Notes under the pieces: generated by a model | What the model saw: only the letters and a program-made list of their open reading frames with translations | Database searches by the model: none | What the model was told of the DNA's origin: nothing | Source of the DNA: Verrucomicrobiota bacterium | GTDB lineage: Bacteria > Verrucomicrobiota > Lentisphaeria > JABSQK01 > JAJFLO01 | DNA length: 64,000 nt | Assembly: GCA_021772615.1 (NCBI GenBank) | Contig: JAJFLQ010000070.1 | Span: forward strand, 29,145 to 93,144 | Reading direction: 5' to 3' | Shown here: in pieces, positions 1 to 64,000 of the stretch | Position numbering within the stretch: position 1 is the stretch's first letter | Layout: each line of letters begins with the position of its first letter | Made by a program: the position numbers and the translations under genes

Positions 1-825
1 GATGAATTTACCTACCGAATTTCTGACGGCGCAGATACGTCTCTCGCGGCGACTGTCAATGTAATTGTCGATGATGTTGTTTTCATCCGCAACCACGAGT
101 CTCAGGTTGTAAACGACGACGGGCTAGATGTGGAGGTAACAGTATCATACGCTGTAGGCTTCAGCGGTGGGCCGATCACTCTGGAAGAAGTGCTGCCGCC
201 GATTGACGATGCAACCGCCTCATATACAGTTCCCTCTGGATCAGGTACGGACGGGTTCGATATCAGTGGTGAACAGCCGGAAACCGCTACGGAGTCTGGT
301 AACGTAATCAAATTCGTGTGGGGCGATTCTCAGGCGCTTCCGACCGCCAACCCGTTCACCTTTAATTATACGATCATCAACGCAGAGAACGCAGACGATG
401 TGATTGAGAAGCAGATCGTCGGCAGTATTAAGCACGGTATGAATACCGACGGCCCAAGCCTTGTTACTCGTTTTACCCCTGGAGCTTCAAGTTTCCATCC
501 TGCTGATTCCGATGAAAACGGTAGGATAAGCGCAATTGAATACTTGCTCTACGCCGGGCCGGCTGCTGATGCATTCCAAAAAGGCGCTAGCGGTCAATAT
601 TGCTTTGACGGCACGACGCTTCTTCCCGATGCCACCGGTTCCAGCTGTTCCGGACAACAGGTCACGCATCCCGCAGATACAAATGGCAATGCCAGAATCA
701 CTGCCATCGAATATCTCATTTTTGCAGGTCCCGCGGCTGACGTTTTCCAAAAAGGCGCTTCGGGTGCATACTGCTGGGACGGGATGACGCTCACGCCGGA
801 TACGGGCGGGGGCTGCGGAAACTGA
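1..825 (+). CDS. 3' end of a large secreted cadherin-like repeat protein, 5'-truncated by the window edge. It ends with two ~55-aa Ca-loop/Cys repeats.
   Basis: Frame 1 is open from nt 1 to the stop at 823-825; the ORF track shows only the part from the internal Met at 130. It begins DEFTYRISDGADTSLAATVNVIVDD, the end of a VNDAP-type repeat. C-terminal tandem repeat: HPADSDENGRISAIEYLLYAGPAADAFQKGASGQYCFDG / HPADTNGNARITAIEYLIFAGPAADVFQKGASGAYCWDG. Confidence 0.7.
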   Translation, partial: DEFTYRISDGADTSLAATVNVIVDDVVFIRNHESQVVNDDGLDVEVTVSYAVGFSGGPITLEEVLPPIDDATASYTVPSGSGTDGFDISGEQPETATESGNVIKFVWGDSQALPTANPFTFNYTIINAENADDVIEKQIVGSIKHGMNTDGPSLVTRFTPGASSFHPADSDENGRISAIEYLLYAGPAADAFQKGASGQYCFDGTTLLPDATGSSCSGQQVTHPADTNGNARITAIEYLIFAGPAADVFQKGASGAYCWDGMTLTPDTGGGCGN

Positions 826-916
826 ATTAGGCGCCGACGATACCCGACGTGCCAATCAGAGCCGCCAGATAATTCTGGGCAGCTCTTAAACCTAACTGAA
901 TCAGGAGACTGAAATC

Positions 917-3900
917 ATGACGATAGTTGCGAACAAAAAAGTTGTTTTTCTTTCCGTCCTTTCGACGATGTTGCTCCCCGGCCTACTTTTTGGTCAGATG
1001 TTCGACGGCACCCGAAGCGTAAGAGACGCATCGTCAGGGGATGTCGTAACCTGTTATACGTCAGGAAGTAATGTTGAGGTTACCATCGAAATTTCTGCTG
1101 CCACGGGTGATTCCAGTAATTTTGGATCATGGACGGTGGATGATGGCGTGCCGGACGGATGGTCGTTTGTAAGCGCGACCGATAACGGTCAATTTGATGC
1201 TGTCGGTGATCGTGTTAGCTGGACGGCTACCGGCAATCCGCCCAACGAACTCAGATACGTCCTTACTCCTGCGTCGACGGGTACCGCTGTTTTTTCCGTG
1301 AACGATATCGCAGGATTCAGCGGAGGCCTCATCGAGGGCACCATGGTCGACACAACCGTAGTTGAATGTGCCGATGCCGATTTGACGGCCAGCCTCGATA
1401 ACCCCGCCAACTCCGAACTGAACGTCGCCCAGAACACGCTGTCGCGCATGGTCAGTAACGGCAGCAACAGCGGTGATTTTACCGCGACGTTTAACGCGAT
1501 CGGTGCGCCTGGAAAGCCTGAGTTGGATCTGCTGTTTTTTCGTGTTGTAAAGGCGCAGGCCGGCGGACCACCATGGAATGTCAGCGACCCGATCGACGAG
1601 AGCAACAGTCCGACGTTCACTATGAGCAACGACGGCTGGCTACAGGTTGACGGCGAGCAGACAACAAGTACCAAGATAAATACCGCCAACAATTTTATGC
1701 ACACATTTAATATCGCGCTGGCTAATGCCGACTCCGACAGTCCGTCCGCGACAATCTCATGGGTCATCCCGACCGGGTTCATCGAATCAACGGTGGCCGA
1801 CGGAGAGGTGTACATCATGCAGATGCGGATCGTTGCATCAGGTGCCTTCGACACCAGCGGTCAATCCCTGGAACGTTTGTTGGGCGTGAATCAGCAAATG
1901 CCAGAAATCTTTCCAGTTGATCCTGCCGACGGCGGACTCGGGCCCGCGGTTGCATACTCGCAGGCAGGGACACACCAGGGCACGACCGGGCTCGCACGCC
2001 ATCCGGAAACCGGCTTGCTTTATGCCATTTTCCGGCCACAGGACCGGAATGCCACGCGTGTTCTGGGGCTCGTCAATCCCAATTCCGGTGAAATCGATAC
2101 CGTCGGCGATACCGGGCAGTCTATCGCGGATATCGCCTTTGGAGCCGATGGAACATTGTACGGCATCAGCGGCACGCGAGGACAAGGAGTATTCAGTGTT
2201 GCATCAGTATCAGCGGGTGACGTAAGTGAGCTTGACGGTGGCGATGTGCCGACCGTAGTTGAAACCGCTTTTTCAACCAATAGTCTTGCACTCAGTGGTA
2301 GCGAAACGGTCACGGTCCTGTTCGCTGGCGATGAATGGTTGATCGAGGACAATGACAGAGCCTTTGATTTGTCAATAGATTCCAGCACTCCCAACACTAT
2401 ACACGTATCGGAGGGCTCGAACACACTTTATTCAATCAGTCTCAATGACGGTAGCGTCACGGCATTGGTACGCATCGATGATTCCCCCGACGCCGCCGGA
2501 AAGGCTCTTGCATTCAATGACTCGGATGGCCTTCTTTATCATGCCTTCGGCTTCGATGCATCAGGATTTCAGGGGACGGGCATAGGCACGGGCTGCGGGT
2601 CGGGCGTTGGGTCTGGAAACAATCTCGACAATCGCAAATTCAAGAGTATCGATATCAGTGTGGATCCGCCAACGGTAACTGATATCAGTATTTCCGGTGA
2701 TGATTTCGATGAGCCGTTGGCTATGGCTTACGATACCGCCAACAACGATTTTATCCTTTCCGCAACCAACGAGAATTTGGAATTGACTTTTGTGTTTTCT
2801 GACACGCCGAACACGGCGACACCTTGTGCGACTTCAGTACAGCGTGCCGCGTGGTCCGGTGAGTCCGATGGTTTTGTCTCGGGAGCTAGTGTGATTACGG
2901 CGGGTGAAGTGACAGGGAACGCGGTGCGTTTGCAGGCCGATGTTCCAAATGTTTCCGGCGACCCACAGTTCATCGGAATACTTGAGTTTCCGGGTAAAGC
3001 GCCGGATGGCGGTCCCGCTTCTGGCGACAGCGACCTGAACGGAGGCAGTATTGGCGGCACGCTGATCGGTGGATCGATTTCTGTCGATGTCCGTCTTAGC
3101 TCGGTTAGGCCTGTGATCGTCCGCATATTGATCGGTAATGGCGAGGGCGACTTCTTCAAGGATTTCGAGGTTGACTCGACATCGTTTTCAACACTTTCGA
3201 TGAGCAACATACAGGCGAGTGACTTTACCGCGGAAGAGTCGGGTGCGGTGTTTAGCGGCGGAGTCTTTTCGTTTTCACTCGACATCCTTGCCGATGACGG
3301 ATTTGCGGCCGATAGCAATTTCTTCATTGATGTCGCCGATATCACGGTTGTGACAACTGGTGACGGCGGCGGAACACGGCAGGAAATTTTCAACGGTATC
3401 GCCGTTGGCGACGCGCTCGCCTTCGATGTGTTGGCAAGTGAGACCGCGCTCTTCAGGTTGTCTGCTTCTGGAGAGGCGACAATAATCACTGACGAACTTG
3501 ACAAGAAAGTCAAGGGGCTCGCGTTTTCGACGCAGTGGGAGGAAACCGTGTCATGGGCATTTAACGTGAATCCGTTTCAGCCTGTCGTTGCGAACGACGA
3601 CAACGATTCTGTCGACGCAGCCTTCTCCGTTGTCGAGGACTCAACAAACAATGTCCTGCCAATTCTGGCAAACGACCAAAATGGCGACGAAAACATCGAC
3701 CCGACGTCGATCGCGATCATTTCACAGCCGCGCTCGGACAGTACGCTGTCGATCGACGGCGGCGGCACGGTGCGATACTCGCCGGCACCGGATTTCTTTG
3801 GTACCGACACATTTACGTACACGGTAAACGATGCCGGTAGTCCGCCCGTTGCGTCAAACGAGGCCACGGTCATGATAACCGTCACGAACGTCAACGACGA

Positions 3901-6900
3901 TCCGATCGCATCCAACGACGATTTTGGGGATGGTGCTGACTCGGACGAGGATAGTGCTGTGACATTCAACGTGCTGACAAACGATTTTGATGTCGACGGC
4001 GATACGATTATTGTCATCGCTGTCGATGATAGCAGTGCCAGCGGCAGCGCAACATTCAATGCCAACGGTAACGTTACCTACAACCCGGATGACCTATTCG
4101 AATCGCTTGACGACGGCGAAAGCGACACCGACGTACTCACGTACACTATTAGCGACCAGGCCGGCGGCACGGCAATGGCGACAATCACAGTGACGATCAA
4201 TGGCGTCAATGACGCACCGGTAGCCGACGACGAAACCGCGTCGACAGACGAAGAAAGTGTCGTGACCACACCGGATGTCCTGGATGGCGACACAGACATC
4301 GAGGGCGATACGTTATCGATTGACAGCTTTGACAGTGTGAGCGCGGGCGGCGCCGCCGTGGCGCAAAACGGCAATGCATTCGATTACGATCCCAACGGTC
4401 AATTCGAGAGTCTCGCGCAGGGCGGTTCGACGCAGGACACCTTTAATTATCTGGTTAGCGACGGAGATCTCACCGACGAAGGACAGGTTACCGTCACCGT
4501 GTCGGGCGTCAATGATGCACCGACTGCGGTTGACCGCACGATTACTGTAACCACGGCCACCAGCACCGGCTCCCCCACAATTTTTGATCTTGAGGGTGAT
4601 GACGTTGATGACGGGCATGTCTTGACGATCGAGCAACTGTCGACACTAGTCCGTGTTGGCGGCAATGACGCATCGACAGCGACCACGCTGGACGCCACGC
4701 TTACCGGCCTCAGTGAGGTGCCGACACCGGTAGATACCGCTGCCACCGGGTCGGCGGCATTTAGCAACTGGAATCGCGCAAGCGATACGATTGATTTATC
4801 CGTGACGTTTTCAAATCTCTCCAGTCCGGTCGTTGGTGCGCACATACATGGCGCGGCAGGACCGACGGAAACCGCAAGTGTCGTGTTGAATCTGTTGGTG
4901 GACTCGCCGGCGCTTACCAATGCAGCTACCGATGTAACGTTGTCCACGAGTACCGGTGGCGCCATCACCGCTACGTGGGATTACAGCGGTTGCGACACGT
5001 CCGCATGCAATGGACTGGATGCTTCCGGAATCGAGGCGGCACTCGCGAGCGGTCAACTCTATGTCAACATCCATTCGCAGAATCATGCAGGCGGCGAGAT
5101 ACGCGGCCAGATTGGCCTGCCGTTGCGCGGCGGTGAGAGTTTTACCTTCAATGACGGCTCTGGCGTCGAGATGGAGCCGGGCGACCGTACTGCGGACGGC
5201 GCTGTGGATGGCGACGTCTACCAGTTCAGTTATCGCGTGGTCGATGAACATGATGCAGACTCGGGACAGCAACTGGTGACGATGAATGCAGTGGACAATC
5301 GCGTCCCGAACGCAGTTATCGACAATTTGACGTCGACGGATGAGGACACGGCTGTAGTGACCGAGAATGTACTGAGCAACGACTCGGACGACGACGGCGA
5401 CGACTTTACTATCGTTTCTCCGGTTGCGGATATCACCCTTGCCAGTGCGGGCGGCGGTATCGTTGTCCTCAACACCTCACCGGCGAATACGTTTACCTAT
5501 GATCCCAACGGACAATTCGAATTTCTCGCAGTCGGTGAGACGACGACGGACTCATTCACATATACCATCCGTGACGACAACAACGGTGAGGCGACAGGCA
5601 CGGTCGAGATTACGATCAACGGTGTGAATGACGATCCGATAGCCGCCGATGACGATTCCACCGACGGCGCCGAGAGCGATGAGGAAAACGAGGTGCTAAT
5701 CGATGTTCTTGCGAACGACAACGATCCGGATACATCGGACAATCCCAACTTAACCGTCACAGCGCTTGAAATTGCCGGACTTAAAGGCGATATCACGATC
5801 AGTAATAACGGTGACGACGTTACCTACAATCCCAATGGCCAGTTCGAATCGCTTGACGTCGGTGAGACGGACACCGACACCTTTGGCTACACGGTTTCCG
5901 ACGGCAATGGCGGCAGTGATACCGCGACCGTGACGGTCACGATAAATGGTGTGAACGATCTGCCGATAGCAGTAGATGATACCGACAGCACGGACGAAGA
6001 TACGCTGGTGTCGGTCAGCGTTCTTGGCAATGACGACGATCCCGATGACAGCGACCGGAATATCCTTGTGATTACGGCATTCGATTCAACCGGATCAACC
6101 GCCGGCATATCGATCAACGGAAGTGCGATTGATTACGATCCTTCAGGCCGTTTTGATGACCTGGATATCGGCGAGTCCGAAACGGTATCGTTCACTTATA
6201 CAATATCCGACGACAGCAACGCTGAGGCGACTGCTTCCGTCACGGTAACGATAAACGGTGTCAATGACGCCCCGACAGCTGTAGACGACGACGAATCGAC
6301 GACGGGAGATGCTGTGACCGACGAAGATACGGCGACCACGATTGATGTGCTGGAGAATGATCTTGATCCTGACGACCAGGGCATCCTCACGGCGTCGTTG
6401 CTCAGCGACGCGGGAATCAGCGGCGGTACGCTTACGGATAACGGAAACGGAACGTTCACGTTTGACCCGGCCGGTGACTTCGAGACGCTGGACGTGGACG
6501 AGTCGGACAGTGTCACCTTCACCTACACGGCTTCGGATGATAACGGCGCCACATCTACGGCGACCGTGACGATTACCATTGACGGCGTCAGCGACGCACC
6601 GGTTGCGTCAGCGTTCAATCTAAGTGTGAAGGCAAACAACTCCGACACCAATCCGAAAAACACAGTCGATGCCCCGTTATTCGCAACAGATATTGATGCC
6701 AGCGACACGGTTGACAGCGGCACCATTGTTTTCCGTGTCACGCGCCTGCCCGAGGATAAAGACGGCGGCAGCGCCGGTGATCTGCGTAAGCAGGGCGGCG
6801 GTTCCGTTGCGGAAGATGAGTCCATTACCGTTGTCGACCTGCCGTTGATCTTCGAGCCAGCCGCCGGGGCCCGTGGATTGATTACGTTCGATTATCTGGC

Positions 6901-9217
6901 TGAAGACGACAGTGGATTGCAATCCGCCGAGGTAACAATCAATATCACTGTGGGCGCGCCGCCGTGGTTTCCCTTTGTCACGCTGCCTGCAAGCGATACA
7001 ACGTTGGACAGCGAATTCTTTAATGTTCAGGTATACCAGGGAATTTCGGCGACACTGGATGCAAGCCTGGTGGTGTTGCCTGACGACGCCACTCCGCCGA
7101 GCGGCAGTGGAAGCACCGCGAGTGGCGATGTGTTTCTGATCGTTCGGGATACCGGCGATGACGGCGTATTTATCGACTTCGGCCTCGACGTCGACGGAAT
7201 CGATTACGGAGACCTCGATAATACGCATGGTGGAAACGGTACGGCGATTCATGTGCATAATGGCGGACCGTCGGAGCGTGGCCCGATCATCATTGACCTT
7301 CAGTGGTTCGGCGACAATCACGGGACGGTTTCGACCGGTACGGACAGCTTTTCGATTGATGTGCGGAATGCGGAGCTGACGCAGGTGCAGGGCAGTCATG
7401 ACACCGGGCTGACTCCCGCAGAAATTGTGGATCTGCTGAACACGAACAATACCTATGTCACCGTGCACGACGACGACTTCCCCACCGGGGCGTTACGGGC
7501 GAATCTGTGGGTGGATACTTTCTCAGGTCAATCTGTCGTGCTCGACGGTCCGACGGTCGTCGTTCCCAGCGATACGGATCCGCCATCCGGAAGCGGAAGT
7601 ACAGCGACGGGGGAGACCTCGCTATTGGTATATGACAATGGTGGAGGCGATATACGGTTCGACTTTGATCTGGCTGTCGACGGTATCGCATTCAATACAT
7701 TGGACATCACCGGCAACGGCGGTGTAGGCCATGGTGGAAACGGAACCGCGGTGCACATCCATCAAGGCGGTCCGACGGACCGCGGCGGTATCATTATCGA
7801 TGTCGAGTATTTCGCGACGGAAACGGTTTTCGGGTCGGTGACGGAAACCGATACCGGATTTGAATTCAGTGTAAAGGGCGCACCCGTCGATAGCGTACAG
7901 GGCGCACACAATACCGGGTTGACGCCGATTCGAATCCTGGATCTCGTTCGTCAGGGCCACAGTTATATCACCGTGCATGATTTGGATTTTCCGACGGGTG
8001 CGATTCGTGCGAATTTCGCAGCCGCTGTGAATTCGACCGGCGCGATCGAGGCGCCTGTTTTCGAAACGATCACGGATGAAACCGAAATCGCCGCCGAAAC
8101 GTACTTCCTCGCAGGTTTCACCGGCTTTCTGCCGAATGATTATCTCTTGTTTGCGCGTCCGGTGGATCTGGCATTGGGAATTAATAATCCTGCGGCATTT
8201 GGTGACTTCCTCAATGAGGTAGTGGACATCGAAGTAAACAGCTACGGCCGGGCCCGTGTCGGGGAATTTCCCGGGTCTGACATCGTTGATCAGGGTAACG
8301 GCGACGGTAGTTACGATTTATTTTTCAACGTCGAGAACGCACGTGGATTCGAAGTCATGGCGTCTGGAACGATAACGAATTTCGAGACAAGTCTGCGCAA
8401 GGTTTTTTCACCAGACGACAACGGCGATATCCCTCAAACACAGGAACAGGACGAACCCGAAACGATCGTGGTAACCGGAACGGATATGTTTGATGTGACG
8501 ATTTCTGCCTTCAATCCGATCGATGAACTGGTCCTGGGATTGCATCCTGTTGACTTCCCAGATTCCCCAATCGATCAGATGCAAAGCGCTAATCCTCCGG
8601 CGGTGACCCCGGGTAACCCCGGTGGGCTGCGGCCGCGTCGCGGCGATGTTATACAGGCGCCGCAGGGAACTGTGCCGGTAAACTTCAGTTGGAACCCAGT
8701 GGCCGGTGCGACGACGTACCGCGTGATCCTGTTTAACCTCGGAACCGGTAAGTTTATCATGAACATGACCGAATTCAGCAGCCTTGTCGCGCCGCCTGTA
8801 ACGCGGACGCTGGCGCCCGGCAAGTACAGCTGGTCGGTGCAGGCTGTCAATGCCGGAGGCGGTTCAACGTTGGCCAGCGCATGGACGAAACAACAGCAGT
8901 TTACAGTTATCGAAACATTATCGGTCCCAGTCATTGTCAACGTTGCCATTACATCGGCGCAACAACTTCAGCTTACGTTCGCGTCAGGGGGGCCGGGCAG
9001 TACTGGACAGCCCCCCGTGACTGTGGTAAACGCATTCTGGATCGATGCATCTAACATTGGATTAGGCTGGCAGCCATTAGATGGCTCTGATGTCGGCGGC
9101 GGCGTTTGGGACTTCGGCAATTCCGCAGATTTCGCAGCAGGAGATCTGGTAGAGATTCAGGGGCAGATTACGAATACCACTGGGATTGGTGAATTCTTTA
9201 AGTTCGATCTGGAGTAA
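917..9217 (+). CDS. Giant secreted adhesin-like protein (2766 aa): signal peptide, beta-propeller-like LY-repeat region, ~10 cadherin-like/VCBS-type repeats, three CHRD domains, Fn3-like domain, C-terminal GW/W.WD/DLE module.
   Basis: Single long ORF. N-terminal MTIVANKKVVFLSVLSTMLLPGLLFG signal. Repeated ...FTYTVSDGNGGSDTATVTVTINGVNDAP... units. CHRD signatures (LTGLSEVPTPVDTAATGSAAF ... GAHIHGAAGPTE ... YVNIHSQNHAGGEIRGQI). SWNPVAGATTYRV Fn3-like motif. Confidence 0.85.
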   Translation: MTIVANKKVVFLSVLSTMLLPGLLFGQMFDGTRSVRDASSGDVVTCYTSGSNVEVTIEISAATGDSSNFGSWTVDDGVPDGWSFVSATDNGQFDAVGDRVSWTATGNPPNELRYVLTPASTGTAVFSVNDIAGFSGGLIEGTMVDTTVVECADADLTASLDNPANSELNVAQNTLSRMVSNGSNSGDFTATFNAIGAPGKPELDLLFFRVVKAQAGGPPWNVSDPIDESNSPTFTMSNDGWLQVDGEQTTSTKINTANNFMHTFNIALANADSDSPSATISWVIPTGFIESTVADGEVYIMQMRIVASGAFDTSGQSLERLLGVNQQMPEIFPVDPADGGLGPAVAYSQAGTHQGTTGLARHPETGLLYAIFRPQDRNATRVLGLVNPNSGEIDTVGDTGQSIADIAFGADGTLYGISGTRGQGVFSVASVSAGDVSELDGGDVPTVVETAFSTNSLALSGSETVTVLFAGDEWLIEDNDRAFDLSIDSSTPNTIHVSEGSNTLYSISLNDGSVTALVRIDDSPDAAGKALAFNDSDGLLYHAFGFDASGFQGTGIGTGCGSGVGSGNNLDNRKFKSIDISVDPPTVTDISISGDDFDEPLAMAYDTANNDFILSATNENLELTFVFSDTPNTATPCATSVQRAAWSGESDGFVSGASVITAGEVTGNAVRLQADVPNVSGDPQFIGILEFPGKAPDGGPASGDSDLNGGSIGGTLIGGSISVDVRLSSVRPVIVRILIGNGEGDFFKDFEVDSTSFSTLSMSNIQASDFTAEESGAVFSGGVFSFSLDILADDGFAADSNFFIDVADITVVTTGDGGGTRQEIFNGIAVGDALAFDVLASETALFRLSASGEATIITDELDKKVKGLAFSTQWEETVSWAFNVNPFQPVVANDDNDSVDAAFSVVEDSTNNVLPILANDQNGDENIDPTSIAIISQPRSDSTLSIDGGGTVRYSPAPDFFGTDTFTYTVNDAGSPPVASNEATVMITVTNVNDDPIASNDDFGDGADSDEDSAVTFNVLTNDFDVDGDTIIVIAVDDSSASGSATFNANGNVTYNPDDLFESLDDGESDTDVLTYTISDQAGGTAMATITVTINGVNDAPVADDETASTDEESVVTTPDVLDGDTDIEGDTLSIDSFDSVSAGGAAVAQNGNAFDYDPNGQFESLAQGGSTQDTFNYLVSDGDLTDEGQVTVTVSGVNDAPTAVDRTITVTTATSTGSPTIFDLEGDDVDDGHVLTIEQLSTLVRVGGNDASTATTLDATLTGLSEVPTPVDTAATGSAAFSNWNRASDTIDLSVTFSNLSSPVVGAHIHGAAGPTETASVVLNLLVDSPALTNAATDVTLSTSTGGAITATWDYSGCDTSACNGLDASGIEAALASGQLYVNIHSQNHAGGEIRGQIGLPLRGGESFTFNDGSGVEMEPGDRTADGAVDGDVYQFSYRVVDEHDADSGQQLVTMNAVDNRVPNAVIDNLTSTDEDTAVVTENVLSNDSDDDGDDFTIVSPVADITLASAGGGIVVLNTSPANTFTYDPNGQFEFLAVGETTTDSFTYTIRDDNNGEATGTVEITINGVNDDPIAADDDSTDGAESDEENEVLIDVLANDNDPDTSDNPNLTVTALEIAGLKGDITISNNGDDVTYNPNGQFESLDVGETDTDTFGYTVSDGNGGSDTATVTVTINGVNDLPIAVDDTDSTDEDTLVSVSVLGNDDDPDDSDRNILVITAFDSTGSTAGISINGSAIDYDPSGRFDDLDIGESETVSFTYTISDDSNAEATASVTVTINGVNDAPTAVDDDESTTGDAVTDEDTATTIDVLENDLDPDDQGILTASLLSDAGISGGTLTDNGNGTFTFDPAGDFETLDVDESDSVTFTYTASDDNGATSTATVTITIDGVSDAPVASAFNLSVKANNSDTNPKNTVDAPLFATDIDASDTVDSGTIVFRVTRLPEDKDGGSAGDLRKQGGGSVAEDESITVVDLPLIFEPAAGARGLITFDYLAEDDSGLQSAEVTINITVGAPPWFPFVTLPASDTTLDSEFFNVQVYQGISATLDASLVVLPDDATPPSGSGSTASGDVFLIVRDTGDDGVFIDFGLDVDGIDYGDLDNTHGGNGTAIHVHNGGPSERGPIIIDLQWFGDNHGTVSTGTDSFSIDVRNAELTQVQGSHDTGLTPAEIVDLLNTNNTYVTVHDDDFPTGALRANLWVDTFSGQSVVLDGPTVVVPSDTDPPSGSGSTATGETSLLVYDNGGGDIRFDFDLAVDGIAFNTLDITGNGGVGHGGNGTAVHIHQGGPTDRGGIIIDVEYFATETVFGSVTETDTGFEFSVKGAPVDSVQGAHNTGLTPIRILDLVRQGHSYITVHDLDFPTGAIRANFAAAVNSTGAIEAPVFETITDETEIAAETYFLAGFTGFLPNDYLLFARPVDLALGINNPAAFGDFLNEVVDIEVNSYGRARVGEFPGSDIVDQGNGDGSYDLFFNVENARGFEVMASGTITNFETSLRKVFSPDDNGDIPQTQEQDEPETIVVTGTDMFDVTISAFNPIDELVLGLHPVDFPDSPIDQMQSANPPAVTPGNPGGLRPRRGDVIQAPQGTVPVNFSWNPVAGATTYRVILFNLGTGKFIMNMTEFSSLVAPPVTRTLAPGKYSWSVQAVNAGGGSTLASAWTKQQQFTVIETLSVPVIVNVAITSAQQLQLTFASGGPGSTGQPPVTVVNAFWIDASNIGLGWQPLDGSDVGGGVWDFGNSADFAAGDLVEIQGQITNTTGIGEFFKFDLE
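3557..4607 (+). repeat. Coding tandem repeats: cadherin-like/VCBS-type ~100-aa units (first block).
   Basis: Repeated VNDDP/VNDAP-terminated units with DxDGD and FTYTV motifs are visible in the translation. Confidence 0.6.
4690..5120 (+). other. CHRD domain 1 within the giant protein.
   Basis: LTGLSEVPTPVDTAATGSAAFSNW ... VGAHIHGAAGPTETASVV ... GQLYVNIHSQNHAGGEIRGQIG matches the CHRD consensus (EVPP ... AHIHxG ... YVNVHT ... GEIRGQI). Confidence 0.7.
5237..6722 (+). repeat. Coding tandem repeats: cadherin-like/VCBS-type ~100-aa units (second block, about 5 units).
   Basis: Units ending EITINGVNDDP, VTVTINGVNDLP, VTVTINGVNDAP, VTITIDGVSDAP. Confidence 0.6.
7070..8010 (+). other. CHRD domains 2 and 3 in tandem.
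   Basis: Two copies of the pattern ATPPSGSGSTASG / TDPPSGSGSTATG ... GNGTAIHVHNGGPSERGPIIID / GNGTAVHIHQGGPTDRGGIIID ... YVTVHDDDFPTGALRANL / YITVHDLDFPTGAIRANF. Confidence 0.6.
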
Positions 9218-9333
9218 CAGATCGGTGTTCATCTTGTCTGCGGTCCGATCATTCGGTTCGCTGACATCGCAACAGTCAGCATTGGACGTTTACATTGCGC
9301 AGTTACATCAAAATCATATTGAGGAGACAGTTG

Positions 9334-10215
9334 ATGAAATCTCGTAAGGTTAGTTTGGGTATATTTATTGCAACCATGCCGTTGTTGCTGGGGGCGGCTG
9401 AGATCTCGACGGAGGGAATGACGTTCCACATCGGCGCGAATTACCGGAATTTCGATGATGTCGAATTTCAGGGTTTCGCATTCGATAACTTCAATAATTC
9501 CGCGGTTGTCGGCGGACCATTTGGTGTTCAGGGTTTCGTTAATGTGGGGTCGAACCCGCCGCCCCAGATCCAGGCCGACTATGTCATGTTCGGTGGCTCC
9601 GAGGATGACACGGATGGCTGGGGACCGGGCTTCGGCATTGAGTTGCCGGTTGGTAACGAAGAGGAAGACATTGCCCTGAGTTTGGTCGGAAACTTCGGAT
9701 TTTTCAGTCTACAGGCTGGCGAAATCAGCTCGGACGGCCTGCTGACCGGATCTGCTCCTCACGATGTGCTAGGCGATGGAACGGTTGTTCCCATCAACCC
9801 GAATACGACACCGGACCCAACGCAGAATCTCACGCCAGGCGCGCCTACAGGGGTGCAAGTGGAAAATGACTTTGACATGGAGTTGTATGTACTGGATATC
9901 GGCCTTAAGGGCACTATCGGCGTAATGGATAATTTCGCTTTCGCTGTCGCAGCCGGGCCTACGCTGAGCATCGGCGACCTCGACACCTTTCAACGCGAGG
10001 TCGGTAGTGCCGGCGGACGGCGTACGAGTGATTCGGAAACAGACGTTGTTTTGGGACTGTATGTTAATCTTGAAGCCTCTTACCAGTTCAATGAATCGCT
10101 CGGAGTGTCTCTTGGGTATCGTTATGATTATGCTAGTGACGATGTCAGCACGGATCAGGCGGAGTTGGATTTGGATGGACATGGAGGTCAGATCCGCGTC
10201 AATATTGCTTTCTAG
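9334..10215 (+). CDS. Outer-membrane beta-barrel protein (OmpA-like/OMP_b-brl family), ~294 aa.
   Basis: GAGGAG RBS 7 nt upstream of the ATG at 9334. Signal peptide MKSRKVSLGIFIATMPLLLGAAE. Alternating hydrophobic beta-strand pattern. C-terminal ...GGQIRVNIAF ends in Phe. Upstream in-frame ATG at 9295 is less likely. Confidence 0.7.
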   Translation: MKSRKVSLGIFIATMPLLLGAAEISTEGMTFHIGANYRNFDDVEFQGFAFDNFNNSAVVGGPFGVQGFVNVGSNPPPQIQADYVMFGGSEDDTDGWGPGFGIELPVGNEEEDIALSLVGNFGFFSLQAGEISSDGLLTGSAPHDVLGDGTVVPINPNTTPDPTQNLTPGAPTGVQVENDFDMELYVLDIGLKGTIGVMDNFAFAVAAGPTLSIGDLDTFQREVGSAGGRRTSDSETDVVLGLYVNLEASYQFNESLGVSLGYRYDYASDDVSTDQAELDLDGHGGQIRVNIAF

Positions 10216-10263
10216 CATACATAACATCTCCATCACACGTTGCACCGATTATACGAGTTTATT

Positions 10264-13200
10264 ATGAACCGGTTTCCTCGGGAACCGGTTTTTTTATTTC
10301 GCAACATCAAGCCGTTGACCGCAGCGGTTCTGCTCTTGCTGGCAGCGTCGGGTCTTCGCGGCTATGGTGCGGTATCTACCCTGGTGTCGCGGGGTAGCGA
10401 CGGGCTGCCCGGAGTTGGGCATAGCGGACGCACCGATACCACGGCCGAAGGTATTGTTTACCGACGTGCGCACGTGGATGATAAGGGGGCTGTGTTCTTC
10501 CTGAGCCGTGCGCCGTTGGCGCCGGAGGACACAAACGGCGAAGTGAATGACCTGTATCGTTTTCGCGCCGCAACGGCTACCGTGATAGACTCACCTGTCG
10601 AAAGCGCATCTTTTCCCTCCGGGTGCACCGAGTTGTCGTCGGATATCTTCGATTTCGCAATATTCGGTGCATCGGACAATTGGTATGTCGCGCGGCAGAC
10701 ATCGCCGCTGCCTCCACCGCCTCCTCCTGAGTATCTGTTCTCCCTGACGATCGATGGGAGTAAGCGGGCGATTTTTTGCAGATCCGGCGTGAAACATATC
10801 GATTTTGCGAGTAGCGGAAATCTGGGCGTCTTTGATACGCAAATAGACGATTCGAGTATCCGCCATATTTGGCTGCACGAGGCGAATACGGATGGCGTTA
10901 CATCCATTACTGCAGATGCTGATGGAAACAGCTTCTGTCCTGTTATTTCTGATGACGGCAGTCATGTCTATTTCCTGTCCCAATCATCCAATCTGGCCGG
11001 CGCGCCCGGATTGCTGAAGTACGATGTGGCAGCGGATGTGACGACGTCTGTCGTATCGTTTCAAATCACGGAGCTGGACGCGGCTGTTGATGCGCCGCAT
11101 GTCAGTGAAAGCAGCGATGTCGTATGTTTTTCCTCGAAGAATACAGTCATCGTGAACAATGACACAAACGGAAAACGCGATGTGTTCGTATGCGATGCCG
11201 GCAATGTCGAGCGGATCACAGCGGACAATGGCGCACAGTCAAACGGCGATGACGATAGCCCTCGGCTGAGTCGTGACGGCCGTTATATCGTATTCAGATC
11301 GAATGCCGGTAACCTGATTCGTGACGGCGGTAACGGCCGCTATCAGATATACGTTCATGACCGATTCACACGGGTCATACAGTGTGTAAGCGTCACGAAC
11401 GATATCGCACCGGCGCTTGCAGATCGCGATTGTTACGCCCCCGAGATATCCCCGAACGGACGATATGTCACCTTTGTAACCGACGCCGTCAATCTTGCGG
11501 CACCGTACATGGCGGACGGACAGGTCAACGGTCATCAACAGGTTTATCTTGTTGACACCCGTCCGGCAGTCGCGGAGCATCACACGATCAGCGGTAGAAC
11601 GGGTAACGCGATCGAGTTCTACCTTCGCGGACAACATCCGGACGGACATGAATTGAGCTATGCGCTTCAATCGAGTCCATCTGATGGCGCTGTCAGGGAC
11701 AAAGACGGTACAGCGGTGGAAATCGGGATCCTTTTCGCGACCGATTCGTTCCCATGGTCGTACGAACCGAACAGTTCGTCAGTCTTGTCAGACTCGTTCG
11801 AGTTTCTGCTGCTATCGACAGATTCATTGCCTTCCCGTCCTGCTACCGTCAGCATGCGTTTGATCCCTACCGGCACGGGTTATATTCGACGCGTAAGTGT
11901 CAGTGAATCGGGTGGGGAGGGAACACAACATGCCTTCGATCGTACGGCACCAATTCCGTTGGGAAATGTGGATGTGAGTGACAGCGGGAATCGCATCGTC
12001 TTTGATTCTCGTTCAAGTGAATTGAATAGCGAGAATGTCAACACGAATTCTGATGTGTATGTGCATGACAGAATTGCAGGTCGTCTTTTTCAAATCAGTG
12101 CGATTCACGACCCGGCGAGCGGCATGGCGGCAATTTCAGGGGACGGAAGGTCTGTCGTCTATTTTACCGATGCTGGTCGACAATTGATCTGGCAGGCTGT
12201 GGCGTCGCGATCTGGTGTGGTGCTTGATACGTTCACTTTTCGCCCCGAGTCGGCGCCTGCCATATCTGATGATGGGACGCGCGTGGCGTTCCGTAACGGT
12301 GCCGCTCTGTATCTGTTCGACTTCAGCATCATGAATGCACCCGAGCTACTCATTGCGAATGGCGATGAACCCCAAATATCGGGCGATGGCAATGTAATAG
12401 CATACTCAAGCCTTGACGATGATATGATTCATTTGTTCTACGTAACTTCGCGAAGCTCGCCGTCGTTCTCAATTGCCGGCTCGGAGCCGCAACTCTCCGT
12501 AAGCGGAAGGTATCTGGCTTATCTTAATGAGAGCGGGCGGCCCGAAAGACGAAATCTTGTATCTGGAGAGGTCGTTGGTCCGGATGTTGGGGCGTCGACA
12601 AACACGTCGATTTCCGGCACTGGTCGTTTTGTTTACTACACTAAAGGAGGGCAGGGGTTTCGTTACGATGCTAATCTGGACATCGTTGAAGCCGTCAGCG
12701 CGACTGCGACCGAAGTTGGCGACGACACGACATTTGCCGGTGTCCTGTCCAGTTCCGGATCTGTCGCTGCGTTTGCGTCTGATGCCGGAAACTTGGTGAA
12801 CGGTGACGTGAATAATAAGCGTGATATATTTACAACAATTTTCCCATTGCCACAGAATTCATTGCCAGCCGCGGATGCACCGGATCTTATAGTGATGGAA
12901 GATTCAGAGTCGATATCAATTCCATTGAGCTATACCGATGCCGAGGGTGATGATGTCGAAACAATGGTTACAGAAGCTCCGTCACACGCGGGGATGTTTG
13001 TGCTCAGTCCGCCTGTATTCGGGTCCGCGTTCTGGACGGTTGCGTACAAGCCGGCGGCAGATTTTTTCGGAACGGATTCGTTTTCATATCGGCTTCGTGA
13101 TGGTTCCGGATTCTGGACAAAGTCGGCAAGCGTCGCGATTACGGTGACCAACGTCAACGACCAACCGTCGATCGACGCGATTGACGATATGACCGTCGTG

Positions 13201-14811
13201 GAGGGCGGCACGCTACGTTTCCCTGTGATAGCCACGGATCCGGATCTGGACGACCTGACATTTACGGTGACGTCAGGAGTCGGGTCGATCAGCGACGGCA
13301 TGTTCGTGTATGAGCCGATGCATGATGTGGTGAGCCATAACGGTGATCCGCCATATACCAGGGCGTTCTCGGTTTCCGTCATGGTAAGTGACGGTCTCCT
13401 TGACGACACGACAACCTTTACAGTTACTATCACCGATCAGGACCAGCCTCCGGTAATCGAGGGAGACGTGACCCTGGAGCCGTTGGCGCCGCGAACCAGC
13501 GACAACCTTACGGTTCGGGCGACGGCGGGTGATCCGGACGGTGATGCCGTTGCTCTGAGCTACGTATGGATGCGCGACGGTGATTCCGCGGGGTTACCTG
13601 ACTCTGATACCATCGTGTCAGATCTAACCGCGAAGAATCAGACATGGAGTGTCGCTGTAACGGCAACGGCCGGTAATGCATCAACGGTTGTCTCAGGCAA
13701 TGCTGTCACGATACAGAACACACCGCCTGTTGTGTCGTCGATGACCGTCACGGTTGCGGAGGACAGTACCGAGACAATCGACTTGATTGCGAGTGACGGC
13801 GATGCCGATTCGCCGCTGCGCTATACGGTTCTGAACGGGCCTGAGCACGGCAGGCTCGAGAACGCGCCGCCGTCTCTTGTCTATGTTCCTGATCCGGACT
13901 ACTTCGGCTCGGACGCATTTCGTGTGATTGCGAGTGATGATACCGATGATTCCGCCACAGCAACAATTACCATCAATGTGACGCCGCAACCGGACGCACC
14001 GGAATTGGTGGTGGAAGACCTTATCCTGCTGAGTGGTACACGAACCGCCACGGTGGGATTCTCGCAGTTGAAGGTTGAGGATGTGGACGAACCAGACGGC
14101 GTGGCGAACGCAGATGTAACCGTGATCATCAATCAGCTGCCTGTCATCGGAGGATTCACGCACGGCGGCAACCCCGTCAGTGCCGGCGAGCGGATCGTAC
14201 TTTCCGCGTTTCCAATTGTGTTCGTACTTGCGGATGCGCTTGAGGATGATGTGTTCGTGAGCGACAGTGCGGTACTGACCGTCGAGCACCGTGATGATCC
14301 TGAAGGTGTTGCTTCCATGCCGGTGGAAATGGGCATTTACGTGGGTGCCGATGAGATCTCCATTGCCCTCAAGCGCGGGTGGAATTTGATATCCTTCCAG
14401 CACCCGCCGTTGAATCGTAGTTCGAGCGATTTACGCCTTGTTTCAGGTCGGGGGCTTGAACAGATGTGGTGCTGGGATCCGTTGCTGCAGCGGCTGCGGG
14501 CAATAACACAACTGCAACCGGCGAAGGCGAAAGGGTACTGGCTGTTTGCTCTGGAGGATGACGTTATTGCGAACTTGCCGGTCGGCGTTAGGGACAACGG
14601 CATGGTCGCCATCGAGCCATTGTGGAATCTTGTCGGGCCCGTTGGCGCTGGTGAGTCCGTGGCCGTGCCCGCAGAAGTGGGCGGTTTCGCGTGGTCATGG
14701 CGGGGCGATAAAAACGGATTCATCTACACCGATGCAATGCAAGAAGGCGAGGGCTACTGGCTATTTTTCGAAGCCGATGGGACGTCCCAGGTTGACCTTG
14801 GACTCGAGTAA
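10264..14811 (+). CDS. Large secreted protein (~1516 aa): signal peptide, >=12 TolB-like PD40 beta-propeller repeats, cadherin-like VNDQP repeats, tandem C-terminal GW/W.WD/GYWLF/VDL module.
   Basis: MNRFPREPVFLFRNIKPLTAAVLLLLAASG signal. Repeats such as ISDDGSHVYFLSQSSNLAG, LSRDGRYIVFRSNAGNLI, ISPNGRYVTFVTDAVNLA. VTNVNDQPSIDAIDD. C-terminal GWNLISF ... MWCWD ... KGYWLFA ... LWNLVGP ... FAWSWRG ... GYWLFFEADGTSQVDLGLE. Alternative upstream start at 10240. Confidence 0.85.
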   Translation: MNRFPREPVFLFRNIKPLTAAVLLLLAASGLRGYGAVSTLVSRGSDGLPGVGHSGRTDTTAEGIVYRRAHVDDKGAVFFLSRAPLAPEDTNGEVNDLYRFRAATATVIDSPVESASFPSGCTELSSDIFDFAIFGASDNWYVARQTSPLPPPPPPEYLFSLTIDGSKRAIFCRSGVKHIDFASSGNLGVFDTQIDDSSIRHIWLHEANTDGVTSITADADGNSFCPVISDDGSHVYFLSQSSNLAGAPGLLKYDVAADVTTSVVSFQITELDAAVDAPHVSESSDVVCFSSKNTVIVNNDTNGKRDVFVCDAGNVERITADNGAQSNGDDDSPRLSRDGRYIVFRSNAGNLIRDGGNGRYQIYVHDRFTRVIQCVSVTNDIAPALADRDCYAPEISPNGRYVTFVTDAVNLAAPYMADGQVNGHQQVYLVDTRPAVAEHHTISGRTGNAIEFYLRGQHPDGHELSYALQSSPSDGAVRDKDGTAVEIGILFATDSFPWSYEPNSSSVLSDSFEFLLLSTDSLPSRPATVSMRLIPTGTGYIRRVSVSESGGEGTQHAFDRTAPIPLGNVDVSDSGNRIVFDSRSSELNSENVNTNSDVYVHDRIAGRLFQISAIHDPASGMAAISGDGRSVVYFTDAGRQLIWQAVASRSGVVLDTFTFRPESAPAISDDGTRVAFRNGAALYLFDFSIMNAPELLIANGDEPQISGDGNVIAYSSLDDDMIHLFYVTSRSSPSFSIAGSEPQLSVSGRYLAYLNESGRPERRNLVSGEVVGPDVGASTNTSISGTGRFVYYTKGGQGFRYDANLDIVEAVSATATEVGDDTTFAGVLSSSGSVAAFASDAGNLVNGDVNNKRDIFTTIFPLPQNSLPAADAPDLIVMEDSESISIPLSYTDAEGDDVETMVTEAPSHAGMFVLSPPVFGSAFWTVAYKPAADFFGTDSFSYRLRDGSGFWTKSASVAITVTNVNDQPSIDAIDDMTVVEGGTLRFPVIATDPDLDDLTFTVTSGVGSISDGMFVYEPMHDVVSHNGDPPYTRAFSVSVMVSDGLLDDTTTFTVTITDQDQPPVIEGDVTLEPLAPRTSDNLTVRATAGDPDGDAVALSYVWMRDGDSAGLPDSDTIVSDLTAKNQTWSVAVTATAGNASTVVSGNAVTIQNTPPVVSSMTVTVAEDSTETIDLIASDGDADSPLRYTVLNGPEHGRLENAPPSLVYVPDPDYFGSDAFRVIASDDTDDSATATITINVTPQPDAPELVVEDLILLSGTRTATVGFSQLKVEDVDEPDGVANADVTVIINQLPVIGGFTHGGNPVSAGERIVLSAFPIVFVLADALEDDVFVSDSAVLTVEHRDDPEGVASMPVEMGIYVGADEISIALKRGWNLISFQHPPLNRSSSDLRLVSGRGLEQMWCWDPLLQRLRAITQLQPAKAKGYWLFALEDDVIANLPVGVRDNGMVAIEPLWNLVGPVGAGESVAVPAEVGGFAWSWRGDKNGFIYTDAMQEGEGYWLFFEADGTSQVDLGLE

Positions 14812-14867
14812 TTTACGGGCAGATCCTTGATGATTGGTTTGAGGGGAAATGATTCCATAAACCAATG

Positions 14868-15057
14868 TCGAAGAGGGTGTGAAAAATCTTGCTACGGCCA
14901 TTTACAGAACTGGAGAGGGTCTCGCACAAAGACACCAAGTCACAAGGAAGAAAGTTTGATCACGTCCGTGTCGAAGACCTTTGCGCCTTTGCGTGCGACG
15001 ATAAGTTTTGCTACGGCCACTGTATTGGAGAGGGTGTCGCGCAAAGGCGCAAAGAAA
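14868..15057. repeat. Non-coding degenerate direct repeats (~46 nt, two copies, plus shorter GTCGAAGA / GAGGGTGT motif copies) with an embedded perfect 15-nt inverted repeat.
   Basis: Copy 1 at 14889-14934 (ttgctacggccatttacagaactggagagggtctcgcacaaagac). Copy 2 at 15008-15054 (ttgctacggccactgtattggagagggtgtcgcgcaaaggcgcaaag). Inverted repeat ctttgcgcctttgcg (14979-14993) / cgcaaaggcgcaaag (15040-15054). Confidence 0.6.
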
Positions 15058-15245
15058 AATGGGATGGTTTTGTAACCCACATTTCCACACCCTAATATTC
15101 GGTGTGCCGGATAATTCTGGCCCTCAAGACTTGATCTCTCGCTGAAAACACAGCGGCGCACGGAGGATAAGCTACAAATATTGTCTTTCTCCCGATGCCC
15201 AGCGTTCTCAGCGAGAGCGACAGTCGTCTTATGCTCGATACGGAA

Positions 15246-15515
15246 TTACTTACCGGATATCGCGCCGTGCGTCCGAAACGAGCGGGTTGGAGAAAACTCT
15301 CCCAGCCGATGACCAACCATGTTCTCGGTGACAAACACCTGTATGAATGTTCGACCGTTGTGGACCTGGAAGGTGTGCCCAACGAAATCCGGCATGATCA
15401 TTGAACGCCGCGACCATGTCTTGATTGGTCGCTTTTCTCCACGTGCGTCGAGCCGACGAACTTTCTTCATCACATGCTCGTCGTAGAACGGTCCCTTTTT
15501 GACAGATCTGCCCAT
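15246..15515 (-). CDS. rpsS: 30S ribosomal protein S19.
   Basis: [19 protein letters not shown] ... [27 protein letters not shown] ... [17 protein letters not shown] matches the S19 hallmarks. Start is the internal Met of ORF 15246..15644, 1 nt after the rplB stop. Confidence 0.93.
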
Positions 15516-15516
15516 G

Positions 15517-16347
15517 CTATTTCTTTCTCCGTTCGATAATGAATTTATTGGACGTCTTGCGTTTATTCCGGGTGCGATAGCCTTTTGCAAGCTGCCCCCA
15601 GGGAGATACAGGATGACTGCCGCCACTTGACCGGCCCTCACCACCGCCCATTGGGTGGTCGACTGGATTCATCGCCACACCACGCGTCGTCGGACGGACA
15701 CCGAGATACCGCTTCTTGCCGGCCTTGCCAAGCGATATTTTCATGTGCTCGCCGTTACCGACCTGCCCTATTGTCGCCATGCATTTCACATGAATCTGGC
15801 GAATCTCCCCGCTTGGCAGACGCACCTGAGCGTATTTTCCTTCCTTGGCGCGAATGATGGCCTGCTGGCCGGCGGCCCGAACCAAAGCGCCGCCCTTTCC
15901 GGGAGTCAGTTCGATATTGTGGATGGCTATGCCCGGCGGAATCTTGCCTAGCGGCAAGGCGTTGCCAACCTTGAATGGTGCGTCGGCCTCGCTGCTTACG
16001 ATCGTCATTCCTACGGTTAGTCCGTTGGGGGCAAGAATATACAGTTTCTCACCATCAAGATAATGGAGCAACGCGATATTGGCACTGCGATTGGGATCGT
16101 ATTCGATTGCTGCGACTTTTGCCGGAATATCGAATTTCTTGCGCTTAAAGTCGATCTGGCGATACGAGCGCTTTACGCCGCCACCGCGATGACGCACCGT
16201 CATTTTTCCCTGGTTATTGCGGCCGCCGGTAGATTTCTTTCCTCTTACCAGACGCTTTTCCGGTGTCGCACGAGTAAGCTCGGCAAAGCCGGATACCGTC
16301 ATGTGCCGCCGGGACGGTGTGGTTGGTTTATATTGCTTTAACGCCAT
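15517..16347 (-). CDS. rplB: 50S ribosomal protein L2.
   Basis: [18 protein letters not shown] ... conserved L2 sequence, 276 aa. Confidence 0.97.
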
Positions 16348-16416
16348 GATATCCCCTGTGTCGGTTCAAAAGTCTAGATGCGTTCATGCCGTGTCGGCCT
16401 GGACGCACAAGGATTG

Positions 16417-16698
16417 CTAGAATAAGTCGATCGCCTCTTCGCCGTCACGCAATGTGACAATTGCCTTCTTCCAATCGGCGCGCTTGCCGACACCATAACG
16501 ATTTCGTTTCGTCTTGCCCTTGCAGTTAATGATGTTGACAGACTTGACGTGTCGGTCGAACAACTTATGAACCGCGAACTTGACATCGTATTTGTTGGCT
16601 CGACGATGGATGATAAATGTGTACTGATTGTGTTCGATCAATTCGTTGCTTTTCTCGGTCATCGCGACCGTATTTATAATCTGATAAGGATCATTCAT
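16417..16698 (-). CDS. rplW: 50S ribosomal protein L23.
   Basis: 93 aa at the correct operon position between L4 and L2. KLFDRHVKSVNIINCKGKTKR is L23-like. Confidence 0.9.
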   Translation of the reverse strand: MNDPYQIINTVAMTEKSNELIEHNQYTFIIHRRANKYDVKFAVHKLFDRHVKSVNIINCKGKTKRNRYGVGKRADWKKAIVTLRDGEEAIDLF

Positions 16699-16819
16699 TT
16701 TATGTTGTCACTCCGCTCAATGATTCGCCAACCGGCGTGTCTTTCCGTGTCTCGCATTGTCCCTGGAATAATAATGATTGTCAGGTCTGCGATCGCGTGA
16801 TCTTGCGTTCGAGAACAGC

Positions 16820-17800
16820 CTATGTCAGCCTGCTGCCAAATATATCGAGTGCGTCCTTTGTGAATATGATGCGGTCGTACAACAGAATTTGGTATACATT
16901 TGCACAATTGGCCTGGATAAGCTCCACATAAGGTAAATTTGAGGCGGCCAGGATGACATTAACATTTTCGTAGTCCTTCACGACAACAAGGCAGTGTTCG
17001 CCGGCGCCGACCGTGTCAAGGTACTGTACCATCTTCTTCGTCTTTGGTTCACTCAACAGGATCGTATCGGCAATGATGACCGCTTCTTCATCAATCTTCG
17101 AAGTGAATGCGCGGCGCAACGCCAGTTGCCGCACCTTCTTGTTGGTCTTCTTACTGTAATCCCGTGGCGACGGACCGAATGCTACACCGCCGCCGCGCCA
17201 GATTGGACTTTTTCGTGATCCTGCGCGGGCACGACCGGTGCCTTTTTGCCGCCATGGTTTGGCGCCAGAGCCGCGAACACGAGCACGGTTTTTGGTGGCC
17301 GCCGTTCCTTCGCGCTGGCCAGCCAAGTATGCTACGACAGTGTCATGGACAGCCTGTTTGCCGCGGCATCTTTCGATCCAGGTGACGTCAATGTCATAGT
17401 CACCCACTTTCTTACCATTGGTGTCGATGATAGGAAGTGTTACCGGGACGTTGTCATCTGCGTCTTGGTCTATCGCTGGAAGAGAACCTGTCTCTTCGTC
17501 CGTCACGACAGTGTCGGCAACGTGTTCGACGGCAGTTATGTCGGCCGCCATCGCGGCGTCAGCTACGTCCACGTCATCCGTCTCTGCGTCAACTTCCGCC
17601 ACTGCCAGGTCGGGCGTGTCCGCATTCTCAGGCTCAGTCCCAGTAGCGGCGATGGCTTCCTCAGACTTGGCATTGTCGGACGCCTTCGCTTCTTTGGACG
17701 CAACGTCGGCGTCGACAGGCATTTCGTGTGCTGATTCAGTTACCGCGTCGTCTGCAACAGCGGGTTCCTCAGATTCATTCTTAAATTCTTTATCCGCCAC
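16820..17800 (-). CDS. rplD: 50S ribosomal protein L4 with a ~115-aa acidic low-complexity N-terminal extension.
   Basis: L4 core (PIIDTNGKKVGDYDIDVTWIE ... ARVRGSGAKPWRQKGTGRARAGSRKSPIWRGGGVAFGP ...) preceded by a D/E/A-rich segment. Only 77 nt separate this ORF start from rplC. Confidence 0.88.
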   Translation of the reverse strand: MADKEFKNESEEPAVADDAVTESAHEMPVDADVASKEAKASDNAKSEEAIAATGTEPENADTPDLAVAEVDAETDDVDVADAAMAADITAVEHVADTVVTDEETGSLPAIDQDADDNVPVTLPIIDTNGKKVGDYDIDVTWIERCRGKQAVHDTVVAYLAGQREGTAATKNRARVRGSGAKPWRQKGTGRARAGSRKSPIWRGGGVAFGPSPRDYSKKTNKKVRQLALRRAFTSKIDEEAVIIADTILLSEPKTKKMVQYLDTVGAGEHCLVVVKDYENVNVILAASNLPYVELIQANCANVYQILLYDRIIFTKDALDIFGSRLT

Positions 17801-17877
17801 GGGATACAGGTCCTTCGATTATAGGTGATCGCGTTATGAACGGTTTACGTCGTTTGCGCCTGTGTGTGTCTACAGTG

Positions 17878-18510
17878 TTATTTTTTTCTGGCTTGTCTAA
17901 TAATGATCCAACCGCCGTTCGGTCCAGGGACCGCCCCTTTAATAAGCAACGCGTTGTCTTCTTTCCGAACTTGGACTACCTGCAAGTTTTGTACGGTTTT
18001 ACGACGGTTCCCCATTTGCCCCGGCATCTTGCGTCCCCGATAAACCTTCCCGGGCGACTCACACATACCGATCGAACCACCGCGGCGTTCCCAGTCTCCA
18101 CCGTGGCTCGCGCGTCCACCGCGAAAACCGTAGCGCTTAATGACGCCCTGAAACCCGCGACCCTTAGTGGTTCCGACGACATCGATAAAGTCGCCTTGCT
18201 GAAATATATCCGCGGCCAAAGTGGATCCAACCGCTTCAGATGGATCGTCTGTGAGGCGGATCTCCCGGACCCAGGCGGGGCCGGCCTTGGTATAGGCAGC
18301 CGGCTTGAACTGTTCGCGCTGTGGCTTGTTGATGCGTTCCAATCGTCGTTCGCCGTAACCCAACTGCACGGCCGAATATCCGTCGACTTCCTGCGTTCGG
18401 TTTGCAATGACAGTGCAGGGACCAGCTTCCACGACGGTGACAGGGATCATTCGCCCGTTGTCATCGTATATGTGCGTCATTCCGACTTTTTTTCCCAGTA
18501 ATCCCTTCAT
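17878..18510 (-). CDS. rplC: 50S ribosomal protein L3.
   Basis: MKGLLGKKVGMTHIYDDNGRMIPVTVVEAGPC ... 210 aa. Confidence 0.96.
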   Translation of the reverse strand: MKGLLGKKVGMTHIYDDNGRMIPVTVVEAGPCTVIANRTQEVDGYSAVQLGYGERRLERINKPQREQFKPAAYTKAGPAWVREIRLTDDPSEAVGSTLAADIFQQGDFIDVVGTTKGRGFQGVIKRYGFRGGRASHGGDWERRGGSIGMCESPGKVYRGRKMPGQMGNRRKTVQNLQVVQVRKEDNALLIKGAVPGPNGGWIIIRQARKK

Positions 18511-18600
18511 AGTCTACCGCTCACAATATCTCTTTAGGTTAATTTGAACTGCCGTCAACCGGGCCGCGCCTGGCGGACGGCATCAACGACGCGTCGTCAG

Positions 18601-18909
18601 TCAGATTTTTATGCTAATGTCAACGCCGGCAGGTAGGTTGAGTTTCTTCAAGTCATCTACGGTTTTTGCTGTTGGATCGATAATATCCAACAAGCGTTTG
18701 TGCGTTCGAATTTCAAATTGCTCCATCGACTTTTTGTCAACAAACGGCGAACGATTCACCGTGTAACGCTCGATACGGGTCGGGAGCGGAATGGGCCCGG
18801 CAACACGCGCACCTGTGCGACGCGCTGTATTTACGATTTCACCTGCGGACTTGTCAAGGACCCGATGGTCATATGCCTGAAGCCGTATGCGTATAGTCTG
18901 TTTGCTCAT
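18601..18909 (-). CDS. rpsJ: 30S ribosomal protein S10.
   Basis: [21 protein letters not shown] ... 102 aa. Confidence 0.96.
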
Positions 18910-18922
18910 GATTGATCTCAGC

Positions 18923-21025
18923 TTATTTCTTCAAAACGTTTTTTTCAAGTTGCTCGGGTAACGGCTCGAAGTGCGACGGTTCCATCGAGTTGGATGCTCG
19001 GCCCCGGGTGAGTGAACGCAGTGCGGTGGTATATCCAAATAGCTCGGATAGTGGCACCTGTGCGTGTATCCTGACGAAATCCGGTTGCGCATCAACCTCG
19101 ACAATGTAGCCGCGCCGACTGGATACGTCGCCGATGACATCGCCCATATGCTCTTCCGGGGTTGTGATCTCAAGTTTCATAATTGGCTCCAGAAGCACCA
19201 GGCCAGCCTTCTTGGCCGCTTCCTTGAATGCCATGGAGGCAGCGATCTTAAACGCGATTTCCGACGAATCCACCGCGTGATACGAGCCATCGAGTATGTC
19301 GATGTGCAGGTCCACAACCGGATATCCAGCGAGCACGCCGGTCGTGGCAGCTTCGCGCAGTCCTGTTTCGACGGGACGAATATATTCTTTAGGTATATTA
19401 CCGCCCGTTACCTTATTATCTATCGTAATGCCATGTCCCGTATCTCTCGGTTCCATGGCAATGATGACATGGCCATATTGACCGCGGCCACCAGTCTGCC
19501 GTATAAATTTTGAGTCGGCTGTCGCGATTTTTGTAATCGCCTCGCGATAGGCGACTTCGGGTGCTCCTGTATTGGCCGCGACTTTGAACTCACGCAACAG
19601 GCGATCGCGAATAATTTCAAGATGCAACTCACCCATTCCGGATATGATACTTTGTCCTGTCTCCGGGTCCGTTCTCATCTGAAACGTTGGATCTTCTTCA
19701 GCGAGCTGATTCACGGCTTCATAAAGTTTATCCCGCTCCGCTGCAGTCTTGGGCTCGATTGCAATGGATATCACCGGATCGGGAAAGCTCATGGATTCGA
19801 GTACGATCGGGTGGGCAATGTCGCTGAGTGTATCGCCCGTTGTAATCGTTTTAATACCTACTGCCGCTGCGATATCGCCACTGTACACACTGTCCCGTTC
19901 CTCCCGGGTGTTGGCATGCATCTGGAGGATGCGCCCAATACGTTCGTTCTTTCCGGTGCGTGGATTGAATACCCTCATTCCCTTGCGTAGAACACCTGAG
20001 TAAACCCGAAAGAAAACCAGTTTGCCGACAAAGGGATCGATCATCAGCTTGAATGCCAGCGCCGCAAATGGCTCATCGTCGCCGACCATGCGCGTAATAC
20101 GTTCCTCCGAATTCAGTCGAAAACCTTCGATGGCTTTGACATCGGAAGGGCAGGGGAGATAGTCATTTACCGCGTCAAGGAGATTTTGCACGCCTTTGTT
20201 CTTAAAGGCTGTACCACAAAAAACCGGTACGATCGTTGCTGTTATGACACACCGGCGAACCGCCTGCCGGAGGTGTTCTGCAGTTGGCCGCACATCACCA
20301 AGAAACATCTCCATAATTTCTTCGTCAATCTCAGCCAGGCACTCGATGATATGCGCTCGTGCGCTGTGTACATCGTTCTGCATGGCTTCGGGAACGTCCT
20401 TTTCCACGACTTCGGTGCCAAGCTCACCCTGGTAATAATACGCCCGGTTGGAAATCACATCAACAACGCCGCTGAAGTCACCTTCACATCCAATGGGCAA
20501 CTGCAATGGAATAGCGGTTGCGCGCAGTTTGTCGCGGATGCTTTGGACAGCGGCAGTAAAATTGGCCCCGGTTCGGTCCATCTTGTTGATGAATGCGATA
20601 ACCGGCACCTGGTATTTTTTAGCCTGACGCCAGACCGTCTCCGACTGCGGCTGCACGCCGGCCACGCCGCAGAAGACGGCAACGGCACCATCCAGAACGC
20701 GGAGCGAGCGTTCCACTTCGGCGGTAAAGTCAACGTGCCCCGGCGTATCAATGATGTTTATCTGGTGTTCTTGCCAGAAACATGTCGTTGCGGCGCTGGT
20801 GATTGTGATGCCGCGTTCCTGTTCCTGCACCATCCAATCCATCGTTGCATTGCCTTCGTGCACTTCACCGACTTTGTAGTTCACACCAGTGTAATACAGG
20901 ATGCGTTCTGTAATGGTCGTCTTGCCTGCGTCGATGTGAGCCATGATCCCGATATTCCGCACCTGCTCAATTGGAACAGCCCGGCTCGGATGCGGGTTGT
21001 TCTGCTGTGCTTTGTTCGACTCCAT
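18923..21025 (-). CDS. fusA: Elongation factor G.
   Basis: [42 protein letters not shown] ... full-length EF-G. The ORF extends to 21067; the Met at 21025 (MESNKAQQ ...) fits EF-G length better. The start is ambiguous between the two. Confidence 0.95.
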
Positions 21026-21252
21026 AGTGATCCTGGCGCAATCGGTTGTGCTTGCCAATCCTGTCATAATACCTGTTTACTGCGTGCTGTTCGCTGGTTA
21101 AAATAGAAATAATGAATTGTGCAGAATGCGTGGACACGACCTTGCGGAAATGATCTCGCAGTCGGTGGTGCGGCAGGAAAGACGGTTGTAGCCTATTATG
21201 AGCGACGACCCTCCGGCGCGTTAGCATACCACGCGAATATCGCCGATATCAC

Positions 21253-21723
21253 TCACCAACGATAATGAGCGAAAGCCTTATTGGCTTGTGCCATCTTGTG
21301 AGTGTCGTCCTTCTTCTTTACGGCTGAGCCGGTATTGTTGTAGGCGTCCAATATTTCAGCTGCTAGCGCATCTCGCATGGATTTACCTTTTCTTCCGCGA
21401 GCATAGGTCACCATCCAACGCAATCCGATGCCGATCTGACGTGACGTTTCAAGCTCGATCGGAATCTGGTAGTTCGCTCCACCGACACGTCGACTTTTCA
21501 ACTCAAGCAAGGGCTTTACATTGTCTAGCGCCTGCATAAATACCTCAAGCGGGTCACGACCTTCCTGCTTGTCGGCAATTATCCCCATCGCGCCGTAGAC
21601 TATATTCTGTGCTCGGGATTTCTTTCCGCGTTCCAAAACGATGTTGATTAACTTGGCAACCAACTCGCTATTGTATTTTACGTCCGGTGTCAGCTGCCGG
21701 CGTTCCGCCCGTCGTCGTCTCAT
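21253..21723 (-). CDS. rpsG: 30S ribosomal protein S7.
   Basis: [36 protein letters not shown] ... 156 aa. Confidence 0.96.
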
Positions 21724-21759
21724 TCTTTATCGCCTGTCTGTATTATAATAAATCGCCGG

Positions 21760-22131
21760 TTAACTGGCACGTTTTGTGCCGTATTTGGAACGGCCCTGCT
21801 TTCTATTGTCCACGCCGAGACTATCCAATGCACCACGAATAATGTGGTACCGTACGCCCGGCAGGTCAGGTACGCGTCCGCCACGTACCAGAACGATTGA
21901 GTGCTCCTGGAGGTTGTGTCCCTCTCCGCCTATGTATGCGGTGACCTCTTCGCCGTTGCTCAGGCGTACACGAGCTACTTTGCGCAACGCTGAATTCGGC
22001 TTCTTGGGTGTTCTGGTAGTAACCTGGAGACATACCCCACGTCGCTGCGGACACCGGGCCAAGGCGCGTGATTTACTTTTGAATTTCTTTCTCTTGCGAC
22101 CCTTGCGGACCAACTGATTGATGGTGGGCAT
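21760..22131 (-). CDS. rpsL: 30S ribosomal protein S12.
   Basis: [57 protein letters not shown] ... 123 aa. Confidence 0.97.
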
Positions 22132-22317
22132 AGTTATGAACTCCGTGAAATCTTATGAACAAAAGTCGGATACCGTATCCTGCGATTCAGCACTTTCAAC
22201 AATGAATAAAACAAAATCGGAAAATTTATCCCGAACGGTTCGATCGCTTCCTGAATCCGCAGCGGCAGTGCGTCGCTCTGCGGTGTCGGCGCGGGTCCCG
22301 GGACGGCGGCGTCGGCG

Positions 22318-25300
22318 CTACAAGCCGATGCCGCTACCGTCCAATCCCAGCGCGTTTATCGCAGCCTGCGTGCTGGGTGCAGCTACAGCGACACTGGCGG
22401 CTTCACCGCCGGCATCGTTGTCGTCAGGGCCGTCTCCGAAAATTTTCGGCAATACCTCACGACCGACTTTCTTGAGCTTCACCTTGAGGTTCTTCTTGTA
22501 TCCCGTGCCGGCCGGAATCAGATGTCCCATGATAATGTTCTCTTTGAAGCCTTCCAGGGGGTCAACTTTCCCGAGCGTAGCCGCGTCTGTCAAAATACGG
22601 GTAGTGTCCTGAAAAGACGCAGCAGAAATGAAACTGTCTGTTTCAAGCGACGCTTTGGTGATACCGAGGAGTATCGGTTGTGCCTCGGCCGGCTTGCCGC
22701 CCTCTGCCATCACACTGGCATTTTCCTTGATGAATTCAGATTTTTCAATTTGCTCACCGTAAAGCATGTCTGTGCTGCCGGCATCTGTGATACGCACCTT
22801 CTGCAACATCTGGCGGACGATGACCTCGATGTGTTTGTCATTGATTTCAACGCCCTGCAGACGATAAACAGCCTGAATCTCATTAACGAGATACTCCTGC
22901 AGATCCTGCGGGCCGCAGACTTCGAGGATCTCATGCGGCACAACGGATCCGTCGGTCAACGGCTGACCTTTCTTGACAAACTCACCGTCGAATACGACGA
23001 TGTGTTTGTTCGCCGGCAGGAGGTGCTCTTCCACGGTATTGCTTTCCGGATCCCGAATCATGAGGAGCCGTTTGCCCTTCGAGAGTTTGCCCAACTCAAC
23101 CGAGCCGTCGATTTTCGCGATCTCCGCTGCGTCCTTCGGACGGCGCGCCTCGAAGAGTTCCGCCACACGTGGCAACCCGCCGGTGATGTCCTTGGTACGT
23201 GCAACCTGCCGCGGTGTTCGGGCAATCGTATCGCCAGGTGATACATCGGCGTTGTTATCTACCATGATATGGGCGCCGGCCGGAATGCTGTAATGCCCGA
23301 TCATGACGTCGTTTTTGTCCTTGATCAGGATCTGCGGAAAAAGATCCTCACGATGCTCGAGGACAGAGATCTCCCGTACGCCCGTGGATTCGTTGATCTC
23401 TTCTTTCATCGTGATACCCTCGACGAGATCAACGAATTTCATGATTCCGCCGTGTTCCGTGATGATCGGGATGTTGTAAGGATCCCAACGCACGAAGATT
23501 TCGTCCTTCTTGATGAACTCGCGTTCGTTCTTGAGTATCGACGCGCCGGCGATCAACTGGTGCCGTTCCTGTTCGAAGCCTTTCTCGTCACACAACGCGA
23601 TAGCGCCGGTTTTGTTCAACACGATCATGGCGCCTTCCTTCGACCGTACGGTGCGGGCGTCGACCAGCTTGATGAACCCACCTTCACGCGCCTTGATTGC
23701 AGGCTGCTTAAAAGACGACGAAGCTGTACCTCCGTAATGGAACGTACGCATGGTCAGCTGCGTTCCCGGCTCACCAATCGACTGAGCGGCGATAATACCA
23801 ATGGCCTCGCCCTCTTTGATCTGGCCGTCCGTCGCGAGATTGCGGCCGTAACATTTGCCGCATATCCCGTCATCACTCTTACACGTAAGCACCGAACGGA
23901 TCAGCACACGATCAATTCCGAAATCGATGATCTTATCGGCAACGGTTTTGGTGATTTCCTCTCCGGCGCCGACGATCAATTTGTTCTCTTCGGACAGTGG
24001 ATCACGGATATCGTCGACACTGTACCGGCCGACGATGCGATCGCGCAACGGTAGCATGTCTTCATCGCCTTCACGAATAGCGCTGACCCAGATTCCCTGG
24101 GTCGTCATGCAATCCTGTTCAATGCAGATGACGTCGTGGGCCACGTCGACGAGCTTTCTCGTCATATACCCGGAGTCGGCTGTCTTCAACGCCGTATCTG
24201 CTAATCCTTTCCGCGCACCGTGGGAGCTGATGAAAAACTCGAGGACGCTCAGGCCTTCACGGAAATTGGCCAGAATCGGCCGCTCGATGATTTCGCCCGA
24301 TGGCTTTGCCATGAGTCCGCGCATGCCGGCAAGTTGTCGAATCTGGTCTTTACTGCCGCGAGCGCCGGAATCAAGCATCGCGTGAACCGGATTGATTTCC
24401 TCAAGGTCATTGTTTCGTTCCAGAGCCCTGAATAATACCGTGGCAACACGATTGTTCGCCTGCGTCCAGATGTCGATATACTTGTTGTACCGTTCGCCTT
24501 CCGTAATGACGCCGCGTTGATACTGCTTGCGGACCTCGTCGATCTCCCCCTGGGCGCCGTCTACGATCTTCTGCTTTTCATCCGGTATAATCATATCCGT
24601 AATACCGATCGAAAAACCTGCTTTGGTCGCGTATTCGTAGCCAAGTGCCTTGAGCCTGTCGAGAATCGTTACTGTTTCCTCGCGGCCAAGCTGCATGTAC
24701 GCGCTGGTGATCAGATCACCCATGGTCGATTTCTTGGCGACCATGTTGAAAAATCCCACTTTCTCCGGCCATATATCGTTGAAAATGCATCGCCCGGCCG
24801 TGGTCTTGATGAATTTATCGCTTTTGTTGCCCCAGATCGTGTCCTTGCCGCGGTCCGGGTTGGTCAGGAGGATGACCTGATGCAACTCAATACAGTCTGT
24901 ATCCAGAGCGGTCATGATCTCGAAAGAATCATTGAATGCCTTCGGTGACGTCGTCCGTTCGAACGAACCCGGCTGCTCGTACGTCAGGTAGTAAGCGCCC
25001 AGTGTGATGTCCTGCGAGGGTGTGCAAATTGGCTTTCCGCTCGAAGGATAAAAAATATTGTTCGGCGCGAGCATGAGCAATTTCGTCTCAAGTTGCGCCT
25101 CGTCCGACAACGGGATATGAACGGCCATTTGATCGCCGTCGAAGTCCGCGTTGTAAGCCGCGCAAACCAGCGGGTGAACGCGAATCGCCTGACCCTCGAT
25201 CAATACCGGATCGAACGCCTGGATACTGAGTCGGTGCAGCGTTGGCGCACGATTCAGCATGATCGGATGCCCTTTGATTACATCCTCAAGGATGTCCCAA

Positions 25301-26580
25301 ACCTGCGGGTCGCCGCGTTCGATCATTTTCTTCGCACTGCGTACGGTGTGGACGAATCCAAGCTCCTTCAACCGGCGGATGATAAACGGTTCGAACAGCG
25401 TCAATGCCATCTTCTTCGGAAGACCGCACTGGTTCAGTTTTAATTCCGGGCCGACGACGATAACAGAGCGTCCGGAATAGTCGACGCGTTTACCCAGGAG
25501 GTTCTGCCGGAATCGTCCCTGTTTCCCTTTGAGCATATCGCTGAGCGACTTCAGCTGGCGATTGCTTGCACCGGTAACCGCGCGTCCGTGCCGCCCGTTG
25601 TCAAGGAGGGCGTCGACCGCTTCCTGAAGCATTCGCTTTTCGTTGCGAATAATGACCTCCGGTGTGCGCAGGCTCAATAGGTTCTTTAACCGGTTATTGC
25701 GGTTGATCACGCGTCTGTAGAGATCGTTCAGATCCGATGTCGCGAAGCGGCCGCCCTCGAGCGGCACCAGCGGCCGGAGATCCGGCGGGATGACGGGGAG
25801 TTCTGTAAGGATCATCCATTCCGGACGCATGTCAGCCGTCAGAAATCCCTCAACGAGCCGCAACCGTTTCGCCAGTTTCTTGCGATCGGCTTTGCTGCGC
25901 GTGTTCTCCATCAGCTCGACGAGTTCAACGCGTAGGTCGTCAAGTTTGATCTTACTCAGCAATTCTCGAATCGCCTCGGCACCCATTCCCGCCTTAAATG
26001 CGTCGCCGTAGGTTTCTTTGGCGTCGCGATATTCGTCTTCGGTGAGCAGCTGTTTCTCGGTAAACGGCGTATCGCCCTTGTCGATGACAATCCAGCATTC
26101 GTAGTAAATCACACGCTCAAGGTTTCGTGACGTCATATTAAGCATCAGGCCAAGACGACTGGGCATGCATTTGAAAAACCAGATATGCGATACCGGTACC
26201 GCCAACTCAATGTGGGCCATGCGCTCCCGGCGAACGCGGGAATGGGTTACCTCTACACCGCAACGGTCGCACACGATGCCTTTGTGTTTGATCCGCTTGT
26301 ATTTACCGCAGTTGCATTCCCAGTCGCGCGTCGGACCAAAGATCTTTTCACAAAAGAGACCGCCTTTTTCAGGCTTGAAGGTACGATAGTTGAGGGTTTC
26401 CGGATTCTTCACTTCTCCGCGGCTCCAGGACCGGATGGTATCAGGAGAAGCGACGGTTATACTTACAGAACTGAACTTGTCAGCCGTATCCATGCCAAGG
26501 ATTTCTCGGACTGCTGAATTATCGCTATTCACCTTGGTTTCCTCCGTCTTGCGTTTTTGATGTTCACTGATCGACCGCAT
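22318..26580 (-). CDS. rpoC: DNA-directed RNA polymerase subunit beta' (1420 aa).
   Basis: [67 protein letters not shown] zinc-binding N-terminus and the NADFDGD catalytic motif. Confidence 0.97.
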
Positions 26581-26678
26581 ATGCGGTCATGATTCTTTCC
26601 CGTCTTTACCATTGCGCGCGGCCTGTCTGCCTTGGTTTACGTATGGCGCCGCGAGGTTTCATGTTCCATTGCGTCCCG

Positions 26679-29600
26679 TTATACCATGGATCCTTTCAGG
26701 GGACGAATATCAAGACATAGGCTCTTCATTTCATTCATTAACACGTTGAATGATTCGGGAACATCGGCCTGCAGCGAATTATCGCCGCGTACGATGGACT
26801 CGTAAATTCGTGTCCGGCCCGTGACATCATCGCTCTTCACCGTTAGCATTTCCTGCAACGTGTACGCTGCGCCATAAGCCTCAAGCGCCCACACCTCCAT
26901 CTCGCCGAAACGCTGGCCACCATGTTGCGCCTTACCGCCGAGCGGCTGTTGTGTCACGAGCGAATATGGGCCCACGGAACGGGAATGGATCTTGTTTACT
27001 ACCAGGTGGTCGAGCTTGAGCATGTAGATTTGACCGACTACAACCCGTTGTTTGAAACGATCGCCGGTGCGGCCGTCATACAAATTAGTCTTGCCGTCGT
27101 CGTCGACGAAAAAGTCTTTTCGCAAGCGACCTTCGCGATCGTAGACGTTGCCATCGTCGTCGATACGCCATTTCGGGCGCTGCGACACCAACTCTTTCTT
27201 GGCGTCACGGAGCAGTTCATGGATTTTCGATTCGGGAATACCGTCGAATACCGGTGTAGCGACCTTCATGCCAAGCACCTTTGCAGCGTAACCCAAATGG
27301 GTCTCAAGTACCTGTCCTACATTCATTCGACTCGGTACGCCGAGGGGGTTGAGCAGGATGTCGACCGGCGTGCCGTCGGCCATAAAAGGCATGTCTTCCC
27401 ACGGTACCAGCTTCGCGACAATGCCCTTATTGCCGTGGCGACCGGCCATCTTGTCGCCGACCGAGAGTTTGCGCTTGCTGGCAACGTAGACCTTGACCTG
27501 TTTGATCACGCCCGGATCCTCGCCGTCCTCGCTCTGATAGCGCTCGATAATTTCGTCACGGCGCATTTCGAGATCACGGGCGCGGATATTGTACACCTTC
27601 ATAATCTCCTCAACCTGGTCATTGGTCGGACCACTTGGGATCTTGTAGGTACCATGCGCTGCCGCAAGTTTACGCAACAGCACTTTTGTAATCTTACGGT
27701 TTGCGGGAATAATCGGGACCGACGCGCCTTCTGTGCGATTCACGACGTCGAAAGGCAACTTTGCTCCGAGAAGGACCGAACCCAGTTTTTCAGTCAATTC
27801 CTCAAGCAATTCCGAATACTGCGCCTTGAATGTCTGCAGCGTTTCCTTGATCTGACGATTGCGTTCCGCCTGAGTCAATTTCGCTCTATTCGGATCGACT
27901 TTTCTTTCGATCTCCACATCCATGACGATGCCGTTGGTACCGCTCGGTACGGTGAGTGAACTGTCTTTCACATCAGCGGCCTTTTCCCCGAAAATCGCTC
28001 GCAGCAAACGTTCCTCGGGGTCGAGTTCCGTTTCGCTTTTTGGCGTGATCTTGCCCACTAGAATGTCGTTTGGCTTGACCTCGGCCCCAATCCGGATGAT
28101 TCCCTCCGGCCCCAGCTGTCGCAGAGCCTCCTCGCTCACATTCGGTATGTCGCGCGTGATTTCTTCCGGACCAAGCTTGGTGTCTCGAGCGGTGATATCA
28201 AACTCGCCGATATGAATGCTCGTGTACACGTCTACCTTCACGAGATTCTCGCAGATGATGATCGCATCTTCAAAGTTGTAACCGCACCATGGCATGAACG
28301 CTACGGTCACATTGCAGCCGAGCGCCAGTTCGCCGTTCTCGGTAGCCGCCCCGTCCGCAATCACCTGGCCTTGACGAATCTTATCGCCCGACCGAACAAT
28401 CGGCGATTGATTTATGCATGTGCTGCTGTTCGAGCGCATGTATTTGTAGAATTCATAACAATCTACGGATTCGGGTGGAGTCTTGTCTGTCGGCAGCTTA
28501 CCGTTCGGTGTGATGACCACTTCCCGTGCCGAGGCACTGGCGACGATACCGGCGCGGTGTGCGCAGACAACCGCGCGGGAATCCCGCGCCACCACCGCCT
28601 CCAATCCCGTGCCGACATATGGCGAATCCGTGATCATCAACGGTACGGACTGACGTTGCATGTTGGATCCCATCAATGCACGGTTGGCATCGTCATGCTC
28701 CAGGAAGGGAATGAGTCCCGCCGCGGCGCTCACCAGCTGCTTCGGCGACACATCGATAAGATCCACATCCTTCGACGGCGCCTCTCGGGTATCGCCGGCC
28801 TGTCGCGTGTTGATATACTCATGAATGAACTCGCCTTTGTCATTCACTTCCGCATTCGCCTGGGCGATGACGTATTTTTCTTCTTTGTCCGCCGTCAAGT
28901 AAACTATTTCATTCAAAACCCTGCCCTTCTTTACCTTGCGGTAGGGCGTTTCGATAAATCCGTATTCATTGATCCGGGCGTACAATGCGAGCGAAGTAAT
29001 CAATCCGATATTTGGTCCTTCTGGTGTTTCAACCGGACAGATACGACCATAATGGCTCGAATGTACGTCGCGAACTTCGAATCCGGCGCGTTCTCGGCTC
29101 AAGCCTCCAGGGCCAAGTGCACTGAGTCGGCGCTTATTGGTGAGCTCCGACAACGGATTAGTCTGATCCATGAACTGAGACAATTGTCCGCGGCCAAAGA
29201 AGTCGCGTATTACGCCAACCAGTGCTTTCGCATTTACCAGTTTGTGGGGCGTTACGTTCTCGTTCTCCATATCGATGAGCGTCATCCGCTCGCGCACCAG
29301 CCGCTCTGTTCGGGCAAGGCCGACACGCAATTGATTCTGTATGAGTTCGCCGACTGTTCGAATACGGCGACTGCCGAGGTGGTCGATATCGTCCACGGAC
29401 CCTGTACCCGAACGCAGTTTCATCAGGTAGACTGACGCGGCGACAAGATCCTCTTTTTCGAGAGTGCGGACGTCCTTTTCGATTTCGAGACCAAGTTTCT
29501 GGTTGATCTTATGCCGGCCCACGCTTCCGAGATCGTATCGCTTTTTGTCAAAAAACAACCGTTTCAGTAACAATTTCGCATTGTTTGCACTGGGGGGATC

Positions 29601-30554
29601 GCCGGGGCGCATGCGTTTGTAAATATCCTTCAACGCCTCTTCCTGATTGGTACAGGGATCCTGCTCAAGGCATTTGATGAAATAATCGCCGACTTCAGCC
29701 GTATTGACGACATCGACGCTCTTGATCTTGGAATTCGTGAGCCAAAGAAGGATGTCGTCGTTGAGCGATTCAAGTTCCTTGCCGAGTTCGTTTTCCTTAT
29801 CATCGCAAATCGGGTTGCCGTCCTGGTCAACGCAGGTCTCGGCGAGATAGTACTGCGACAACTCGTCCGGCTCCAGTGCTGACAGCTTTTTCACGGACAT
29901 CGAGGAAACGCCGTATATGATCTCCAGCAGTTCCCGGGTACTGCTGTAACCGACTGCCCGCAGGAACGTGCTGATCAAAAACTTGCGTCGGCGGCGACGG
30001 CGGTCCAGAAAAATGTAAATCAAGTCATTGATGTCGAACTGCACCTCAAGCCATGATCCGCGATCCGGAATGATGCGGTACGAGTACAATACGCGACCGC
30101 TGGTGTGTTTGCCTTTCTCGAAGCATATACCCGGTGTACGATGTAATTGGCTGATGATGACACGTTCAACGCCGTTAATGACGAATGTCGCACTGTCGGT
30201 CATCAGCGGAATATCGCCGAGAAATACACGCTCTTCCTTTATTTCCTCTTTTTTGCGATTCTCGAAGCGAAGCGTGGTGTATATTGGCGCCGCATAAGTT
30301 TTTCCGGATCTCAGGCACTGCACTTTAGACAGTTTCGGTTCGCCGATTTCGTACGACAGGAACTCAAGGCGGCAGGATTCGTCAAAACTGTCGATTGGAA
30401 AAACTTCGTGGAAAACTTCCTGGAACCCTTGGAGATTGCGTTTCTCTGGTGGCGTCTCGATTTGTAAAAATTCGGAATACGATTTCAATTGGATCTGAAT
30501 CAGATCCGGAATATCCAGGACATCTTGCAGTTTTCCATAGTTCTTACGAGTCAT
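26679..30554 (-). CDS. rpoB: DNA-directed RNA polymerase subunit beta (1291 aa).
   Basis: Conserved rpoB blocks along the full length. Located upstream of rpoC. Confidence 0.97.
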   Translation of the reverse strand: MTRKNYGKLQDVLDIPDLIQIQLKSYSEFLQIETPPEKRNLQGFQEVFHEVFPIDSFDESCRLEFLSYEIGEPKLSKVQCLRSGKTYAAPIYTTLRFENRKKEEIKEERVFLGDIPLMTDSATFVINGVERVIISQLHRTPGICFEKGKHTSGRVLYSYRIIPDRGSWLEVQFDINDLIYIFLDRRRRRRKFLISTFLRAVGYSSTRELLEIIYGVSSMSVKKLSALEPDELSQYYLAETCVDQDGNPICDDKENELGKELESLNDDILLWLTNSKIKSVDVVNTAEVGDYFIKCLEQDPCTNQEEALKDIYKRMRPGDPPSANNAKLLLKRLFFDKKRYDLGSVGRHKINQKLGLEIEKDVRTLEKEDLVAASVYLMKLRSGTGSVDDIDHLGSRRIRTVGELIQNQLRVGLARTERLVRERMTLIDMENENVTPHKLVNAKALVGVIRDFFGRGQLSQFMDQTNPLSELTNKRRLSALGPGGLSRERAGFEVRDVHSSHYGRICPVETPEGPNIGLITSLALYARINEYGFIETPYRKVKKGRVLNEIVYLTADKEEKYVIAQANAEVNDKGEFIHEYINTRQAGDTREAPSKDVDLIDVSPKQLVSAAAGLIPFLEHDDANRALMGSNMQRQSVPLMITDSPYVGTGLEAVVARDSRAVVCAHRAGIVASASAREVVITPNGKLPTDKTPPESVDCYEFYKYMRSNSSTCINQSPIVRSGDKIRQGQVIADGAATENGELALGCNVTVAFMPWCGYNFEDAIIICENLVKVDVYTSIHIGEFDITARDTKLGPEEITRDIPNVSEEALRQLGPEGIIRIGAEVKPNDILVGKITPKSETELDPEERLLRAIFGEKAADVKDSSLTVPSGTNGIVMDVEIERKVDPNRAKLTQAERNRQIKETLQTFKAQYSELLEELTEKLGSVLLGAKLPFDVVNRTEGASVPIIPANRKITKVLLRKLAAAHGTYKIPSGPTNDQVEEIMKVYNIRARDLEMRRDEIIERYQSEDGEDPGVIKQVKVYVASKRKLSVGDKMAGRHGNKGIVAKLVPWEDMPFMADGTPVDILLNPLGVPSRMNVGQVLETHLGYAAKVLGMKVATPVFDGIPESKIHELLRDAKKELVSQRPKWRIDDDGNVYDREGRLRKDFFVDDDGKTNLYDGRTGDRFKQRVVVGQIYMLKLDHLVVNKIHSRSVGPYSLVTQQPLGGKAQHGGQRFGEMEVWALEAYGAAYTLQEMLTVKSDDVTGRTRIYESIVRGDNSLQADVPESFNVLMNEMKSLCLDIRPLKGSMV

Positions 30555-30795
30555 AGTCCACCCTAAGCATTTGATAAGCAGAGCTGCTTAATTTCGTTGT
30601 AAAAAGCCGACAACCGGCAGGTGTCGGGTTCGTCAATTGACGGGAATAAGGGAAAAAGCAAAGGGCGAACGGAAGGTCCGTTCGCCTCGATATATTACCG
30701 GTGTGACAACTCTTTCGGTCTCAGTTGCGACCGGGTATGACCCCGCCGCAACGTGCGTCTCTTGTTGGTAATCTGGCGCGTGAATGCGTCGCTTC

Positions 30796-31203
30796 CTACT
30801 TCAACTCCACTGTTGCACCGGCTGCCTCCAGTTTGGTCTTGATCTCCTCGGCTTCGTCTTTTGACACGCCCTCTTTGACTGCTTTCGGGGCGCTTTCAAC
30901 CAATTCCTTCGCTTCTTTCAGACCCAGGCTTGTGATCGCACGCACTTCCTTAATCACCGCAATTTTCTTGTCGCCAATTCCAGTAAGCATGACGTCAAAC
31001 TCAGTCTTTTCCTCCGCTGGCTCAGCCGTGTCCGCTACTGCCGGCCCAGCTGCAGCGACCGCCATGGGCGCGGCGGCCGTAACGCCGAGACGGTCCTCGA
31101 GTGCCTTCACGAGTTTCGACAGGTCCAGGACTGTCATGTTTTCGATGTAGGAAATGAACTTGTCCATATCCTCGCTAACTTCTACCGTTGCTTCTTCAGC
31201 CAT
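30796..31203 (-). CDS. rplL: 50S ribosomal protein L7/L12.
   Basis: 135 aa with Ala-rich hinge and the conserved C-terminal domain ([56 protein letters not shown]). Confidence 0.96.
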
Positions 31204-31215
31204 TTTAATCCTCCG

Positions 31216-31740
31216 CTAAGATGAGTTTTCCGTTTTGTCATGATATGCCTTCAGAACGTGAACAATGCTTGATAGTTTGGCATTGAACACGCGTGCCAGA
31301 TTTGTCATAGGCGCCTGCAGCACGCCGAGGAGCTGCGACTGTACAATCTCTTTCGGCGGGAGGTCCGCCAGCAACACCGTATCATCCGGTGACAGTACGT
31401 CTCTATCGACGATAGCCCCCTTAAATTGTACGATGTCGACGCCCTTTGAAAACGTCTTGATTGCCTTTGCTGTCGGTCCCGGATCGCCTGCACCAAACAC
31501 AACGGCTGTATCCCCGGTAAGTTTGATCGTTGCGTTCGGCTCGATGCCGTTATTACGAAACCCCAATGACAGCAGCGTGTTCTTGTGCACCTGACACGTG
31601 GCATTGAATGCACGCAATTGGAGCCGAAACTCATCAAACTGGGCAACCGTCAACCCTTTGTATGTAATCAGAAACATAAACGACGACTGTTCTACCAGTG
31701 CGGTAATGTTCTGGGCTAATTGGATCTTTTCAACGCGCAT
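31216..31740 (-). CDS. rplJ: 50S ribosomal protein L10.
   Basis: 174 aa. Lies between rplA and rplL. Sequence is L10-like. Confidence 0.92.
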   Translation of the reverse strand: MRVEKIQLAQNITALVEQSSFMFLITYKGLTVAQFDEFRLQLRAFNATCQVHKNTLLSLGFRNNGIEPNATIKLTGDTAVVFGAGDPGPTAKAIKTFSKGVDIVQFKGAIVDRDVLSPDDTVLLADLPPKEIVQSQLLGVLQAPMTNLARVFNAKLSSIVHVLKAYHDKTENSS

Positions 31741-31741
31741 T

Positions 31742-32437
31742 TCAGGTCCTCGCCATTTCCCGGGTACTCACCTTGACTCCCGGACTCATTGTGGTGGACA
31801 ACGTACAGCTGAGCACGTAGATCCCCTTGGTCGCCGGTGGTCGGCTCCGTATGATGGCCTGAATAACAGCATTGCTGTTTTCAGCCAATGCAGTCTCAGT
31901 GAATGATATTTTACCCACAGGTACATGAACGCATCCGGTGCGATCGGCCCGGAATTCTACACGTCCTGCCTTGGCCGCTGCCACTGCCTCACCCGTATTT
32001 TCGGTGACCGTTCCCGTCTTGGGATTCGGCATCAGGCCGCGAGGTCCGAGAAGGCGTCCCAGCGTACGAACTTTCTGCATCGCAGCCGGCGTCGCGATCA
32101 TGGTATCAAATTCGAGCCATCCGCCCTTAATTCGCTCAATCAAATCCTCGAATCCGACGTGGTCGGCTCCGGCCGTCTTCGCCTGTTCTGCCGCATCGCC
32201 GGTGGCGACCACGACAACGGTAACCTGTTTGCCGGTGCCGTGCGGCAATGACAGTGCGCCCCGGACATTCTGGTCGGATTGGCGTGGGTCGACGCCAAGT
32301 CTCATTGTAGTCTCGACCGTTTCGTCAAATTTCATGGTCGGGAATTTCTTCAATATCGCTATAGCTTCATCCAACGAGTAGATCTGCTCGCGATCATATT
32401 GTTCCGCACGTGCGGTATATCCTTTGCTCCTACGCAT
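31742..32437 (-). CDS. rplA: 50S ribosomal protein L1.
   Basis: 231 aa. ... [27 protein letters not shown] ... [17 protein letters not shown] is L1-like. Confidence 0.95.
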
Positions 32438-32858
32438 CTGCCACCTCGATTCCCATGCTTCGTGCCGTGCCGGCGATAATCCGAATTGCTGCGTCTTCGC
32501 TGCCCGTATTAAGGTCGTCTTTTTTTGTTCTCACGATTTCCAACAGCTGCTCCCGGGTTACTCGACCGACTTTTTCCCGACCAGGCGTGTTGGCGCCGCT
32601 GGCGAGTCCCGCTGCCTTCTTCAACAGAATTGCAGCAGGGGGCGATTTCGTAATAAACGAAAACGAGCGGTCGGCGTATACCGTGATCACCACCGGGATG
32701 ATCATGCCTGCACTGTTTTGGGTCGCCGCGTTGAATTGCTTGCAAAACTCCATGATATTCACGCCGGCCTGGCCCAAAGCCGGCCCGACAGGCGGTGCCG
32801 GATTTGCCGCGCCTGCGGGTATCTGGAGCCGGATAGTACCTGTCACTTTCTTTGCCAC
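32430..32858 (-). CDS. rplK: 50S ribosomal protein L11.
   Basis: [43 protein letters not shown] ... 142 aa. Overlaps the rplA start by 8 nt. Confidence 0.96.
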
Positions 32859-32930
32859 AAGAATAATTCCTTATTACAGACGTCTCGTTTATGAACGGTT
32901 CCGGATCACTGACGTGTTGCGGAAAGCGGT

Positions 32931-33485
32931 CTATCCGCGCTCAACCTGCCAGTATTCAACCTCGACCGGAGTGAAGCGGCCGAATATGCTGACTGATAAT
33001 TTCAGCTTGCCACGATCCGGATCAATGTTCTCAATTTTGCCCTCGAAGTTCTCAAATGCACCGTCTCGAATTTTGACTGTCTCGCCAATGTCAAAATCAA
33101 TCCGCGGCTTTGTTCCCTTATCGCCCTTGTTAAGCTGGTCCAGAATATCATTTACTTCGTCCTCGCTCAGCGGAGTAGGCCGATCCCCGCCAACGAATCC
33201 AATCGTTCCATTTGTATTCTGGATGTATGTCCATATGCGATCGTCTACCTGGTTGTCCTCGTTATAGAGAACCGCATTCAATAGGATATAACCGGGGAAA
33301 AATTTTCGGTTGATCGTTGTCTTGCGCCCGAGCTTAACCTCGGTTACTCGTTCCATCGGAATGAGCGCCTCGAAAATCAATTCGGTCATTTCCTCAAGTT
33401 CAAGGCGCTTGTCGATACTGTCCTTGACCTTCATTTCGTGACCGGATAGCGTTTGGACGACAAACCATTGTCCTTGTGTTTCCAT
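32931..33485 (-). CDS. nusG: Transcription termination/antitermination factor NusG.
   Basis: WFVVQTLSGHEMKVKDSI ... NGN and KOW regions (GETVKIRDGAFENFEGKIENID). 184 aa. Confidence 0.93.
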   Translation of the reverse strand: METQGQWFVVQTLSGHEMKVKDSIDKRLELEEMTELIFEALIPMERVTEVKLGRKTTINRKFFPGYILLNAVLYNEDNQVDDRIWTYIQNTNGTIGFVGGDRPTPLSEDEVNDILDQLNKGDKGTKPRIDFDIGETVKIRDGAFENFEGKIENIDPDRGKLKLSVSIFGRFTPVEVEYWQVERG

Positions 33486-33554
33486 CGATTGACCTTCCAG
33501 CAGGCTGAAACCTGTGCGCGGGTTACAAATGATAATTCGGTTCGTTTTGTGGAG

Positions 33555-33752
33555 CTACGAGAGAATGAAAAATCGTATCAGCTTCTGCGTCACCATATCG
33601 ACACTCCAGATGAATGCCGTCAGCATCAACAATGAGACGATGACAATCGCGGTCGATTCCAATAATTCATTGGTTGTCGGCCACGTGCATTTTTTGACTT
33701 CGCTTACGGTTTCGTCGTAAAACTGTCTGATTCTTGGAATTGGATTGACCAT
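33555..33752 (-). CDS. secE: Preprotein translocase subunit SecE.
   Basis: 65 aa with a single TM helix (TAIVIVSLLMLTAFIWSVD). Sits at the canonical position between tRNA-Trp and nusG. Confidence 0.85.
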   Translation of the reverse strand: MVNPIPRIRQFYDETVSEVKKCTWPTTNELLESTAIVIVSLLMLTAFIWSVDMVTQKLIRFFILS

Positions 33753-33848
33753 ACGTAACTAATGACCAGATTAAATTGGAGGTTGGCGCAGATGCCGCGA
33801 TAGGTCGGCATTTCGGCGCAGTCTCAGATGAAAGCGGCTGTCCCGGAG

Positions 33849-33924
33849 TGGCAGGTGAGACAGGGTTCGAACCTGCGACCTGCGGTTTTGGAGACCGCTG
33901 CTCTACCAGCTGAGCTACTCACCT
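33849..33924 (-). tRNA. tRNA-Trp (anticodon CCA), CCA end encoded.
   Basis: The reverse complement folds as a cloverleaf: AGGTGAG-TA-GCTC-AGCTGGTA-GAGC-A-GCGGT-CTCCAAA-ACCGC-AGGTC-GCAGG-TTCGAAC-CCTGT-CTCACCT-G-CCA. Confidence 0.9.
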
Positions 33925-34284
33925 ATCATTTGGCTGCAGTAATCCGGATTGATAAGGCGCCAGCTGGCTTGATGTCAGCGCGTGTTCTCCACCACGATCG
34001 AACGCAGTCCCATGTGCCGTTTTTAGCGCGTTTCTCTGTGAAGCGTGTGCTTCCGCTCAAATCTACAGTATTTCTTGAGTTCGATCCGACCCGGAGTCTT
34101 CCGCTTATTCTTTGTTGTTGAGTAATTTCGCCGTTTACACTCGGTGCATGCGAGGGTTATTATATCGCGAGGCATTCGGGAACCTGTAGGTACTGTTCAA
34201 TAAAAAGTAAGATACCCGGGCACGGAGCGTAACTCGCATCTCCGGGCTCGGGTAAAAAATGCTATACGGTTTTTGAGATGGATG

Positions 34285-35481
34285 CTATTCGATGATGTCC
34301 GTGACGCGACCTGCACCGACAGTGCGACCACCTTCACGTATCGCGAAGCGCAAGGTTTTCTCCATCGCAATAGGGGCAATCAGCTCCACGTCAAGCGCGA
34401 CGTTGTCGCCTGGCATGACCATTTCCGTGCCCTCCGGCAGGGATGCGACGCCGGTCACATCAGTTGTGCGAAAATAGAACTGCGGCCGATAGCCATTGAA
34501 AAACGGCGTGTGCCTGCCGCCTTCCTCTTTGCTGAGAACATACACCTCGCCCTTGAATTTGGTGTGCGGCGTGATTGTGCCGGGCTTGGCGAGTACCTGC
34601 CCGCGCTCGACGTCGTCTTTTTTCGTTCCACGCAACAGGCAGCCTATGTTGTCTCCCGCCTCGCCGCGGTCAAGGATCTTGCGGAACATTTCAACGCCGG
34701 TGACGGTGGTTTTCTTCGTGTTGTGTATGCCCACGATTTCGACTTCTTCGCCGGTTTTGATAATACCGCGCTCACAGCGTCCGGTGACGACCGTTCCGCG
34801 TCCCTCGATTGAGAATACATCCTCGATCGGCATGAGAAATGCCTTGTCCAAATCGCGGACCGGTTCGGGAATGTACTCATCGACAGCCGACATGAGGTCG
34901 ACAATAGCCTTGCAATTCTCATGGGTGGCATCGCCTCCCGCTTCCATTGCTTTCAAGGCAGATCCGAATATAATAGGAATGTCGTCGCCGGGGAACTCAT
35001 ATTTCGACAGCAACTCGCGAACTTCGAGTTCGACTAACTCAAGCAGCTCGTCATCGTCTACCTGGTCGACTTTGTTTACAAAAACAACCATTGCCGGTAC
35101 GCCGACCTGACGAGCGAGGAGAATGTGTTCGCGCGTTTGTGCCATGGGGCCGTCGGTGGCCGCGATCACCAGGATGGCGCCGTCCATTTGGGCGGCACCG
35201 GTAATCATGTTCTTCACATAGTCAGCGTGGCCCGGACAGTCGACATGCGCGTAGTGACGTTTCTCCGTCTGGTACTCTACGTGTGCTGTATTGATGGTAA
35301 TACCGCGTTCGCGCTCTTCCGGTGCGTTGTCGATTTCGGCATATGATTTCGCATCGCCGCCGAATGATTGGGAAAGCGTCATGGTGATAGCGGCTGTCAA
35401 TGTGGTCTTGCCGTGATCGACGTGGCCAATCGTGCCGATATTCAAGTGCGGTTTGTTGCGTTCAAAAACTGCTTTAGCCAT
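34285..35481 (-). CDS. tuf: Elongation factor Tu.
   Basis: [33 protein letters not shown] ... 398 aa full-length EF-Tu. Confidence 0.98.
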
Positions 35482-35642
35482 TTTTTTCCTCCGAAATGGA
35501 TGTCTCTCTACTGTTGCGGTGCAAAATGCATGTCGGCCGATAGCCGCTGCATTCGTGATTTCTATTGAATTTGCCTATCGCCTTTATGTCCTGCTCAACC
35601 ATATCAATTGTGGATTATCAAGATGAGCGGGAAAAGGCGGAA

Positions 35643-35715
<73 letters not shown>

Positions 35716-35799
35716 AAATCAAAATTAAGCGTATAAGTTACGCTCGGTTCACACGCTTTCAAATCATTAATTTGACAATTTACAAAGAAAATCAAATGA

Positions 35800-37563
35800 T
35801 TATTTGTCATTGTTTCCATCGTCGCTTTCGTTTTCACTCGCTTCGATAGCGATGTCGAATACATCACCTACATCAACCATCTGATCGCCCGGCTTGAGGT
35901 TGGTGGTCTTTGCGGCCGGGTCACCGATTACAGGTATGTCCCTGACTGTCTTTGTGCTCAGGCCGATGCGGCGCTCGTTCTTGTCAATCTTGATTACCTG
36001 AGCCTCGATGGTTTCACCGATTTTCAGGAAGTCCTTCACTTTTTCGACGCGCTCGTCGCTAATTTGGGAGATGTGAATCAATCCGTCGATGTCGTGATCC
36101 AACTTTATGAAAGCACCGAAGTTTGTGAGTTTCCTGACTACGCCGTCAACAGGTGTACCCACCTGAAAGTAGGAGTCAATATTTTCCCACGGATCTTCCA
36201 TGAGCTGTTTTATGCCAAGGGAAATACGCTGCTGCTCGGGGTCAATGACGAGAACGACGGCATCAACCTCGTCGCCCTTCTTCAATATTTCCGACGGATT
36301 ATTAATTTTGCGTGTCCACGACATGTCAGACACATGGACCATGCCGTCGATGTCTTCCTCGATCTCGACAAATGCACCGTAGGTGGTAAGATTCCGCACA
36401 CGTCCCGAAACGCGCGTTCCGGGCGGGTATTTTTCGGCAGCAAGAACCCACGGATTCTCCATGGTCTGGCGTAGCCCCAGGGAGATCTTTTTTGAGTTAC
36501 GTTGAATGTCCAATACGACTGCCTCAACCTCCTGGCCGGATTGCAGGACGTCGCTGGCTCGTGTTACCCGCTTGGTCCAGGACATTTCGGAGATATGAAT
36601 CAAGCCTTCGACGCCAACCTCGATTTCAACAAAGGCACCATACGGCATGACGTTGACGACGTGGCCCTTTATCCGTGACTCCACCGGGTAATGTTCCTCG
36701 ACGCTCTCCCAGGGATCCGGCGTCTTCTGCTTCAGCCCCAGCGATACGCGTTCCTTTTCCCGGTCTACATCGAGAATGACGGCCTCGACATCCTCGTTCA
36801 GCGACAGCATTTCCGACGGATGCGAGATGCGGCCCCATGACATGTCGGTAATATGCAACAGGCCGTCTATGCCGTTGAGGTCGATAAACGCTCCGAAATC
36901 CGTGATGTTCTTGACGAAACCCTTGCGCAATTGGCCGGGAAGTATTTCCGCCATGATCGAAGCTCGCCGACGGGCCTTTGCCTCTTCCAGCAACTCGCGC
37001 CTTGAGACAACGATATTGCGGCGCTCCGCGTTGATTTTCAGGATCTTGAAATCGAATTCCTGGCCGACCAGCTCGTCGAGATTTTTTACCGGCACAATAT
37101 CAACCTGCGAACCGGGAAGAAATGCATCTACGCCGATATCAATGATAAATCCGCCGCGGACCCGATGCTTCACCGTACCTTTTACTACCGTGCCTTCTTC
37201 GTGATTCTTGAAAAAATGCTCCCACGCCTCCTGCGCTACCGCTTTCTGTATGCTCAGTAGCGGCATGTTATTGACTTCATCCTCAATGGACTCGAGGATG
37301 GCGCGAATCTCATCGCCGGGATTTATCGCCTTCCAATCCACCACTTCGTCCTTGGGGACGAAGCCTTCCGCTTTGTAGCCGATGTCTACGATGACGCCGC
37401 TGTCGCGCTTTTCGACGACTTTGCCGTTCACAATGGATCCTTCGCCGAATGTGGTTCCGCTGTCGTCACCCAGTAATTCGTCCATGCTCGGCATGTTGGA
37501 GAAATCAAATAGGTCGGGAAAGTTGATAGCGCCGGTGTCTTTGGTTGATGATTTTTCGGTCAT
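35800..37563 (-). CDS. rpsA: 30S ribosomal protein S1 (six S1 domains).
   Basis: 587 aa with repeated S1-domain motifs (G.V.G.V..I...GAFV.I..G..GL.HIS). Confidence 0.95.
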   Translation of the reverse strand: MTEKSSTKDTGAINFPDLFDFSNMPSMDELLGDDSGTTFGEGSIVNGKVVEKRDSGVIVDIGYKAEGFVPKDEVVDWKAINPGDEIRAILESIEDEVNNMPLLSIQKAVAQEAWEHFFKNHEEGTVVKGTVKHRVRGGFIIDIGVDAFLPGSQVDIVPVKNLDELVGQEFDFKILKINAERRNIVVSRRELLEEAKARRRASIMAEILPGQLRKGFVKNITDFGAFIDLNGIDGLLHITDMSWGRISHPSEMLSLNEDVEAVILDVDREKERVSLGLKQKTPDPWESVEEHYPVESRIKGHVVNVMPYGAFVEIEVGVEGLIHISEMSWTKRVTRASDVLQSGQEVEAVVLDIQRNSKKISLGLRQTMENPWVLAAEKYPPGTRVSGRVRNLTTYGAFVEIEEDIDGMVHVSDMSWTRKINNPSEILKKGDEVDAVVLVIDPEQQRISLGIKQLMEDPWENIDSYFQVGTPVDGVVRKLTNFGAFIKLDHDIDGLIHISQISDERVEKVKDFLKIGETIEAQVIKIDKNERRIGLSTKTVRDIPVIGDPAAKTTNLKPGDQMVDVGDVFDIAIEASENESDDGNNDK

Positions 37564-37753
37564 AAATGCGGGTACACTCGTTTTATTTACGTTCGTTAAT
37601 ATTGAATGTGGATGTGAAACGCGAGGCGGAAAAAAAGTCGGGTACTATGCTCTGGTAACATGGCGTCGTCAACTGGGATTTTGCAAAAAGCCATGGAACC
37701 GCTTGAACCCCGACTAAAGTTGGGGATGTAACCTATCGTCATCCCGAGGTATA

Positions 37754-38500
37754 TCAACGTGCCAGAAAAACGGCGACGAATTCGATATTCCCTTTCGCAC
37801 CTTTAAGGGGTGATTGGCACACAGCCAACGTGTGCCAACCAAGCGTGGATTCAGCGAATTCACGAATCTTGCATACGGCGCGTTGCCGTGTTTCATCCGA
37901 TCGTACCACGCCGCCCTTGCCAACTTCGTTGCGTTCGGCCTCAAACTGTGGCTTGATCAACAGCATGATCACGGCGTCGGGCGCGAGTAGCGGCGGGATG
38001 GCAGGGAGTACTTTCGTCAGTGAAATAAACGACAGGTCTGCGGTAACCAGATGAACGGGATCGGGGACGATTGCTGTGGTGATGTAACGGGCATTGACTT
38101 TTTCAAGACATACCACGCGGGGATCACGACGTAGCCGATAATGCAGTTGCCCGTGTCCAACGTCTACCGCGAAGACCCGTGCAGCGCCTCGTTGCAGCAT
38201 GAGATCCGTAAAGCCGCCGGTCGACGCGCCCAGATCGAGGGCTGTACATCCCTCGGCTGAACCGACGTGAGCGTCAAATGCCTCAATGAGTTTTTGGGCG
38301 CCGCGACTGACAAACTGGTGTCGGTGGGTGACCGTAAATTGCGTGTTGCAATCCCAGGTCTCGGCCGGTTTGGCCACAATTCTGTCCGCGCCCACCCGGA
38401 CTTCGCCCGCCATAATCGATTTTCGAGCGCGTTCCCTGCTGTCGAAGTGGCCGTGTTCGACAAGCAGAATATCGGCACGTTGCCTGGATGTCCGCGTCAT
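37754..38500 (-). CDS. tlyA: TlyA-family rRNA 2'-O-methyltransferase (S4-like domain + FtsJ fold).
   Basis: N-terminal S4-like segment (RADILLVEHGHFDSRERARKSIMAGEVRV) and an SAM-binding GASTGGFTD motif. 248 aa. Confidence 0.85.
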   Translation of the reverse strand: MTRTSRQRADILLVEHGHFDSRERARKSIMAGEVRVGADRIVAKPAETWDCNTQFTVTHRHQFVSRGAQKLIEAFDAHVGSAEGCTALDLGASTGGFTDLMLQRGAARVFAVDVGHGQLHYRLRRDPRVVCLEKVNARYITTAIVPDPVHLVTADLSFISLTKVLPAIPPLLAPDAVIMLLIKPQFEAERNEVGKGGVVRSDETRQRAVCKIREFAESTLGWHTLAVCQSPLKGAKGNIEFVAVFLAR

Positions 38501-38613
38501 ATTTCCAGCTCGGGCGTCAGATTATTCCTGGCACTGCGATAGTGATTTGACATTGCCGGAAATCTCTGCGAACGCACATTGCTCCCGGACCGAACTTCGG
38601 TTCGGCACGCGAA

Positions 38614-39870
38614 TTATTCGCGGATCTGGCCGGTTCCCAGCACCACATATTTGTAGGTCGTCAGTTCCTCGAGGCCCATCGGTCCACGCGCATGGATCCG
38701 ATCGGTACTTATTCCGATTTCTGCGCCCATGCCGAATTGGCCGCCGTCCGTGAATCGCGTAGAGGCATTCACATATACCGCAGCTGAATCCACCTCGCGC
38801 AGGAAGCGGTCGCAGGCTGTTTCGTCGTCGCTTACAATCGCGTCGCTGTGCCCGGATCCGTAGGTTGCAATATGGTCGATCGCGGCACCGATGTCAGGAA
38901 CAATCTTTACCGACAGAATCTTATCCAGATATTCCTCATGCCAGTCGTCTTCGGTCGCCGGCACCGCGTCCTTCACTAGGTCGAGGAAGCCCGGATCTCC
39001 ACGGAGTTCAACATCCGACGCACGCAGGCGTTGCGCCATCGCCGTAGCGAAGTGATCGGCCACCGCTTCGTGAATCAACACCGTCTCGACGGCATTGCAT
39101 ACACCGGGTCGCTGGCACTTTGCGTTTTCGATAATTGCAAGCGCCATGTCCGCGTTCACAATCTGATCGACATAGATATGGCAAACGCCTTTATAGTGTT
39201 TGATGACCGGCACGGTCGCGTTCTCGGCAACGAACCGGATTAACCCTTCGCCGCCGCGCGGGATGATCAGATCGATGTGGTCGTTCATTTTTACCATCAC
39301 CGACACCGCTTCCCGGTCTGTCCACGGCAGGATCTGGATGGTCTTGTCATTCACATTCGCACGCCGCAGGCCAGCCGTCATCGACCTCGCCAGAGCGAGA
39401 TTGGAATTGGCCGACTCCGACCCGCCGCGTAGTACCACCGCGTTGCCGGCTTTGAGGCAAAGGGCGGCGGCATCCACCGTCACATTCGGTCGCGATTCGT
39501 AGATGATCCCGATTACTCCGATCGGCACGCGGACCTTCCGTACTTTGAGCCCGTTTTGCAAGGTGAATTCACGGTCGACCTTGCCTGCCGGATCGGACAG
39601 ATCGGTAATGTCGTGCAGGCTCTGGATCACAGACGACAGGCGATCGTTCGTAAGTTCCAGCCGATCCAGCATGGCACCGTTCAGTCGATTCTTTTTTCCG
39701 TTTTTGAGATCAATAATATTGGCATCTGCGATCTTTTTCCGATCCATCTCAAGCTGGTCGGCAATAGCCTCAAGGCAACGGTTCTTTTTCTGATCGGTCA
39801 TGATCGCCGCCTGCCTGGCCGCAAGTACCGCCAACTCGCCGATCTTGTTCATTTCATTGAGAAAATCCAT
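38614..39870 (-). CDS. proA: Gamma-glutamyl phosphate reductase.
   Basis: 418 aa with ProA hallmarks (... RVPIGVIGIIYESRPNVTVDAAALCLKAGNAVVLRGGSE ...). Confidence 0.93.
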   Translation of the reverse strand: MDFLNEMNKIGELAVLAARQAAIMTDQKKNRCLEAIADQLEMDRKKIADANIIDLKNGKKNRLNGAMLDRLELTNDRLSSVIQSLHDITDLSDPAGKVDREFTLQNGLKVRKVRVPIGVIGIIYESRPNVTVDAAALCLKAGNAVVLRGGSESANSNLALARSMTAGLRRANVNDKTIQILPWTDREAVSVMVKMNDHIDLIIPRGGEGLIRFVAENATVPVIKHYKGVCHIYVDQIVNADMALAIIENAKCQRPGVCNAVETVLIHEAVADHFATAMAQRLRASDVELRGDPGFLDLVKDAVPATEDDWHEEYLDKILSVKIVPDIGAAIDHIATYGSGHSDAIVSDDETACDRFLREVDSAAVYVNASTRFTDGGQFGMGAEIGISTDRIHARGPMGLEELTTYKYVVLGTGQIRE

Positions 39871-39981
39871 GGCACTGATTCCACAGTAATGTGTCCGGTT
39901 TTATTGTGCCGGCATGGTTGGACTTTGCCTTTCGACGCGCGTGCGCGCCACAGCGGTCACGCCGAGTCGGCGTATTCCTGG

Positions 39982-40608
39982 TTACCAGCCCACCCGTGCC
40001 TTTTTGCCCATTTTTACGATTTGCACCTCGTCCTCCCAAATCGCCAACCCGTTTTTCAGATCTGTTAACGTCATCTGAAAGGCGAAAGCAGACTGCTTGT
40101 GACGGCCGGCACGGGTGTCGAGCTGAATGATCTTTCCCGACAGGCTGTAGCGAGGCGCGACCAGGTTTCCCTGGGACTGTGTTGTGCTCTGATCGAATTC
40201 CGCCGAATCTCTCAATTCGCGAACAGCCATGCTTGCTTCGTCTTCGGGGCCCCCAGCGCCGACCGCCGTTGTTGTCAGGACTTTTCCACTGCGATTCAGC
40301 GCGACACGAATCTTCTTTGTCAGCAGGTCGGTGTCGATGTGTTCGCTGGTACTGTTACGGACGTGGCTGATCATGATAATGTTCTTGCCGCTGTCATTGG
40401 ATGTAAGGGTTCCCGACGAAAGCAGGGATTGGATGACCTGCTCAGCGGCTGCACCCCAGTCGTGAACATCAATGGTTCCGATCGTGGTGATTCCTTCGTT
40501 ACCCTCTGGATCGACGTAGGTTACTTTTCCTGTCTGACACCCCTGTAAGGCCAGAGACATCACCATTAAGCACAACGCCGTCCTGTTGTTCATGATTGAT
40601 TTTTTCAT
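39982..40608 (-). CDS. Lipoprotein, LpoB-like (COG3417-type penicillin-binding-protein activator family), tentative.
   Basis: Lipobox LALQGC. Similar in length and pattern to E. coli LpoB as I recall it (DW ... LL ... NRS ... IWEDEV vs YDWNGA ... IIWSGKG). Immediately followed by a YcfL-like gene, as in E. coli. Confidence 0.55.
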   Translation of the reverse strand: MKKSIMNNRTALCLMVMSLALQGCQTGKVTYVDPEGNEGITTIGTIDVHDWGAAAEQVIQSLLSSGTLTSNDSGKNIIMISHVRNSTSEHIDTDLLTKKIRVALNRSGKVLTTTAVGAGGPEDEASMAVRELRDSAEFDQSTTQSQGNLVAPRYSLSGKIIQLDTRAGRHKQSAFAFQMTLTDLKNGLAIWEDEVQIVKMGKKARVGW

Positions 40609-40625
40609 GTATCGCTCCTTATGAT

Positions 40626-41057
40626 TTACATCATTTTATATTTGAATCGTACATTGCGGACATGCGCCGCGGGAGCGACCGACGTAACCGACAGGCGGTC
40701 GCCGGCCGGTATGCGTACGATGGTCCAGCGATACGCCGCCGGGTTTGCAATCATGGCATCATCATCGAACCATTCGAACCGATATTCAATGGTTCTGGTA
40801 CGGCGCGTGGTGTTGGCCAGGACGGCCTGTGCGGTGAGGAAATTTTTCACCATGCCGGACGTGGTGATCGATTCCAGGTGTATCTTCCGTGCCAACGCTG
40901 CGCTGGAGGTATCGCGTGTTTCATTATAGACGCTGGAATAGACCGGTCGTGTGAGCGTCACGCTATTTACCGGTCGCGTTGCGCACCCTGCGATTACCAA
41001 AATAATCGCAAGCAGCGCCACAAGGCGTCGGTGTTTTGGCATGCATATATTCTTCAT
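40626..41057 (-). CDS. Lipoprotein, YcfL-like (DUF1425 family).
   Basis: Lipobox VIAGC. IEYRFEWFDDDAMI ... YRWTIVRIPAGDRLSVTSVAPAAH ... resembles the YcfL pattern (HYRLYWYD ... SVTIPAHSAVTL). Overlaps the upstream gene by 4 nt. Confidence 0.55.
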   Translation of the reverse strand: MKNICMPKHRRLVALLAIILVIAGCATRPVNSVTLTRPVYSSVYNETRDTSSAALARKIHLESITTSGMVKNFLTAQAVLANTTRRTRTIEYRFEWFDDDAMIANPAAYRWTIVRIPAGDRLSVTSVAPAAHVRNVRFKYKMM

Positions 41058-42442
41058 CGCAGCACCATGATGTGGGTGAACATAATAGTATGATCCTCAA
41101 GTATCCGCACGTACACAAGCACGGCCTCTGCTTCCGGTATCGTGACCGTTGTTTTTTTCGCGCCGCCAGGACCGTGGATGGCTATTGCGCCACGATCCGG
41201 TTTCGTGAATCTGGCCACGTGAAACGCCTTCGGCAGTGTCAGCCAGCTGCGCTGGTCGGCGCGGTTCATTAGTATTGAAAATAACGTCGCGCCAATCTGT
41301 CCGAGCGCGCCGGCTTGTCGTTCCATTTCGATCTGGGCCGCTACCTTTGCCGCTGTGGCGGCAACTGTCCGTGCCGTAGCGATGCGCATCCATTGCTCGA
41401 ATTCAGCAGAAATAATGGAATCCATATCGGATACCATTGTTGTCCGCGCGAGTTCACGATCCCCGCTCAGCACCACCAGAGGCATATGCGGTGATCGCGA
41501 AAAGTGCAGTTTCGGGAATGCGACGCCGACGTGACTCACGTTATGCGCCGGCACCGGTACATCAATTCGCACCTCCTCCCGGCGCGGCGCCGATCCGACT
41601 TCTGCAATCAGGTAAACGACCGGATCAAGCGGCGCGCCCGAGAGCCTCGCCGCGGTGGCCTCAATATCCTGGTCGATATGGGTGTTGCTGCCGATCATCG
41701 CCGCGACGCGGTCAAAGTCAATGCGCGCACGCTCTATATCGGATGGGTCACTCGATGTTGTTGAAAACACGACACCGTCGAGATAGACGGTAAACGGGTT
41801 GACGAAGTCGGCGAATGCCGTCAGTTCCGTTGGAGACCTTTTGAGTCCCAATTGTTCCCGATAATTCGGGTTTTTCATTATCGTTGGTGCGACATGTTGC
41901 TGGTCCGCAGCGTCGGATTCCGCGCCGTGAATCGCGGACTGGTACCGATCGACCGCATCTTTCTGCCGTTGGTAGGCGCGTCGCAGTTCGACCCGGGCCC
42001 CGTCAGGCTGTCCCAGGCAGAGGTAGTTGAGGGCCTTGTACGTGTGGAGCATGATGCGATCATAAGCGTAGCCCTGGTACGGAATGGCGTTGGGATTGGT
42101 CATGATCCCGGCAAGGTTATTGCCGAGATCCCGCACACTCACCGACGCGCGGTCATCAAAGCTGTCAATTAGGGCCGCTGCCTGCTCGAATGCGGCATTG
42201 CTGCCCTCGAAATCACCGGCAGCGCGTCGAGATGCACCGCATTCGAGCCACCACAGCGCAGCATCCGTCGAATTCGCACGGCGTTTCGTCATCTTGCCAA
42301 GGTACCGGTTGGCGGCGTCAAGCCGTCCGTGTTGGTAATCCGGATAAAATCCGGCCGCCTGCGACGGGTAATCTCTGATGGTTGAGCATCCGGCAAGCAG
42401 CGCACCGGCGACGACGAAAAACGTGGCTGTAATACGATTCAT
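41054..42442 (-). CDS. Large lipoprotein of unknown function (~462 aa), third member of the lipoprotein cluster.
   Basis: Start chosen at MNRITATFFVVAGALLAGCST (lipobox LAGC). The ORF extends upstream to 42517. No recognisable catalytic motifs. Confidence 0.6.
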   Translation of the reverse strand: MNRITATFFVVAGALLAGCSTIRDYPSQAAGFYPDYQHGRLDAANRYLGKMTKRRANSTDAALWWLECGASRRAAGDFEGSNAAFEQAAALIDSFDDRASVSVRDLGNNLAGIMTNPNAIPYQGYAYDRIMLHTYKALNYLCLGQPDGARVELRRAYQRQKDAVDRYQSAIHGAESDAADQQHVAPTIMKNPNYREQLGLKRSPTELTAFADFVNPFTVYLDGVVFSTTSSDPSDIERARIDFDRVAAMIGSNTHIDQDIEATAARLSGAPLDPVVYLIAEVGSAPRREEVRIDVPVPAHNVSHVGVAFPKLHFSRSPHMPLVVLSGDRELARTTMVSDMDSIISAEFEQWMRIATARTVAATAAKVAAQIEMERQAGALGQIGATLFSILMNRADQRSWLTLPKAFHVARFTKPDRGAIAIHGPGGAKKTTVTIPEAEAVLVYVRILEDHTIMFTHIMVLR

Positions 42443-42715
42443 GGTACCGCTATCGACTACATGGTCCGCAGGAATGTTCCGTAATCTCATGTCTTGCCTC
42501 TGGTCTGCTTCATTCATACAACCTCGTCGCGAGGTTGCTTAGCGTGCTTCAGGTGAATGTGTTGCGGAGGTTTTGAGGTTGAAATGGTAGTGAATTGCCT
42601 TGATATCTCAAATCTTGATTTGAGCTGGCTTGCCAGTCCCGCGCCTGTGGGATTCTTCATAACGCGTTTAGATAATGTGCGATCTATAGCCGCAGCAGAG
42701 GTTGTATCAATGCAC

Positions 42716-45700
42716 TCAGGTTAGTTGCTGCAGGACCCGCAGAAGCTCGGTTACGCCCCAGGCCTGTGCTGTGCATCCGCGTTCGGTGTGCGGCGCGTTG
42801 CCGTCGAGGATCTCCGGTACATGTCCGATGCAGCCGCTGTTGATGATCACGGTGCTGCTGCCGAGAATGGCGAGAGCGGTATCCCGGCCGGCCTCTCCGT
42901 ACACAAGGTGCCATGCTTCGGCAAATGACGGAAACATCCAGGTCCAGGCCGTACCGTTATGGTAGGCAGGCTTTCGGCGCGTATCTTCGTCACCCGTGTA
43001 CGAGCCCCAGTATGGATTGCGGGGGTCGTTGAGGAGGGCTCCGTCGCGGTATACCGGGAGAGGTATGCGCACCGGGCGATCGGCAAGGCTACGAATAGCC
43101 CCGGGCACGATCAGCGTTTCGCACGCCGAAAGCATCTGCCGGCACAACGCAGCATCGCGCACGGCACCAAGCGTGATCGCCAACAGCTGATTCGGTCGCA
43201 GCGCGTCATCCTGCGTCGCTGCTGCCGCAGCAGTGTCGCGATTTCCGTGGAGGCAGTCGGACAAATAGCCGTTCTCGCCGGCATATAGTCGTATTATTGA
43301 GGCTCCCACCTGATCCGCCAACGATCGGAAGCGATCCAGTGCCAACCATTCAGCGGCAGCGTTCAATGCAGCGTACCACAGCGCCTGTATTTCGATCGGA
43401 TAGCCCTGGCGCGGTGTCCCTGCCGGATGGTTGGTGTCCATCCACGTGAAATGCGACGGGCTGTATATCAACCCGCTGTCCGGATCCATGCGGATGCCGT
43501 TCGGCGTACCTTCCATATATGACATGATGATCGAGCGGATAACCACGCGGAGCGGCCGACCGTTACAGGGGCGATCAAGCAGGTCGCTTGTGCCGTCGGC
43601 CTGGATCAGGTCGCGGCACGCCACGATAAACCACAGCGGCGCATCGGATGTATCGCGGTCACCGGTGTCCGCTCCATGAATCATATTCGGGAGGGTTCCG
43701 CGATCCTCGAATCCACCAAATTCGACGAGGATAGATCGGACATCTTCTTTGAGCCCTGCGGTAATCATACCTCGCGTGCAGATCAACGTGTCCCGGCCCC
43801 AGTCCAGAAACCATGGGTATCCCGCAATGACCGTTGCGTTCGCACCACGGGATACGACATACTGCGACGTCGCACGTTTCATGGTTTCGAGAATCGAATC
43901 GTCCGGCCACGATTCGACATGTTCATCGAGCACGACGGTGTCCGCCGGCGCCTCATTCGCCGCGCTTTCGGAATCATTCGCTCCGTGAATGACAGCACTC
44001 ACGACCGTCCGTCCGTCGTTGTCCAGATCGCATTTGAAGTAGCCGGGACTGAAGATGTCGGTATGCGTTTCGAGTCCGCGTGACGCTTCTGTCGGAAGGA
44101 AGACGTCGTACTGCCATTCCGGCGTCGGCTTGTACGTGCCGTTTGTGATGCGGATGGTCAGGCGACGATCGGGAGACGGCGCAAACACGACCTGCGTCCG
44201 GCCGATCGAGATGGCGCCGGGCCATCGTTGTTCCGGACCAGCCGAAGCCCTGGTTACCGCGTGAAAATTTCGATCATCAATGTCTGGACGGATTATCAGC
44301 GTCACTGGTTCGTTGTCCCATACCAGCTTGCGATTGTCGCCGGGCGGTGATTTCCGCTGAACAACCATGTGCAGCTGGTTGGTGGTTTCTGCCAGTCTCA
44401 ATCGTATCGACAGGCGCACCAGCTTTCCGTTCGCGCCGGGTATGGTATAGGTCCAGTGCGATGACATGTCGTTGAGCAGGTAGAGGCGGTCGAGACAGTC
44501 GATCCCGATTGCATGCGAAAAATTCCGCGAAACAACCCACATCCGATACCGCGTCAGCATTACCTGTCGCTCGTCCGGATAGTGGCGGTTGAGATTGCCG
44601 GCGAGCAATGCGTCGTACTTGCTCCGAATCTCGCCCAACGGTGCATTGGCCATGAGCATGGTTGCCCGCTGGTTGGCGGTCAGCACACGGAGGTTTCCGG
44701 CAGCCACGTCGGACTTGTCAAATGCCAGGCGTGCGACCGCAGCCCGGGCCGGCGCAAGGTAGAGCAGGCCTGCCCGTTCCCGACGGCAACCGTGCGCGCC
44801 ATATAGCGTCAGTTGTATGCCTATATTCTGATGCGTGTCGGGTGTCGTTCGGGGCGGAAGTAACACGAAATGCCGTCCGTTTTGCTGCGGCAGACTGGTC
44901 TCGCGGCCGGTTACGCGGTCGTGCTCCATCAGTTGCACGTGAAAGGGGGCATCGGCGATCATATAAACAGCGAAGCCGGGCGGCACCATCACCACGCGGT
45001 GAAGATCGACGGGCCAGGTCCATGACACATGTACGCGTTCGCCGCCCCGCGAGCAGATCGACTCGCAAAACGATACCGGATCGGCAAACAAGCGCTTGCC
45101 GGCCGCGACCGGGTCTGCATCATCGCAGCCGCTTAATCCCGTCACCCGGTAGATCAGCTCAAGCGCTTTGTGGCGCAATCGCTGGTGCACGATCCGGTGC
45201 GTTTTCGCCAATTCATCGATCACAACGCCGGACGGTGCTGCGGACGGTACTGGCGTAGTGAGGCACATGACGTCGCCGCTCTGAAGCATCACGCGGATGG
45301 TCCCGTCACGAACCGTTGTCGTCACCGGCTCCTTGGTGATGAGATCGATCACCTCCGCCGCTGTTCCGGTCGCATCGGCAAGCAGCCAACTCACAGGATT
45401 CGGCGTGTCGTGATCGAGATTTACCAGCACCAGCAGCCATTCCCCCGATTCGGGTGCGTAGCGGTAGAAGGCGATGCTGTTGCCGTCGCCCCGCTGTATC
45501 ATCCGGAGCTCGGCGTCGTCATGAAACGTGGCGTTGGTTGCCAGGATGTGATTCAATGTGGCGATAAACGCCACCTGGTTATTGGCCGAACCCCAATTCA
45601 GTGCGTTTGCTTCGTGCACATCGATCTTTTCGGCTGCATACCATTCGACGCCGTTGGCAAAGCCGTAGGCGCCCCGAACCGATGTGAGCGCCGCAAGCGC

Positions 45701-46993
45701 TGTACGCAACCTGGCAAAGGCTGGCGACACCGATGCCAGGCGGTTGTTGTCATGGGTCTCGGCGAAGTTCAGCATGATGCCCTCATGCAGTGAGATGTCT
45801 ATGGCTTTCGGCAGATAGCTCTCAATCGCGTCACGATGATAATTCTGGAAAAGTTCCGAATACGCCCAGTTCAAGTTTGCGTCAATGAGCAAGTCGCGTG
45901 TCACGCTCACCTTGCCTCCCAGGCCCTCAAGGAGGAACACGGTGTCCGGAAATTCGCCACGGACCGCGGCCACGATATACTCCCACGCCTTTACCGGAAC
46001 CTTATAACCGGCGTCGCACCGAAACCCGTCGACACCGCGTCTGCACCACGACAACATAACATCCGCCATGTACTGCCACAGGTCGTGGTGGCTGTAGTCC
46101 AATTTTATGAGATCCTCCCAGACGACGCCCCACGCTCCGGGAGAGGTGTAGGATCCGTCGTCGTTGCGAACGAACCATTCGGGATGATGCGCCTGTAATG
46201 TCGATGCCCAGCCAGTGTGGTTGATCGCAATGTCGAGAAAGATTTTTGCCTGACGTGCGTGCACTTCATCGACCAGTTCCGCGAATTGCGCCATCGGCGA
46301 TGCACCGCGATCGAAGTCTGCCAGACCCGCATCGACGTCGTGGAAGTCGAGGGCCGCGAACGGGCTTCCGAACCGTCCCATGCGGCCGTACACAGTCGGC
46401 GTCGGGTGGATCGGCAGCAATTGTATGATACGGCAGCCCAGCGTACCGACAATAAAATCAAGCTCGGCTATGAGGTCACGAAATGTGCCTGACGGCGGAA
46501 TGGCGGTGTAGTGTTGGCTGTCGAGCGTATCAAGGTCATCCCGGAACGTGTGGCTGGATGCCGCTGCATGCCTGGCCTGGCCAAATTGACGGATAAACGC
46601 ATTGTAGACGATGTTGCTGCAATAGTAATCGGCCGATTCGACTTTAATGTGAGTATTCTCCCCGTCGGGCCAGGCGGCTTCTATGTGTTTGTCGGGAAGA
46701 AAAAAGGCTTTGGCCTGGAAATGGCCGGGTTCCAGCATCGGGAGCACGAGGCGATAGGACGTCGGCGACGTGCGCAACATGGGGATGTCATGCCAATCCC
46801 GATTCTGTCGAGGAATGCCGGATATCGCCTCGGTCAATATCTCGCGTCGCGTCGTCGATGCGCGATCCCAGTTGGTACGCAACCACGCGTTGCCCGCGGC
46901 CGCACCCGAAAGATGCAGTTGAAAGGCTACCAGTTGCCCCTGGTATGCAATACGGCATGTCCCCGGCGGCGGTGTTTGCTGAACAGTAATCAC
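42716..46993 (-). CDS. Bifunctional-type glycogen debranching enzyme-like protein (1425 aa): GH13 alpha-amylase-family domain + C-terminal amylo-alpha-1,6-glucosidase (GDE_C) domain.
   Basis: GH13 regions (FLDIAINHTGW; GVDGFRCDAGYKVP). C-terminal AGYPWFLDWGRDT GDE hallmark plus a long (alpha/alpha)6-like tail. No signal peptide. Confidence 0.85.
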   Translation of the reverse strand: MITVQQTPPPGTCRIAYQGQLVAFQLHLSGAAAGNAWLRTNWDRASTTRREILTEAISGIPRQNRDWHDIPMLRTSPTSYRLVLPMLEPGHFQAKAFFLPDKHIEAAWPDGENTHIKVESADYYCSNIVYNAFIRQFGQARHAAASSHTFRDDLDTLDSQHYTAIPPSGTFRDLIAELDFIVGTLGCRIIQLLPIHPTPTVYGRMGRFGSPFAALDFHDVDAGLADFDRGASPMAQFAELVDEVHARQAKIFLDIAINHTGWASTLQAHHPEWFVRNDDGSYTSPGAWGVVWEDLIKLDYSHHDLWQYMADVMLSWCRRGVDGFRCDAGYKVPVKAWEYIVAAVRGEFPDTVFLLEGLGGKVSVTRDLLIDANLNWAYSELFQNYHRDAIESYLPKAIDISLHEGIMLNFAETHDNNRLASVSPAFARLRTALAALTSVRGAYGFANGVEWYAAEKIDVHEANALNWGSANNQVAFIATLNHILATNATFHDDAELRMIQRGDGNSIAFYRYAPESGEWLLVLVNLDHDTPNPVSWLLADATGTAAEVIDLITKEPVTTTVRDGTIRVMLQSGDVMCLTTPVPSAAPSGVVIDELAKTHRIVHQRLRHKALELIYRVTGLSGCDDADPVAAGKRLFADPVSFCESICSRGGERVHVSWTWPVDLHRVVMVPPGFAVYMIADAPFHVQLMEHDRVTGRETSLPQQNGRHFVLLPPRTTPDTHQNIGIQLTLYGAHGCRRERAGLLYLAPARAAVARLAFDKSDVAAGNLRVLTANQRATMLMANAPLGEIRSKYDALLAGNLNRHYPDERQVMLTRYRMWVVSRNFSHAIGIDCLDRLYLLNDMSSHWTYTIPGANGKLVRLSIRLRLAETTNQLHMVVQRKSPPGDNRKLVWDNEPVTLIIRPDIDDRNFHAVTRASAGPEQRWPGAISIGRTQVVFAPSPDRRLTIRITNGTYKPTPEWQYDVFLPTEASRGLETHTDIFSPGYFKCDLDNDGRTVVSAVIHGANDSESAANEAPADTVVLDEHVESWPDDSILETMKRATSQYVVSRGANATVIAGYPWFLDWGRDTLICTRGMITAGLKEDVRSILVEFGGFEDRGTLPNMIHGADTGDRDTSDAPLWFIVACRDLIQADGTSDLLDRPCNGRPLRVVIRSIIMSYMEGTPNGIRMDPDSGLIYSPSHFTWMDTNHPAGTPRQGYPIEIQALWYAALNAAAEWLALDRFRSLADQVGASIIRLYAGENGYLSDCLHGNRDTAAAAATQDDALRPNQLLAITLGAVRDAALCRQMLSACETLIVPGAIRSLADRPVRIPLPVYRDGALLNDPRNPYWGSYTGDEDTRRKPAYHNGTAWTWMFPSFAEAWHLVYGEAGRDTALAILGSSTVIINSGCIGHVPEILDGNAPHTERGCTAQAWGVTELLRVLQQLT

Positions 46994-47162
46994 GATGTAT
47001 CAGGGGGCCCTGGTTTAAAAACTAACCGCGCCGCCGCGAAAAATCGGCAGCAGGCGGCATATTGTCAGCGCGTGTTTTGTGGGTCATACTATACGTGCGC
47101 CTATAGTGAAAAAACAGGCGCAGTAACCAAACGGAACAAACCAGGACTTAAGGTAAAATATC

Positions 47163-48032
47163 ATGAAAGGAATTATTCTCGCCGGCGGCTCCGGTACGCG
47201 TCTGCACCCGCTCACCCTGTCAATCAGTAAACAGTTGCTGCCGGTATACGACAAGCCGATGATCTATTATCCGCTGTCGACCCTCATGCTGGCCGGCATC
47301 CGCGATATATTAATCATCTCCACGCCCACCGACTTACCGGCCTACCGCCATTTGCTTGGTGACGGCAGCGACCTCAATATCTCCCTCACCTATGCCGAGC
47401 AGCCGCGTCCGGAGGGGCTCGCGCAGGCATTCATTATCGGCGCGGACTTCATCGGCGACTCGACCGTCGTTCTTATTCTCGGCGACAATATTTTTTATGG
47501 ACACGATTTCCGCCGTATTCTTCAACGTTCCGCCGAACTCACTGAAGGCGGTCTGGTGTACGCTTATCATGTGCACGATCCGGAGCGTTACGGCGTCGTC
47601 GAATTCGATGACGAAAAGCGAGCGATAGGATTGGAAGAGAAGCCGCGTCAGCCCAAGTCCCATTACGCCGTAACAGGCCTGTATTTCTACGATAACGACG
47701 TTGTCGACATTGCGCGAAATCTCAAACCGTCGGCACGTGGTGAGCTCGAAATTACCGATGTCAACAAAGTGTATCTCACGCAGGGCCGGCTGCAGGTCGA
47801 GATCCTCAAACGCGGCATGGCATGGCTCGATACCGGTACGCATTCAGCGCTGCAGGAGGCATCAAACTTCATCGAGGCGGTGGAAAAACGTCAGGGACTC
47901 AAGATCGCGTGTATCGAAGAGGTTGCCTTTCGCATGGGCTTCATTGATGTAGATGGATTGTTGCGTCGGGCCAAAGCGTTTAAGAACAGCGACTACGGGC
48001 ACTATCTCCGCCATGTCGCTACGATGCAATGA
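47163..48032 (+). CDS. rfbA: Glucose-1-phosphate thymidylyltransferase.
   Basis: [54 protein letters not shown] ... 289 aa. Confidence 0.96.
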
Positions 48033-48742
48033 TCGTATACGGCGTGAATCCCGTCCTGGAATCATTGCGGTCACCGCACTTGCCCGCAGAGATTTTTATC
48101 CGGCAGAATAAGGACACTGATGCCGTTAAGCGTATTACGGCTGCCGCGGCGCGACATAGTATTCCAGTTCGGCGCGTAGATGATGTTGACAAACGCTGCG
48201 GATCACGCGAGCACCAGGGGGTCTGTGCGCTCATCGATCACGAGCTGTCGCTGCCCTTGCCTCAGGAGCCGCTTTTGTTCGATCGTGTAGTGGTATTGGA
48301 CGGTATTCAGGATCCACATAATTTCGGCGCTGCGTTGCGCGTTTGCGAAGTGTTTGGCTGGCAACATGTCGTCTACCACAAAGGCAATTCGTGCGGGCTC
48401 ACACCCGCCGCGGTCAAGGCGTCTACGGGCGCCGTTTTTCACCTGAACGTATACCGCTCGAACCTGAATGCCGCAATTAAGAAGTTCAAAAGCGCATTGT
48501 TCACAATTATGGTTCTCGACGGTAGCGGCCCTGTAGATATCACCGATGCGGGGCCCGCCGAGCGCCTTTGTCTGGTCATTGGTTCCGAGGGCACCGGCGT
48601 GCGGCACGCCATACGGCGCCAGGCTGATATTCTGGTGGCTATTCCGACTCGCGGCAAGATCGGATCGCTCAATGTGTCGTGTGCGCTTGCCACTGCATTG
48701 CATGAACGAACGCGCGCACTCCCCTTGACTACGTCCGGATAA
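48029..48742 (+). CDS. SpoU/TrmH-family RNA 2'-O-methyltransferase (RlmB-like).
   Basis: SpoU motifs ([21 protein letters not shown] ... [10 protein letters not shown] ... [17 protein letters not shown]). ATGA start/stop overlap with rfbA. Confidence 0.85.
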
Positions 48743-48778
48743 TGCCCGTTAGAAAATCGCCGACCGAAATCTCACCAC

Positions 48779-50959
48779 ATGTGTAGGATTGCCAAGACTG
48801 CCGTGCATCTGCTACCGGTGCTGTTGCCGGTTGTCATTATCATCGTGTACTACCGCGCTCTGTCGTTTCCGTTCACGAATTGGGACGACATTCAGTTCAT
48901 CCTCGATAATCCATGCCTCCGCTCTGCGTCACGTGAGAATCTCCGCCGCATCTTTACGCCCGGTGGTATCGACGGCGAGATGCTCTACATCCCGTTAACG
49001 TATTTCACGTACCTGGTCGAAGCATCGTTGTCCAGGCTGGACCCGATGGTCGTACATATCGACAACGTTATTCTGCACGTCATCAATTCATGGCTGGTCT
49101 TGCAGTTGCTGCGCCGCGTGAGCGCCGATTATTTCTGGAGTCTGCTTGGCGCCGCGGTGTTCGCTGTACATCCGCTTATGGTCGAGCCCGTTGCCTGGGC
49201 AATGGGCAGGAAAGACTTGCTTTCGACGTTGTTCGCGTTGGTCGCGGTCCTTGGATACGACCATTTCGCGGCGACAGGCCGCGAAAAGTATTACTGGCTC
49301 AGTATCGTTGCGTTTTGCGCCGGGCTTCTGGCCAAGCCGTCGCTGGTGACGCTGCCATTCGCAATCGCCGTCCTTATAGGCCGTCGGCCGGGCGGTGGTT
49401 TTAGGCCGAGCATCGCTCGGCTGGCAATCTTTTCCTTACCGGCAGTTGCGGCGCTCGCCGTCGATACGATGATGCCATCGGGATCGTCGGGTCCGTCGCT
49501 TCCGGATACCGGCCCGGCATTTGTCGCGTGCAGCTTTGCCCACGTTGTCACCGGTTGGTTTCTTCGGCTAACGTTGCTGCAGACGCCGAGTCCGTTCTAT
49601 TGCTGGCCGGACGCCGGCGCCGGCATTGGCGTGCTTCTGCCGGCGGTGTTGATCGTAGTGATTGGTGTCGCGGTTATGATCGGCCTCCGTCGGACCGGTC
49701 AGGATCTGGCGGTTCGCGGCATTCTGTTTTTCCTCGCTGCTGCCGTCCCAGGTGTCGCGATCCTTGTTAATCCCCGCGAGTTCATGACCGCGGACCGGTA
49801 TGTGTATTTGCCGATGATCGGGCTGCTCATCGCGTTCGCAGCCATCGCTCAACGCCTGCCGCAGGGCCGGATCCGAGCGGCATATGGTGCCGCCGCAGCG
49901 TTATGGCTCGCTTGTGCCGGATTCAGCGCATATCGCCAGGTGAATGTTTGGAGCAGCAGCCTCACGTTGTGGCTGCGTGCGGTGGAGCACTGCCCGAATG
50001 TCGCATTGGTCCGGAACAACCTGGGAATGGCTTACCGTGCCGCTGGTCAAATGGACGCTGCCGAACGTGAGCTGCAGGCCGGGCTTGCCATCGAACCGGC
50101 GAATCGATCGATCAAGGCCAACCTGGGACGCCTCTACCTTGATCAGGGCAGGGCAAACGAGGCCATCATGGTGTTATCTGCGGTAGCCGCCAATGACGTT
50201 GGCAATACCACGCTTCTCATGAACCTGGCGGATGCCTATGCGCAAATCGATCGGCATGAACCGGCGACGAAGCTGTATCAGAACGTGTTGTTGCGCACGC
50301 CGAATCATGTGAGTGCACGCATCGGACTCGGGGCCGTTTATCAGAAACTCGGTCGTTATGAGGACGCTACCACGGAGTATACGGCGGTGCTGCAGCTATC
50401 GCCTACGCTTGCCGACGTACATTTTAACCTGGGCACGGTTTACGAGCTACGCCAACTTCCGGATCTGGCGGAGGCAGCGTATCGACAGGCTATCGCGCTA
50501 AACCCCAACCTGGCGGATGCCTATTTCAATCTCGGCAATCTCTACAGTGGCCGACAGCGATTGTCAGAGGCAGTAGAGGCATATGCCGCGACGCTTCGAC
50601 TGCGTCCGGGAGACGCGGCGGCATCCATTAACCTGGGAAATGTGTATTATCGCGCGGGCAGGCTGACAGAGGCCTCGGCGTTATATCAGCGTGTCCTCGA
50701 TTCAGGAGCGGAGTCGGTTGTCGGCGTGTTGTACAACCTTGGATTGATCCGGATTCAGCAGGCAGAGTACGACGCGGCGCAGGCGTATTTCGAACGGGCC
50801 GTGGCGGATGATCCGTTATTCGGCCCCGCCTGTTACGAACTCGCCAAGCTACATAATCGCAGCGGAAATCTGGAGCTGGCGAAGGAATATCTCGAACGCG
50901 CGGCAGCTGCGGGTGTACCCATTGACGCCGCATTGCGCAAGCAGCTCGGAATCGAGTGA
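48779..50959 (+). CDS. TMTC/PMT-like multi-pass membrane protein with C-terminal TPR repeats (DUF1736 + TPR architecture).
   Basis: N-terminal ~400 aa with many TM helices and the YRALSFPFTNWDD motif. C-terminal ~300 aa of 34-aa TPR units (AYRAAGQMDAAERELQAGLAIEPAN ...). Confidence 0.8.
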   Translation: MCRIAKTAVHLLPVLLPVVIIIVYYRALSFPFTNWDDIQFILDNPCLRSASRENLRRIFTPGGIDGEMLYIPLTYFTYLVEASLSRLDPMVVHIDNVILHVINSWLVLQLLRRVSADYFWSLLGAAVFAVHPLMVEPVAWAMGRKDLLSTLFALVAVLGYDHFAATGREKYYWLSIVAFCAGLLAKPSLVTLPFAIAVLIGRRPGGGFRPSIARLAIFSLPAVAALAVDTMMPSGSSGPSLPDTGPAFVACSFAHVVTGWFLRLTLLQTPSPFYCWPDAGAGIGVLLPAVLIVVIGVAVMIGLRRTGQDLAVRGILFFLAAAVPGVAILVNPREFMTADRYVYLPMIGLLIAFAAIAQRLPQGRIRAAYGAAAALWLACAGFSAYRQVNVWSSSLTLWLRAVEHCPNVALVRNNLGMAYRAAGQMDAAERELQAGLAIEPANRSIKANLGRLYLDQGRANEAIMVLSAVAANDVGNTTLLMNLADAYAQIDRHEPATKLYQNVLLRTPNHVSARIGLGAVYQKLGRYEDATTEYTAVLQLSPTLADVHFNLGTVYELRQLPDLAEAAYRQAIALNPNLADAYFNLGNLYSGRQRLSEAVEAYAATLRLRPGDAAASINLGNVYYRAGRLTEASALYQRVLDSGAESVVGVLYNLGLIRIQQAEYDAAQAYFERAVADDPLFGPACYELAKLHNRSGNLELAKEYLERAAAAGVPIDAALRKQLGIE

Positions 50960-51303
50960 TACACCATTTCCCGCGCGAATTTCCGACACGGTTCATGAGC
51001 CGCTCGATCACGTTTGCGCAGTAGCGGTGGAGCGCAGCGGGCTGCCTGCGACGGCTGACGCGCACGCTCGGCTGACACGGCAGTGATACTCGCTGGCAGC
51101 CAGACGTTCCCCCCGCTGGTGTCGTACGTTGGGGCGCCACGTCACTCGATTTGTCTGTCGCGTTAAATCCAGACCTTCTCAGCTATTTGTGTGCATTGGC
51201 GGCCATTCGTGGTTCCCCCCCCACGCAGGCTTGCCGCCGCTGTGATATCGCCCATATCGCGCGTCTGCGCCCCCGCCCGACCGCTCTTGCAGGCACCGTT
51301 ATA

Positions 51304-51915
51304 TTACTTGCTGCGTTTGATCGAACAGCCGATCGATTTCGTCGCTGCCGGATCGATCACCTTGCCTGTGGCGAGGTTGGTGATTGCATCGCTCAGGTAG
51401 GTCTTGGTCACCTGCGATTCGTCCATGACACTGTCGTCCACGGCGCCGCGGTAGACCAGGTTCAGCGATTTGTTCAACAGAAAAACATGTGGTGTTCGCG
51501 TGGCGCCGAAGGCGTTGGCCAAAACAGCATCGGTGTCGAGTACATACGGAAAATCGTATTTGTTTTTCTTCGCGTGAGCCTTCATTGCGTCCATGGAATC
51601 AACCGTGTCATGCTGTGCTTCATTTGAGTTTACCAACACCATACCGACCTTGTTCTCGCGGCAGACCTTGCTGATCGCCAGGTATCGTTTTTCGCTGGCA
51701 ACCACATAAGGGCAGGTATTGCACGAAAAGACAACCAGCAATCCGTTCTCGCCGGCGACAGAGGCGAGCGCCACCGGCTTGCCCGAAACATCGGTTAACT
51801 TGATATCGGCCTTCGGCGCCTTCGCGCCTATTGCTAGTTCGTCGGCGACCTTGGCGCTGGCGGTTAAGGTCATTGCGGCACACAAGGCAGCGAGAAATAC
51901 GGATTTACTATTCAT
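51304..51915 (-). CDS. Secreted thioredoxin-fold protein (redoxin/AhpC-TSA family) with CNTC active site.
   Basis: Signal peptide. VVFSCNTCPYV. Redoxin-like length (203 aa). Confidence 0.75.
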   Translation of the reverse strand: MNSKSVFLAALCAAMTLTASAKVADELAIGAKAPKADIKLTDVSGKPVALASVAGENGLLVVFSCNTCPYVVASEKRYLAISKVCRENKVGMVLVNSNEAQHDTVDSMDAMKAHAKKNKYDFPYVLDTDAVLANAFGATRTPHVFLLNKSLNLVYRGAVDDSVMDESQVTKTYLSDAITNLATGKVIDPAATKSIGCSIKRSK

Positions 51916-51967
51916 GACAATGTCTCCTGTTGGTTGATGTATGACAGCGTTTTTGGCTGACTGTTTG

Positions 51968-52498
51968 TTATTTGGCGGTCGGCGCCATTGCTTTTCTTAC
52001 CAGCGTATCAAATTCCTCGTAGGTCGACATGCCTTCGAGAAATGTAACAGTATCGCCCGATACGTTCACAATCCGAGTTGCCGGAATTGCGCCGGTCCAT
52101 GCCGCGGATACCGCCGCAATAAAGGGCTCGTCTTTGCCGGTCTTCATATAGGTCGGCCAGTCAACGCCCTGCTTTTCGAGAAAGCGAATCACACTCGATT
52201 CCGCTCCCGGGAAGTCGACCGATACAAACACGACCTGCAGCCGATCGCCGTATGATTTCTGCAGCTTAACGATATCGGGGAACTCTTTTACACAAGGCGG
52301 ACACCACGTGGCCCAGACATTCACCAGGACAGCCTTCTTGCCCGCATACCCATTGACGACCTGCGCCAGCTCGTTGCCGGTCACCGTCTTTAATTGCGGC
52401 ACCCCGAATTCCGCGGCACCGCCATTGAAGACGGTCATCAGCAAAAGCAGGATCACGGATATCTGCCGTTTTTGAAAAATCGATCGCGTGTCGGTCAT
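51968..52498 (-). CDS. TlpA/ResA-like thiol:disulfide oxidoreductase.
   Basis: N-terminal TM/signal segment. VLVNVWATWCPPCVKEFPDI. Confidence 0.85.
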   Translation of the reverse strand: MTDTRSIFQKRQISVILLLLMTVFNGGAAEFGVPQLKTVTGNELAQVVNGYAGKKAVLVNVWATWCPPCVKEFPDIVKLQKSYGDRLQVVFVSVDFPGAESSVIRFLEKQGVDWPTYMKTGKDEPFIAAVSAAWTGAIPATRIVNVSGDTVTFLEGMSTYEEFDTLVRKAMAPTAK

Positions 52499-52805
52499 GT
52501 CAGGGAATCCTCAAGATAGCTGCCAACTCAGTTGATGGTGCGGCTTGCTGCTGCTGAAACATCAGCGGCGTATTATGCCTGTGAGAACCCTATGGCCTGA
52601 AAAAGTTGCGTTTCGACGTGCGAAAAATGCTTTTCGGTCCATGCATATACCTAATGTCCGGTCCGTCCAAGCTTCCTGAGTCTCGGACAAGATCCACTGG
52701 AGGGTCGCAGTCCTCTGCGACTACCCGTAACGTACGGCCGTTACGGCACGGCTCATAGACCCGTGGCTACAGAACCTGAGTAGGTAACATCCTGACGTTG
52801 AGGTC

Positions 52806-54419
52806 CTATTTGATTATCCCAGCCGAGGTCAACTCACGGTAACGACGGCTGATCTCTTTCTCGAATACGTCCTTTATGCCCGGAATATTTCCGATCAGCG
52901 ATTCGAAATCGCTGCGGCTGATAGACATGACATCAACCGTCGTGACCGTTCGTACGGATGCGCTGCGGGAGGTGCCGGTAAACAATGCCATCTCGCCAAA
53001 GTACTGTTTTGCGTACAGTCGGGCGACAGCGCGTTCTGTGGCAGTGCCCTCGTCAATAATTACCTCGACCTCACCGCCGACGATGACGTACATGCGATCA
53101 CCGGGATCGCCCTGACGAAAGATAAAATCGCCGGCCTCATAGTGTTCCAGCGAAAAACTTTCACTGGGATCGATCTTTAACTGCACCAGATCTCGCGGCA
53201 GAATCAGGTCGAGCGCCCAGTCGACGCCGACACGAATCTTGCGATCGAGACCCGGCATCTTCCACCAGTACAGCGTGCGCCAGAAGAACCACGCCGGTAA
53301 TCCCGAAACCGCAAATCCCATCACCTCGACAACGGCGGAGCGGCGACCGAGCGCACCCGCTTTGCCCAGACCGGAAAAACCGAATCGGCGGCGTCCTGTG
53401 GCGCCGCGATGGGATGCGACAACGTTCGCCGCTGCCACGGCCGCCTGCCGAACTGCGAACTGCGCCGTCGGCGGCGATGGCGTACCGTCCGGCTGGATGA
53501 TCTGCGCGCAGTCGCCGACGGCCCAGTGATGTTCCAGATTCGGCATGGCCAGGGTCGGGTCGGTGATGATGCGGCCGTTCTCTTTCGCACATTGCAGCGC
53601 GGTGACCAGTGGATGCGGCGCCGATGGCACCGTGGAAATCAGTGTTCGTGCGTCGATCTTGCGGCCGCTCTTTAGGACTACCGTATCGGCCGTGGCTTCC
53701 GTAACCCGGTCGTCCAGGAAAAACTCCACACCGCGGCGCTCCAGAATCCGCCGGGCATAGTCCCCGAGACGCGGCGTAAGTTCCGGCAGAATTCGGTCGC
53801 GCGAATGGACCAGGATCACGCGAAACTTCTCATCAGACCGCAGGCGTATGACTTTACGAACTTCGTAAATAAAATCATTAATCTCCGCGGCCACCTCGAC
53901 GCCCGAGAAGCCGCCGCCGGTGACTACGAAAGATAAGAGACTGCGCCGAATCTCCGGGTCCTGTTCCACGGCGGCCTCTTCCAGTACTTGAATTATGCGG
54001 TTGCGTACCAGCAGTGCATCGGCCATATTCTTGAAAGGAAGGGCGTGTTCCTTGAGTCCCGGCATCGACGAGAAATCGTTCACGGTTCCGAGGGCAACGA
54101 TGAGGTAATCGTAAGGAACCTCCAGCGGCCGCGGTCCGAATCCCGGCGCCGTAGTCACCACCTTTCGCTGGAGGTCTATTTCTTCGATCTCCCGGCTGAT
54201 AAGCTGGGCGCCGGGGCACAGCCGCCGAATCGGCGTGATGCAGTGCAACAGATCGATACTGCCGGATATTACCTCCGGCAGCAGCGGCTGGAAAACCATG
54301 TAGTTTTCGCGATTGATCACTGTGACGTCAAGGGCGTCAACGGACCTGAGCAGCTTGCCAAGATGCATTGCTGCGTACACGCCGCCGAATCCGCCTCCGG
54401 CTATTACGACATGTTTCAT
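52806..54419 (-). CDS. Type II NADH dehydrogenase (NDH-2)-like flavoprotein fused to a C-terminal cyclic-nucleotide-binding domain.
   Basis: VVIAGGGFGGVYAA dinucleotide-binding motif and a second GGGFSGVE motif. C-terminal ~120 aa with FGEMALFTGTSRSASVRTVTTVDV cNMP-binding signature. Confidence 0.85.
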   Translation of the reverse strand: MKHVVIAGGGFGGVYAAMHLGKLLRSVDALDVTVINRENYMVFQPLLPEVISGSIDLLHCITPIRRLCPGAQLISREIEEIDLQRKVVTTAPGFGPRPLEVPYDYLIVALGTVNDFSSMPGLKEHALPFKNMADALLVRNRIIQVLEEAAVEQDPEIRRSLLSFVVTGGGFSGVEVAAEINDFIYEVRKVIRLRSDEKFRVILVHSRDRILPELTPRLGDYARRILERRGVEFFLDDRVTEATADTVVLKSGRKIDARTLISTVPSAPHPLVTALQCAKENGRIITDPTLAMPNLEHHWAVGDCAQIIQPDGTPSPPTAQFAVRQAAVAAANVVASHRGATGRRRFGFSGLGKAGALGRRSAVVEVMGFAVSGLPAWFFWRTLYWWKMPGLDRKIRVGVDWALDLILPRDLVQLKIDPSESFSLEHYEAGDFIFRQGDPGDRMYVIVGGEVEVIIDEGTATERAVARLYAKQYFGEMALFTGTSRSASVRTVTTVDVMSISRSDFESLIGNIPGIKDVFEKEISRRYRELTSAGIIK

Positions 54420-54469
54420 GCCGGAAGCGTAACGTAATTTTCGCCGAAATCAATGTGGCGCCGAAGCGC

Positions 54470-55582
54470 ATGAATTTCGTGCGACTGGTCAATCTCTTAC
54501 AGCAGGTCCTGAAAATTATGTTTGTTCTCCTTCTCGTTGCAGGCCTGCTGCTGCTGGTCGCGGGCGCCGAGGCGCTGGTTCGCGGCGCCTCGCGTCTGGC
54601 TGCCGTTGCCGGTATTTCGCCGTTGATCATCGGGCTTTCGGTCGTCGCTTTCGGCACCAGCGCACCCGAACTTGCGGTCAGCATCAAGGCCGGCCTGTCC
54701 GGTCAGGCCGGTATCGCCGTCGGCAACGTCATTGGCAGCAATATCTTCAATATCCTGCTGATCCTTGGTCTGTCGGCTGTAATCGCGCCCCTGACCGTCT
54801 CGCAGCAACTGATCCGCTCCGACGTGCCCGTGATGGTCGCGGCATCGTTCGCGATGTACGCTCTCGCGTGCGACGCCCGTTTCAGCAGGGCCGACGGTCT
54901 ATTGCTTGTCACCGGCCTGCTGGTCTATACCGCGGTCCTGTTCCGCCTCAGCCGCAACGCGTCGGAGACGGGTGCCGAAGATCCACCGTCGGCTCCGGTG
55001 CAATCGACCTGGCGCCGTGATCTAATGCTCGTGGCAGGTGGGCTGGTATTGCTGGTCATCGGCTCGAATTGGCTGGTCAATGCCGCAGTGGCGATTGCCA
55101 GGCTGATGGGCGTGAGTGACGTCATTATCGGGCTCACGATTGTTTCGGCCGGCACGTCGTTGCCGGAACTGGTCACGTCCGTGGTGGCGAGCTTTCGTGG
55201 GGAACGCGATATCGCCGTCGGCAACGTGGTCGGCAGCAATCTGTTCAATATTCTCGGCGTGCTCGGGATCTCGTCCGTGCTGGCGCCGGCCGGGATCGCG
55301 GTGGCGCCGGGCGTTATCGGCTTCGACCTGCCGGTGATGTGCGCGGTTGCGTTTGCGTGTCTGCCGATTTTCTTCACCGACGGCATGATCTCCCGGTGGG
55401 AGGGCAGTCTGCTGGTCGGCTATTATCTGGCGTATACCGCCTTTCTCATTCTGGCTGCCGGGCCGGGCGGCGGTCTGGCCCCGGTCTATGGTGCGGCGAT
55501 GCGGTATTTTGTGATCCCGCTGACGCTGATAACGCTCTTGTTGCTAGCCGCCATTGCGGCCCGGAAACATCGTCAACGATGA
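54470..55582 (+). CDS. Ca2+/cation antiporter (CaCA, YrbG-type).
   Basis: Two alpha-repeat motifs, GTSAPELAVSI and GTSLPELVTSV. ~10 TM helices. The ORF extends upstream to 54368 but would then overlap the converging NDH-2 gene. Confidence 0.85.
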   Translation: MNFVRLVNLLQQVLKIMFVLLLVAGLLLLVAGAEALVRGASRLAAVAGISPLIIGLSVVAFGTSAPELAVSIKAGLSGQAGIAVGNVIGSNIFNILLILGLSAVIAPLTVSQQLIRSDVPVMVAASFAMYALACDARFSRADGLLLVTGLLVYTAVLFRLSRNASETGAEDPPSAPVQSTWRRDLMLVAGGLVLLVIGSNWLVNAAVAIARLMGVSDVIIGLTIVSAGTSLPELVTSVVASFRGERDIAVGNVVGSNLFNILGVLGISSVLAPAGIAVAPGVIGFDLPVMCAVAFACLPIFFTDGMISRWEGSLLVGYYLAYTAFLILAAGPGGGLAPVYGAAMRYFVIPLTLITLLLLAAIAARKHRQR

Positions 55583-57120
55583 AGGCCCAAAAAAGGATGT
55601 GCCGGCAAGGTCAAGTGCCCGGATTGGATCCGGTCGCGACGGACCAAAACACGTGTCTTTGCCACACGCCCGGCAGGCGACCGATTGTGGCTATCTGCGT
55701 GGCGGCCTGGTATATGGCGGGTGTGGTCGGCGCGGCCCTTGCCGATGGTGTGGCGACAGTCGGCGCACATGAGGGGCATGCGGCCGGGGTCGCGGCCGGC
55801 ACGGCTGCTGCTGCGGGCCCCGCAGATGAGCCTGCTGCTGCCGAGACCGGCACTACCGATGCCGCCGATCACTTCTGGCCGCAGTGGCGCGGGCCGCGAT
55901 TTACCGGGGTAGCGCCGTATGCCGATCCGCCGCTCGAATGGAGTAACGACCGGAACATCCGCTGGAAAGTCGCCTTGCCTGGACGCGGGCATTCCTCGCC
56001 TGTGGTCTGGGGCGACCGCGTGTATCTCACCGCAGCCGTGCCCTACGGAAATCCGCTGGAACCGCGCTACAGCGGTGCTCCCGGCGCCCATGACAATGTT
56101 TCGGTTCGCCATCGTTATGAATTCGTTGTCTTCGCCGTGAATCGGGTCGACGGATCGATCATCTGGCAGCGTACCGTGCACCGGGATCTACCACATGAGG
56201 GTGGACACTACAGCGGCAGTCTGGCATCGGCGTCGCCGATTACCGACGGTGAACATGTGTTTGCCTTTTTTGGTTCGCGCGGACTCTATTGCCTCGGTCG
56301 CGACGGCGAGGTTATCTGGCAGAAGGATCTTGGCAGGATGCAGACCAAACACGGCCACGGCGAAGGCAGTTCGCCCGTGTTGTACGGCGATACGTTGGTC
56401 GTCAGCTGGGACCACGAGGGACCATCGTTCCTCGTCGCATTCGACCGGGAAACGGGCCGGGAACTGTGGAAGATCCCTCGCGACGAGCCGAGTTCCTGGG
56501 CCACACCTGTTGTGATCGCACACGGCGACCGACGCCAGCTCATCGTGCCGGGTACAAATCGGATGCGCGGTTATGACCTCGCCGACGGCCGCGTGATTTG
56601 GGCGTGCGGTGGGTTGGCGGCCAATATCGTCGCCTCGCCGGTCGCGGGCGGCGGCATGGCCTTTGCCGGCAGCAGTTATGACAAGCGCGCCATGATCGCG
56701 GTCCGCCTCGGCGACGCCGCAGGCGACATTACCGCCACCGATCACGTTGCCTGGCGCCGGGTCCGCGGCGTGCCGTATGTGCCGTCGCTATTGCTATATG
56801 ACGACATCCTGTATTTTCTTGCTCACTACCAAGGGGTTATGACCCGGCTGCATGCGCCGACCGGCAGCGACCGGCCCGGCGCCTTTCGCCTGCCCGATAT
56901 CGGCGACGTTTACGCCTCGCCGGTCGCCGCTGCGGGTCGCGTCTATGTTACCGATCGCGCCGGCTCTACGTTGGTCATCGCCCACGACGATGAATCCCGT
57001 TTTCTGGCGTCAAACCAGCTCAATGACACCTTCAACGCTTCAGCCGCTCTGGCCGGCTGCGAATTGTTCCTGAGAGGACAGGACTACCTCTATTGCATTG
57101 CTGAAGACGGAACCGATTGA
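55579..57120 (+). CDS. PQQ-like beta-propeller repeat protein (BamB-like fold), secreted.
   Basis: Repeated ... W ... G ... SPVV.GD.VY motifs (IRWKVALPGRGHSSPVVWGDRVYLTA; IIWQRTVHRD ...; VIWQKDLGRM ...). ATGA overlap with the antiporter stop. The longer ORF from 55339 is rejected. Confidence 0.75.
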   Translation: MKAQKRMCRQGQVPGLDPVATDQNTCLCHTPGRRPIVAICVAAWYMAGVVGAALADGVATVGAHEGHAAGVAAGTAAAAGPADEPAAAETGTTDAADHFWPQWRGPRFTGVAPYADPPLEWSNDRNIRWKVALPGRGHSSPVVWGDRVYLTAAVPYGNPLEPRYSGAPGAHDNVSVRHRYEFVVFAVNRVDGSIIWQRTVHRDLPHEGGHYSGSLASASPITDGEHVFAFFGSRGLYCLGRDGEVIWQKDLGRMQTKHGHGEGSSPVLYGDTLVVSWDHEGPSFLVAFDRETGRELWKIPRDEPSSWATPVVIAHGDRRQLIVPGTNRMRGYDLADGRVIWACGGLAANIVASPVAGGGMAFAGSSYDKRAMIAVRLGDAAGDITATDHVAWRRVRGVPYVPSLLLYDDILYFLAHYQGVMTRLHAPTGSDRPGAFRLPDIGDVYASPVAAAGRVYVTDRAGSTLVIAHDDESRFLASNQLNDTFNASAALAGCELFLRGQDYLYCIAEDGTD

Positions 57121-57568
57121 CTGCCGATGCCAAAGTTTTCGTTCGTCCTGCCACGTCCGTTCTATGTTGCACCCTCCGCCATGTTGCGCGCAGTGCTTTG
57201 GAGTGCGGCGGGTTGACGCCGCTTTGAAACTCGCCGAAGGCGAGTCGTCGCCTCGTGCTGCGCGCTGGAGCGCGACACGACTCGATCTGTCCGCCATTCT
57301 CCATCCTTACCCTGTCTGTTATTCGTGTCCGTTGGCGTCCATTCTACTGGTTTCCCTCTACAGCTTACATGTCGGCACGTCTTGATCCGGCGGTGTCTTT
57401 GGCTTCGCGCCGCGGCTGCAGTAAATTCTGATTTGGTCATTGAAAATATCTGGTAATTTTGAACGTGGCCATTTATTGTAGTTGGCAACGCTCGCCTTGT
57501 TTCTATAACAAAGTAACTCGGGGCGAGCGTGATCAGTCACTCAGTGGTTTGGGGAGAAACACGACGTT

Positions 57569-58021
57569 ATGGCAGTAAGCCTGCAGGAGTTGCAAAATTA
57601 CAGCATGTTCGGCGGCGTCTCCGACGCGGCCATCGAATTCATTCTCGAACATGTCAGGCTGGTCGAGTTCGCGAGTGATGAGGTGATTTTTCGATCCGGC
57701 GACAACGGCGACGAGATCTGCTTTATCCTCGATGGCGAAGTCAGTATTAGGTTGGATGGCGTCGAATTGGCAGCGTTGCAGAAAGGCGAGCAATTTGGTG
57801 AAATGCATCTCATCGATGTCATGCCGCGCAGCGCCAATGTGATCGGCACCCGCGCCGGTCGCCTTCTGATCCTGACCAACAAGGATCTCCTGAAACTCCG
57901 GCAGTTTGATCACGAAGCGTTTGTGCTGCTGCTGATGAACTGCAGCCGCGACATCAGTCGTCGTCTTCGCATCATGAGCCAGAAATACGCCAAACTCGCC
58001 GTGAATCCGACCGACGGTTGA
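57569..58021 (+). CDS. Stand-alone cyclic-nucleotide-binding domain protein (150 aa, no DNA-binding domain).
   Basis: FGEMHLIDVMPRSANVIGTRAGRLLIL cNMP-binding signature. Confidence 0.8.
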   Translation: MAVSLQELQNYSMFGGVSDAAIEFILEHVRLVEFASDEVIFRSGDNGDEICFILDGEVSIRLDGVELAALQKGEQFGEMHLIDVMPRSANVIGTRAGRLLILTNKDLLKLRQFDHEAFVLLLMNCSRDISRRLRIMSQKYAKLAVNPTDG

Positions 58022-58303
58022 ATCCGCATCCCGTCGTCGTCGCGGAGCGTTCGTCACACTGACACCAATGAGATTGCCGCTGCGTCAGTTATGCTTGCAT
58101 CCCGCCACACGGTCAATGCCGTATATGCAAGGAGGTCCGTTGGTGCTCACAACTTCTGTCGTGTCGTCGATCCGTAATGTACGCACATCTAAAGCCGTGA
58201 ACGCCAACTAACGCGACACTGAACACTCCTAAAATAAGTGGTATTGGCTGGCCGCCTGGCCGCGACGAGAAGCGAACCGCTACTTCCACCAATAAACTGG
58301 CGA

Positions 58304-59890
58304 CTACAGATCGCCGGCGGTGTTCACGCTCTGGATCGTAATCGGATCGGTCGATACATCGCCAAATCCGCTGCGTACGGCGTCTACGCGCAGCACCGGG
58401 TTGGCGCCGGATGCATCAACCGTCATGTCGGCAGTGACGGCCGCCGAATCAAAGTTGGTGATATCATTCACGCGTTGCGCGGGCACCACGACACGAAGCA
58501 CATCTCCTTGTGCAAAGGCATTGAACCCGGGAGAATCCAGATACATCGTCATCGGCGCGGTTGGCGGCAACATGCTTGTGTCAGCCTGTGACGGCACCGA
58601 CAGACCCGCTATTGATCCGCCGTCGGCGACAAGGACAACCCAGTGCACGTGGTACACGGCGCCGTCTGCAGCATCATCGTACACGCCATTGAAATTCTCG
58701 TCCCATAACGGAGTGTCGTCGAAATCCGGATGCGTCGTAACAGCCAGAGCCAACGTCCCGGCCTGTCCCTTAAATCCCACCGTCTCGGGAGTTAACGATG
58801 TGAGAAACACATAGCCGAGCACAGGTGCTCCGTCGACGCTGCCGTTTGCTACTGGAGTCTGTACCGCGACCTGTGCACCGGCCACGTCGATTGCGAACAC
58901 CAGCGTGTCGATCGATTGAACGTAGCTGACGGTAGCAGATTCGATAATGAGCGAATCGCTGTTTTCGGCGGTTGACGTCGCCGGCCACGCATTGTCCGGC
59001 GCTGTGCTCAAATTCGTAATCGGCGTGCCCGACAATGCTTCGCTGTCATAGATTTTCTCGACCGTAAGCAACGGCGTAGCGGCGGATGCATCGACCTGCA
59101 TGAATGCGGTAACGGCGGCGCTCACTTCGAAGGTCTTGTTGCGGCGCACCCGATCCAGCGGCACGATGACACTGATCGTGTTGCCGTCTTCGATAACCGC
59201 GAAGCCGGGCGAGTCGAGGTACATGGCCATTGGCGCTGTTGGCGGCAGCGGGTCGGCCGCGGTGTTCTGCAATACAGCCAGTCCTGTCGGTGCACGGTCG
59301 TCCTCGCCTAGCACAACCCAGTGCGAATGGTAGACCACTCCGTCGTCATCGTACGCCTGATTGTTGTCCTCATCCCACAATGGTGTGTCGTCAAAGTCCG
59401 GATGCGATGTAATCGCGAGCCCGACCGTGCCCGTCACACTGCCGAATCCAACCTCCTCCGGCGTCAATGTCGTCAGAAACACATAACCCAGCACCGGGGC
59501 GCCGTCGACGCTGCCCGCGGGCAGCGGCTTGACTGAGCCGGCGTCCGCCAATGCTTCTACCGAGAACACGATCGAATCGAGATTCGGTTCGTACACGGCC
59601 GCAGCCGAATTGATCTGGAAGGCGTCGTTGTCCACGTACAATTCACCTTGTACGAGATTCGCCTCGCGCAGGCCGTCACGGAGCGTGTCAATCTCGCATT
59701 GCAGCCCGTTAATAAAGTCAACTATCGCGTCGAAGTTCGCGTTTACTTCCGACGCCTTGGCCGGCGTCCCGGCAACGAATTCGTGCGGGATCGTTATCGA
59801 GTCCTGGCAATCGCCCTGACCAGCAGCCTGCTGTATGCCGATCACCTGTGCCAGCGACGTTAAGGCGACCGCAACAAGAGCATGACGCAT
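58304..59890 (-). CDS. Secreted protein of unknown function built from two tandem ~235-aa homologous units.
   Basis: Signal peptide MRHALVAVALTSLAQVIGIQQAAG. Each unit contains GSVDGAPVLGYVFLT[ST]LTPE[ET]VGF, HPDFDDTPLWDE, VYH[SV]HWVVL and LPPTAPM[AT]MYLDSPGF. The ORF extends to 59974. Confidence 0.75.
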   Translation of the reverse strand: MRHALVAVALTSLAQVIGIQQAAGQGDCQDSITIPHEFVAGTPAKASEVNANFDAIVDFINGLQCEIDTLRDGLREANLVQGELYVDNDAFQINSAAAVYEPNLDSIVFSVEALADAGSVKPLPAGSVDGAPVLGYVFLTTLTPEEVGFGSVTGTVGLAITSHPDFDDTPLWDEDNNQAYDDDGVVYHSHWVVLGEDDRAPTGLAVLQNTAADPLPPTAPMAMYLDSPGFAVIEDGNTISVIVPLDRVRRNKTFEVSAAVTAFMQVDASAATPLLTVEKIYDSEALSGTPITNLSTAPDNAWPATSTAENSDSLIIESATVSYVQSIDTLVFAIDVAGAQVAVQTPVANGSVDGAPVLGYVFLTSLTPETVGFKGQAGTLALAVTTHPDFDDTPLWDENFNGVYDDAADGAVYHVHWVVLVADGGSIAGLSVPSQADTSMLPPTAPMTMYLDSPGFNAFAQGDVLRVVVPAQRVNDITNFDSAAVTADMTVDASGANPVLRVDAVRSGFGDVSTDPITIQSVNTAGDL

Positions 59891-60019
59891 GCGGTTGGTC
59901 CACCATACACTACTCACAGATGCATGTAAGGCGTTGACTTCGGGATTGGATGAATCTTTTGATATGCTCAACATGATAGTACTCCGGTTGTTTGGTTTTA
60001 ATCTAAGTTGGTTAGTGCC

Positions 60020-60796
60020 TCAGGGATTCGACGCCTCAAGATCGACGGGGACACTTGAATCGCTCCCTGAGAATACCCAATGCCCCCGAGACGGAAGTAA
60101 CTCGTCGGTCGTGACAAATTTGGTTGCGTCCCACACCCATACAACGCCGGATATCGTGTTTCCGAGCATATTGCCTATGGTGTTGTTGTCTGGAATTCTC
60201 GCAACCGACAACAGGTTCCAGCCGCTGGTTAATGTAATGTCGTATTGCGTCGGGTCTCTACCGCGGTCGAGCTCCTGTTGATCCGTCAGACCGTCACCGT
60301 CCTTGTCGACTATGGCCAGGTCGACGGCCTCATCTTCGTTGGTCACGACGTCGACCAGATTCACCAGAATGTAACCGGTTTGATCATTCATATTTCTGAA
60401 ATCCGATACTTCCTGGCGCAATTCTGCGCTCGATAATACGGATTCGAATTCAATAAACCACTTATCATCTGTCCATGTCATCGTGTTCCACAGGCTTTGT
60501 GCGGCGTGTGGAAAGGCCAATACGGTGTCGTTCAGGCGGTCGATCACGGTATCCTGATTGCGAATGACATCATCTCGTTCGGCAATCACAACGTCCCGTG
60601 CCGCTTCCGCTACGGTCACAGCGTCGGCTACGATCTGATCTACTTCACTTTGGGTAAAAAGTACCTCGAACCAATTATCCCAGTCCCAGGACATCCGATC
60701 CCAATTGCTGCTTGCACCGCCAATCGTCGGCAACATGAATGCGATGAGTATTACACATCCCGTCCATTTCATCGTGATCGCCATTATGATCCTCAA
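60020..60796 (-). CDS. Small secreted Ca-binding protein (DKDGDGLTD loop) carrying the shared C-terminal GWNLLS / VWVWD / GHWVF / VDLE module.
   Basis: N-terminal hydrophobic segment. DxDxDG loop. C-terminus aligns with the C-termini of the 10264..14811 and 917..9217 proteins. Confidence 0.7.
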   Translation of the reverse strand: MRIIMAITMKWTGCVILIAFMLPTIGGASSNWDRMSWDWDNWFEVLFTQSEVDQIVADAVTVAEAARDVVIAERDDVIRNQDTVIDRLNDTVLAFPHAAQSLWNTMTWTDDKWFIEFESVLSSAELRQEVSDFRNMNDQTGYILVNLVDVVTNEDEAVDLAIVDKDGDGLTDQQELDRGRDPTQYDITLTSGWNLLSVARIPDNNTIGNMLGNTISGVVWVWDATKFVTTDELLPSRGHWVFSGSDSSVPVDLEASNP

Positions 60797-61208
60797 ATTA
60801 TCCTGATTTCCGCGTAGTGCGTTTGCTATATTTCCCGCGCCAATCTATGACACCCATACCGTTCTCTGTTCACGCTCCCGACCTTATTCTTCATCAGTGA
60901 TGAAAATGCGAACCACGTTGGAGCTGTCACAGCTTCAGGTGCGGCTTTTCCCGCGCATCGCTGCTGAAACGCAAACAATCTCGCATACGGCGACTGTGAA
61001 CGCCAACACAGATCCTCAGAGCAACGACATCAAAACGCGACATTATCACTCACTGCGATCACTTTCCAATTGAATAATGACATGTTTGAAGATTTTTGAT
61101 CGGACACAGATCGATTGAGAATGAAAAGCGGCTTGATATCGTTTCGAGAGGGTGTTAGAATTTTCCCTATGAATCGCCACATCGTTGCCTTACGGAAAGG
61201 ATCTGGAT

Positions 61209-61895
61209 ATGAACACGATGATCAGATTGTTGATTTTTATGATGTATGTTCCGGGTGTTCAAGCAGAATTCATCACATTCACGGATAAGGCGGATTTTTT
61301 ATTCATCACGGGAGCGACGAATGTGACTGGGATGTTGCCGGACATAGGCGCTATATCGGGAGGTGCGAATGGCGTGCAGTCAGTCGGCTCCGTCATATTT
61401 AGTGTAGCTGCACCAAGCTTGGGCTTTTTCATGGGGACGAATGAGGTGGCGGGAGTCACGAACAATGATTGGACATTACGTCTGCCAGGTCCGGACATCG
61501 CCATAAGCGCCGGCGAGAATCTGAATATGACGTTAAGCGGCCCCGCTTTTTCAGTGGGTTTTGACATTGCGGAACCGGAAAACGATCCCAATGTTGACTC
61601 TTTCGTCGACTCGACGTTTATGGTCACCCTGAAAAATGATGAATTGTTTGTTGATTCTTTTATGTTTAACCCCCCGAATGACACCGCCGCGTTTTTCGGA
61701 GTGTGGGGAGATATAGTGTTTGATCGGATTGAGATACGCGAAACCATCGGCGGCAATGACGATGAGTTTTTCGGTCAAGTCTATGCGGGATCGTCGGCCA
61801 TTCCGGAACCGTCGACATACATGCTTTTTTTAACCCTTCTTACCGGTCTTGTCTTCCTCCGGCACAAGCGTTGGGAATCGATCGCCGAGATGTAA
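61209..61895 (+). CDS. PEP-CTERM sorting-domain protein (exosortase substrate).
   Basis: Signal peptide MNTMIRLLIFMMYVPGVQAE. C-terminal IPEPSTYMLFLTLLTGLVFLRHKRW has the PEP motif, a TM helix and a basic tail. The ORF is open from 61185. Confidence 0.8.
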   Translation: MNTMIRLLIFMMYVPGVQAEFITFTDKADFLFITGATNVTGMLPDIGAISGGANGVQSVGSVIFSVAAPSLGFFMGTNEVAGVTNNDWTLRLPGPDIAISAGENLNMTLSGPAFSVGFDIAEPENDPNVDSFVDSTFMVTLKNDELFVDSFMFNPPNDTAAFFGVWGDIVFDRIEIRETIGGNDDEFFGQVYAGSSAIPEPSTYMLFLTLLTGLVFLRHKRWESIAEM

Positions 61896-62191
61896 TTACA
61901 TCTCGACGACATGGTCATCATGCTGCTCGCCATATCTATCGGGATCAACTGCACAACGCCTAACGAATTAAGAGTTTTTGCGGCGTAACGCCGCCGACAA
62001 AGCTAGAATTGAGCTGAGTCGTGGAGCGGATCGCGTATGGACTTTGCTCTAAATCTCCTAACTTGGTTCATTTATGCGTGATCGTCGTGAGGATGCTGGA
62101 ATTTATCCGTTAATTTTCTGCCCGCGCTTCATGATCTGGATATTCATTACTGTCTGCCATCGTCGCCGTGTAGCACCGTAGTCCAAGATCG

Positions 62192-63089
62192 TTGGTTTTT
62201 ACGTCTGCAGCCGTCATCGGCGGAATCGTTTTCGGTGTACTTGGCGTTGGACTGCTGCTGCTGCGGGCGCTATTCGCCTGCGGTTGGCCCGACAGCAATC
62301 ATGAATTCTATGTTTTTCTGCGCCGGATTGAAGACCGGCGGTCATCTTCCGCGACGAATCCGATTTTTCATCGGCCAAAGAATTCGAGTTTCCCTGTCGA
62401 GTTGATCCCCGGAAGCAGTCGTGACCACATTCGCATTCACTCCGGGGGATTTCGCGGACCGGATTACGCGCGGCGCCCGGTTGAAGGCACCCGACGCGTC
62501 GCTGTCATCGGCGACTCCGAATGTTTTGCCGCTCTCCTGCCGGTGTTCCAGACCCTGCCGGCCGTTCTCGAAACGGAGCTAGGCCGGCGGACAAAACTGA
62601 ATTTTCAGGTGATGAACTTCGGTGTACCCGGCTATAACACCGCCCATGAATTCCGGGTTCTCCGCGACAAGGCTCTCGCTTACCAACCGTCCGTTGTCAT
62701 ACTCTATTACGTATTCAACGATCCCGACTTTCGAAGACTATCCCTACCATGCCATTCATCGCAGGATGCATACGCTGACAGACGCTGGAATAGAGATCGC
62801 GGACCCGCTTGACCGATTCGTGGAATCCGGAGAATTGCCCAGGGCGTATTGGTCGAGCCCTGACGACTGTCACAAGAATTACGAGGCCCACAGGATCATC
62901 GCCGGTGTCGTCGCAGACGTCATTCTATCGACGTCCGGTGAACGTTTACTCGATTGGCCGAGCTCATTTCCTATGGATTTCGAAGCAGCCACCGTCGTCG
63001 GGACCGCCGACTCTCCAGGTGCACGCCTGCAATGCGGTGATAGTCTTCGCGTTCGGAACCGCTTCGCACGCTCCATTCCGCACTTCTGA
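62192..63089 (+). pseudogene. SGNH/GDSL-family hydrolase with an N-terminal TM anchor, interrupted by a +1/-1 frameshift near 62729-62735.
   Basis: Block I VAVIGDSE and block III YYVFNDPDF lie in frame 2 (ORF 62192..62812). Block V DDCHKNYEAHRIIAGV (DxxH) lies in frame 0 (ORF 62622..63089). The frames meet at a ttt homopolymer after gac. Confidence 0.55.
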
Positions 63090-63133
63090 TCGGACTTGAT
63101 GAATCTTGCTTTCCAGCATAGCTTGCTGGCGTG

Positions 63134-64000
63134 ATGAATTTAACCAACGACGAAAACGAACGGTATCAGCGACACCTGATTCTGCCGGAAATCGGTGAAG
63201 TCGGGCAGTTGAAGCTGAAGAACGCCAAAGTGCTTCTTGTCGGGGCAGGGGGGCTCGGCTCTCCTTTGGCCATTTATCTTTCTGCCGTTGGCGTCGGTAC
63301 TATCGGTGTGGTCGATTTTGACCACGTCGACGTTTCGAACCTGCAGCGACAGGTCATCCACGACACCGACGACGTCGGCAGGCCAAAAGTGCAATCGGCC
63401 AAAGAAAAAATGACGCGGATCAACCCCGGGATCGAGGTCGTAGCCCACGAGACTGCGATCCATGCCGGGAATGCTTTCGGCATCATCGAGCCTTATGATA
63501 TCGTCATCGACGGAAGCGATAATTTTCCCACCCGCTATCTCGTCAACGATGCGTGCGTACTGTCCGGAAAACCCACAGTGTACGGCGCCATTTATCGTTT
63601 CGAAGGACAATGCAGTGTTTTTGGAATGTACGGCGGGCCGTGTTACCGCTGTCTGTTTCCGGAACCCCCTTCCGGCAATGAGATTCCGTCCTGTGCGGAG
63701 GCCGGTGTCTTGGGCGTTCTCCCCGGAATGATCGGTTTGCTTCAGGCCAATGAAGCCATCAAGCTAATTTGCGATATCGGCGTGTCGCTCAGCGGCAGGC
63801 TGCTGATTCTTGATGCGCTCAATACCCGTTTCCGCGAGCTTGCGATCGCAAAAGACCCGCAGTGCCCGATCTGCGGGGAGCATCGCACCATTTTCACACT
63901 GACCGATTACGAGCAGGGCTGCGCGGATCAACACGATCCGACGGGCGCGACGGCAATCACGGCCGTTGACGTGCGACGGATGATGGAGCAGGACCCCAAC
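63134..64000 (+). CDS. moeB: Molybdopterin-synthase/sulfur-carrier adenylyltransferase (MoeB/ThiF E1-like), 3'-truncated by the window edge. CxxC motif, then the start of a rhodanese-like domain (MoeZ-type).
   Basis: MNLTNDENERYQRHLILPEIGEVGQLKLKNAKVLLVGAGGLGSPLAIYLSAVGVGTIGVVDFDHVDVSNLQRQ ... CYRCLFPEPP ... CPICG. Absent from the ORF track because no stop codon falls in the window. A GTG at 63131 is an alternative start. Confidence 0.9.
   Translation, partial: MNLTNDENERYQRHLILPEIGEVGQLKLKNAKVLLVGAGGLGSPLAIYLSAVGVGTIGVVDFDHVDVSNLQRQVIHDTDDVGRPKVQSAKEKMTRINPGIEVVAHETAIHAGNAFGIIEPYDIVIDGSDNFPTRYLVNDACVLSGKPTVYGAIYRFEGQCSVFGMYGGPCYRCLFPEPPSGNEIPSCAEAGVLGVLPGMIGLLQANEAIKLICDIGVSLSGRLLILDALNTRFRELAIAKDPQCPICGEHRTIFTLTDYEQGCADQHDPTGATAITAVDVRRMMEQDPN

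Follow-up and report, generated by a model that had tools for sequence, protein, structure and literature searches.

X-module-dockerin dyads are part of the type II/III cohesin-dockerin systems of cellulosomes. The dockerin of type I is a compact loop-helix-helix-loop-helix module of about 60–70 aa (PMC12484212). In giant proteins of Omnitrophota, dockerin-like helices flank a CBM35-like beta-barrel (bioRxiv 10.1101/2023.11.21.568195), and surface proteins of the 'choice-of-anchor' type usually have an anchor as their terminal part (bioRxiv 10.1101/2023.03.06.531300). I describe here a hitherto unannotated C-terminal domain, about 115 aa long, composed of two 57-aa repeats and encoded in a 64-kb stretch of DNA (the whole stretch that was analysed, hereafter the window), which invites comparison with these systems.

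The module ends P0001, a secreted protein of an uncultured bacterium that an RpoB search assigns to Lentisphaerota, whose gene enters the window with its 3' part (see the table). The full-length protein, 529 aa long, was recovered by exhaustive profile search, and contig L001, which shows 0 mismatches with the window over 8853 nt, reaches 2911 nt further upstream. The N-terminus of P0001, MSTRATRIIGIVFTVISLNGFGQ, resembles a signal peptide, and the protein contains one Big_9 domain (residues 187-276, E 6e-19). An earlier note on this DNA had placed the repeats at the end of a cadherin-like adhesin, a description that is loosely right at best, since the carrier has 529 aa and it is the next gene that encodes a giant adhesin-like protein. 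The full length of P0001, only 529 aa, likewise rules out a large adhesin truncated at its 5' end.

Table. Features of the carrier gene, the module and the neighbouring genes, in window coordinates.
Feature	Position	Strand	Remarks
3' part of carrier gene (residues 256-529 of P0001)	1..825	+	translation; 5' part precedes the window
End of single cadherin-like / Big_9 domain	1..63	+	weak Big_9 and tandem-95 matches, window aa 1-26
Pre-module beta-sandwich, divergent 'GW-like' domain	76..480	+	
Repeat 1 of module, 57 aa	481..651	+	HPAD, EF-hand loop, 17-residue helix, beta-hairpin
Predicted Ca-binding loop 1, DSDENGRISAIE	505..540	+	D1, D3, N5, G6, I8, E12
Cys pair, repeat 1	601..648	+	TGC 601-603 (hairpin strand 1), TGT 646-648 (tail); probable disulfide
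Repeat 2 of module, 57 aa	652..822	+	
Predicted Ca-binding loop 2, DTNGNARITAIE	676..711	+	D1, N3, N5, I8, E12
Cys pair, repeat 2	772..816	+	TGC 772-774, TGC 814-816
Stop codon TGA	823..825	+	module is the extreme C-terminus of P0001
Next gene, 2766-aa giant secreted protein	917..9217	+	7 Big_9/cadherin domains, 3 CHRD domains; candidate partner/scaffold
'GW' beta-sandwich, first domain of the giant after the signal peptide	995..1366	+	alignment A8; candidate receptor
Outer-membrane beta-barrel gene	9295..10215		same gene row

The repeat is genuine; it arose long ago and purifying selection maintains it. Both copies lie in frame 1 of the + strand and read as previously quoted, with a period of 57 aa. 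They are 66% identical, and their local alignment scores 195, as compared with 23 ± 4.6 for 5000 shuffles (z = 37). Because the codons differ at 20 of the 35 residues that are identical between the copies, the tandem represents an old duplication held by selection at the protein level, and a recent DNA repeat is ruled out. An assembly artefact is ruled out as well by an independent Logan assembly with identical DNA. Rfam and tRNA scans gave nothing relevant near the module.

An exhaustive profile search over 1.84 billion proteins returned a family of only 29 clusters, with the window protein as top match (E 6e-72); related loci were sought with a degenerate DNA pattern. The pairing of the two repeats that the earlier note had described is conserved in the homologues, 27 of the 29 representatives having both. 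The module is located at the extreme C-terminus in 24/29 (tail ≤10 aa), and a signal-peptide-like start is found in about 21/29, the remainder being mostly fragments. The family signature comprises an H at position -3 relative to the loop, the loop residues D1, I8 and E12, a G-P kink in the helix and the hairpin motif G-x-Y-x-[WFY]-[DN]-G, all in two C-terminal copies, and both window repeats hold every invariant position (alignments A4 and A6). Two aromatic residues of the hairpin are conserved: Y40 in 44 of 44 units, and W, F or Y at position 42.

No known family extends over the segment. In Pfam and NCBIfam no model covers the module, the Dockerin_1 and EF-hand models giving sub-threshold scores confined to the loop. 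A word-index protein search with the 112-aa segment gave no match, and the same search with the family alignment retrieved two true members and otherwise only weak EF-hand proteins. Regarding sorting signals (PEP-CTERM, LPXTG, T9SS CTD), NCBIfam gave no match and the end of the protein, ...TPDTGGGCGN, has no hydrophobic stretch. Excalibur, RTX, TSP3 and sorting-signal readings were consequently rejected: there are no family matches, and the hydrophobic tail is absent.

The module is mobile between proteins. It is also found as the terminal domain of an M64-like peptidase and, in a LamG protein, close to the N-terminus. GW domain and repeat are fused in P0022 and P0023, which are single-repeat members, and the order repeat-GW-repeat is found in P0004, P0017 and P0027.

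The EF-hand-type loop noticed earlier in repeat 1 is genuine; a canonical 12-residue loop is in fact present in both repeats and constitutes the best-conserved part of the family. DSDENGRISAIE and DTNGNARITAIE both have the oxygen ligands at positions 1, 3, 5 and 12 and the hydrophobic residue at position 8 that characterize an EF-hand loop. Among the 44 family units, position 1 is D in 44, position 3 is N or D in 40, position 5 is D or N in 44, position 8 is I in 43 and position 12 is E in 43. A relaxed EF-loop pattern has no other match in the six-frame translation of the window. Ordinary EF-hand proteins are the best sequence-profile matches of the family, closer than dockerins: the family profile matches bacterial 80-aa EF-hand pairs with an E of ~1e-5, Entamoeba CaBP with 5e-7 and calmodulin with ~1e-4. 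No EF-hand Pfam model matches the window segment at E ≤10, and the scores of these models in other family members (12-19 bits, for cutoffs of 25-30) are below threshold.

The structure prediction that the earlier note had called for gave a compact and confident AlphaFold model (pLDDT 93.2, pTM 0.83), in which each repeat consists of the loop, a 17-residue helix that starts at loop position 10, and then a beta-hairpin. In silico, the module is thus one compact pseudo-symmetric domain, for which a Foldseek search against solved structures gave no global fold match (TM ≤0.23, E ≥1). In the DSSP string of the model, residues 17 and 74, at loop position 7 of the respective repeats, are each marked as a single bridge, and this suggests loop-to-loop pairing. 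A second model, which covers the preceding domain as well, has the same secondary structure and the same bridge residues; its pTM is 0.60, the mutual orientation of beta-sandwich and module being undefined. The module is predicted to bind calcium, each loop coordinating one Ca2+ via positions 1, 3, 5, 7 (backbone), 9 and 12, and the two loops would be joined by a short beta-bridge like those of EF-hand pairs. If so, the domain would stiffen only once it is outside the cytoplasm, where Ca is plentiful.

The two cysteines that each window repeat carries, proposed earlier to form a disulfide, are both found in 20 family units, are both missing from 19, and occur one alone in 5. Such co-occurrence is disulfide-like, and in the Cys-bearing subgroup, which includes the window protein, a disulfide probably links each hairpin with the tail that follows it. 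The same counts indicate, conversely, that the pair is dispensable and does not define the module.

The gene of the giant protein starts 91 nt after the carrier gene, and no promoter-like or terminator-like site was found in window 700-1000. An HMM built from alignment A8, which contains this very sequence, scores the GW domain of the giant with an E of 2.7e-39. In Pfam this domain type has weak DUF11 similarity only, and the likeness of the beta-sandwich to cohesins is no better than its likeness to pilin and macroglobulin domains. At eight loci (the window/L001, L002, L005, L042, L043, L044, L048/49 and L050/51), several of which may be orthologous and hence not fully independent, one or more module genes are directly followed by a gene for a protein that begins with a signal peptide and then a GW domain (E 1e-26 to 1e-47). 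This GW-first protein is large or giant in seven of the eight (the window and six others) and 438 aa long in one. The GW neighbour is absent from locus L052, which encodes P0020. The module itself always comes after a GW-like beta-sandwich, and the domain that precedes it in the window protein is GW-like. Tandem paralogue genes are found for P0002 and P0001, with P0002 upstream, for P0014 and P0011, and for P0008 and P0007. An outer-membrane beta-barrel gene belongs to the same gene row.

A related module was found after the choice-of-anchor Q beta-helix proteins. This unannotated single-copy C-terminal module ('HPAD...AAWK') occurs in Verrucomicrobiota, Kiritimatiellota, Desulfobacterota and Pseudomonadales MAGs. 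With the tandem unit it has in common H-P-A-D, the EF loop and the beginning of the helix, and both are C-terminal; hhalign aligns the two with a probability of 97.4% and an E of 1.3e-11 over 23-33 columns. By contrast with the tandem module, it has one Ca loop, is about 70 aa long and follows different passenger domains. Its second half, W..P..IPxDYVTRAGYL..GGxYxNDG..P..W, has no significant similarity to the tandem unit; hhalign does give the alignment expected of a degenerate loop-less repeat, but with a probability of 6% (E 0.006), and this interpretation was rejected as unsupported. At 13 single-copy loci GW-like domains are present in a large protein encoded by the next gene, the matches being weak (E 1e-3 to 1e-9).

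The explanation that I tentatively favour is a new module for Ca-dependent docking or attachment, dockerin-like by analogy and not by membership, with the GW domain as its candidate partner. The docking or anchoring role is one that I infer from the gene neighbourhood and the domain fusions. Comparative genomics would then point to a Ca-dependent attachment handle, by which two proteins, the one of ~520 aa with the cadherin domain and P0002, the paralogue encoded upstream of it, would be tethered to the giant surface protein encoded directly downstream, the likeliest contact being the initial domain of the giant, the GW beta-sandwich. Such a handle would be a functional analogue of dockerin-cohesin or X-module-dockerin, homologous to neither. 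Gene adjacency could, however, mean co-secretion or co-regulation without physical contact, and the module protein has a GW-like domain of its own, so that binding could also take place in cis, as in X-module-dockerin. A wider and more doubtful proposal is that the HPAD-type EF-loop modules, tandem and single-copy, and the GW-type beta-sandwiches constitute a previously unrecognised Ca-dependent docking pair, a counterpart of cohesin-dockerin in PVC-group and some other Gram-negative bacteria, that would mount smaller secreted proteins on giant or multi-GW scaffolds.

The extreme C-terminal place of the module on signal-peptide proteins with varied passengers is also what would be seen if it were an anchor to the cell envelope or matrix, replacing PEP-CTERM, LPXTG or T9SS anchors by Ca-dependent binding of lipopolysaccharide, exopolysaccharide or peptidoglycan. 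The single-copy HPAD module does occupy the anchor slot of choice-of-anchor Q proteins, the aromatics of the hairpin strand (Y40, and W/F at i+2) could make a sugar-stacking platform, and the gene row includes one for an outer-membrane beta-barrel. Pfam, NCBIfam and fold searches, however, gave no similarity to carbohydrate- or cell-wall-binding families, conserved aromatics are equally likely to form the hydrophobic core of so small a domain, and this reading does not account for GW domains that recur as close neighbours of the module or fused to it; I consider such an anchor unlikely. About as improbable is a Ca-dependent folding cap without partner, in which the EF loops would only stiffen and protect, outside the cell, the C-terminal end of the preceding beta-sandwich, in the manner of extender domains stabilised by Ca or of RTX-type folding during export. 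Calcium typically stabilises adhesin-type proteins that have many cadherin and Big_9 domains. The invariable GW-like beta-sandwich before the module agrees with a cap, the repeats of P0004, P0017 and P0027 that flank a GW-like domain suggest association in cis, and a role in stability fully accounts for the conservation of the Ca loops. Nevertheless, one would not expect a mere cap to be confined to the last domain, to move among passengers as unrelated as an M64 peptidase, LamG and beta-helix proteins, or to track GW-first neighbour genes. The many beta-domains of the giant manage without the module.

A third possibility, still more improbable, is that repeats of different chains pair by their EF loops and thereby link P0002 to P0001 or dimerise P0022 and P0023. 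Tandem paralogue genes are frequent, loop pairing is suggested by the model, and the single-repeat members need a second repeat to form a loop pair. Yet 27 of the 29 representatives have two repeats per chain, which AlphaFold confidently folds into one intramolecular domain that leaves no loop unpaired. Lastly, a divergent true dockerin of the PF00404 lineage that binds a classical cohesin encoded elsewhere in the genome is very improbable and close to refuted. There are indeed two C-terminal Ca loop-helix segments, and Dockerin_1 is the sole Pfam match on the window segment (14.0 bits, E 0.058, residues 63-78, in loop 2, for a gathering threshold of 22.9 bits), with weak matches again in P0024 and in a single unit and 13-16 bits in other members. 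But homology to dockerins, whose duplicated segments had come to mind in the earlier note, is not borne out, given that this score is confined to the loop, that the repeat is 57 aa long with an added hairpin, and that fold searches with the module model matched no solved dockerin. As for the cohesin-like partners that it had suggested looking for, PF00963 has no match in the window proteins, and a family member, P0019, has a weakly cohesin-like N-terminus (E 0.022). On these matches a cohesin was set aside as candidate partner.

To my knowledge, almost nothing is known about surface assembly of the kind that a docking handle would imply. Were the module such a handle, it would show how uncultured Lentisphaerota assemble multi-protein surface structures round giant adhesin-like proteins and, via the related single-copy module, how many Verrucomicrobiota and Kiritimatiellota do the same. 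Docking by an EF loop plus helix would then have arisen more than once or have diverged far beyond detection by dockerin models, and the system might offer protein engineering a small, orthogonal, EDTA-reversible binding pair. At the minimum, the results add two domain families absent from Pfam and NCBIfam, along with a candidate partner, the GW domain.

How the module relates to known systems is best seen by comparing it with each in turn. With the canonical EF-hand pair (PF13499, PF13202, PF00036) it has in common the consensus at loop positions 1, 3, 5, 8 and 12 and, in the model, an exiting helix from loop position 10 and an apparent pairing of the loops by a short bridge. By contrast, the entering (E) helix of the EF-hand is missing, model residues 1-16 and 52-73 being coil, each unit bears an extra beta-hairpin, and the module is extracytoplasmic, at the C-terminus of surface proteins. 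The type I dockerin (PF00404; PMC12484212) is likewise C-terminal on secreted modular proteins, internally duplicated and pseudo-two-fold symmetric, each half being an EF-hand-like Ca loop followed by a helix and devoid of an entering helix; in both cases the gene of a large surface protein with many domains, a possible scaffold, is close to those of the carriers. The repeat unit is, however, 57 aa long in the module and about 22 in the dockerin, and the whole about 115 and about 70 aa, respectively. Unlike those of the dockerin, the halves of the module each have a beta-hairpin and a 17-residue helix with a Gly-Pro kink. A His that precedes the loop by three residues is invariant, further invariant residues are P, G and Y, and a Cys pair is optional. 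In addition, the loops, which lie at opposite ends of the dockerin, are probably adjacent in the module, as the position 7 bridges of the model suggest.

Two further systems resemble the module by architecture. P0004, P0017 and P0027 recall the Omnitrophota case in that two Ca-loop/helix halves are split by an inserted beta domain, but there the phylum and the beta domain are others, and the unit is repeated within a giant protein whereas the module is terminal. In the X-module-dockerin dyad of types II/III, an Ig-like beta-sandwich likewise stands directly before a C-terminal two-loop Ca module. Neither half of the dyad has detectable homology to its counterpart here, where the sandwich is GW-like (weakly DUF11-like); by analogy, the beta-sandwich and the module may nevertheless act as one functional unit, as in X-module-dockerin.

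The last 114 codons of the partial gene that opens the window encode two 57-aa repeats, whose frame 1 translation matches exactly the sequences quoted in the earlier note. The repeats are 66% identical and their local alignment score is 195, against 23 ± 4.6 for shuffled sequences (n=5000, z = 37), which confirms the C-terminal tandem repeat with EF-hand loops that had been described there. Different codons are used at 20 of the 35 residues that are identical between the repeats; the duplication is therefore old and has been maintained at the protein level. These codon differences rule out a recent DNA repeat and also, together with the agreement of an independent Logan assembly (contig L001, identical to the window across 8853 nt), an assembly artefact. 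A relaxed EF-loop pattern, run over all six reading frames of the 64-kb window, gives two matches, both in the repeats.

A two-repeat profile was searched exhaustively against 1.84 billion representative proteins, which yielded 29 proteins at E<1e-3, 25 of them at E<1e-10. The repeats are kept in homologues, two copies being found in 27 of the 29 members. The module ends at most 10 residues from the C-terminus in 24 members, and about 21 have a signal-peptide-like start, the remainder being mostly fragments. Conservation, counted across 44 repeat units, is strongest in the Ca loop (position 1, D 44/44; position 3, N/D 40/44; position 5, D/N 44/44; position 8, I 43/44; position 12, E 43/44), but extends to a His three residues upstream of it (43/44), the helix Pro (44/44) and a G-x-Y-x-[WFY]-[DN]-G motif (G and Y both 44/44). 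The two Cys tend to co-occur (both in 20 units, neither in 19, a single one in 5; Fisher 1e-7 without phylogenetic correction), but the pair is not universal, a distribution that fits an optional form of the disulfide proposed earlier. Since the passenger domains differ (cadherin/Big_9 proteins, an M64-like peptidase, a LamG protein), the module is mobile. In the LamG protein (P0026, 1212 aa), the tandem module is divergent and occupies residues 150-261, close to the N-terminus and not at the C-terminus, with an 8-9-residue insertion (RDPNDPIV) directly after the conserved A-G-P.

The profile search suggested in the earlier note disclosed no known family that covers the module. The sole Pfam match of the window module is to Dockerin_1 (E 0.058, 14 bits versus a cutoff of 22.9) and spans 16 residues of loop 2; NCBIfam gave no match. 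In other members, matches to EF-hand_5, EF-hand_1 and Dockerin_1 are likewise sub-threshold and confined to the loop. Against all PDB sequences, the module profile retrieves ordinary EF-hand proteins (Entamoeba CaBP, 5e-7; calmodulin, ~1e-4), aligned over only ~22 residues that comprise the loop and the helix start, and dockerins are absent from the best 60 matches. A word-index search with the profile extended only to small bacterial EF-hand pair proteins (~1e-5). Word-index protein searching missed nearly the whole family, the window's own protein included, whereas the exhaustive HMM search succeeded; for short divergent modules, negatives from indexed searches should not be taken as absence.

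An AlphaFold2 model built from an alignment of 20 tandem-module sequences (pLDDT 93.2, pTM 0.83) predicts that each repeat consists of a coil, the Ca loop, a 17-residue helix, one helical turn and a beta-hairpin. As in EF-hands, the helix starts at loop position 10; it extends through the conserved Gly-Pro. Because each repeat has a single beta-bridge residue, at loop position 7, the model suggests that the two loops pair as EF-hand pairs do. Judged from loop conservation and the model, the module probably binds two Ca2+ and folds as one pseudo-symmetric unit, with one disulfide per repeat in the Cys subgroup. Taken together, the sequence data firmly establish a real, rare and unannotated domain family that has two canonical EF-hand loops and lies C-terminally on exported proteins.

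The exhaustive search also recovered the full-length carrier, P0001, in which a signal-peptide-like N-terminus is followed by an unannotated domain, a cadherin-like/Big_9 domain (E 6e-19), a beta-sandwich and the two repeats. As P0001 has 529 aa and a single cadherin-like/Big_9 domain, the carrier is not a giant adhesin. Its gene is adjoined upstream by that of P0002, a paralogue of the same architecture with its own tandem module, whose repeat 2 has lost the Cys pair. The gene for a giant protein follows after a gap of 91 nt that contains no promoter-like or terminator-like site. The 2766-aa and 1523-aa proteins encoded downstream end alike (...FKFDLE and ...VDLGLE), which may reflect a common C-terminal signal. 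The remaining window is housekeeping (rplB, rplD, fusA, rpoB, rpoC, tuf, rpsA), and the two tRNA genes around tuf lie in the usual setting of ribosomal and RNA polymerase genes; beyond these two, Rfam has zero matches in the window. Since the top named matches of RpoB are Lentisphaeria MAGs (64-71% identity), the host is, on this evidence, an uncultured Lentisphaerota bacterium of the PVC group.

Positions of the features discussed (window coordinates unless a contig is named)
Feature	Position	Strand	Remark
P0002 gene	L001:257-1876		539 aa; lies 1.0-2.7 kb before window position 1
3' gene end (P0001)	nt 1 to TGA 823-825	+	frame 1
Repeat 1	481-651	+	57 aa
Repeat 2	652-822	+	57 aa
Giant protein	917-9217		2766 aa; next gene; 7 Big_9/cadherin, 3 CHRD domains
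GW domain	995-1366		first domain of 2766-aa protein
Outer-membrane beta-barrel protein	9295-10215		306 aa; after giant
PD40/cadherin protein	10240-14811		1523 aa; after beta-barrel gene
tRNA-Trp(CCA)	33849-33924	-	flanks tuf
tRNA-Thr(GGU)	35643-35715	-	flanks tuf

The giant begins with a GW domain, an unannotated ~120-aa beta-sandwich with the signature E-x-[LI]-P-x-G-W...R-[IV]-[ST]-W, for which Pfam gives weak DUF11 similarity at most. At eight loci, one or more module genes are immediately followed by a gene for a protein that starts with a signal peptide and a GW domain (GW profile E 1e-26 to 1e-47). This protein is a giant in the window/L001 (after P0002 and P0001), L002 (P0005, P0022), L005 (P0015, P0016), L044 (P0012, P0017) and L050/L051 (a 527-aa protein ending in GW plus repeat and cut at the contig start, then P0023), a CHRD-bearing giant in L043 (P0008, P0007), and a GW-first protein in L042 (P0014, P0011) and L048/L049 (P0006). 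The family member P0020 has no GW-type neighbour gene. The two domains are also fused, in P0004, P0017, P0022, P0023 and P0027: P0022 has GW plus one repeat, and P0004, P0017 and P0027 are repeat-GW-repeat proteins. The beta-sandwich preceding the window module is likewise GW-like, though divergent, by hhalign (91%, E 1.1e-6, 94 columns). In the window, L005, L042 and L043, where modules are of the Cys type, the giants' GW domains contain a Cys pair, made up of an early ..C-Y.. and a terminal ..E/Q/G-C; in L002, L048 and L050, where modules have no Cys, this pair is missing, and L044 is mixed. This matching is probably a lineage effect. The genes for module proteins are broken up on two metagenome contigs of low coverage (L005:1176-2913, ORFs of 157 and 434 aa; L043:3182-4857, ORFs of 99, 123 and 336 aa), probably by assembly frameshift errors and not by gene decay.

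A genome scan by DNA pattern for H-P-A-D-x-[DN]-x-[DN]-x-x-I-x-x-x-E-[YF] gave 36 loci, of which L033 (a Lentisphaeria MAG) alone belongs to the tandem family. Of the remainder, about 25-28 (L007, L011-L013, L015, L017, L018, L020, L023-L025, L028, L030, L034, L036-L041 among them) encode a single-copy C-terminal module of ~70 aa, in Verrucomicrobiota, Kiritimatiellae (Kiritimatiellota), Pontiellaceae, Desulfobacterota and Pseudomonadales MAGs. Its consensus, HPADxNxDWxISxxEyxAYAAAWK...IPxDYVTRAGYL..GGxYxNDG..P..W, contains one EF-loop, and neither Pfam nor NCBIfam has a model that covers the module. HPAD, loop and helix start are common to this module and the tandem unit (hhalign 97.4%, E 1.3e-11); beyond the helix start, hhalign finds no significant similarity. 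The single-copy module adjoins a preceding choice-of-anchor Q domain (its score exceeds the cutoff in four of the six tested proteins), its carriers of this type being beta-helix proteins. This domain type takes its name from surface proteins that terminate in anchors of several alternative kinds (bioRxiv 10.1101/2023.03.06.531300). At 13 single-copy loci the carrier gene is followed by one for a large protein whose GW-like matches are weak and, in the five that were Pfam-scanned, alternate with CHB_HEX_C_1/Fn3_assoc domains with a period of ~200 aa.

The module is likely to be an extracytoplasmic, EF-loop-based Ca module with a docking or anchoring role. Gene neighbourhood and fusions speak for a functional connection to GW domains, and are compatible with cis packing and trans docking alike. 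My tentative preference is for a Ca-dependent attachment handle, by which the module would link the ~520-aa proteins with the giant surface protein encoded next to them, the coupling site being the giant's N-terminal GW domain. The module could instead act in cis, as a partner-less Ca-dependent cap stabilising the GW-like domain that precedes it, which I consider unlikely. An envelope or glycan anchor seems similarly improbable. Oligomerisation of module with module is quite unlikely, and a true dockerin, which fails on Pfam score, on size and topology and on fold match, is barely conceivable. Of the earlier interpretation, the unannotated C-terminal family and its EF-hand loops stand, but the carrier is no giant adhesin and the Cys pair is optional. 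What emerges is a new domain family with a concrete candidate partner, the GW domain of the adjoining giant.

The module contains EF-hand loops but differs from EF-hands in having no entering helix; it falls below the threshold of EF-hand models and has no global fold match. It resembles dockerins in its duplicated loop-helix, its C-terminal place on secreted modular proteins and the scaffold-like giant nearby, while differing from them in its score below the Pfam cutoff and in size, topology and fold. As an attachment handle, its role would be analogous to that of dockerin-cohesin or X-module-dockerin pairs. The repeat-GW-repeat form has an architectural parallel in Omnitrophota giant proteins, in which dockerin-like helices lie on both sides of a CBM35-like barrel (bioRxiv 10.1101/2023.11.21.568195).

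Follow-up and report, generated by a model that had tools for sequence, protein, structure and literature searches.

An intact open reading frame of 8.3 kb lies near the start of the 64,000-nucleotide stretch of bacterial DNA analysed here (the window), and its product, referred to below as the giant, joins cadherin-like repeats to three CHRD (chordin-like) domains. This raises the questions of what kind of protein it is, how unusual the combination is and what the CHRDs would contribute. NCBI lists an identical protein (P0001, on a 135,498-bp contig). The locus is chromosomal and sits beside core genes, and ribosomal protein L2 of the host is 72-77% identical to those of Lentisphaeria and Verrucomicrobia MAGs. 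GC content of the gene agrees with that of the flanking DNA. We looked for DNA-level tandem repeats or recent duplication within the gene and found none, and as the repeats are only 35-55% identical at the protein level the giant is not an assembly artefact. It is a strongly acidic protein (pI ~4, D+E 431 vs K+R 81) and, though its mix of domains is rare, as a giant bacterial surface protein it is of an ordinary kind.

Domain order of the giant

Following a putative signal peptide the giant contains two N-terminal domains (N1 and N2, the latter with an insertion of ~545 aa), three tandem-95 repeats, a split repeat with CHRD1, four more repeats, a degenerate repeat, CHRD2, CHRD3 and a C-terminal module of ~400 aa (Table 1).

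Table 1 Features of the giant gene and its immediate surroundings, in positions of the window
Feature	Position	Strand	Residues	Basis or detail
Upstream gene, 3' end	1..825	+		open from base 1 in frame 1; runs off window
Ribosome-binding site AGGAGA	904..909	+		7 nt ahead of the giant's ATG; sequence reading
Giant gene	917..9217	+	2766 aa	ATG start; ORF translation
Putative Sec-type signal peptide	917..994	+	1-26	KK, hydrophobic core, LFG/Q; sequence reading
N1, DUF11-like beta-sandwich	995..1366	+	27-150	sub-threshold DUF11 match
N2, family-specific domain	1367..1921	+	151-335	47% identity to P0139
~545-aa all-beta block	1922..3538	+	~336-874	absent from P0139
Strand EETVSWAFNV closing N2 past the insertion	3539..3568	+		alignment to P0139
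Tandem-95/cadherin-like repeats 1-3	3569..4519	+	885-1201	Pfam/NCBIfam HMMs, motifs
Split tandem-95 repeat, N-terminal half	4520..4657	+	1202-1247	repeat-HMM positions 1-44
CHRD1	4658..5119	+	1248-1401	canonical subtype EVPTP...AHIH...YVNIH...GEIRGQI
Split repeat, C-terminal half	5120..5311	+	1402-1465	repeat-HMM positions 52-106
Tandem-95/cadherin-like repeats 5-8	5312..6598	+	1466-1894	Pfam/NCBIfam HMMs, motifs
Degenerate repeat	6599..6961	+	1895-2015	weak repeat-HMM match; Big_9 E 0.002
CHRD2	7034..7513	+	2040-2199	subtype PPSGSGST...GGNGTAIHVH...YVTVHD...GALRAN
CHRD3	7514..8020	+	2200-2368	CHRD2's subtype; orthologous to P0139's single CHRD (alignment)
C1, family-specific domain	8021..8626	+	2369-2570	conserved with P0139
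Fn3-like/Ig-like segment	8627..8911	+	2571-2665	motif only
C3, C-terminal domain	8912..9214	+	2666-2766	weakly conserved with P0139
Barrel gene, outer-membrane beta-barrel	9334..10215	+	293 aa	OMP_b-brl match; putative partner
11-bp hairpin + T-run 3' of barrel gene	10266..10300	+		overlaps next gene's start, ATG 10264

In order to assign the repeats we used the Pfam families PF17803, PF17892 and PF17963 and the NCBIfam families NF012211 and TIGR01965. Big_9, Cadherin_4 and Cadherin_5 match 7-8 stretches of the giant with E values of 3e-89 to 8e-63 and scores (294, 226 and 209 bits) above the curated cut-offs, while the NCBIfam tandem-95 model (NF012211) reaches 302 bits (cut-off 90) and the VCBS model 105 bits. 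These scans agree with the first-pass annotation in describing a cadherin-like (tandem-95/VCBS) repeat protein with the same domain order, and its estimate of about ten repeats was close to the 7 canonical, 1 split and 1 degenerate repeats that we count. Repeats end in VNDAP, VNDDP, VNDLP or VSDAP at aa 992, 1097, 1198, 1570, 1679, 1782 and 1891, and D-rich motifs are visible within them. As the classical cadherin repeat (PF00028) had no match in the giant at E<=0.01, the term cadherin-like applies in the bacterial sense only.

The two halves of the split repeat, once joined, align to positions 1-106 of the 108 in the repeat HMM with 16.6 bits, and on this alignment CHRD1 appears to be nested inside a tandem-95 repeat, an arrangement that the first-pass annotation had overlooked. 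The flanks of CHRD1 have pLDDT <50 in an AlphaFold model of aa 1195-1470, which does not resolve the nesting.

At the N-terminus N1 resembles DUF11 below threshold (E 0.012, 16.4 bits, cut-off 24.6) and N2 had no match in Pfam, NCBIfam or the PDB. The ~545-aa block that follows, also missed at first pass, is all-beta in secondary structure with recurring G[LI]A[FY]...G.LY motifs. In P0139, a related protein described below, the N2 core runs directly into the strand EEIIQWAFNV with no intervening block. The best match of the giant to this strand lies at aa 871-897 (score 48 vs 25 at the contiguous site), and N2 with the block spliced out aligns better to P0139 (441 vs 423). A propeller fold for the block, in line with the LY-repeat propeller suggested for the N-terminus at first pass, is possible from its sequence; Pfam and NCBIfam scans of aa 1-884 for propeller repeats of the YWTD/LY, NHL and PD40 type gave no match, and the single-sequence AlphaFold model of aa 336-884 was too poor for use (pLDDT 34.7).

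Among the C-terminal domains C1 matched nothing in Pfam or the PDB. The segment after it, proposed earlier as an Fn3-like domain, had no fn3 (PF00041) match at E<=1 and only a HYDIN/VesB Ig-like match with E 0.054, so that the assignment was not upheld; it is the only basic part of the giant (pI 11) and its W.P.A.AT.Y.V motif is conserved in P0139. Scans of C3 and of aa 2371-2766 as a whole gave no Por_Secre_tail, PEP-CTERM (E<=1) or RTX match and no known sorting signal, adhes_GNV_Cterm scored 28 bits (cut-off 180), and a sorting domain common to the giant and a neighbouring 1523-aa protein was sought and not found. No outer-membrane export route emerged from these analyses.

Relatives, neighbouring genes and a surface reading

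Three CHRD copies are not in themselves unusual. An exhaustive HMMER search returned 3466 CHRD proteins, many with 4-12 copies fused to adhesin-type modules, and of 177 CHRD proteins collected for the analysis 145 carry at least three copies, with up to 12. What does stand of the combination called unusual at first pass is the fusion to tandem-95 repeats, which was absent from the best 149 of the 3466 CHRD proteins under a ranking that favours multi-copy arrays, just as CHRD was absent from 95 of 95 tandem-95 proteins matched. Nor is the architecture common in close relatives, none of which was found to have it. The secreted bacterial mosaics with PF07452 arrays share with the giant several CHRDs and the HxH / YVNVH / GEIRG signature. 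They consist of 4-12 mostly contiguous CHRDs with SusE, SdrD_B, RTX, ASH/HYDIN Ig, cohesin, GSDH propeller plus CBM96 or T9SS tails, whereas the giant has three CHRDs of two subtypes with tandem-95 repeats between them and one CHRD apparently nested. In its acidic, Ig-like, VNDAP-ended repeats of ~100 aa (30-42% identity) the giant is like the tandem-95/VCBS/cadherin-like adhesins of Vibrio and the LapA/BapA type; unlike LapA/BapA it has no RTX repeats (no HemolysinCabind match), vWA domain, retention module or T1SS signal, and a putative N-terminal Sec signal instead.

The sole true relative found was P0139, a protein of 1526 aa (ENA ERZ25072979 contig_2, 8.8 Mb, locus L081 10001-14581). Its N-terminus is equivalent to the putative signal peptide of the giant and is followed by N1/N2 at 47% identity; further on it shares the last, degenerate repeat and a CHRD of the SGSGS...GGN.TAVHIH...RGN subtype as one block (38%) and the ~400-aa C-terminal module including the W.P.A.AT.Y.V segment (36%). 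It differs in having one CHRD rather than three, in missing the ~545-aa insertion, in carrying other Ig-like repeats in place of the tandem-95 repeats and in the GC content of its host (45% vs 54%). The two proteins belong to a small, undescribed family. Scans of genome contigs with the region from CHRD2 to the C-terminus, and of metagenome contigs with the C-terminal and N2 alignments, gave no relatives. Of two word-indexed searches, one that used the joined terminal regions (N and C) returned nothing and one that used a CHRD profile gave no more than 27 proteins, all short and with a single CHRD; these are weak negatives because both also missed P0001, the query's own protein. In 80 genomes fetched through ribosomal protein L2, the giant, the barrel and the next large protein were not encoded near L2.

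Both genomes compared (n=2) keep the gene order of Big_9 protein, giant and barrel. The fragment upstream of the giant contains, besides a tandem-95 repeat end and a DUF11-like segment, two repeats of ~45 aa (HPAD[ST]DxNxRI[ST]AIEYL...), and shares 32-36% identity with the C-terminal ends of the two Big_9 proteins that precede P0139. Downstream, 117 nt after the giant (~1 kb in L081), lies a gene for an outer-membrane beta-barrel that the first-pass annotation did not mention. It scores 30.1 bits with Pfam OMP_b-brl (cut-off 28.7), has a signal peptide, a C-terminus of ...RVNIAF and a ribosome-binding site (GAGGAG, 9321-9326), and is 36-39% identical (E 1e-51) to the ~300-aa barrel downstream of P0139. 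Its exact product is on record in NCBI. Searches of PDB profiles with the C-terminal module of the giant and with the barrel found nothing.

We put at about one in two the probability that the giant, in its PVC/Lentisphaerota-like host, is a Sec-exported, calcium-stiffened, rod-like acidic surface adhesin or fibril, held by the barrel and bearing its CHRDs as binding or metal modules. Export would proceed through Sec by way of the N-terminal signal peptide. The D-rich tandem-95 repeats would take up Ca2+ and form a rigid stalk, like those of other cadherin-like/BIg adhesins. The conserved C-terminal module would be attached to the small barrel, while the CHRDs and the variable head at the N-terminus would face the ligand. 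The barrel would anchor the protein and not let it through since, with roughly 10-12 strands counted by eye, it seems too small to pass a 290-kDa protein.

The CHRD domains and the copper-site comparison

The three CHRD domains were located correctly at first pass, each matching PF07452 above the gathering score (24.1 bits) when scanned alone: CHRD1 at aa 1259-1399 (nt 4691-5113, 83.8 bits), CHRD2 at aa ~2047-2195 (nt ~7055-7501, 49.6 bits) and CHRD3 at aa ~2207-2365 (nt ~7535-8011, 39.7 bits). CHRD2 and CHRD3 share 52% identity, against 25% between CHRD2 and CHRD1, a difference in subtype that had been overlooked. The bacterial signature HxH ... YVxVH ... GEIRG is complete in CHRD1; CHRD2 and CHRD3 retain HxH, Y..H and R, with GA[LI]RAN replacing GEIRG and the conserved Glu and Gly lost. 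The nearest proteins of the CHRD2/3 type are P0124 and P0097, whose gene surroundings were uninformative. Across 71 bacterial CHRDs the HxH columns are 85% and 82% conserved, Y...H 85% and 92% and GExRG 96/82/99/92%.

The function of CHRDs in bacteria is still described as unknown (PMC5335551, PMC13382577), in line with the earlier remark that they are poorly understood, and a search of the literature for bacterial CHRDs in connection with copper or adhesins found nothing relevant. A structural comparison is offered by the four-CHRD region of chordin (PDB 9RD6, 9QVV, 9IGM), a homologous domain that the giant's CHRD matches at E 5e-12 in PDB profile searches and with which it shares a SOD-like Greek-key barrel, eight-stranded in CHRD1. 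Chordin CHRDs hold no metal and bind sulfated glycosaminoglycans (PMC13382577), and on profile comparison they have neither HxH nor the third His. Glycosaminoglycan binding in the manner of chordin was considered as the default for the giant and rejected as unlikely, because each of its three CHRDs has a pI of ~4 (acidic residues 14-25 vs basic 2-6) and no basic patches. To judge from their residues a metal or a small ligand would be a likelier partner for the giant's CHRDs than sulfated glycans bound in chordin's manner. The three CHRDs contain 16 of the giant's 24 His.

In the DSSP assignment of the CHRD1 model HxH ends strand 4, the further His ends strand 7 and Arg precedes strand 8, and from this topology we infer that the bacterial HxH/His/Arg set would occupy the positions of the SOD1 Cu ligands H46, H48 and H120 and of R143. 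The correspondence is kept at the level of topology because the CHRD profile, aligned by hhalign with human SOD1 (an approximate sequence), gave no significant match, and on this ground we rejected the idea that the His motif is directly homologous to the copper site of SOD. Sod_Cu (PF00080) positions 17-52 align weakly to GL...G.HIH of the P0128 CHRD (E 6e-4, below threshold). With Cu,Zn and Cu-only SODs (SOD1, SOD5 4n3t, Deinococcus DR_0644) the CHRDs share a resemblance of fold alone.

These features bear on a different reading, in which the giant would be a released or surface protein for metal handling or oxidative stress, its CHRDs the functional core with SOD-like sites that scavenge metals or detoxify superoxide and its repeats mere spacers. 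Such a role is unlikely in our view. In its favour are the SOD-like fold, the family-wide conservation of HxH, H and R at Cu-site positions and the multi-CHRD hemolysin-type Ca-binding proteins of Trichodesmium, which respond to contact with iron and dust (PMC5776111). However only three of the four Cu-ligand positions are kept, the fourth being missing along with the zinc and electrostatic loops, the Sod_Cu HMM has no match in the giant, the SOD1 alignment is not significant, chordin CHRDs are metal-free and the giant's CHRDs represent just 17% of its length.

Scaffold and artefact readings, and what the locus would mean

The neighbouring genes bear on a reading that we rate lower again, that of a structural component of the envelope, or one resembling an S-layer, or else a scaffold on which Big_9 proteins would dock through EF-hand/dockerin-like C-terminal repeats, in each case with no adhesive role of its own. 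The conserved order of Big_9 protein (with HPADxDxNxRI..E repeats), giant and barrel and the chromosomal site next to core genes speak for it, but the upstream terminal repeats gave no match to Pfam or to cohesin and dockerin HMMs, the giant itself yielded no cohesin-like domain, and the neighbourhood is known from two genomes only. A chimeric assembly or decaying pseudogene whose domain mix is meaningless would fit a singleton cluster from a metagenome-like contig, but is hardly credible for an intact ORF with a ribosome-binding site, flanks of agreeing GC and no DNA-level repeats to cause misassembly, and with P0139 as an independent relative that is collinear at the N-terminus, CHRD and C-terminus and has the same neighbours.

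If the surface adhesin or fibril reading is right, the locus brings an architecture new among the giant surface proteins of the poorly studied PVC bacteria, its novelty lying in CHRDs of two subtypes with one apparently nested in a cadherin-like repeat, and a small family whose outer-membrane barrel partner is conserved would hint at an undescribed mode of anchoring. A bolder proposal, which we regard as a long shot, joins two claims: that bacterial CHRDs are a metal-binding (copper or other) offshoot of the SOD fold keeping an HxH/His/Arg half-site, and that the giant and P0139 represent a new PVC-type surface system, a barrel-held, Sec-exported fibre with dockable Big_9 proteins that would display metal sites at a distance from the cell for trace-metal capture or extracellular ROS defence. 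As it stands the finding is a catalogue entry and not a mechanism. The general point concerns the CHRD family as a whole, in that bacterial CHRDs keep the His-x-His/His/Arg set that chordin has lost.

Domain organisation of the CHRD giant

The 2766-aa giant, identical to the NCBI entry P0001 from a 135,498-bp contig, is encoded by an intact open reading frame at 917-9217 (+) of the window, with an AGGAGA ribosome-binding site read from the sequence 7 nt 5' of the start and an N-terminus, MTIVANKKVVFLSVLSTMLLPGLLFG|Q, that resembles a Sec signal peptide. It has a pI of ~4, with 431 D+E against 81 K+R, and the CHRDs account for 16 of the 24 His. Pfam Big_9, Cadherin_4 and Cadherin_5 matched over 7-8 stretches, with E-values between 3e-89 and 8e-63, and CHRD matched over three; the NCBIfam matches were the tandem-95 repeat (302 bits, cut-off 90) and VCBS. 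The first-pass annotation of an intact frame carrying three CHRDs among cadherin-like repeats is thus borne out, and in the nucleotide ranges where it had placed the CHRDs, each scanned singly, Pfam gave 83.8, 49.6 and 39.7 bits (gathering score 24.1). For its Fn3 call in the C-terminal region there is no fn3 match at E<=1, the one match being an Ig-like HYDIN/VesB hit (E 0.054).

Domain map of the giant, in N- to C-terminal order
Feature	Position (aa)	Remarks
Signal peptide	1-26	
N1	27-150	weak sub-threshold DUF11 match, E 0.012
N2	151-335	
All-beta block	~336-874	
Three tandem-95 repeats	885-1201	
Split repeat flanking CHRD1	1202-1247 + 1402-1465	
CHRD1	1248-1401	Pfam match 1259-1399
Four tandem-95 repeats	1466-1894	
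Degenerate repeat	1895-2015	
CHRD2	2040-2199	Pfam match ~2047-2195
CHRD3	2200-2368	Pfam match ~2207-2365
C1, first part of C-terminal module	2369-2570	
Fn3-like/Ig-like segment of C-terminal module	2571-2665	only basic part of the giant, pI 11
C3, end of C-terminal module	2666-2766	

No match to aa 1-884 was found in Pfam or NCBIfam, and AlphaFold run on the single sequence of aa 336-884 gave a model with a pLDDT of 34.7, too low to use. As G[LI]A[FY]...G.LY motifs recur in the all-beta block and its secondary structure is all-beta, the beta-propeller-like N-terminus of the first-pass annotation is possible, if unproven. When joined, the half-repeats around CHRD1 align weakly (16.6 bits) to positions 1-106 of 108 of an HMM built from the giant's seven good repeats, the N half covering 1-44 and the C half 52-106, and since together they span the repeat from end to end CHRD1 appears to be nested within a tandem-95 repeat; its flanks have pLDDT <50 in the AlphaFold model. 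CHRD2 and CHRD3 are 52% identical and each is only 25-33% identical to CHRD1, and the giant would seem to have recruited two CHRD subtypes separately.

CHRD copy number, fusion partners and conserved residues

HMMER, run exhaustively over 1.84 billion representatives, returned 3466 CHRD proteins at E<=1e-3. At least three CHRDs (maximum 12) occur in 145 of the 177 collected, and CHRD arrays occur joined to T9SS tails, cohesin, SusE, SdrD_B, ASH/HYDIN Ig or a GSDH propeller with CBM96, so both the three copies and their setting within a large mosaic secreted protein are ordinary. Multi-CHRD Ca-binding proteins were already known in Trichodesmium (PMC5776111). The first-pass idea of an unusual combination is therefore partly supported: a local HMM search found the fusion of CHRD with tandem-95 repeats in none of the 149 best of the 3466 CHRD proteins, the best-150 selection favouring multi-copy arrays, and it was seen in none of 95 tandem-95 proteins. 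Negatives from the word-indexed protein search are weak, as it missed P0001 itself when queried with parts of the giant.

A less likely rival to the surface-fibre or adhesin reading given below is that the giant handles metals or protects against ROS, with the CHRDs at its core. Among 71 near-full-length bacterial CHRDs drawn from the exhaustive search (proteins P0097-P0272), the most conserved columns are those of HxH (85% and 82%), of Y and H within YVNVH (85% and 92%) and of G-E-x-R-G (96/82/99/92%). In the CHRD model the HxH lies at the end of strand 4 and the third His at the end of strand 7, with the Arg at the start of strand 8; we take these to be the positions of H46, H48 and H120, the Cu ligands of SOD1, and of its R143. 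The CHRD His/Arg set may thus, tentatively, map onto the SOD1 copper site; Sod_Cu positions 17-52 align, sub-threshold, to 'GL...G.HIH' in one CHRD of the collected protein P0128, and with hhalign the CHRD profile gave no significant alignment to human SOD1. In ~31% of the 71 domains a further His follows HxH by 15 residues, just as H63 follows H48 in SOD1. In alignments the CHRDs of chordin, by contrast, lack the HxH, third His and Arg conserved in bacteria; they are metal-free (PMC13382577) and bind sulfated glycosaminoglycans. Chordin-style glycosaminoglycan binding by the giant's CHRDs is unlikely because these are acidic (pI ~4).

A relative and its conserved neighbourhood

One relative, P0139 (1526 aa), was found on an 8.78-Mb contig of ENA ERZ25072979 (locus L081), in a genome of 45% GC against 54% for the window; GTDB genome and JGI metagenome scans yielded no further family members. 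It matches the giant in three blocks, with identities of 47% for N2, 38% for the last repeat together with CHRD, and 36% for CHRD together with the whole C-terminal module. In P0139 the N2 core runs straight into 'EEIIQWAFNV', a strand whose best counterpart in the giant is aa 871-897, and a spliced giant sequence aligns to P0139 better than the contiguous one, so that the ~545-aa all-beta block is an insertion into N2.

The 308-aa product encoded 3' of P0139 is 36-39% identical (E 1e-51) to that of window 9334-10215 (+), so that a small outer-membrane barrel adjoins the CHRD giant in two genomes, at a gap of 117 nt in the window and ~1 kb in L081. The window barrel, called by NCBI as a 293-aa form, has a signal peptide, ends in ...RVNIAF with a terminal Phe, lies just above the Pfam OMP_b-brl threshold and matches nothing in PDB or NCBIfam. 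On the 5' side of P0139 are two Big_9 proteins (L081 5729-7360 and 8099-9904), both of whose C-termini, a DUF11-like segment and two 'HPADxDxNxRI..E' repeats, match the fragment at window 1-825 (+). That gene, which runs off the left edge, ends in two ~45-aa 'HPAD[ST]DxNxRI[ST]AIEYL..AGPAAD.FQKGASG.YC.DG' repeats, by eye look-alikes of EF-hand or dockerin Ca2+ loops and with no Pfam match.

Beyond the domain map and this conserved neighbourhood everything is inference, and the giant is best read as a fibre or adhesin on the cell surface. It would be exported by Sec and stiffened by Ca2+, with the conserved C-terminal module held by the co-located barrel and the variable head and CHRDs turned towards the environment. 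Alternatively the giant may be a structural scaffold onto which the neighbouring Big_9 proteins dock. An artefactual gene is very unlikely, as no DNA-level tandem repeat was found, and repeats only 35-55% identical to one another as proteins indicate an old architecture rather than an assembly error.

Host and wider locus

L2, a ribosomal protein, shares 72-77% identity with its counterparts in Lentisphaeria and Verrucomicrobia MAGs, and every protein looked up was a singleton at 90% identity. Core genes adjoin the giant locus (S10 operon genes, fusA, rpoC, rpoB, tuf and rpsA); giant-locus genes lay near L2 in none of the 80 genomes fetched through L2.

A strong 11-bp hairpin with a T-run lies 3' of the barrel gene (10266-10300, +) and extends over the opening codons of the following gene (ATG 10264), which encodes a ~1515-aa protein with its own signal peptide, PD40/TolB-like propeller repeats and tandem-95 repeats; the hairpin might act as a terminator or attenuator, or be coincidental. 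The S10 operon (S10, L3, L4, L23, L2, S19; 15246-18909, -) ends at rpsS, L22, S3 and the remaining genes being absent thereafter, and converges on the large surface-protein genes. If a GTG start is used, its L4 frame (16820-17800, -) carries a ~130-aa highly acidic N-terminal extension, with Pfam Ribosomal_L4 spanning only aa 148-320, which may reflect an over-extended frame or a lineage-specific extension.

Follow-up and report, generated by a model that had tools for sequence, protein, structure and literature searches.

Two otherwise unrelated secreted proteins encoded in the window, i.e. the whole stretch of 64,000 nucleotides that was analysed, end in similar Trp-rich sequences, which raises the question whether they share a common module and whether this module is a sorting or anchoring signal, as proposed in a preliminary description, or a domain with another function. 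The window holds three copies of the module, a tandem pair in carrier 1 and a single copy in carrier 2. Carrier 1 (10264..14811, plus strand) is a secreted protein of 1515 aa, in which PD40 beta-propeller repeats and Big_9/cadherin-like domains lie between a signal peptide and the C-terminal A-B pair. Copy A (14347..14589, plus strand, aa 1362-1442), which contains the motifs GWNLISFQHPP, MWCWD and GYWLF, belongs to the 'first of pair' subtype. Copy B (14590..14808, plus strand, aa 1443-1515), with LWNLVGP, AWSWRG, GYWLFF and the terminal VDLGLE directly before the stop codon, belongs to the 'second of pair' subtype, for which the consensus of the first motif is GWNLiG. Carrier 1 is identical to P0007, and its syntenic orthologs P0092 and P0097 both carry the pair at the terminus. 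Carrier 2 (60020..60784, minus strand) is a secreted protein of 254 aa, identical to P0001 and with orthologs at 42-47% identity (P0002-P0006), which carries, besides its signal peptide, Trp-rich repeats in the N-terminal part, a single TSP3 repeat and one module. This copy S (60032..60259, minus strand, aa 176-251; GWNLLSVARIPDNN, VWVWD, GHWVF and VPVDLE) represents the single TSP3-linked subtype. Directly upstream of it, the bacterial calcium-binding TSP3 repeat DKDGDGLTDQQE (60248..60307, minus strand) was found with Pfam PF18884 at a sub-threshold score of 17.6 bits. The translations quoted earlier for these proteins are correct, apart from the strand and extent of the reading frame given as 60020..60796, which is on the minus strand and annotated as a protein covering 60020..60784.

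The similarity was verified with an independent HMM that is based on 53 copies found in other organisms and excludes the window copies and the carrier 2 ortholog P0005. Copies A, B and S were detected with 36.8, 22.8 and 88.9 bits (i-E-values 1e-10, 3e-6 and 6e-27, respectively, in a search of the 878 ORFs from all six frames of the window), and the next best ORF of the window scored 4.5 bits. Judged by this sequence profile, the similarity among the window copies is far beyond chance, and the module is a domain of otherwise unrelated secreted proteins, as had been suggested. The preliminary description had counted three carriers, of which these two stand. The third, a giant adhesin of 2766 aa in the same cluster (917..9217, plus strand; Big_9/cadherin/CHRD in Pfam), was rejected as a carrier due to a score of -0.2 bits when searched alone and no match at E ≤ 100 with the filters switched off. 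Its last approximately 200 aa align to the C-terminus of the syntenic ortholog at locus L010 (31% over 207 aa, E 5e-21), which has neither the Trp motifs nor the DLE ending. Of the consensus proposed earlier, the first three motif blocks are the true signature; the DLE near the terminus is not conserved, neither in the orthologs nor among the 132 C-terminal carriers. The orthologs of carrier 2 end in IQLPENN, IQLQ, IQLQISE and IQLSLNE. Among the C-terminal carriers, the terminal residues are [LIVFW]P in 31 of 132 and LGx[EDN] in 10 of 132, the latter type including the DLGLE of carrier 1, and vary in the others.

The module is an undescribed, autonomously folding, all-beta extracellular domain of about 70-75 aa, which belongs to a large uncurated family. 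The pattern L-x-x-G-W-N-L-[IV]-[SG] ... W-x-W ... G-[YH]-W-[VIL]-[YF], with a single strand after it, is characteristic of the family. In an alignment of 57 diverse copies the residues G12, W13, N14, L15, G58 and W60 are invariant or at least 90% conserved. A search of 1.84 billion proteins with a profile of seven sequences revealed 5726 cluster representatives at E ≤ 1e-3, of which 552 were found at E ≤ 1e-10. A word-index homology search returned only 24 short 'hypothetical' proteins for the 57-copy profile and no matches for the three window copies alone as query, and an alignment-based locus search identified one relevant genome locus, in the Verrucomicrobia MAG OFTM167. In agreement with the preliminary description, no described family matches the module: the 57 copies gave zero matches at E ≤ 1 in Pfam and NCBIfam, the sequence search against the PDB gave no match, and the fold comparison, including a viral fold library, gave no significant one. 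Literature searches for the motif and, separately, for PEP-CTERM in Kiritimatiellota found nothing relevant.

The AlphaFold model of copy S, calculated with the 57-sequence alignment (pLDDT 91.8, pTM 0.77), consists of six main strands arranged as three hairpins and a short helix. According to the residue alternation, the predicted secondary structure and the conservation, conserved aromatic or hydrophobic residues lie on both faces of the strand G-Y-W-V-Y, so that one aromatic pair of this strand should be exposed in a two-layer beta domain. Alternatively, conserved Trp and Tyr could simply make up the hydrophobic core.

The positional bias towards the C-terminus, for which an HMM search had been suggested, is supported: in 126 of the 152 best matches (83%) the module ends at most five residues from the C-terminus, a bias that could be inflated, as the positional statistics cover only the best ~150 matches of a profile derived from C-terminal copies. 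Counted from GYW, the position of the stop peaks sharply at 17 aa. Two copies are present in 93 of these 152 proteins, the gap between copies is 12 aa or less in 103 of 130 cases, and the A and B subtypes are distinct and occur in a fixed order. At locus L008, two consecutive giant proteins each carry a terminal module pair. Furthermore, in P0139 and P0141 a pair comes immediately after the signal peptide, in P0139 ahead of an FGE-sulfatase domain, and internal copies are present in P0057, P0036, P0048 and P0023. The last of these contains 10 copies and has a different C-terminus, which is dockerin-like by eye.

These architectures bear on the sorting or anchoring signal proposed at first. Under this explanation, the module would be a domain-type C-terminal signal functionally like the C-terminal domain (CTD) of the T9SS, i.e. 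the recognition domain of an undiscovered surface sorting or attachment pathway of the PVC-group and relatives. The terminal B or S copy would be recognised by an outer-membrane translocon or attachment enzyme and possibly be removed or covalently anchored. The T9SS type A CTD (Por_Secre_tail, PF18962/TIGR04183) is likewise an all-beta domain of ~70-100 aa, located at the extreme C-terminus of unrelated signal-peptide proteins and lacking a TM helix, and the size and all-beta nature of the module resemble it. The extreme C-terminal position with the stop shortly after GYW, the many unrelated carriers with a signal peptide, of which one genome can hold several paralogs (two lie in the 64-kb window, P0006 and P0037 as well as P0055 and P0116 share contigs pairwise, and the giant proteins of L008 are adjacent), and the abrupt end after the last strand together with subfamily-specific terminal residues also fit such a signal. 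Against it stands that tandem pairs are the rule and that the module can be N-terminal or internal, which differs from the single, always C-terminal T9SS CTD. Distant variants of the module are found in an archaeon, which has no outer membrane. Moreover, no match to PF18962/TIGR04183 was found in the 57 copies (E ≤ 1) or in the whole proteins of the window, and no CTD with the Ig-like beta-sandwich of the solved T9SS structures is among the fold matches listed, so that the dissimilarity to the T9SS CTD noted earlier is upheld. The named hosts of the module, known for a handful of carriers, are mainly PVC-group bacteria, namely Verrucomicrobia, Kiritimatiellota and Lentisphaerae, besides Cloacimonadota; PVC-group bacteria are not known to possess a T9SS. 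In view of the tandem pairs, the N-terminal and internal copies and the up to 10 copies per protein, a binding or tethering domain fits better than a cleaved C-terminal signal. The sorting signal is thus weakened and less likely than the former, and we consider it improbable. If it were true, the module would be the second folded C-terminal domain, after the T9SS CTD, that acts as a secretion or anchoring signal, and the pathway would be new.

The genes next to the carriers were inspected for a processing enzyme or outer-membrane partner, as the preliminary description had called for. The gene that separates those of the giant adhesin and carrier 1 (9295..10215, plus strand) encodes an outer-membrane beta-barrel protein of 306 aa without the module (Pfam OMP_b-brl, 30.1 bits). 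Homologs with 39-43% identity are located at the equivalent position in loci L009 and L010. It was rejected as a partner of the module because it is conserved only in this orthologous cluster and absent from the carrier loci L006, L007 and L008. Directly downstream of carrier 2, a secreted protein of 556 aa from an unknown family is encoded (58304..59974, minus strand), which lacks the module and has no match in Pfam or PDB. Homologs with 58% and 66% identity lie directly downstream of the carrier 2 orthologs at L002 and L006, and carrier 2 and this protein are a conserved gene pair. Across the unrelated loci L006, L007 and L008 and the window, no gene recurs beside the carriers, and no processing enzyme or partner for the module could be identified at the carrier loci or in the window. 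This also speaks against a sorting signal, with the reservation that the genes of a sorting machinery may well lie apart from those of its cargo.

Other known C-terminal signals were compared as well. The PEP-CTERM/exosortase signal is, like the module, a C-terminal feature of secreted proteins, and the PEP-CTERM-type protein that had been noticed nearby is indeed encoded at 61185..61895 with a PEP motif, a hydrophobic helix and a basic tail (Pfam 18.4 bits, under the cut-off of 20.7). The module has none of these three features and is predicted to be a folded domain. The termini of the window carriers read ...GYWLFFEADGTSQVDLGLE and ...GHWVFSGSDSSVPVDLEASNP without a hydrophobic helix, which bears out the earlier statement that no TM helix is present. 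Membership in the LPXTG-like signals was rejected by the sequence and fold tests. A type I secretion signal as in RTX adhesins was rejected due to the predicted folding of the module and the signal peptides of the window carriers and of other carriers, since a signal-peptide-like N-terminus was detected by a crude heuristic in 98 of 134 Met-starting carriers (~73%). RTX repeats were not found by Pfam in the window carriers.

The passenger domains were determined with Pfam in 69 carriers and include Big_9, cadherin-like domains, PD40, LamG, Calx-beta, peptidase M14 and FG-GAP. A cyclophilin PPIase is present in five of them, and TSP3_bac is significant in 22 of these 69 other carriers. This composition has to be considered for a lectin- or CBM-like targeting module, which would bind an external substrate or a host or prey surface, e.g. 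sulfated polysaccharides, and not the envelope of the producer. Like the module, CBMs are small beta domains with conserved aromatics, which are often duplicated and terminal in secreted multidomain proteins. The hosts include polysaccharide-degrading lineages (Kiritimatiellota, Lentisphaerae, Verrucomicrobia), an FGE-sulfatase-type enzyme is among the carriers, and beta-helix/NosD or LamG domains occur in others. However, no glycoside hydrolase or polysaccharide lyase is among the 25 most frequent Pfam families of the 69 carriers, in which adhesin-like Ig/cadherin repeats, PPIases and peptidases predominate, and no Pfam CBM family was matched at E ≤ 1. Since the passengers are heterogeneous and mostly not CAZymes, localisation fits better than substrate targeting, and the targeting of an external substrate appears rather unlikely, though less so than a sorting signal.

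We tentatively propose, at somewhat less than an even chance, that the module is a non-catalytic, non-covalent binding or tethering domain. The close tandem spacing, the two copies and the fixed A/B order are a repeat behaviour typical of binding modules. The module is mostly attached to its passengers, many unrelated Sec-exported proteins, as a tandem A-B pair or as a single TSP3-linked copy, with the polypeptide stopping right after the last strand, and it would tether the passenger to a repeating ligand. Most plausibly, this ligand would belong to the envelope or matrix of the producing cell itself, be it a glycan or another constituent, and the tethering would resemble the way in which surface proteins are held by SLH, GW or cell-wall-binding repeats. 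Avidity would come from the tandem copies, and TSP3 repeats could act as calcium-stiffened linkers. The GW modules of Listeria (SH3_8, PF13457), SLH and CW_binding share with the module a size of ~80 aa, a conserved Gly-Trp and a tandem C-terminal arrangement in diverse surface proteins, and the proposed analogy would consist in non-covalent retention with avidity. In contrast to those of the GW modules, the hosts are diderm and have no teichoic acids. Membership in the GW/SH3 and SLH families was rejected, as there was no Pfam match and no SH3-like structure among the fold matches listed. The S subtype resembles eukaryotic TSP3 followed by TSP_C, where a calcium-binding TSP3 repeat also leads straight into a terminal beta domain. 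TSP_C comprises ~200 aa, whereas the bacterial module has ~75 aa and no sequence match to it.

As a further explanation, the module could be a purely structural element without a specific ligand, e.g. one that caps the folding of long beta-rich stalks at the C-terminus or lets them oligomerise. Such a role would suit the very long repeat adhesins, of which there are many among the carriers, and the fact that A and B act together as a fixed unit of two domains. It is difficult to reconcile with the presence of the module on small proteins and enzymes (cyclophilins, peptidases) and with its N-terminal occurrence, and the invariant Asn and several aromatics, which are kept across very divergent carriers, suggest a conserved interaction. 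For this reason, a purely structural role is regarded as very unlikely, even more so than a sorting signal.

The module marks thousands of surface proteins and yet has no model in Pfam or NCBIfam; as a minimum consequence, it merits a curated family model. The module provides a handle on the question how Verrucomicrobia, Kiritimatiellota and Lentisphaerae retain or release their many huge adhesins and surface enzymes. It can be used to catalogue the surface proteome, to search for partners by phylogenetic profiling and to test the mechanism of retention or sorting.

The C-terminal module was re-examined with a profile built from 53 copies of other organisms, excluding the window copies and the carrier 2 ortholog P0005; this profile was searched, with filters off, against the complete set of 878 ORFs from the six frames of the window. 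A single copy was detected in a secreted protein of 254 aa (carrier 2; 60020..60784, minus strand; identical to database protein P0001) with 88.9 bits (i-E 6e-27), and two copies in the secreted PD40/Big_9 protein of 1515 aa (carrier 1; 10264..14811, plus strand; identical to P0007) with 36.8 bits (i-E 1e-10) and 22.8 bits (i-E 3e-6). The best ORF beyond these two reached 4.5 bits, and when all six frames were scanned for motifs, the GWN, WNL and G[YH]W blocks co-occurred in the same two proteins only. Alignment of the three copies gave 24-27% identity with invariant W, N, L, P, G, W, W, G, W, F and D residues. The peptide sequences quoted in the preliminary description are present in the window translations, and its observation of a shared module in three proteins was partly confirmed, its interpretation being partly supported. 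The claimed third carrier, the giant adhesin of 2766 aa (917..9217, plus strand), was rejected: its end reached just 15% in the alignment with the module, its C-terminus scored on its own at -0.2 bits, and its last ~200 residues match the C-terminus of a syntenic ortholog in the related locus L010 (31% over 207 aa, E 5e-21), which is devoid of any Trp motif and terminates in ...FILIENNQ. Due to the independent profile scores and this alignment, the observation is valid for two proteins (three copies), not for the third.

Within the reach of the libraries searched, the domain is undescribed. In the window proteins, the part that holds the module had no match at E<=0.1 in Pfam-A (2025 copy) or NCBIfam (June 2026), and 57 diverse copies had no meaningful match at E<=1, with none to Por_Secre_tail, CHU_C, GW/SH3, SLH, CBM or PEP-CTERM. 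A profile search against all PDB sequences gave no match (best E 0.4, a spurious RAG2), and a full-text literature search with the motif strings yielded nothing relevant. AlphaFold modelling resulted in a pLDDT of 65 with 7 sequences and in a compact beta domain with a pLDDT of 91.8 (pTM 0.77) using the 57-sequence alignment, with predicted strands at residues 4-9, 12-16, 39-43, 46-50, 59-63 and 67-72, besides one short helix (27-31). Foldseek searches with this model gave lowest E-values of 0.48 against PDB and 0.19 against BFVD, in line with the initial view of an uncharacterised module.

Searching 1.84 billion cluster representatives with a 7-sequence profile (A3) revealed 5726 proteins at E<=1e-3, 552 at E<=1e-10 and 15 at E<=1e-30. 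Copies and positions were counted in 152 proteins (best A3 matches and carrier 2 orthologs) re-annotated with a broader profile. In this set, which covers the best ~150 of the 5726 representatives for a profile seeded with C-terminal copies, the module ends within 5 residues of the C-terminus in 126 of 152 proteins and within 10 residues in 132. The C-terminal preference is strong, not absolute. Two copies are present in 93 proteins, one in 50 and 4 to 10 in the remainder, and 103 of 130 gaps between copies are at most 12 residues long.

The proposed DLE ending is not a feature of the family. The carrier 2 orthologs P0002-P0006 (42-47% identical) retain the module and terminate in IQLPENN, IQLQ, IQLQISE or IQLSLNE. 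Among the 132 members with a C-terminal last copy, 31 end in [LIVFW]P and 10 in LGx[EDN] (the VDLGLE type of the window; e.g., VDLGME, VDLGTE, VNLGTE), the remaining termini being variable. Conserved is the last beta strand, directly after which the protein stops. Counted from the G-Y-W motif, the stretch up to the C-terminus is most often 17 residues long (39 proteins) and mostly 15-23 in the others.

Three subtypes were distinguished: A, the first copy of a pair (consensus GWNLiS.p..P.), B, the second copy (GWNLiG, without the P...f stretch after it), and S, single or spaced copies (TDP..Y.i.L.pGWNLvSLARvP.DNS..aiFG.), often located behind a TSP3 calcium-binding repeat. Carrier 1 has an A-B pair, and in carrier 2 an S copy comes after a TSP3 repeat. 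Other placements occur as well: in P0139 (Kiritimatiellota) a pair lies at residues 40-190 directly after the signal peptide and ahead of CarboxypepD_reg and FGE-sulfatase domains, with a similar placement in P0141; the pair of P0057 is located between Flg_new_2 and Big_9/sortilin-BNR domains, and P0036 and P0048 each contain two internal pairs. P0023 (Cloacimonadota, 3424 aa) has 8-10 mostly paired copies of a variant without the WxW block spread along the protein; its C-terminus appears dockerin-like by eye (VADVDGNGCVEAYDAALILMF).

Among 69 carriers compared with Pfam, TSP3_bac was found in 22, Big_9 in 8, cadherin-like domains in 5-6 and cyclophilin PPIase and PD40 in 5 each, besides Ig, LamG, Calx-beta, FecR, HYR, peptidase M14, RCC1 and FG-GAP; glycoside hydrolase and lyase families are absent from the 25 commonest families. 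A crude hydrophobic-stretch heuristic assigned a signal-peptide-like N-terminus to 98 of 134 Met-starting carriers; both window carriers have one. The few carriers with a taxonomic label derive from a Verrucomicrobia MAG (OFTM167, L002), Kiritimatiellota, Cloacimonadota and Lentisphaerae, and a more distant variant (GWNLVGFPSF ... AYWVRV, E 1.4e-5) was found in a Methanobacteriota archaeon. As for the window organism, its EF-G shares 74% identity with the EF-G of MAG GCA_021772635.1, with common synteny around it. Its EF-Tu (34285..35481, minus strand) forms a 90% identity cluster by itself in a set of ~15 billion proteins, a sign of a poorly sampled lineage.

Carrier 1 is the last gene of a same-strand cluster, preceded by the giant adhesin (917..9217) and a 306-aa OMP beta-barrel protein (9295..10215). 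The cluster is conserved in three genomes (window 917..14811, L009 1..11774, L010 3..10676), with 39-43% identity for the OMP and 32-36% for carrier 1; an A-B pair terminates every carrier 1 ortholog, and none of the adhesins upstream has the module. The cluster may act as a functional unit of surface adhesins that includes an outer-membrane component of its own. The giant has three CHRD domains amid Big_9, cadherin-like and VCBS repeats, and in L006 a CHRD protein is also encoded close to the ortholog of carrier 2. In the window and L009 the cluster adjoins the ribosomal S10 operon, which in the window ends after rpsS (S19; 15246..15530, minus strand), with its end region (14812..15245) convergent with the carrier 1 end; neither rplV nor rpsC follows, and L009 shows this break too. 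The ribosomal protein L4 ORF (16820..17800, minus strand) encodes 326 aa with a Pfam match starting only at residue 148, and its L009 homolog was called at 381 aa; together these suggest a real N-terminal extension of ~145 aa.

Directly downstream of carrier 2, a secreted 556-aa protein of no known family is encoded (58304..59974, minus strand), without Pfam or PDB match and with two internal repeats (HPDFDDTPLWDE ... YH.HWVVL). This gene pair (58304..60784) is kept in L002 and L006 with 58-66% identity. The N-terminal part of carrier 2 (60400..60784, minus strand) contains Trp-rich units (SSNWDRMSWDWDNWF..., LWNTMTWTDDKWFIEFE) with helical-looking segments between them, two in the window protein and ~4 in P0002 and P0003, for which no family match was found. 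A small secreted protein nearby (61185..61895, plus strand) has a canonical-looking PEP-CTERM tail (IPEPSTYMLFLTLLTGLVFLRHKRW), scoring 18.4 bits, below the Pfam cut-off of 20.7. L008 (1..30376 of an 8.8-Mb contig) encodes three successive giants (at least 4210, 4791 and at least 4388 aa) with Calx-beta, FG-GAP and faint Peptidase_C13 matches, the first two each terminating in an A-B pair. No recurrent neighbour gene was found among the unrelated loci L006, L007 and L008, so no evidence was found for a partner encoded beside the carriers. As the genes of sorting machineries usually lie apart from those of their cargo, this absence is weak evidence.

The module is a compact beta domain, autonomous and extracellular, and it is mobile between unrelated passengers. 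Its structure is predicted, not solved, and its function is proposed from architecture and by analogy. The proposed reading as a sorting or anchoring signal agrees with an undescribed module of strong C-terminal bias, and a sorting function like that of the T9SS CTD would be expected to need a terminal and single signal. Fixed-order tandem pairs, occasional multi-copy arrays, N-terminal and internal copies and the archaeal variant are unexpected for such a signal and make this function improbable. All of these features fit binding modules of the non-catalytic kind, such as SLH, GW, cell-wall-binding repeats and CBMs. By this analogy, the module is proposed to hold its passenger on the envelope or matrix of the producer. 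Targeting to an external substrate ranks below this, since the passengers are mostly adhesin-like repeats, foldases and peptidases and CAZymes are not dominant; retention by the producer itself is thus favoured. The G-Y-W-V-Y strand is conserved and aromatic or hydrophobic on both faces, for which reason one pair of aromatic residues probably lies at the surface, where it could serve as a platform for binding or as the A-B interface.

Such terminal modules of surface proteins are a known class; new is an undescribed and widespread domain family within it, and the discovery of a dedicated partner pathway would make this family highly interesting.

What the first reader, a model, noticed from the sequence alone, without database searches (positions are those of the whole stretch)
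14812..15245. S10 ribosomal-protein operon ends abruptly after rpsS at a repeat-rich junction with the adhesin locus
On the minus strand the order rpsJ-rplC-rplD-rplW-rplB-rpsS is intact. No rplV/rpsC/rplP follows: the next 430 bp hold no L22-like ORF on either strand, and then the convergent 1516-aa surface-protein gene begins. The junction carries the direct and inverted repeats at 14868-15057 and two further inverted repeats (attggttt/aaaccaat at 14833-14866; tctctcgctga/tcagcgagaga around 15135-15218). This looks like a rearrangement or insertion breakpoint inside the normally highly conserved S10-spc superoperon.
Basis: partly seen in the sequence, partly recalled or inferred. Interest (0 to 1): 0.5.

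Follow-up and report, generated by a model that had tools for sequence, protein, structure and literature searches.

The report
Ancient S10 operon split in Lentisphaerae
The ribosomal-protein operon really does stop after rpsS here, but this is an old gene-order trait shared by the whole Lentisphaerae lineage rather than a recent rearrangement or assembly error, and the junction repeats are local hairpins between two converging genes.

Summary
On the minus strand, rpsL-rpsG-fusA-rpsJ-rplC-rplD-rplW-rplB-rpsS ends at 15246. A 434-bp spacer with no L22 remnant follows, then the 3' end of a convergent ~1520-aa surface-protein gene. The interpretation needs changing. The window comes from a Lentisphaerae bacterium. 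Every Lentisphaerae-type locus I could fetch with at least 600 nt after rpsS (19 here, plus two isolate genomes) also stops at rpsS. All 121 loci from other lineages have rplV 27-208 nt downstream (903 nt in one locus, where a gene is inserted). In Lentisphaerae, rplV heads a separate rplV...secY cluster; in Victivallis sp. Marseille-Q1083 it lies about 0.66 Mb away on the other strand. That cluster always begins with an uncharacterised coiled-coil gene, "X". In the sister clade, X sits between rpsS and rplV in an unbroken cluster, so the break most likely happened at the rpsS|X joint in the Lentisphaerae ancestor. The junction repeats are real but local: a ~110-nt imperfect tandem duplication and three stable hairpins. 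They have no copies elsewhere, no Rfam or protein homology and no compositional shift. They are best read as 3'-end structures of two convergent transcription units. Interest is modest.

The parts
15246..15515 (-). rpsS (ribosomal protein S19, 89 aa), the last gene of the truncated str-S10' transcription unit
   Evidence: Pfam PF00203, E 1e-37. The TAA stop is at 15246-15248.
15517..22131 (-). rpsL-rpsG-fusA-rpsJ-rplC-rplD-rplW-rplB, the part of the cluster upstream of rpsS, in canonical order
   Evidence: ORFs. Pfam confirms L2, L23 and L4. tblastn map.
14812..15245 (.). 434-bp spacer between the convergent rpsS and surface-protein genes. It holds no L22 remnant, no conserved ORF and no known RNA family.
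   Evidence: proteins. (Rfam: only chance-level snoRNA hits, E 2.4-8.7). (no tRNA).
15136..15217 (-). Long imperfect hairpin that starts 29 nt after the rpsS stop codon. It is the candidate 3'-end or terminator structure of the r-protein transcript, but it lacks a U tract.
   Evidence: -46.5 kcal/mol, z -5.1, 0 of 200 shuffles as stable. Inverted repeat I2. No consensus terminator was called in the spacer.
14975..15058 (.). Central hairpin: a 19-20-bp stem built on CTTTGCGCCTTTGCG / CGCAAAGGCGCAAAG, with a ~46-nt loop.
   Evidence: -32.9 kcal/mol (minus strand, z -4.65) and -37.4 kcal/mol (plus strand, z -3.66). Inverted repeat I1. Each arm is itself a 2 x 8-nt tandem.
14833..14866 (+). Small hairpin 22 nt after the surface-protein stop codon (ATTGGTTT...AAACCAAT)
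   Evidence: -15.8 kcal/mol, z -3.3 on the plus strand. Inverted repeat I5.
14866..15085 (.). Imperfect tandem duplication. Unit A is 14866-14968 and unit B is 14969-~15085; both start with TGTCGAAGA. Column identity is 76%. Unit B carries a 16-nt insert that forms the left arm of the central hairpin.
   Evidence: Alignment A1. Direct-repeat families D1-D3. The motifs are unique to this spot in the window.
10240..14811 (+). Convergent gene for a large surface or adhesin-like protein (Big_9, cadherin-like and PD40 domains)

Best explanation
The 434-bp region is the natural 3' boundary of a shortened str-S10' transcription unit (rpsL...rpsS) in a Lentisphaerae genome.

In this whole lineage the S10 operon is split between rpsS and rplV. 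rplV-rpsC-rplP-rpmC-rpsQ and the spc genes through secY form a separate cluster elsewhere on the chromosome. That cluster is led by a lineage-specific gene, X. X encodes a signal peptide or membrane anchor, a long coiled coil and a small C-terminal beta-barrel.

In the sister clade the cluster is unbroken, but X lies between rpsS and rplV. The most parsimonious history (inferred) has three steps:
1. X was inserted between rpsS and rplV.
2. The cluster broke at the rpsS|X joint in the Lentisphaerae ancestor.
3. Each half then acquired its own ends: terminators after rpsS and a promoter ahead of X.

In this window, the repeats in the spacer are a local ~110-nt tandem duplication plus three stable hairpins. 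Most likely (inferred) these hairpins end or stabilise the two converging transcripts. They are not scars of the ancient break.
For: Shown by tool results:
1. The window's closest relatives are Lentisphaeria MAGs, and the window nests inside the clade of split loci. That clade has 200/200 bootstrap support in a neighbour-joining tree of six concatenated r-proteins.
2. rplV is absent downstream of rpsS in 13 of 13 Lentisphaerae-type genome loci with at least 1.5 kb of downstream sequence, in 1 further genome locus (L010) with 688 nt, and in 5 metagenome loci. It is also absent in Victivallis sp. Marseille-Q1083 and in the complete genome of Lentisphaerota bacterium ZTH.
3. All 64 + 57 loci from other lineages have rplV 27-208 nt after rpsS, or 903 nt in L016 where X is inserted.
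4. Five Lentisphaerae-type contigs show X-rplV-...-secY with unrelated genes upstream. In Victivallis the two halves lie on the same 3.88-Mb contig, ~0.66 Mb apart and on opposite strands.
5. X proteins are mutually homologous. They are found only directly upstream of rplV (gaps of 12-63 nt) and never after rpsS in split loci or in the window.
6. L016 and L087 have rpsS-X-rplV in an intact cluster and are sister to the split clade with 200/200 support.
7. Textbook hairpin-plus-U-tract terminators follow rpsS in at least 8 relatives and in both isolate genomes, so rpsS is a real transcription-unit end in the lineage.
8. In the window the hairpins are significantly stable. The repeats are unique to the spacer and absent from 169 related loci. 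GC content is flat across the junction.
Against: - The rest of this genome is not available, so the X-rplV cluster of this organism was not located.
- The window's hairpin after rpsS has no U tract, although the same window has a canonical terminator between rplL and rpoB. Its role as a terminator is therefore only inferred.
- No relative closer than 79% L2 identity exists in the collections, so conservation of the spacer structures could not be tested.
- The order of events (X insertion before the break) rests on parsimony and on a distance tree of six proteins.
- The taxonomic identity of the sister contigs L016 and L087 is unknown beyond the label 'Verrucomicrobiota'.
Confidence: 0.82

Rival explanations
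1. A recent, genome-specific rearrangement or insertion. Under this reading the adhesin locus was inserted into an intact S10 operon of this organism, and the repeats are the scar.
For: The spacer does contain significant direct and inverted repeats. The genes flanking rpsS differ among relatives, so the region downstream of rpsS has been reshuffled repeatedly. The present neighbour may therefore be a recent arrival.
Against: The break after rpsS is shared by all Lentisphaerae-type loci and by both isolate genomes. There is no compositional step at the junction. There is no tRNA, integrase or transposase at the border. There is no L22 remnant. The repeats have no second site in the window or in 169 loci.
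Confidence: 0.06
2. An assembly chimera: two unrelated contigs were joined at a repeat.
For: None specific. Repeats can cause mis-joins, and read data are not available.
Against: The same gene-order break occurs in about 20 independent assemblies, including a complete genome. The repeats are short (at most 36 nt ungapped) and unique in the window. GC content is uniform.
Confidence: 0.02
3. The repeat block 14866-15085 is a copy (or two copies) of a dispersed element such as a MITE or REP-like sequence, or it is a small-RNA gene. Under this reading it has a function of its own or a role in a later local rearrangement.
For: There are two ~55-nt units of conserved sequence and a very stable hairpin. 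The overall fold z-score is about -3 to -3.6.
Against: There are no further copies in 64 kb or in 169 related loci. No Rfam family matches above chance. No promoter-like site lies in the spacer. The only candidate terminal inverted repeat (12 nt, one mismatch, I3) is at chance level by my estimate (~0.5 expected), and I see no target-site duplication.
Confidence: 0.1
4. The spacer encodes a small protein, for example the 73-aa ORF at 14940-15161 on the minus strand.
For: That ORF's codon-usage score (0.084 per codon) falls in the low tail of real genes, whose 5th percentile is 0.053.
Against: It has no Pfam or NCBIfam match. It has no hit at E <= 0.001 among 1.84 billion representative proteins. 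It starts with GTG and spans the hairpin. The other spacer ORFs score at or below 0.001.
Confidence: 0.03

Closest known systems
[quoted passage not shown]
   Same: The window keeps tuf/secE-nusG-rplKAJL-rpoBC-str and the first six S10 genes in canonical order on one strand.
   Different: The last five S10 genes and the spc genes are detached. The unit ends at rpsS.
Evolutionary rearrangements of the r-protein operon cluster catalogued in Gammaproteobacteria and Bacilli (Brandis 2021, PMC8046335: 115 rearrangements, 65% of them between operons; small gene insertions such as tusDCB, bfd-bfr, nrdHEF)
   Same: It is the same kind of event: a small insertion (X) into the cluster, followed by loss of concatenation and fixed in a clade.
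   Different: The break is inside the S10 operon, not between operons. It is fixed across a phylum-level lineage (Lentisphaerota). I found no paper that describes it.
Rho-independent (intrinsic) terminators
   Same: A stable GC-containing stem-loop lies shortly after the stop codon of the last gene. Relatives have textbook examples at the same place.
   Different: The window's hairpin is long (82 nt) and imperfect, and no U tract follows it.
FlgT and the N-terminal beta-barrel of F1-ATPase alpha/beta subunits (fold resemblance of the X C-terminal domain only)
   Different: There is no sequence-family membership: no Pfam hit, and only a sub-threshold MreC hit in NCBIfam. The architecture differs (signal peptide plus coiled coil), and so does the genomic context (head of an r-protein operon).

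Membership tests
Canonical S10 operon | rpsJ-rplC-rplD-rplW-rplB-rpsS in this order on one strand | tested here: met
Canonical S10 operon | rplV-rpsC-rplP-rpmC-rpsQ follow rpsS directly (27-208 nt in 120 of 121 control loci) | tested here: not met
   No tblastn hit anywhere in the window. No Pfam hit in the spacer ORFs. Control loci.
Canonical S10 operon | Concatenation with the spc operon (rplN...secY) | tested here: not met
Lentisphaerae-type split cluster (defined here) | The unit ends at rpsS and the next gene is non-ribosomal | tested here: met
Lentisphaerae-type split cluster (defined here) | The genome belongs to the clade in which all members show the split | tested here: met
   Nearest relatives are Lentisphaeria MAGs. 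Clade support is 200/200.
Lentisphaerae-type split cluster (defined here) | A separate X-rplV...secY cluster elsewhere in the same genome | not testable with these tools
   Only 64 kb of this genome is available. The exact rpsS product is not on record in the assembly index. No relative above 79% L2 identity was found.
Rho-independent terminator (hairpin 15136-15217) | Stable stem-loop just downstream of the last gene | tested here: met
   -46.5 kcal/mol, z -5.1
Rho-independent terminator (hairpin 15136-15217) | A run of U immediately 3' of the stem | tested here: not met
   The tail is AUCAAGUCUUGAGG. The consensus scan finds nothing in the spacer.
Dispersed repeat / MITE | Multiple copies in the genome | tested here: inconclusive
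   There are no other copies in 64 kb or in 169 related loci. The rest of the genome is unavailable.
Dispersed repeat / MITE | Terminal inverted repeats flanked by a target-site duplication | tested here: not met
   Only a 12-nt inverted repeat with one mismatch (I3), at chance level by my estimate. No duplication is visible in the sequence.
Recently acquired genomic island (adhesin locus) | Compositional deviation, with an integrase, transposase or tRNA at the border | tested here: not met
   GC is 0.51-0.56 on both sides. The nearest tRNAs are at 33.8 and 35.6 kb. The flanking ORFs tested show adhesin or OMP domains or no domain.
MreC (for protein X) | Match to the MreC family model above its threshold | tested here: not met
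   No Pfam hit. NCBIfam NF010518 scores 16 bits against a cut-off of 385. Fold searches point to F1-N/FlgT-type barrels instead.

The most novel reading that the evidence does not exclude
The break was made possible by an earlier capture of gene X between rpsS and rplV. X is a previously undescribed secreted or membrane-anchored protein with a coiled coil and a beta-barrel. It is now the conserved first gene of the rplV...secY operon throughout Lentisphaerae. It is still embedded between rpsS and rplV in sister Verrucomicrobiota lineages, possibly including Akkermansiaceae. On this reading, X brought or evolved an internal promoter that let the downstream half survive separation. Its tight, long-lived co-transcription with ribosomal genes would also hint at a growth-coupled envelope function.
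Probability: 0.4. Interest if true: 0.4.

Novelty: new member of a known kind. Interest (0 to 1): 0.25.

Why it matters
The S10-spc cluster is among the most conserved gene orders in bacteria. A break inside the S10 operon that is fixed across a phylum-level lineage, with the intermediate state (a gene inserted at the future breakpoint) preserved in the sister clade, is a clean natural example of how such operons come apart.

It has practical uses. rpsS|rplV non-adjacency and the X-rplV adjacency are simple synteny markers for assigning or checking Lentisphaerae bins. Two contigs labelled Paceibacterota and Kiritimatiellota carry the marker and fall inside the clade. It also warns annotators and scanners not to flag this junction as a misassembly.

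It does not change our understanding of ribosome biology. The split implies that rplV...rpsQ are transcribed independently of rpsJ...rpsS in these bacteria, which remains to be shown experimentally.

Tried and rejected
- **Exact look-up of the window's S19 in the assembly index:** not on record, so the source genome could not be retrieved.
- **Scans of genome contigs and metagenome contigs with L2:** no relative above 79% identity, so comparative analysis of the spacer was impossible.
- **blastn-short of the spacer against 169 loci:** only chance hits of 14-17 nt.
- **Rfam:** no hits in the spacer at gathering thresholds (the only two matches in the window are distant tRNAs) and only snoRNA noise at E 2-9 when the thresholds were relaxed.
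- **tRNA/tmRNA scan:** nothing near the junction.
- **TRF:** it called only the two 8-nt doublets, not the ~110-nt duplication.
- **Promoter and terminator consensus scan of the spacer:** nothing found.
- **Pfam and NCBIfam on the spacer ORFs, and a full HMMER search of the 73-aa ORF:** nothing found.
- **MITE reading:** rejected, because the 12-nt 'terminal' inverted repeat is at chance level and there is no target-site duplication.
- **A dif or terminus reading of the GC-skew flip at ~15 kb:** considered and not supported. The flip coincides with the switch of coding strand, and skew elsewhere in the window is noisy.
- **Literature searches for a description of the Lentisphaerae split:** nothing found.
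- **Naming X:** Pfam, NCBIfam and PDB sequence searches gave only coiled-coil noise and a sub-threshold MreC hit. The afdb50 fold library was unavailable.
- **Taxon names for L016 and L087 through cluster members:** none were available.

Full report
**1. What is in the sequence**

The minus strand of the window carries a long transcription/translation supercluster. In order it reads: tRNA-Thr, tuf, tRNA-Trp, nusG-rplK-rplA-rplJ-rplL, rpoB, rpoC, rpsL, rpsG, fusA, rpsJ, rplC, rplD, rplW, rplB and rpsS. Pfam confirms S19, L2, L23 and L4.

rpsS ends with TAA at 15246-15248. The next 434 bp (14812-15245) are non-coding by every test I could apply:
- tblastn with L22, S3, L16, L29, S17 and the spc proteins finds nothing anywhere in the 64 kb.
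- The spacer ORFs have no Pfam or NCBIfam match.
- Their codon usage is mostly non-coding-like.
- The one borderline ORF (73 aa) has no homologue among 1.84 billion representative proteins.

At 14811 a plus-strand gene for a ~1520-aa Big_9/cadherin/PD40 surface protein ends, convergent with rpsS.

**2. The repeats**

Aligning 14860-14972 with 14963-15090 shows that the 'direct repeats' are two units of an imperfect tandem duplication of about 105-120 nt. Both units begin with TGTCGAAGA and share 76% column identity. Unit B carries a 16-nt insert, CCTTTGCG x 2. This insert is the inverted copy of GCGCAAAG x 2 further on in the same unit, and the pair creates a 19-20-bp stem.

Three hairpins are significantly more stable than shuffled sequence:
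- 15136-15217 on the minus strand, starting 29 nt after the rpsS stop: -46.5 kcal/mol, z -5.1.
- The central hairpin at 14975-15058: z -4.65 on the minus strand and -3.66 on the plus strand.
- 14833-14866 on the plus strand, 22 nt after the surface-protein stop: z -3.3.

The direct repeat beats 300 of 300 shuffles, and the perfect 15-mer inverted repeat beats 295 of 300.

The motifs occur nowhere else in the window. They have no similarity in 169 related loci, match no Rfam family and contain no promoter-like or consensus terminator site. GC content is 0.51-0.56 on both sides of the junction.

**3. Who the organism is, and what its relatives do**

A scan of one genome per GTDB species with the window's L2 returned Lentisphaeria/Lentisphaerae MAGs as nearest relatives, at 77% identity at best. 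A metagenome scan reached 79%. I mapped 28 cluster genes on all loci by tblastn. The query set detects Lentisphaerae L22...SecY at 33-64% identity, so sensitivity is adequate.

The results were:
- rplV follows rpsS within 27-208 nt in 63 of 64 non-Lentisphaerae genome loci and in 57 of 57 such metagenome loci.
- The 64th genome locus (L016) has rplV 903 nt downstream.
- None of the 13 Lentisphaerae-type genome loci with at least 1.5 kb downstream has rplV within up to 9.7 kb.
- The same holds for L010 (688 nt available) and for five metagenome loci.

A neighbour-joining tree of six concatenated r-proteins (945 columns) puts all split loci, including the window, in one clade with 200/200 bootstrap replicates. 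Two isolate genomes agree. Victivallis sp. Marseille-Q1083 and the complete genome of Lentisphaerota bacterium ZTH both have ...rplB-rpsS followed by unrelated genes.

The genes downstream of rpsS differ from locus to locus and lie on either strand. The break is therefore old, and its downstream flank has been reshuffled since.

**4. Where the other half is**

I searched with an L22 from L016 and looked up the contigs that encode Lentisphaerae-labelled hits. In Victivallis sp. Marseille-Q1083, Lentisphaerae bacterium GWF2_52_8, a Lentisphaeria MAG and two further large contigs, rplV heads a separate cluster. Its order is rplV-rpsC-rplP-rpmC-rpsQ-rplN-rplX-rplE-rpsN-rpsH-rplF-rplR-rpsE-rplO-secY, and the genes upstream are unrelated.

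In Victivallis both halves lie on the same 3.88-Mb contig. rpsS is at about 2.132 Mb on the plus strand and rplV at about 1.470 Mb on the minus strand, so they are roughly 0.66 Mb apart.

**5. The gene at the breakpoint**

In every one of these clusters an ORF of 240-300 aa without any Pfam family sits 12-63 nt upstream of rplV on the same strand. I call it X. The X proteins are mutually homologous. They share a hydrophobic N-terminus, a long coiled coil and a conserved ~70-aa C-terminal domain.

Two high-GC contigs (L016 and L087) keep the cluster unbroken but have X between rpsS and rplV, with gaps of 12-29 nt. In the tree they are the sister group of the split clade, with 200/200 support.

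An Akkermansiaceae MAG has a 243-aa ORF of the same architecture at the same place. Its sequence similarity to X is weak (blastp E 5e-7 against a database of six sequences; hhalign probability 17%), so homology there is only suggestive.

X homologues are never found after rpsS in split loci or in the window. The parsimonious reading (an inference) is that X entered between rpsS and rplV first. The cluster then broke at the rpsS|X joint in the Lentisphaerae ancestor, and X stayed with rplV.

An AlphaFold model of X (mean pLDDT 70; 75-88 in 10-residue blocks across the C-terminal domain) shows a small beta-barrel. It resembles the N-terminal barrel of F1-type ATPases and of FlgT. The function of X remains unknown.

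**6. How the junction most likely works**

Relatives show that rpsS is a real transcript end. Textbook GC-stem plus U-tract terminators lie within 150 nt of the rpsS stop in at least eight MAG loci and in both isolate genomes.

The window's genome can make such terminators, for example between rplL and rpoB at 30686-30664. After rpsS, however, it has a long imperfect hairpin without a U tract. I infer, but have not shown, the following:
- This hairpin and the central one stop or stabilise the r-protein transcript, possibly with Rho.
- The small hairpin at 14833-14866 does the same for the surface-protein transcript.
- Two opposed transcription units are thereby kept apart.

The tandem duplication and the inverted 16-nt insert look like ordinary local slippage or template-switch products in a spacer under weak constraint.

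**7. Comparison with what is known, and novelty**

[quoted passage not shown] Brandis (PMC8046335) reconstructed 115 rearrangements of it in Gammaproteobacteria and Bacilli. Of these, 65% fall between operons, and several began as small gene insertions.

The present case is the same kind of event, with three differences. It lies inside the S10 operon, it is fixed in a phylum-level lineage, and the intermediate state is preserved. E. coli-type L4 autoregulation of the S10 leader is largely confined to Gammaproteobacteria (PMC3616713, abstract seen). No known regulatory circuit is therefore obviously disrupted.

Four full-text searches found no description of the Lentisphaerae split. It is nevertheless plainly visible in annotated public genomes. 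I therefore class it as a new member of a known kind, not as a new kind of system.

**8. Verdict**

There is a real break in the canonical order, but it is ancestral and lineage-wide.
- The repeats are real, local and unconnected to the break as far as the evidence goes.
- Interest is modest (0.25). The most interesting loose end is gene X.

Noticed in passing
L081:9173-9988, L086:3852-4766, L088:5254-5982, L089:5145-5984, L016:4790-5632, L087:5130-5972, L171:3213-3944: There is an uncharacterised gene family 'X' (240-300 aa). It has a signal peptide or membrane anchor, a coiled coil, and a small C-terminal beta-barrel of the F1-ATPase-N/FlgT type. It has no Pfam family. It always lies directly upstream of rplV in Lentisphaerae. 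In two sister contigs it lies between rpsS and rplV, and an Akkermansiaceae MAG may have the same arrangement.
   Followed up: partly
window 17438-17800 (minus strand): Ribosomal protein L4 of this organism carries an acidic N-terminal extension of about 120 aa. The extension has strongly coding-like codon usage (0.325 per codon, against a coding mean of 0.205). It is absent from the L4 of two relatives, L002 (209 aa) and L090 (218 aa).
   Followed up: partly
L127 (metagenome contig Ga0302276_10007999), 1-8463: This high-GC (0.69) contig from a different lineage (62% L2 identity) also lacks rplV after rpsS. It lacks rplC between rpsJ and rplD as well. This may be an independent break at the same junction.
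   Followed up: no
L081:15751-17835, L083:15829-17906: In two of the three Lentisphaerae rplV clusters that extend past secY (L081 and L083), secY is followed by cmk. In the third (L085) it is followed by a Dus-family gene. None has adk-infA-rpmJ-rpsM, so the alpha-operon part is detached as well.
   Followed up: no
window ~15000: The sign of the GC skew flips at the junction: positive to the left and negative to the right, with a cumulative maximum at about 15 kb. The flip coincides with the switch of coding strand. Skew elsewhere in the window is noisy, so a link to replication is unresolved.
   Followed up: partly
window 30664-30686 (minus strand): A canonical terminator- or attenuator-like hairpin with a T-rich tail lies between rplL and rpoB, the classical rplL-rpoB attenuator position.
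   Followed up: no
L007 (JAIPIM010000135.1), L009 (JAUUYH010000006.1), L001 (JAJFLO010000274.1): Contigs labelled Candidatus Paceibacterota, Kiritimatiellota and 'Verrucomicrobia bacterium' fall inside the Lentisphaerae clade in the r-protein tree and carry the split. Their public taxon labels are probably wrong or outdated.
   Followed up: partly
window 18909-18923: fusA is followed directly by rpsJ, with no tuf between them. The only tuf in the window sits upstream of the tRNA-Trp/nusG/rplK block, at 34285-35481. The Lentisphaerae loci share this fusA-rpsJ adjacency.
   Followed up: no
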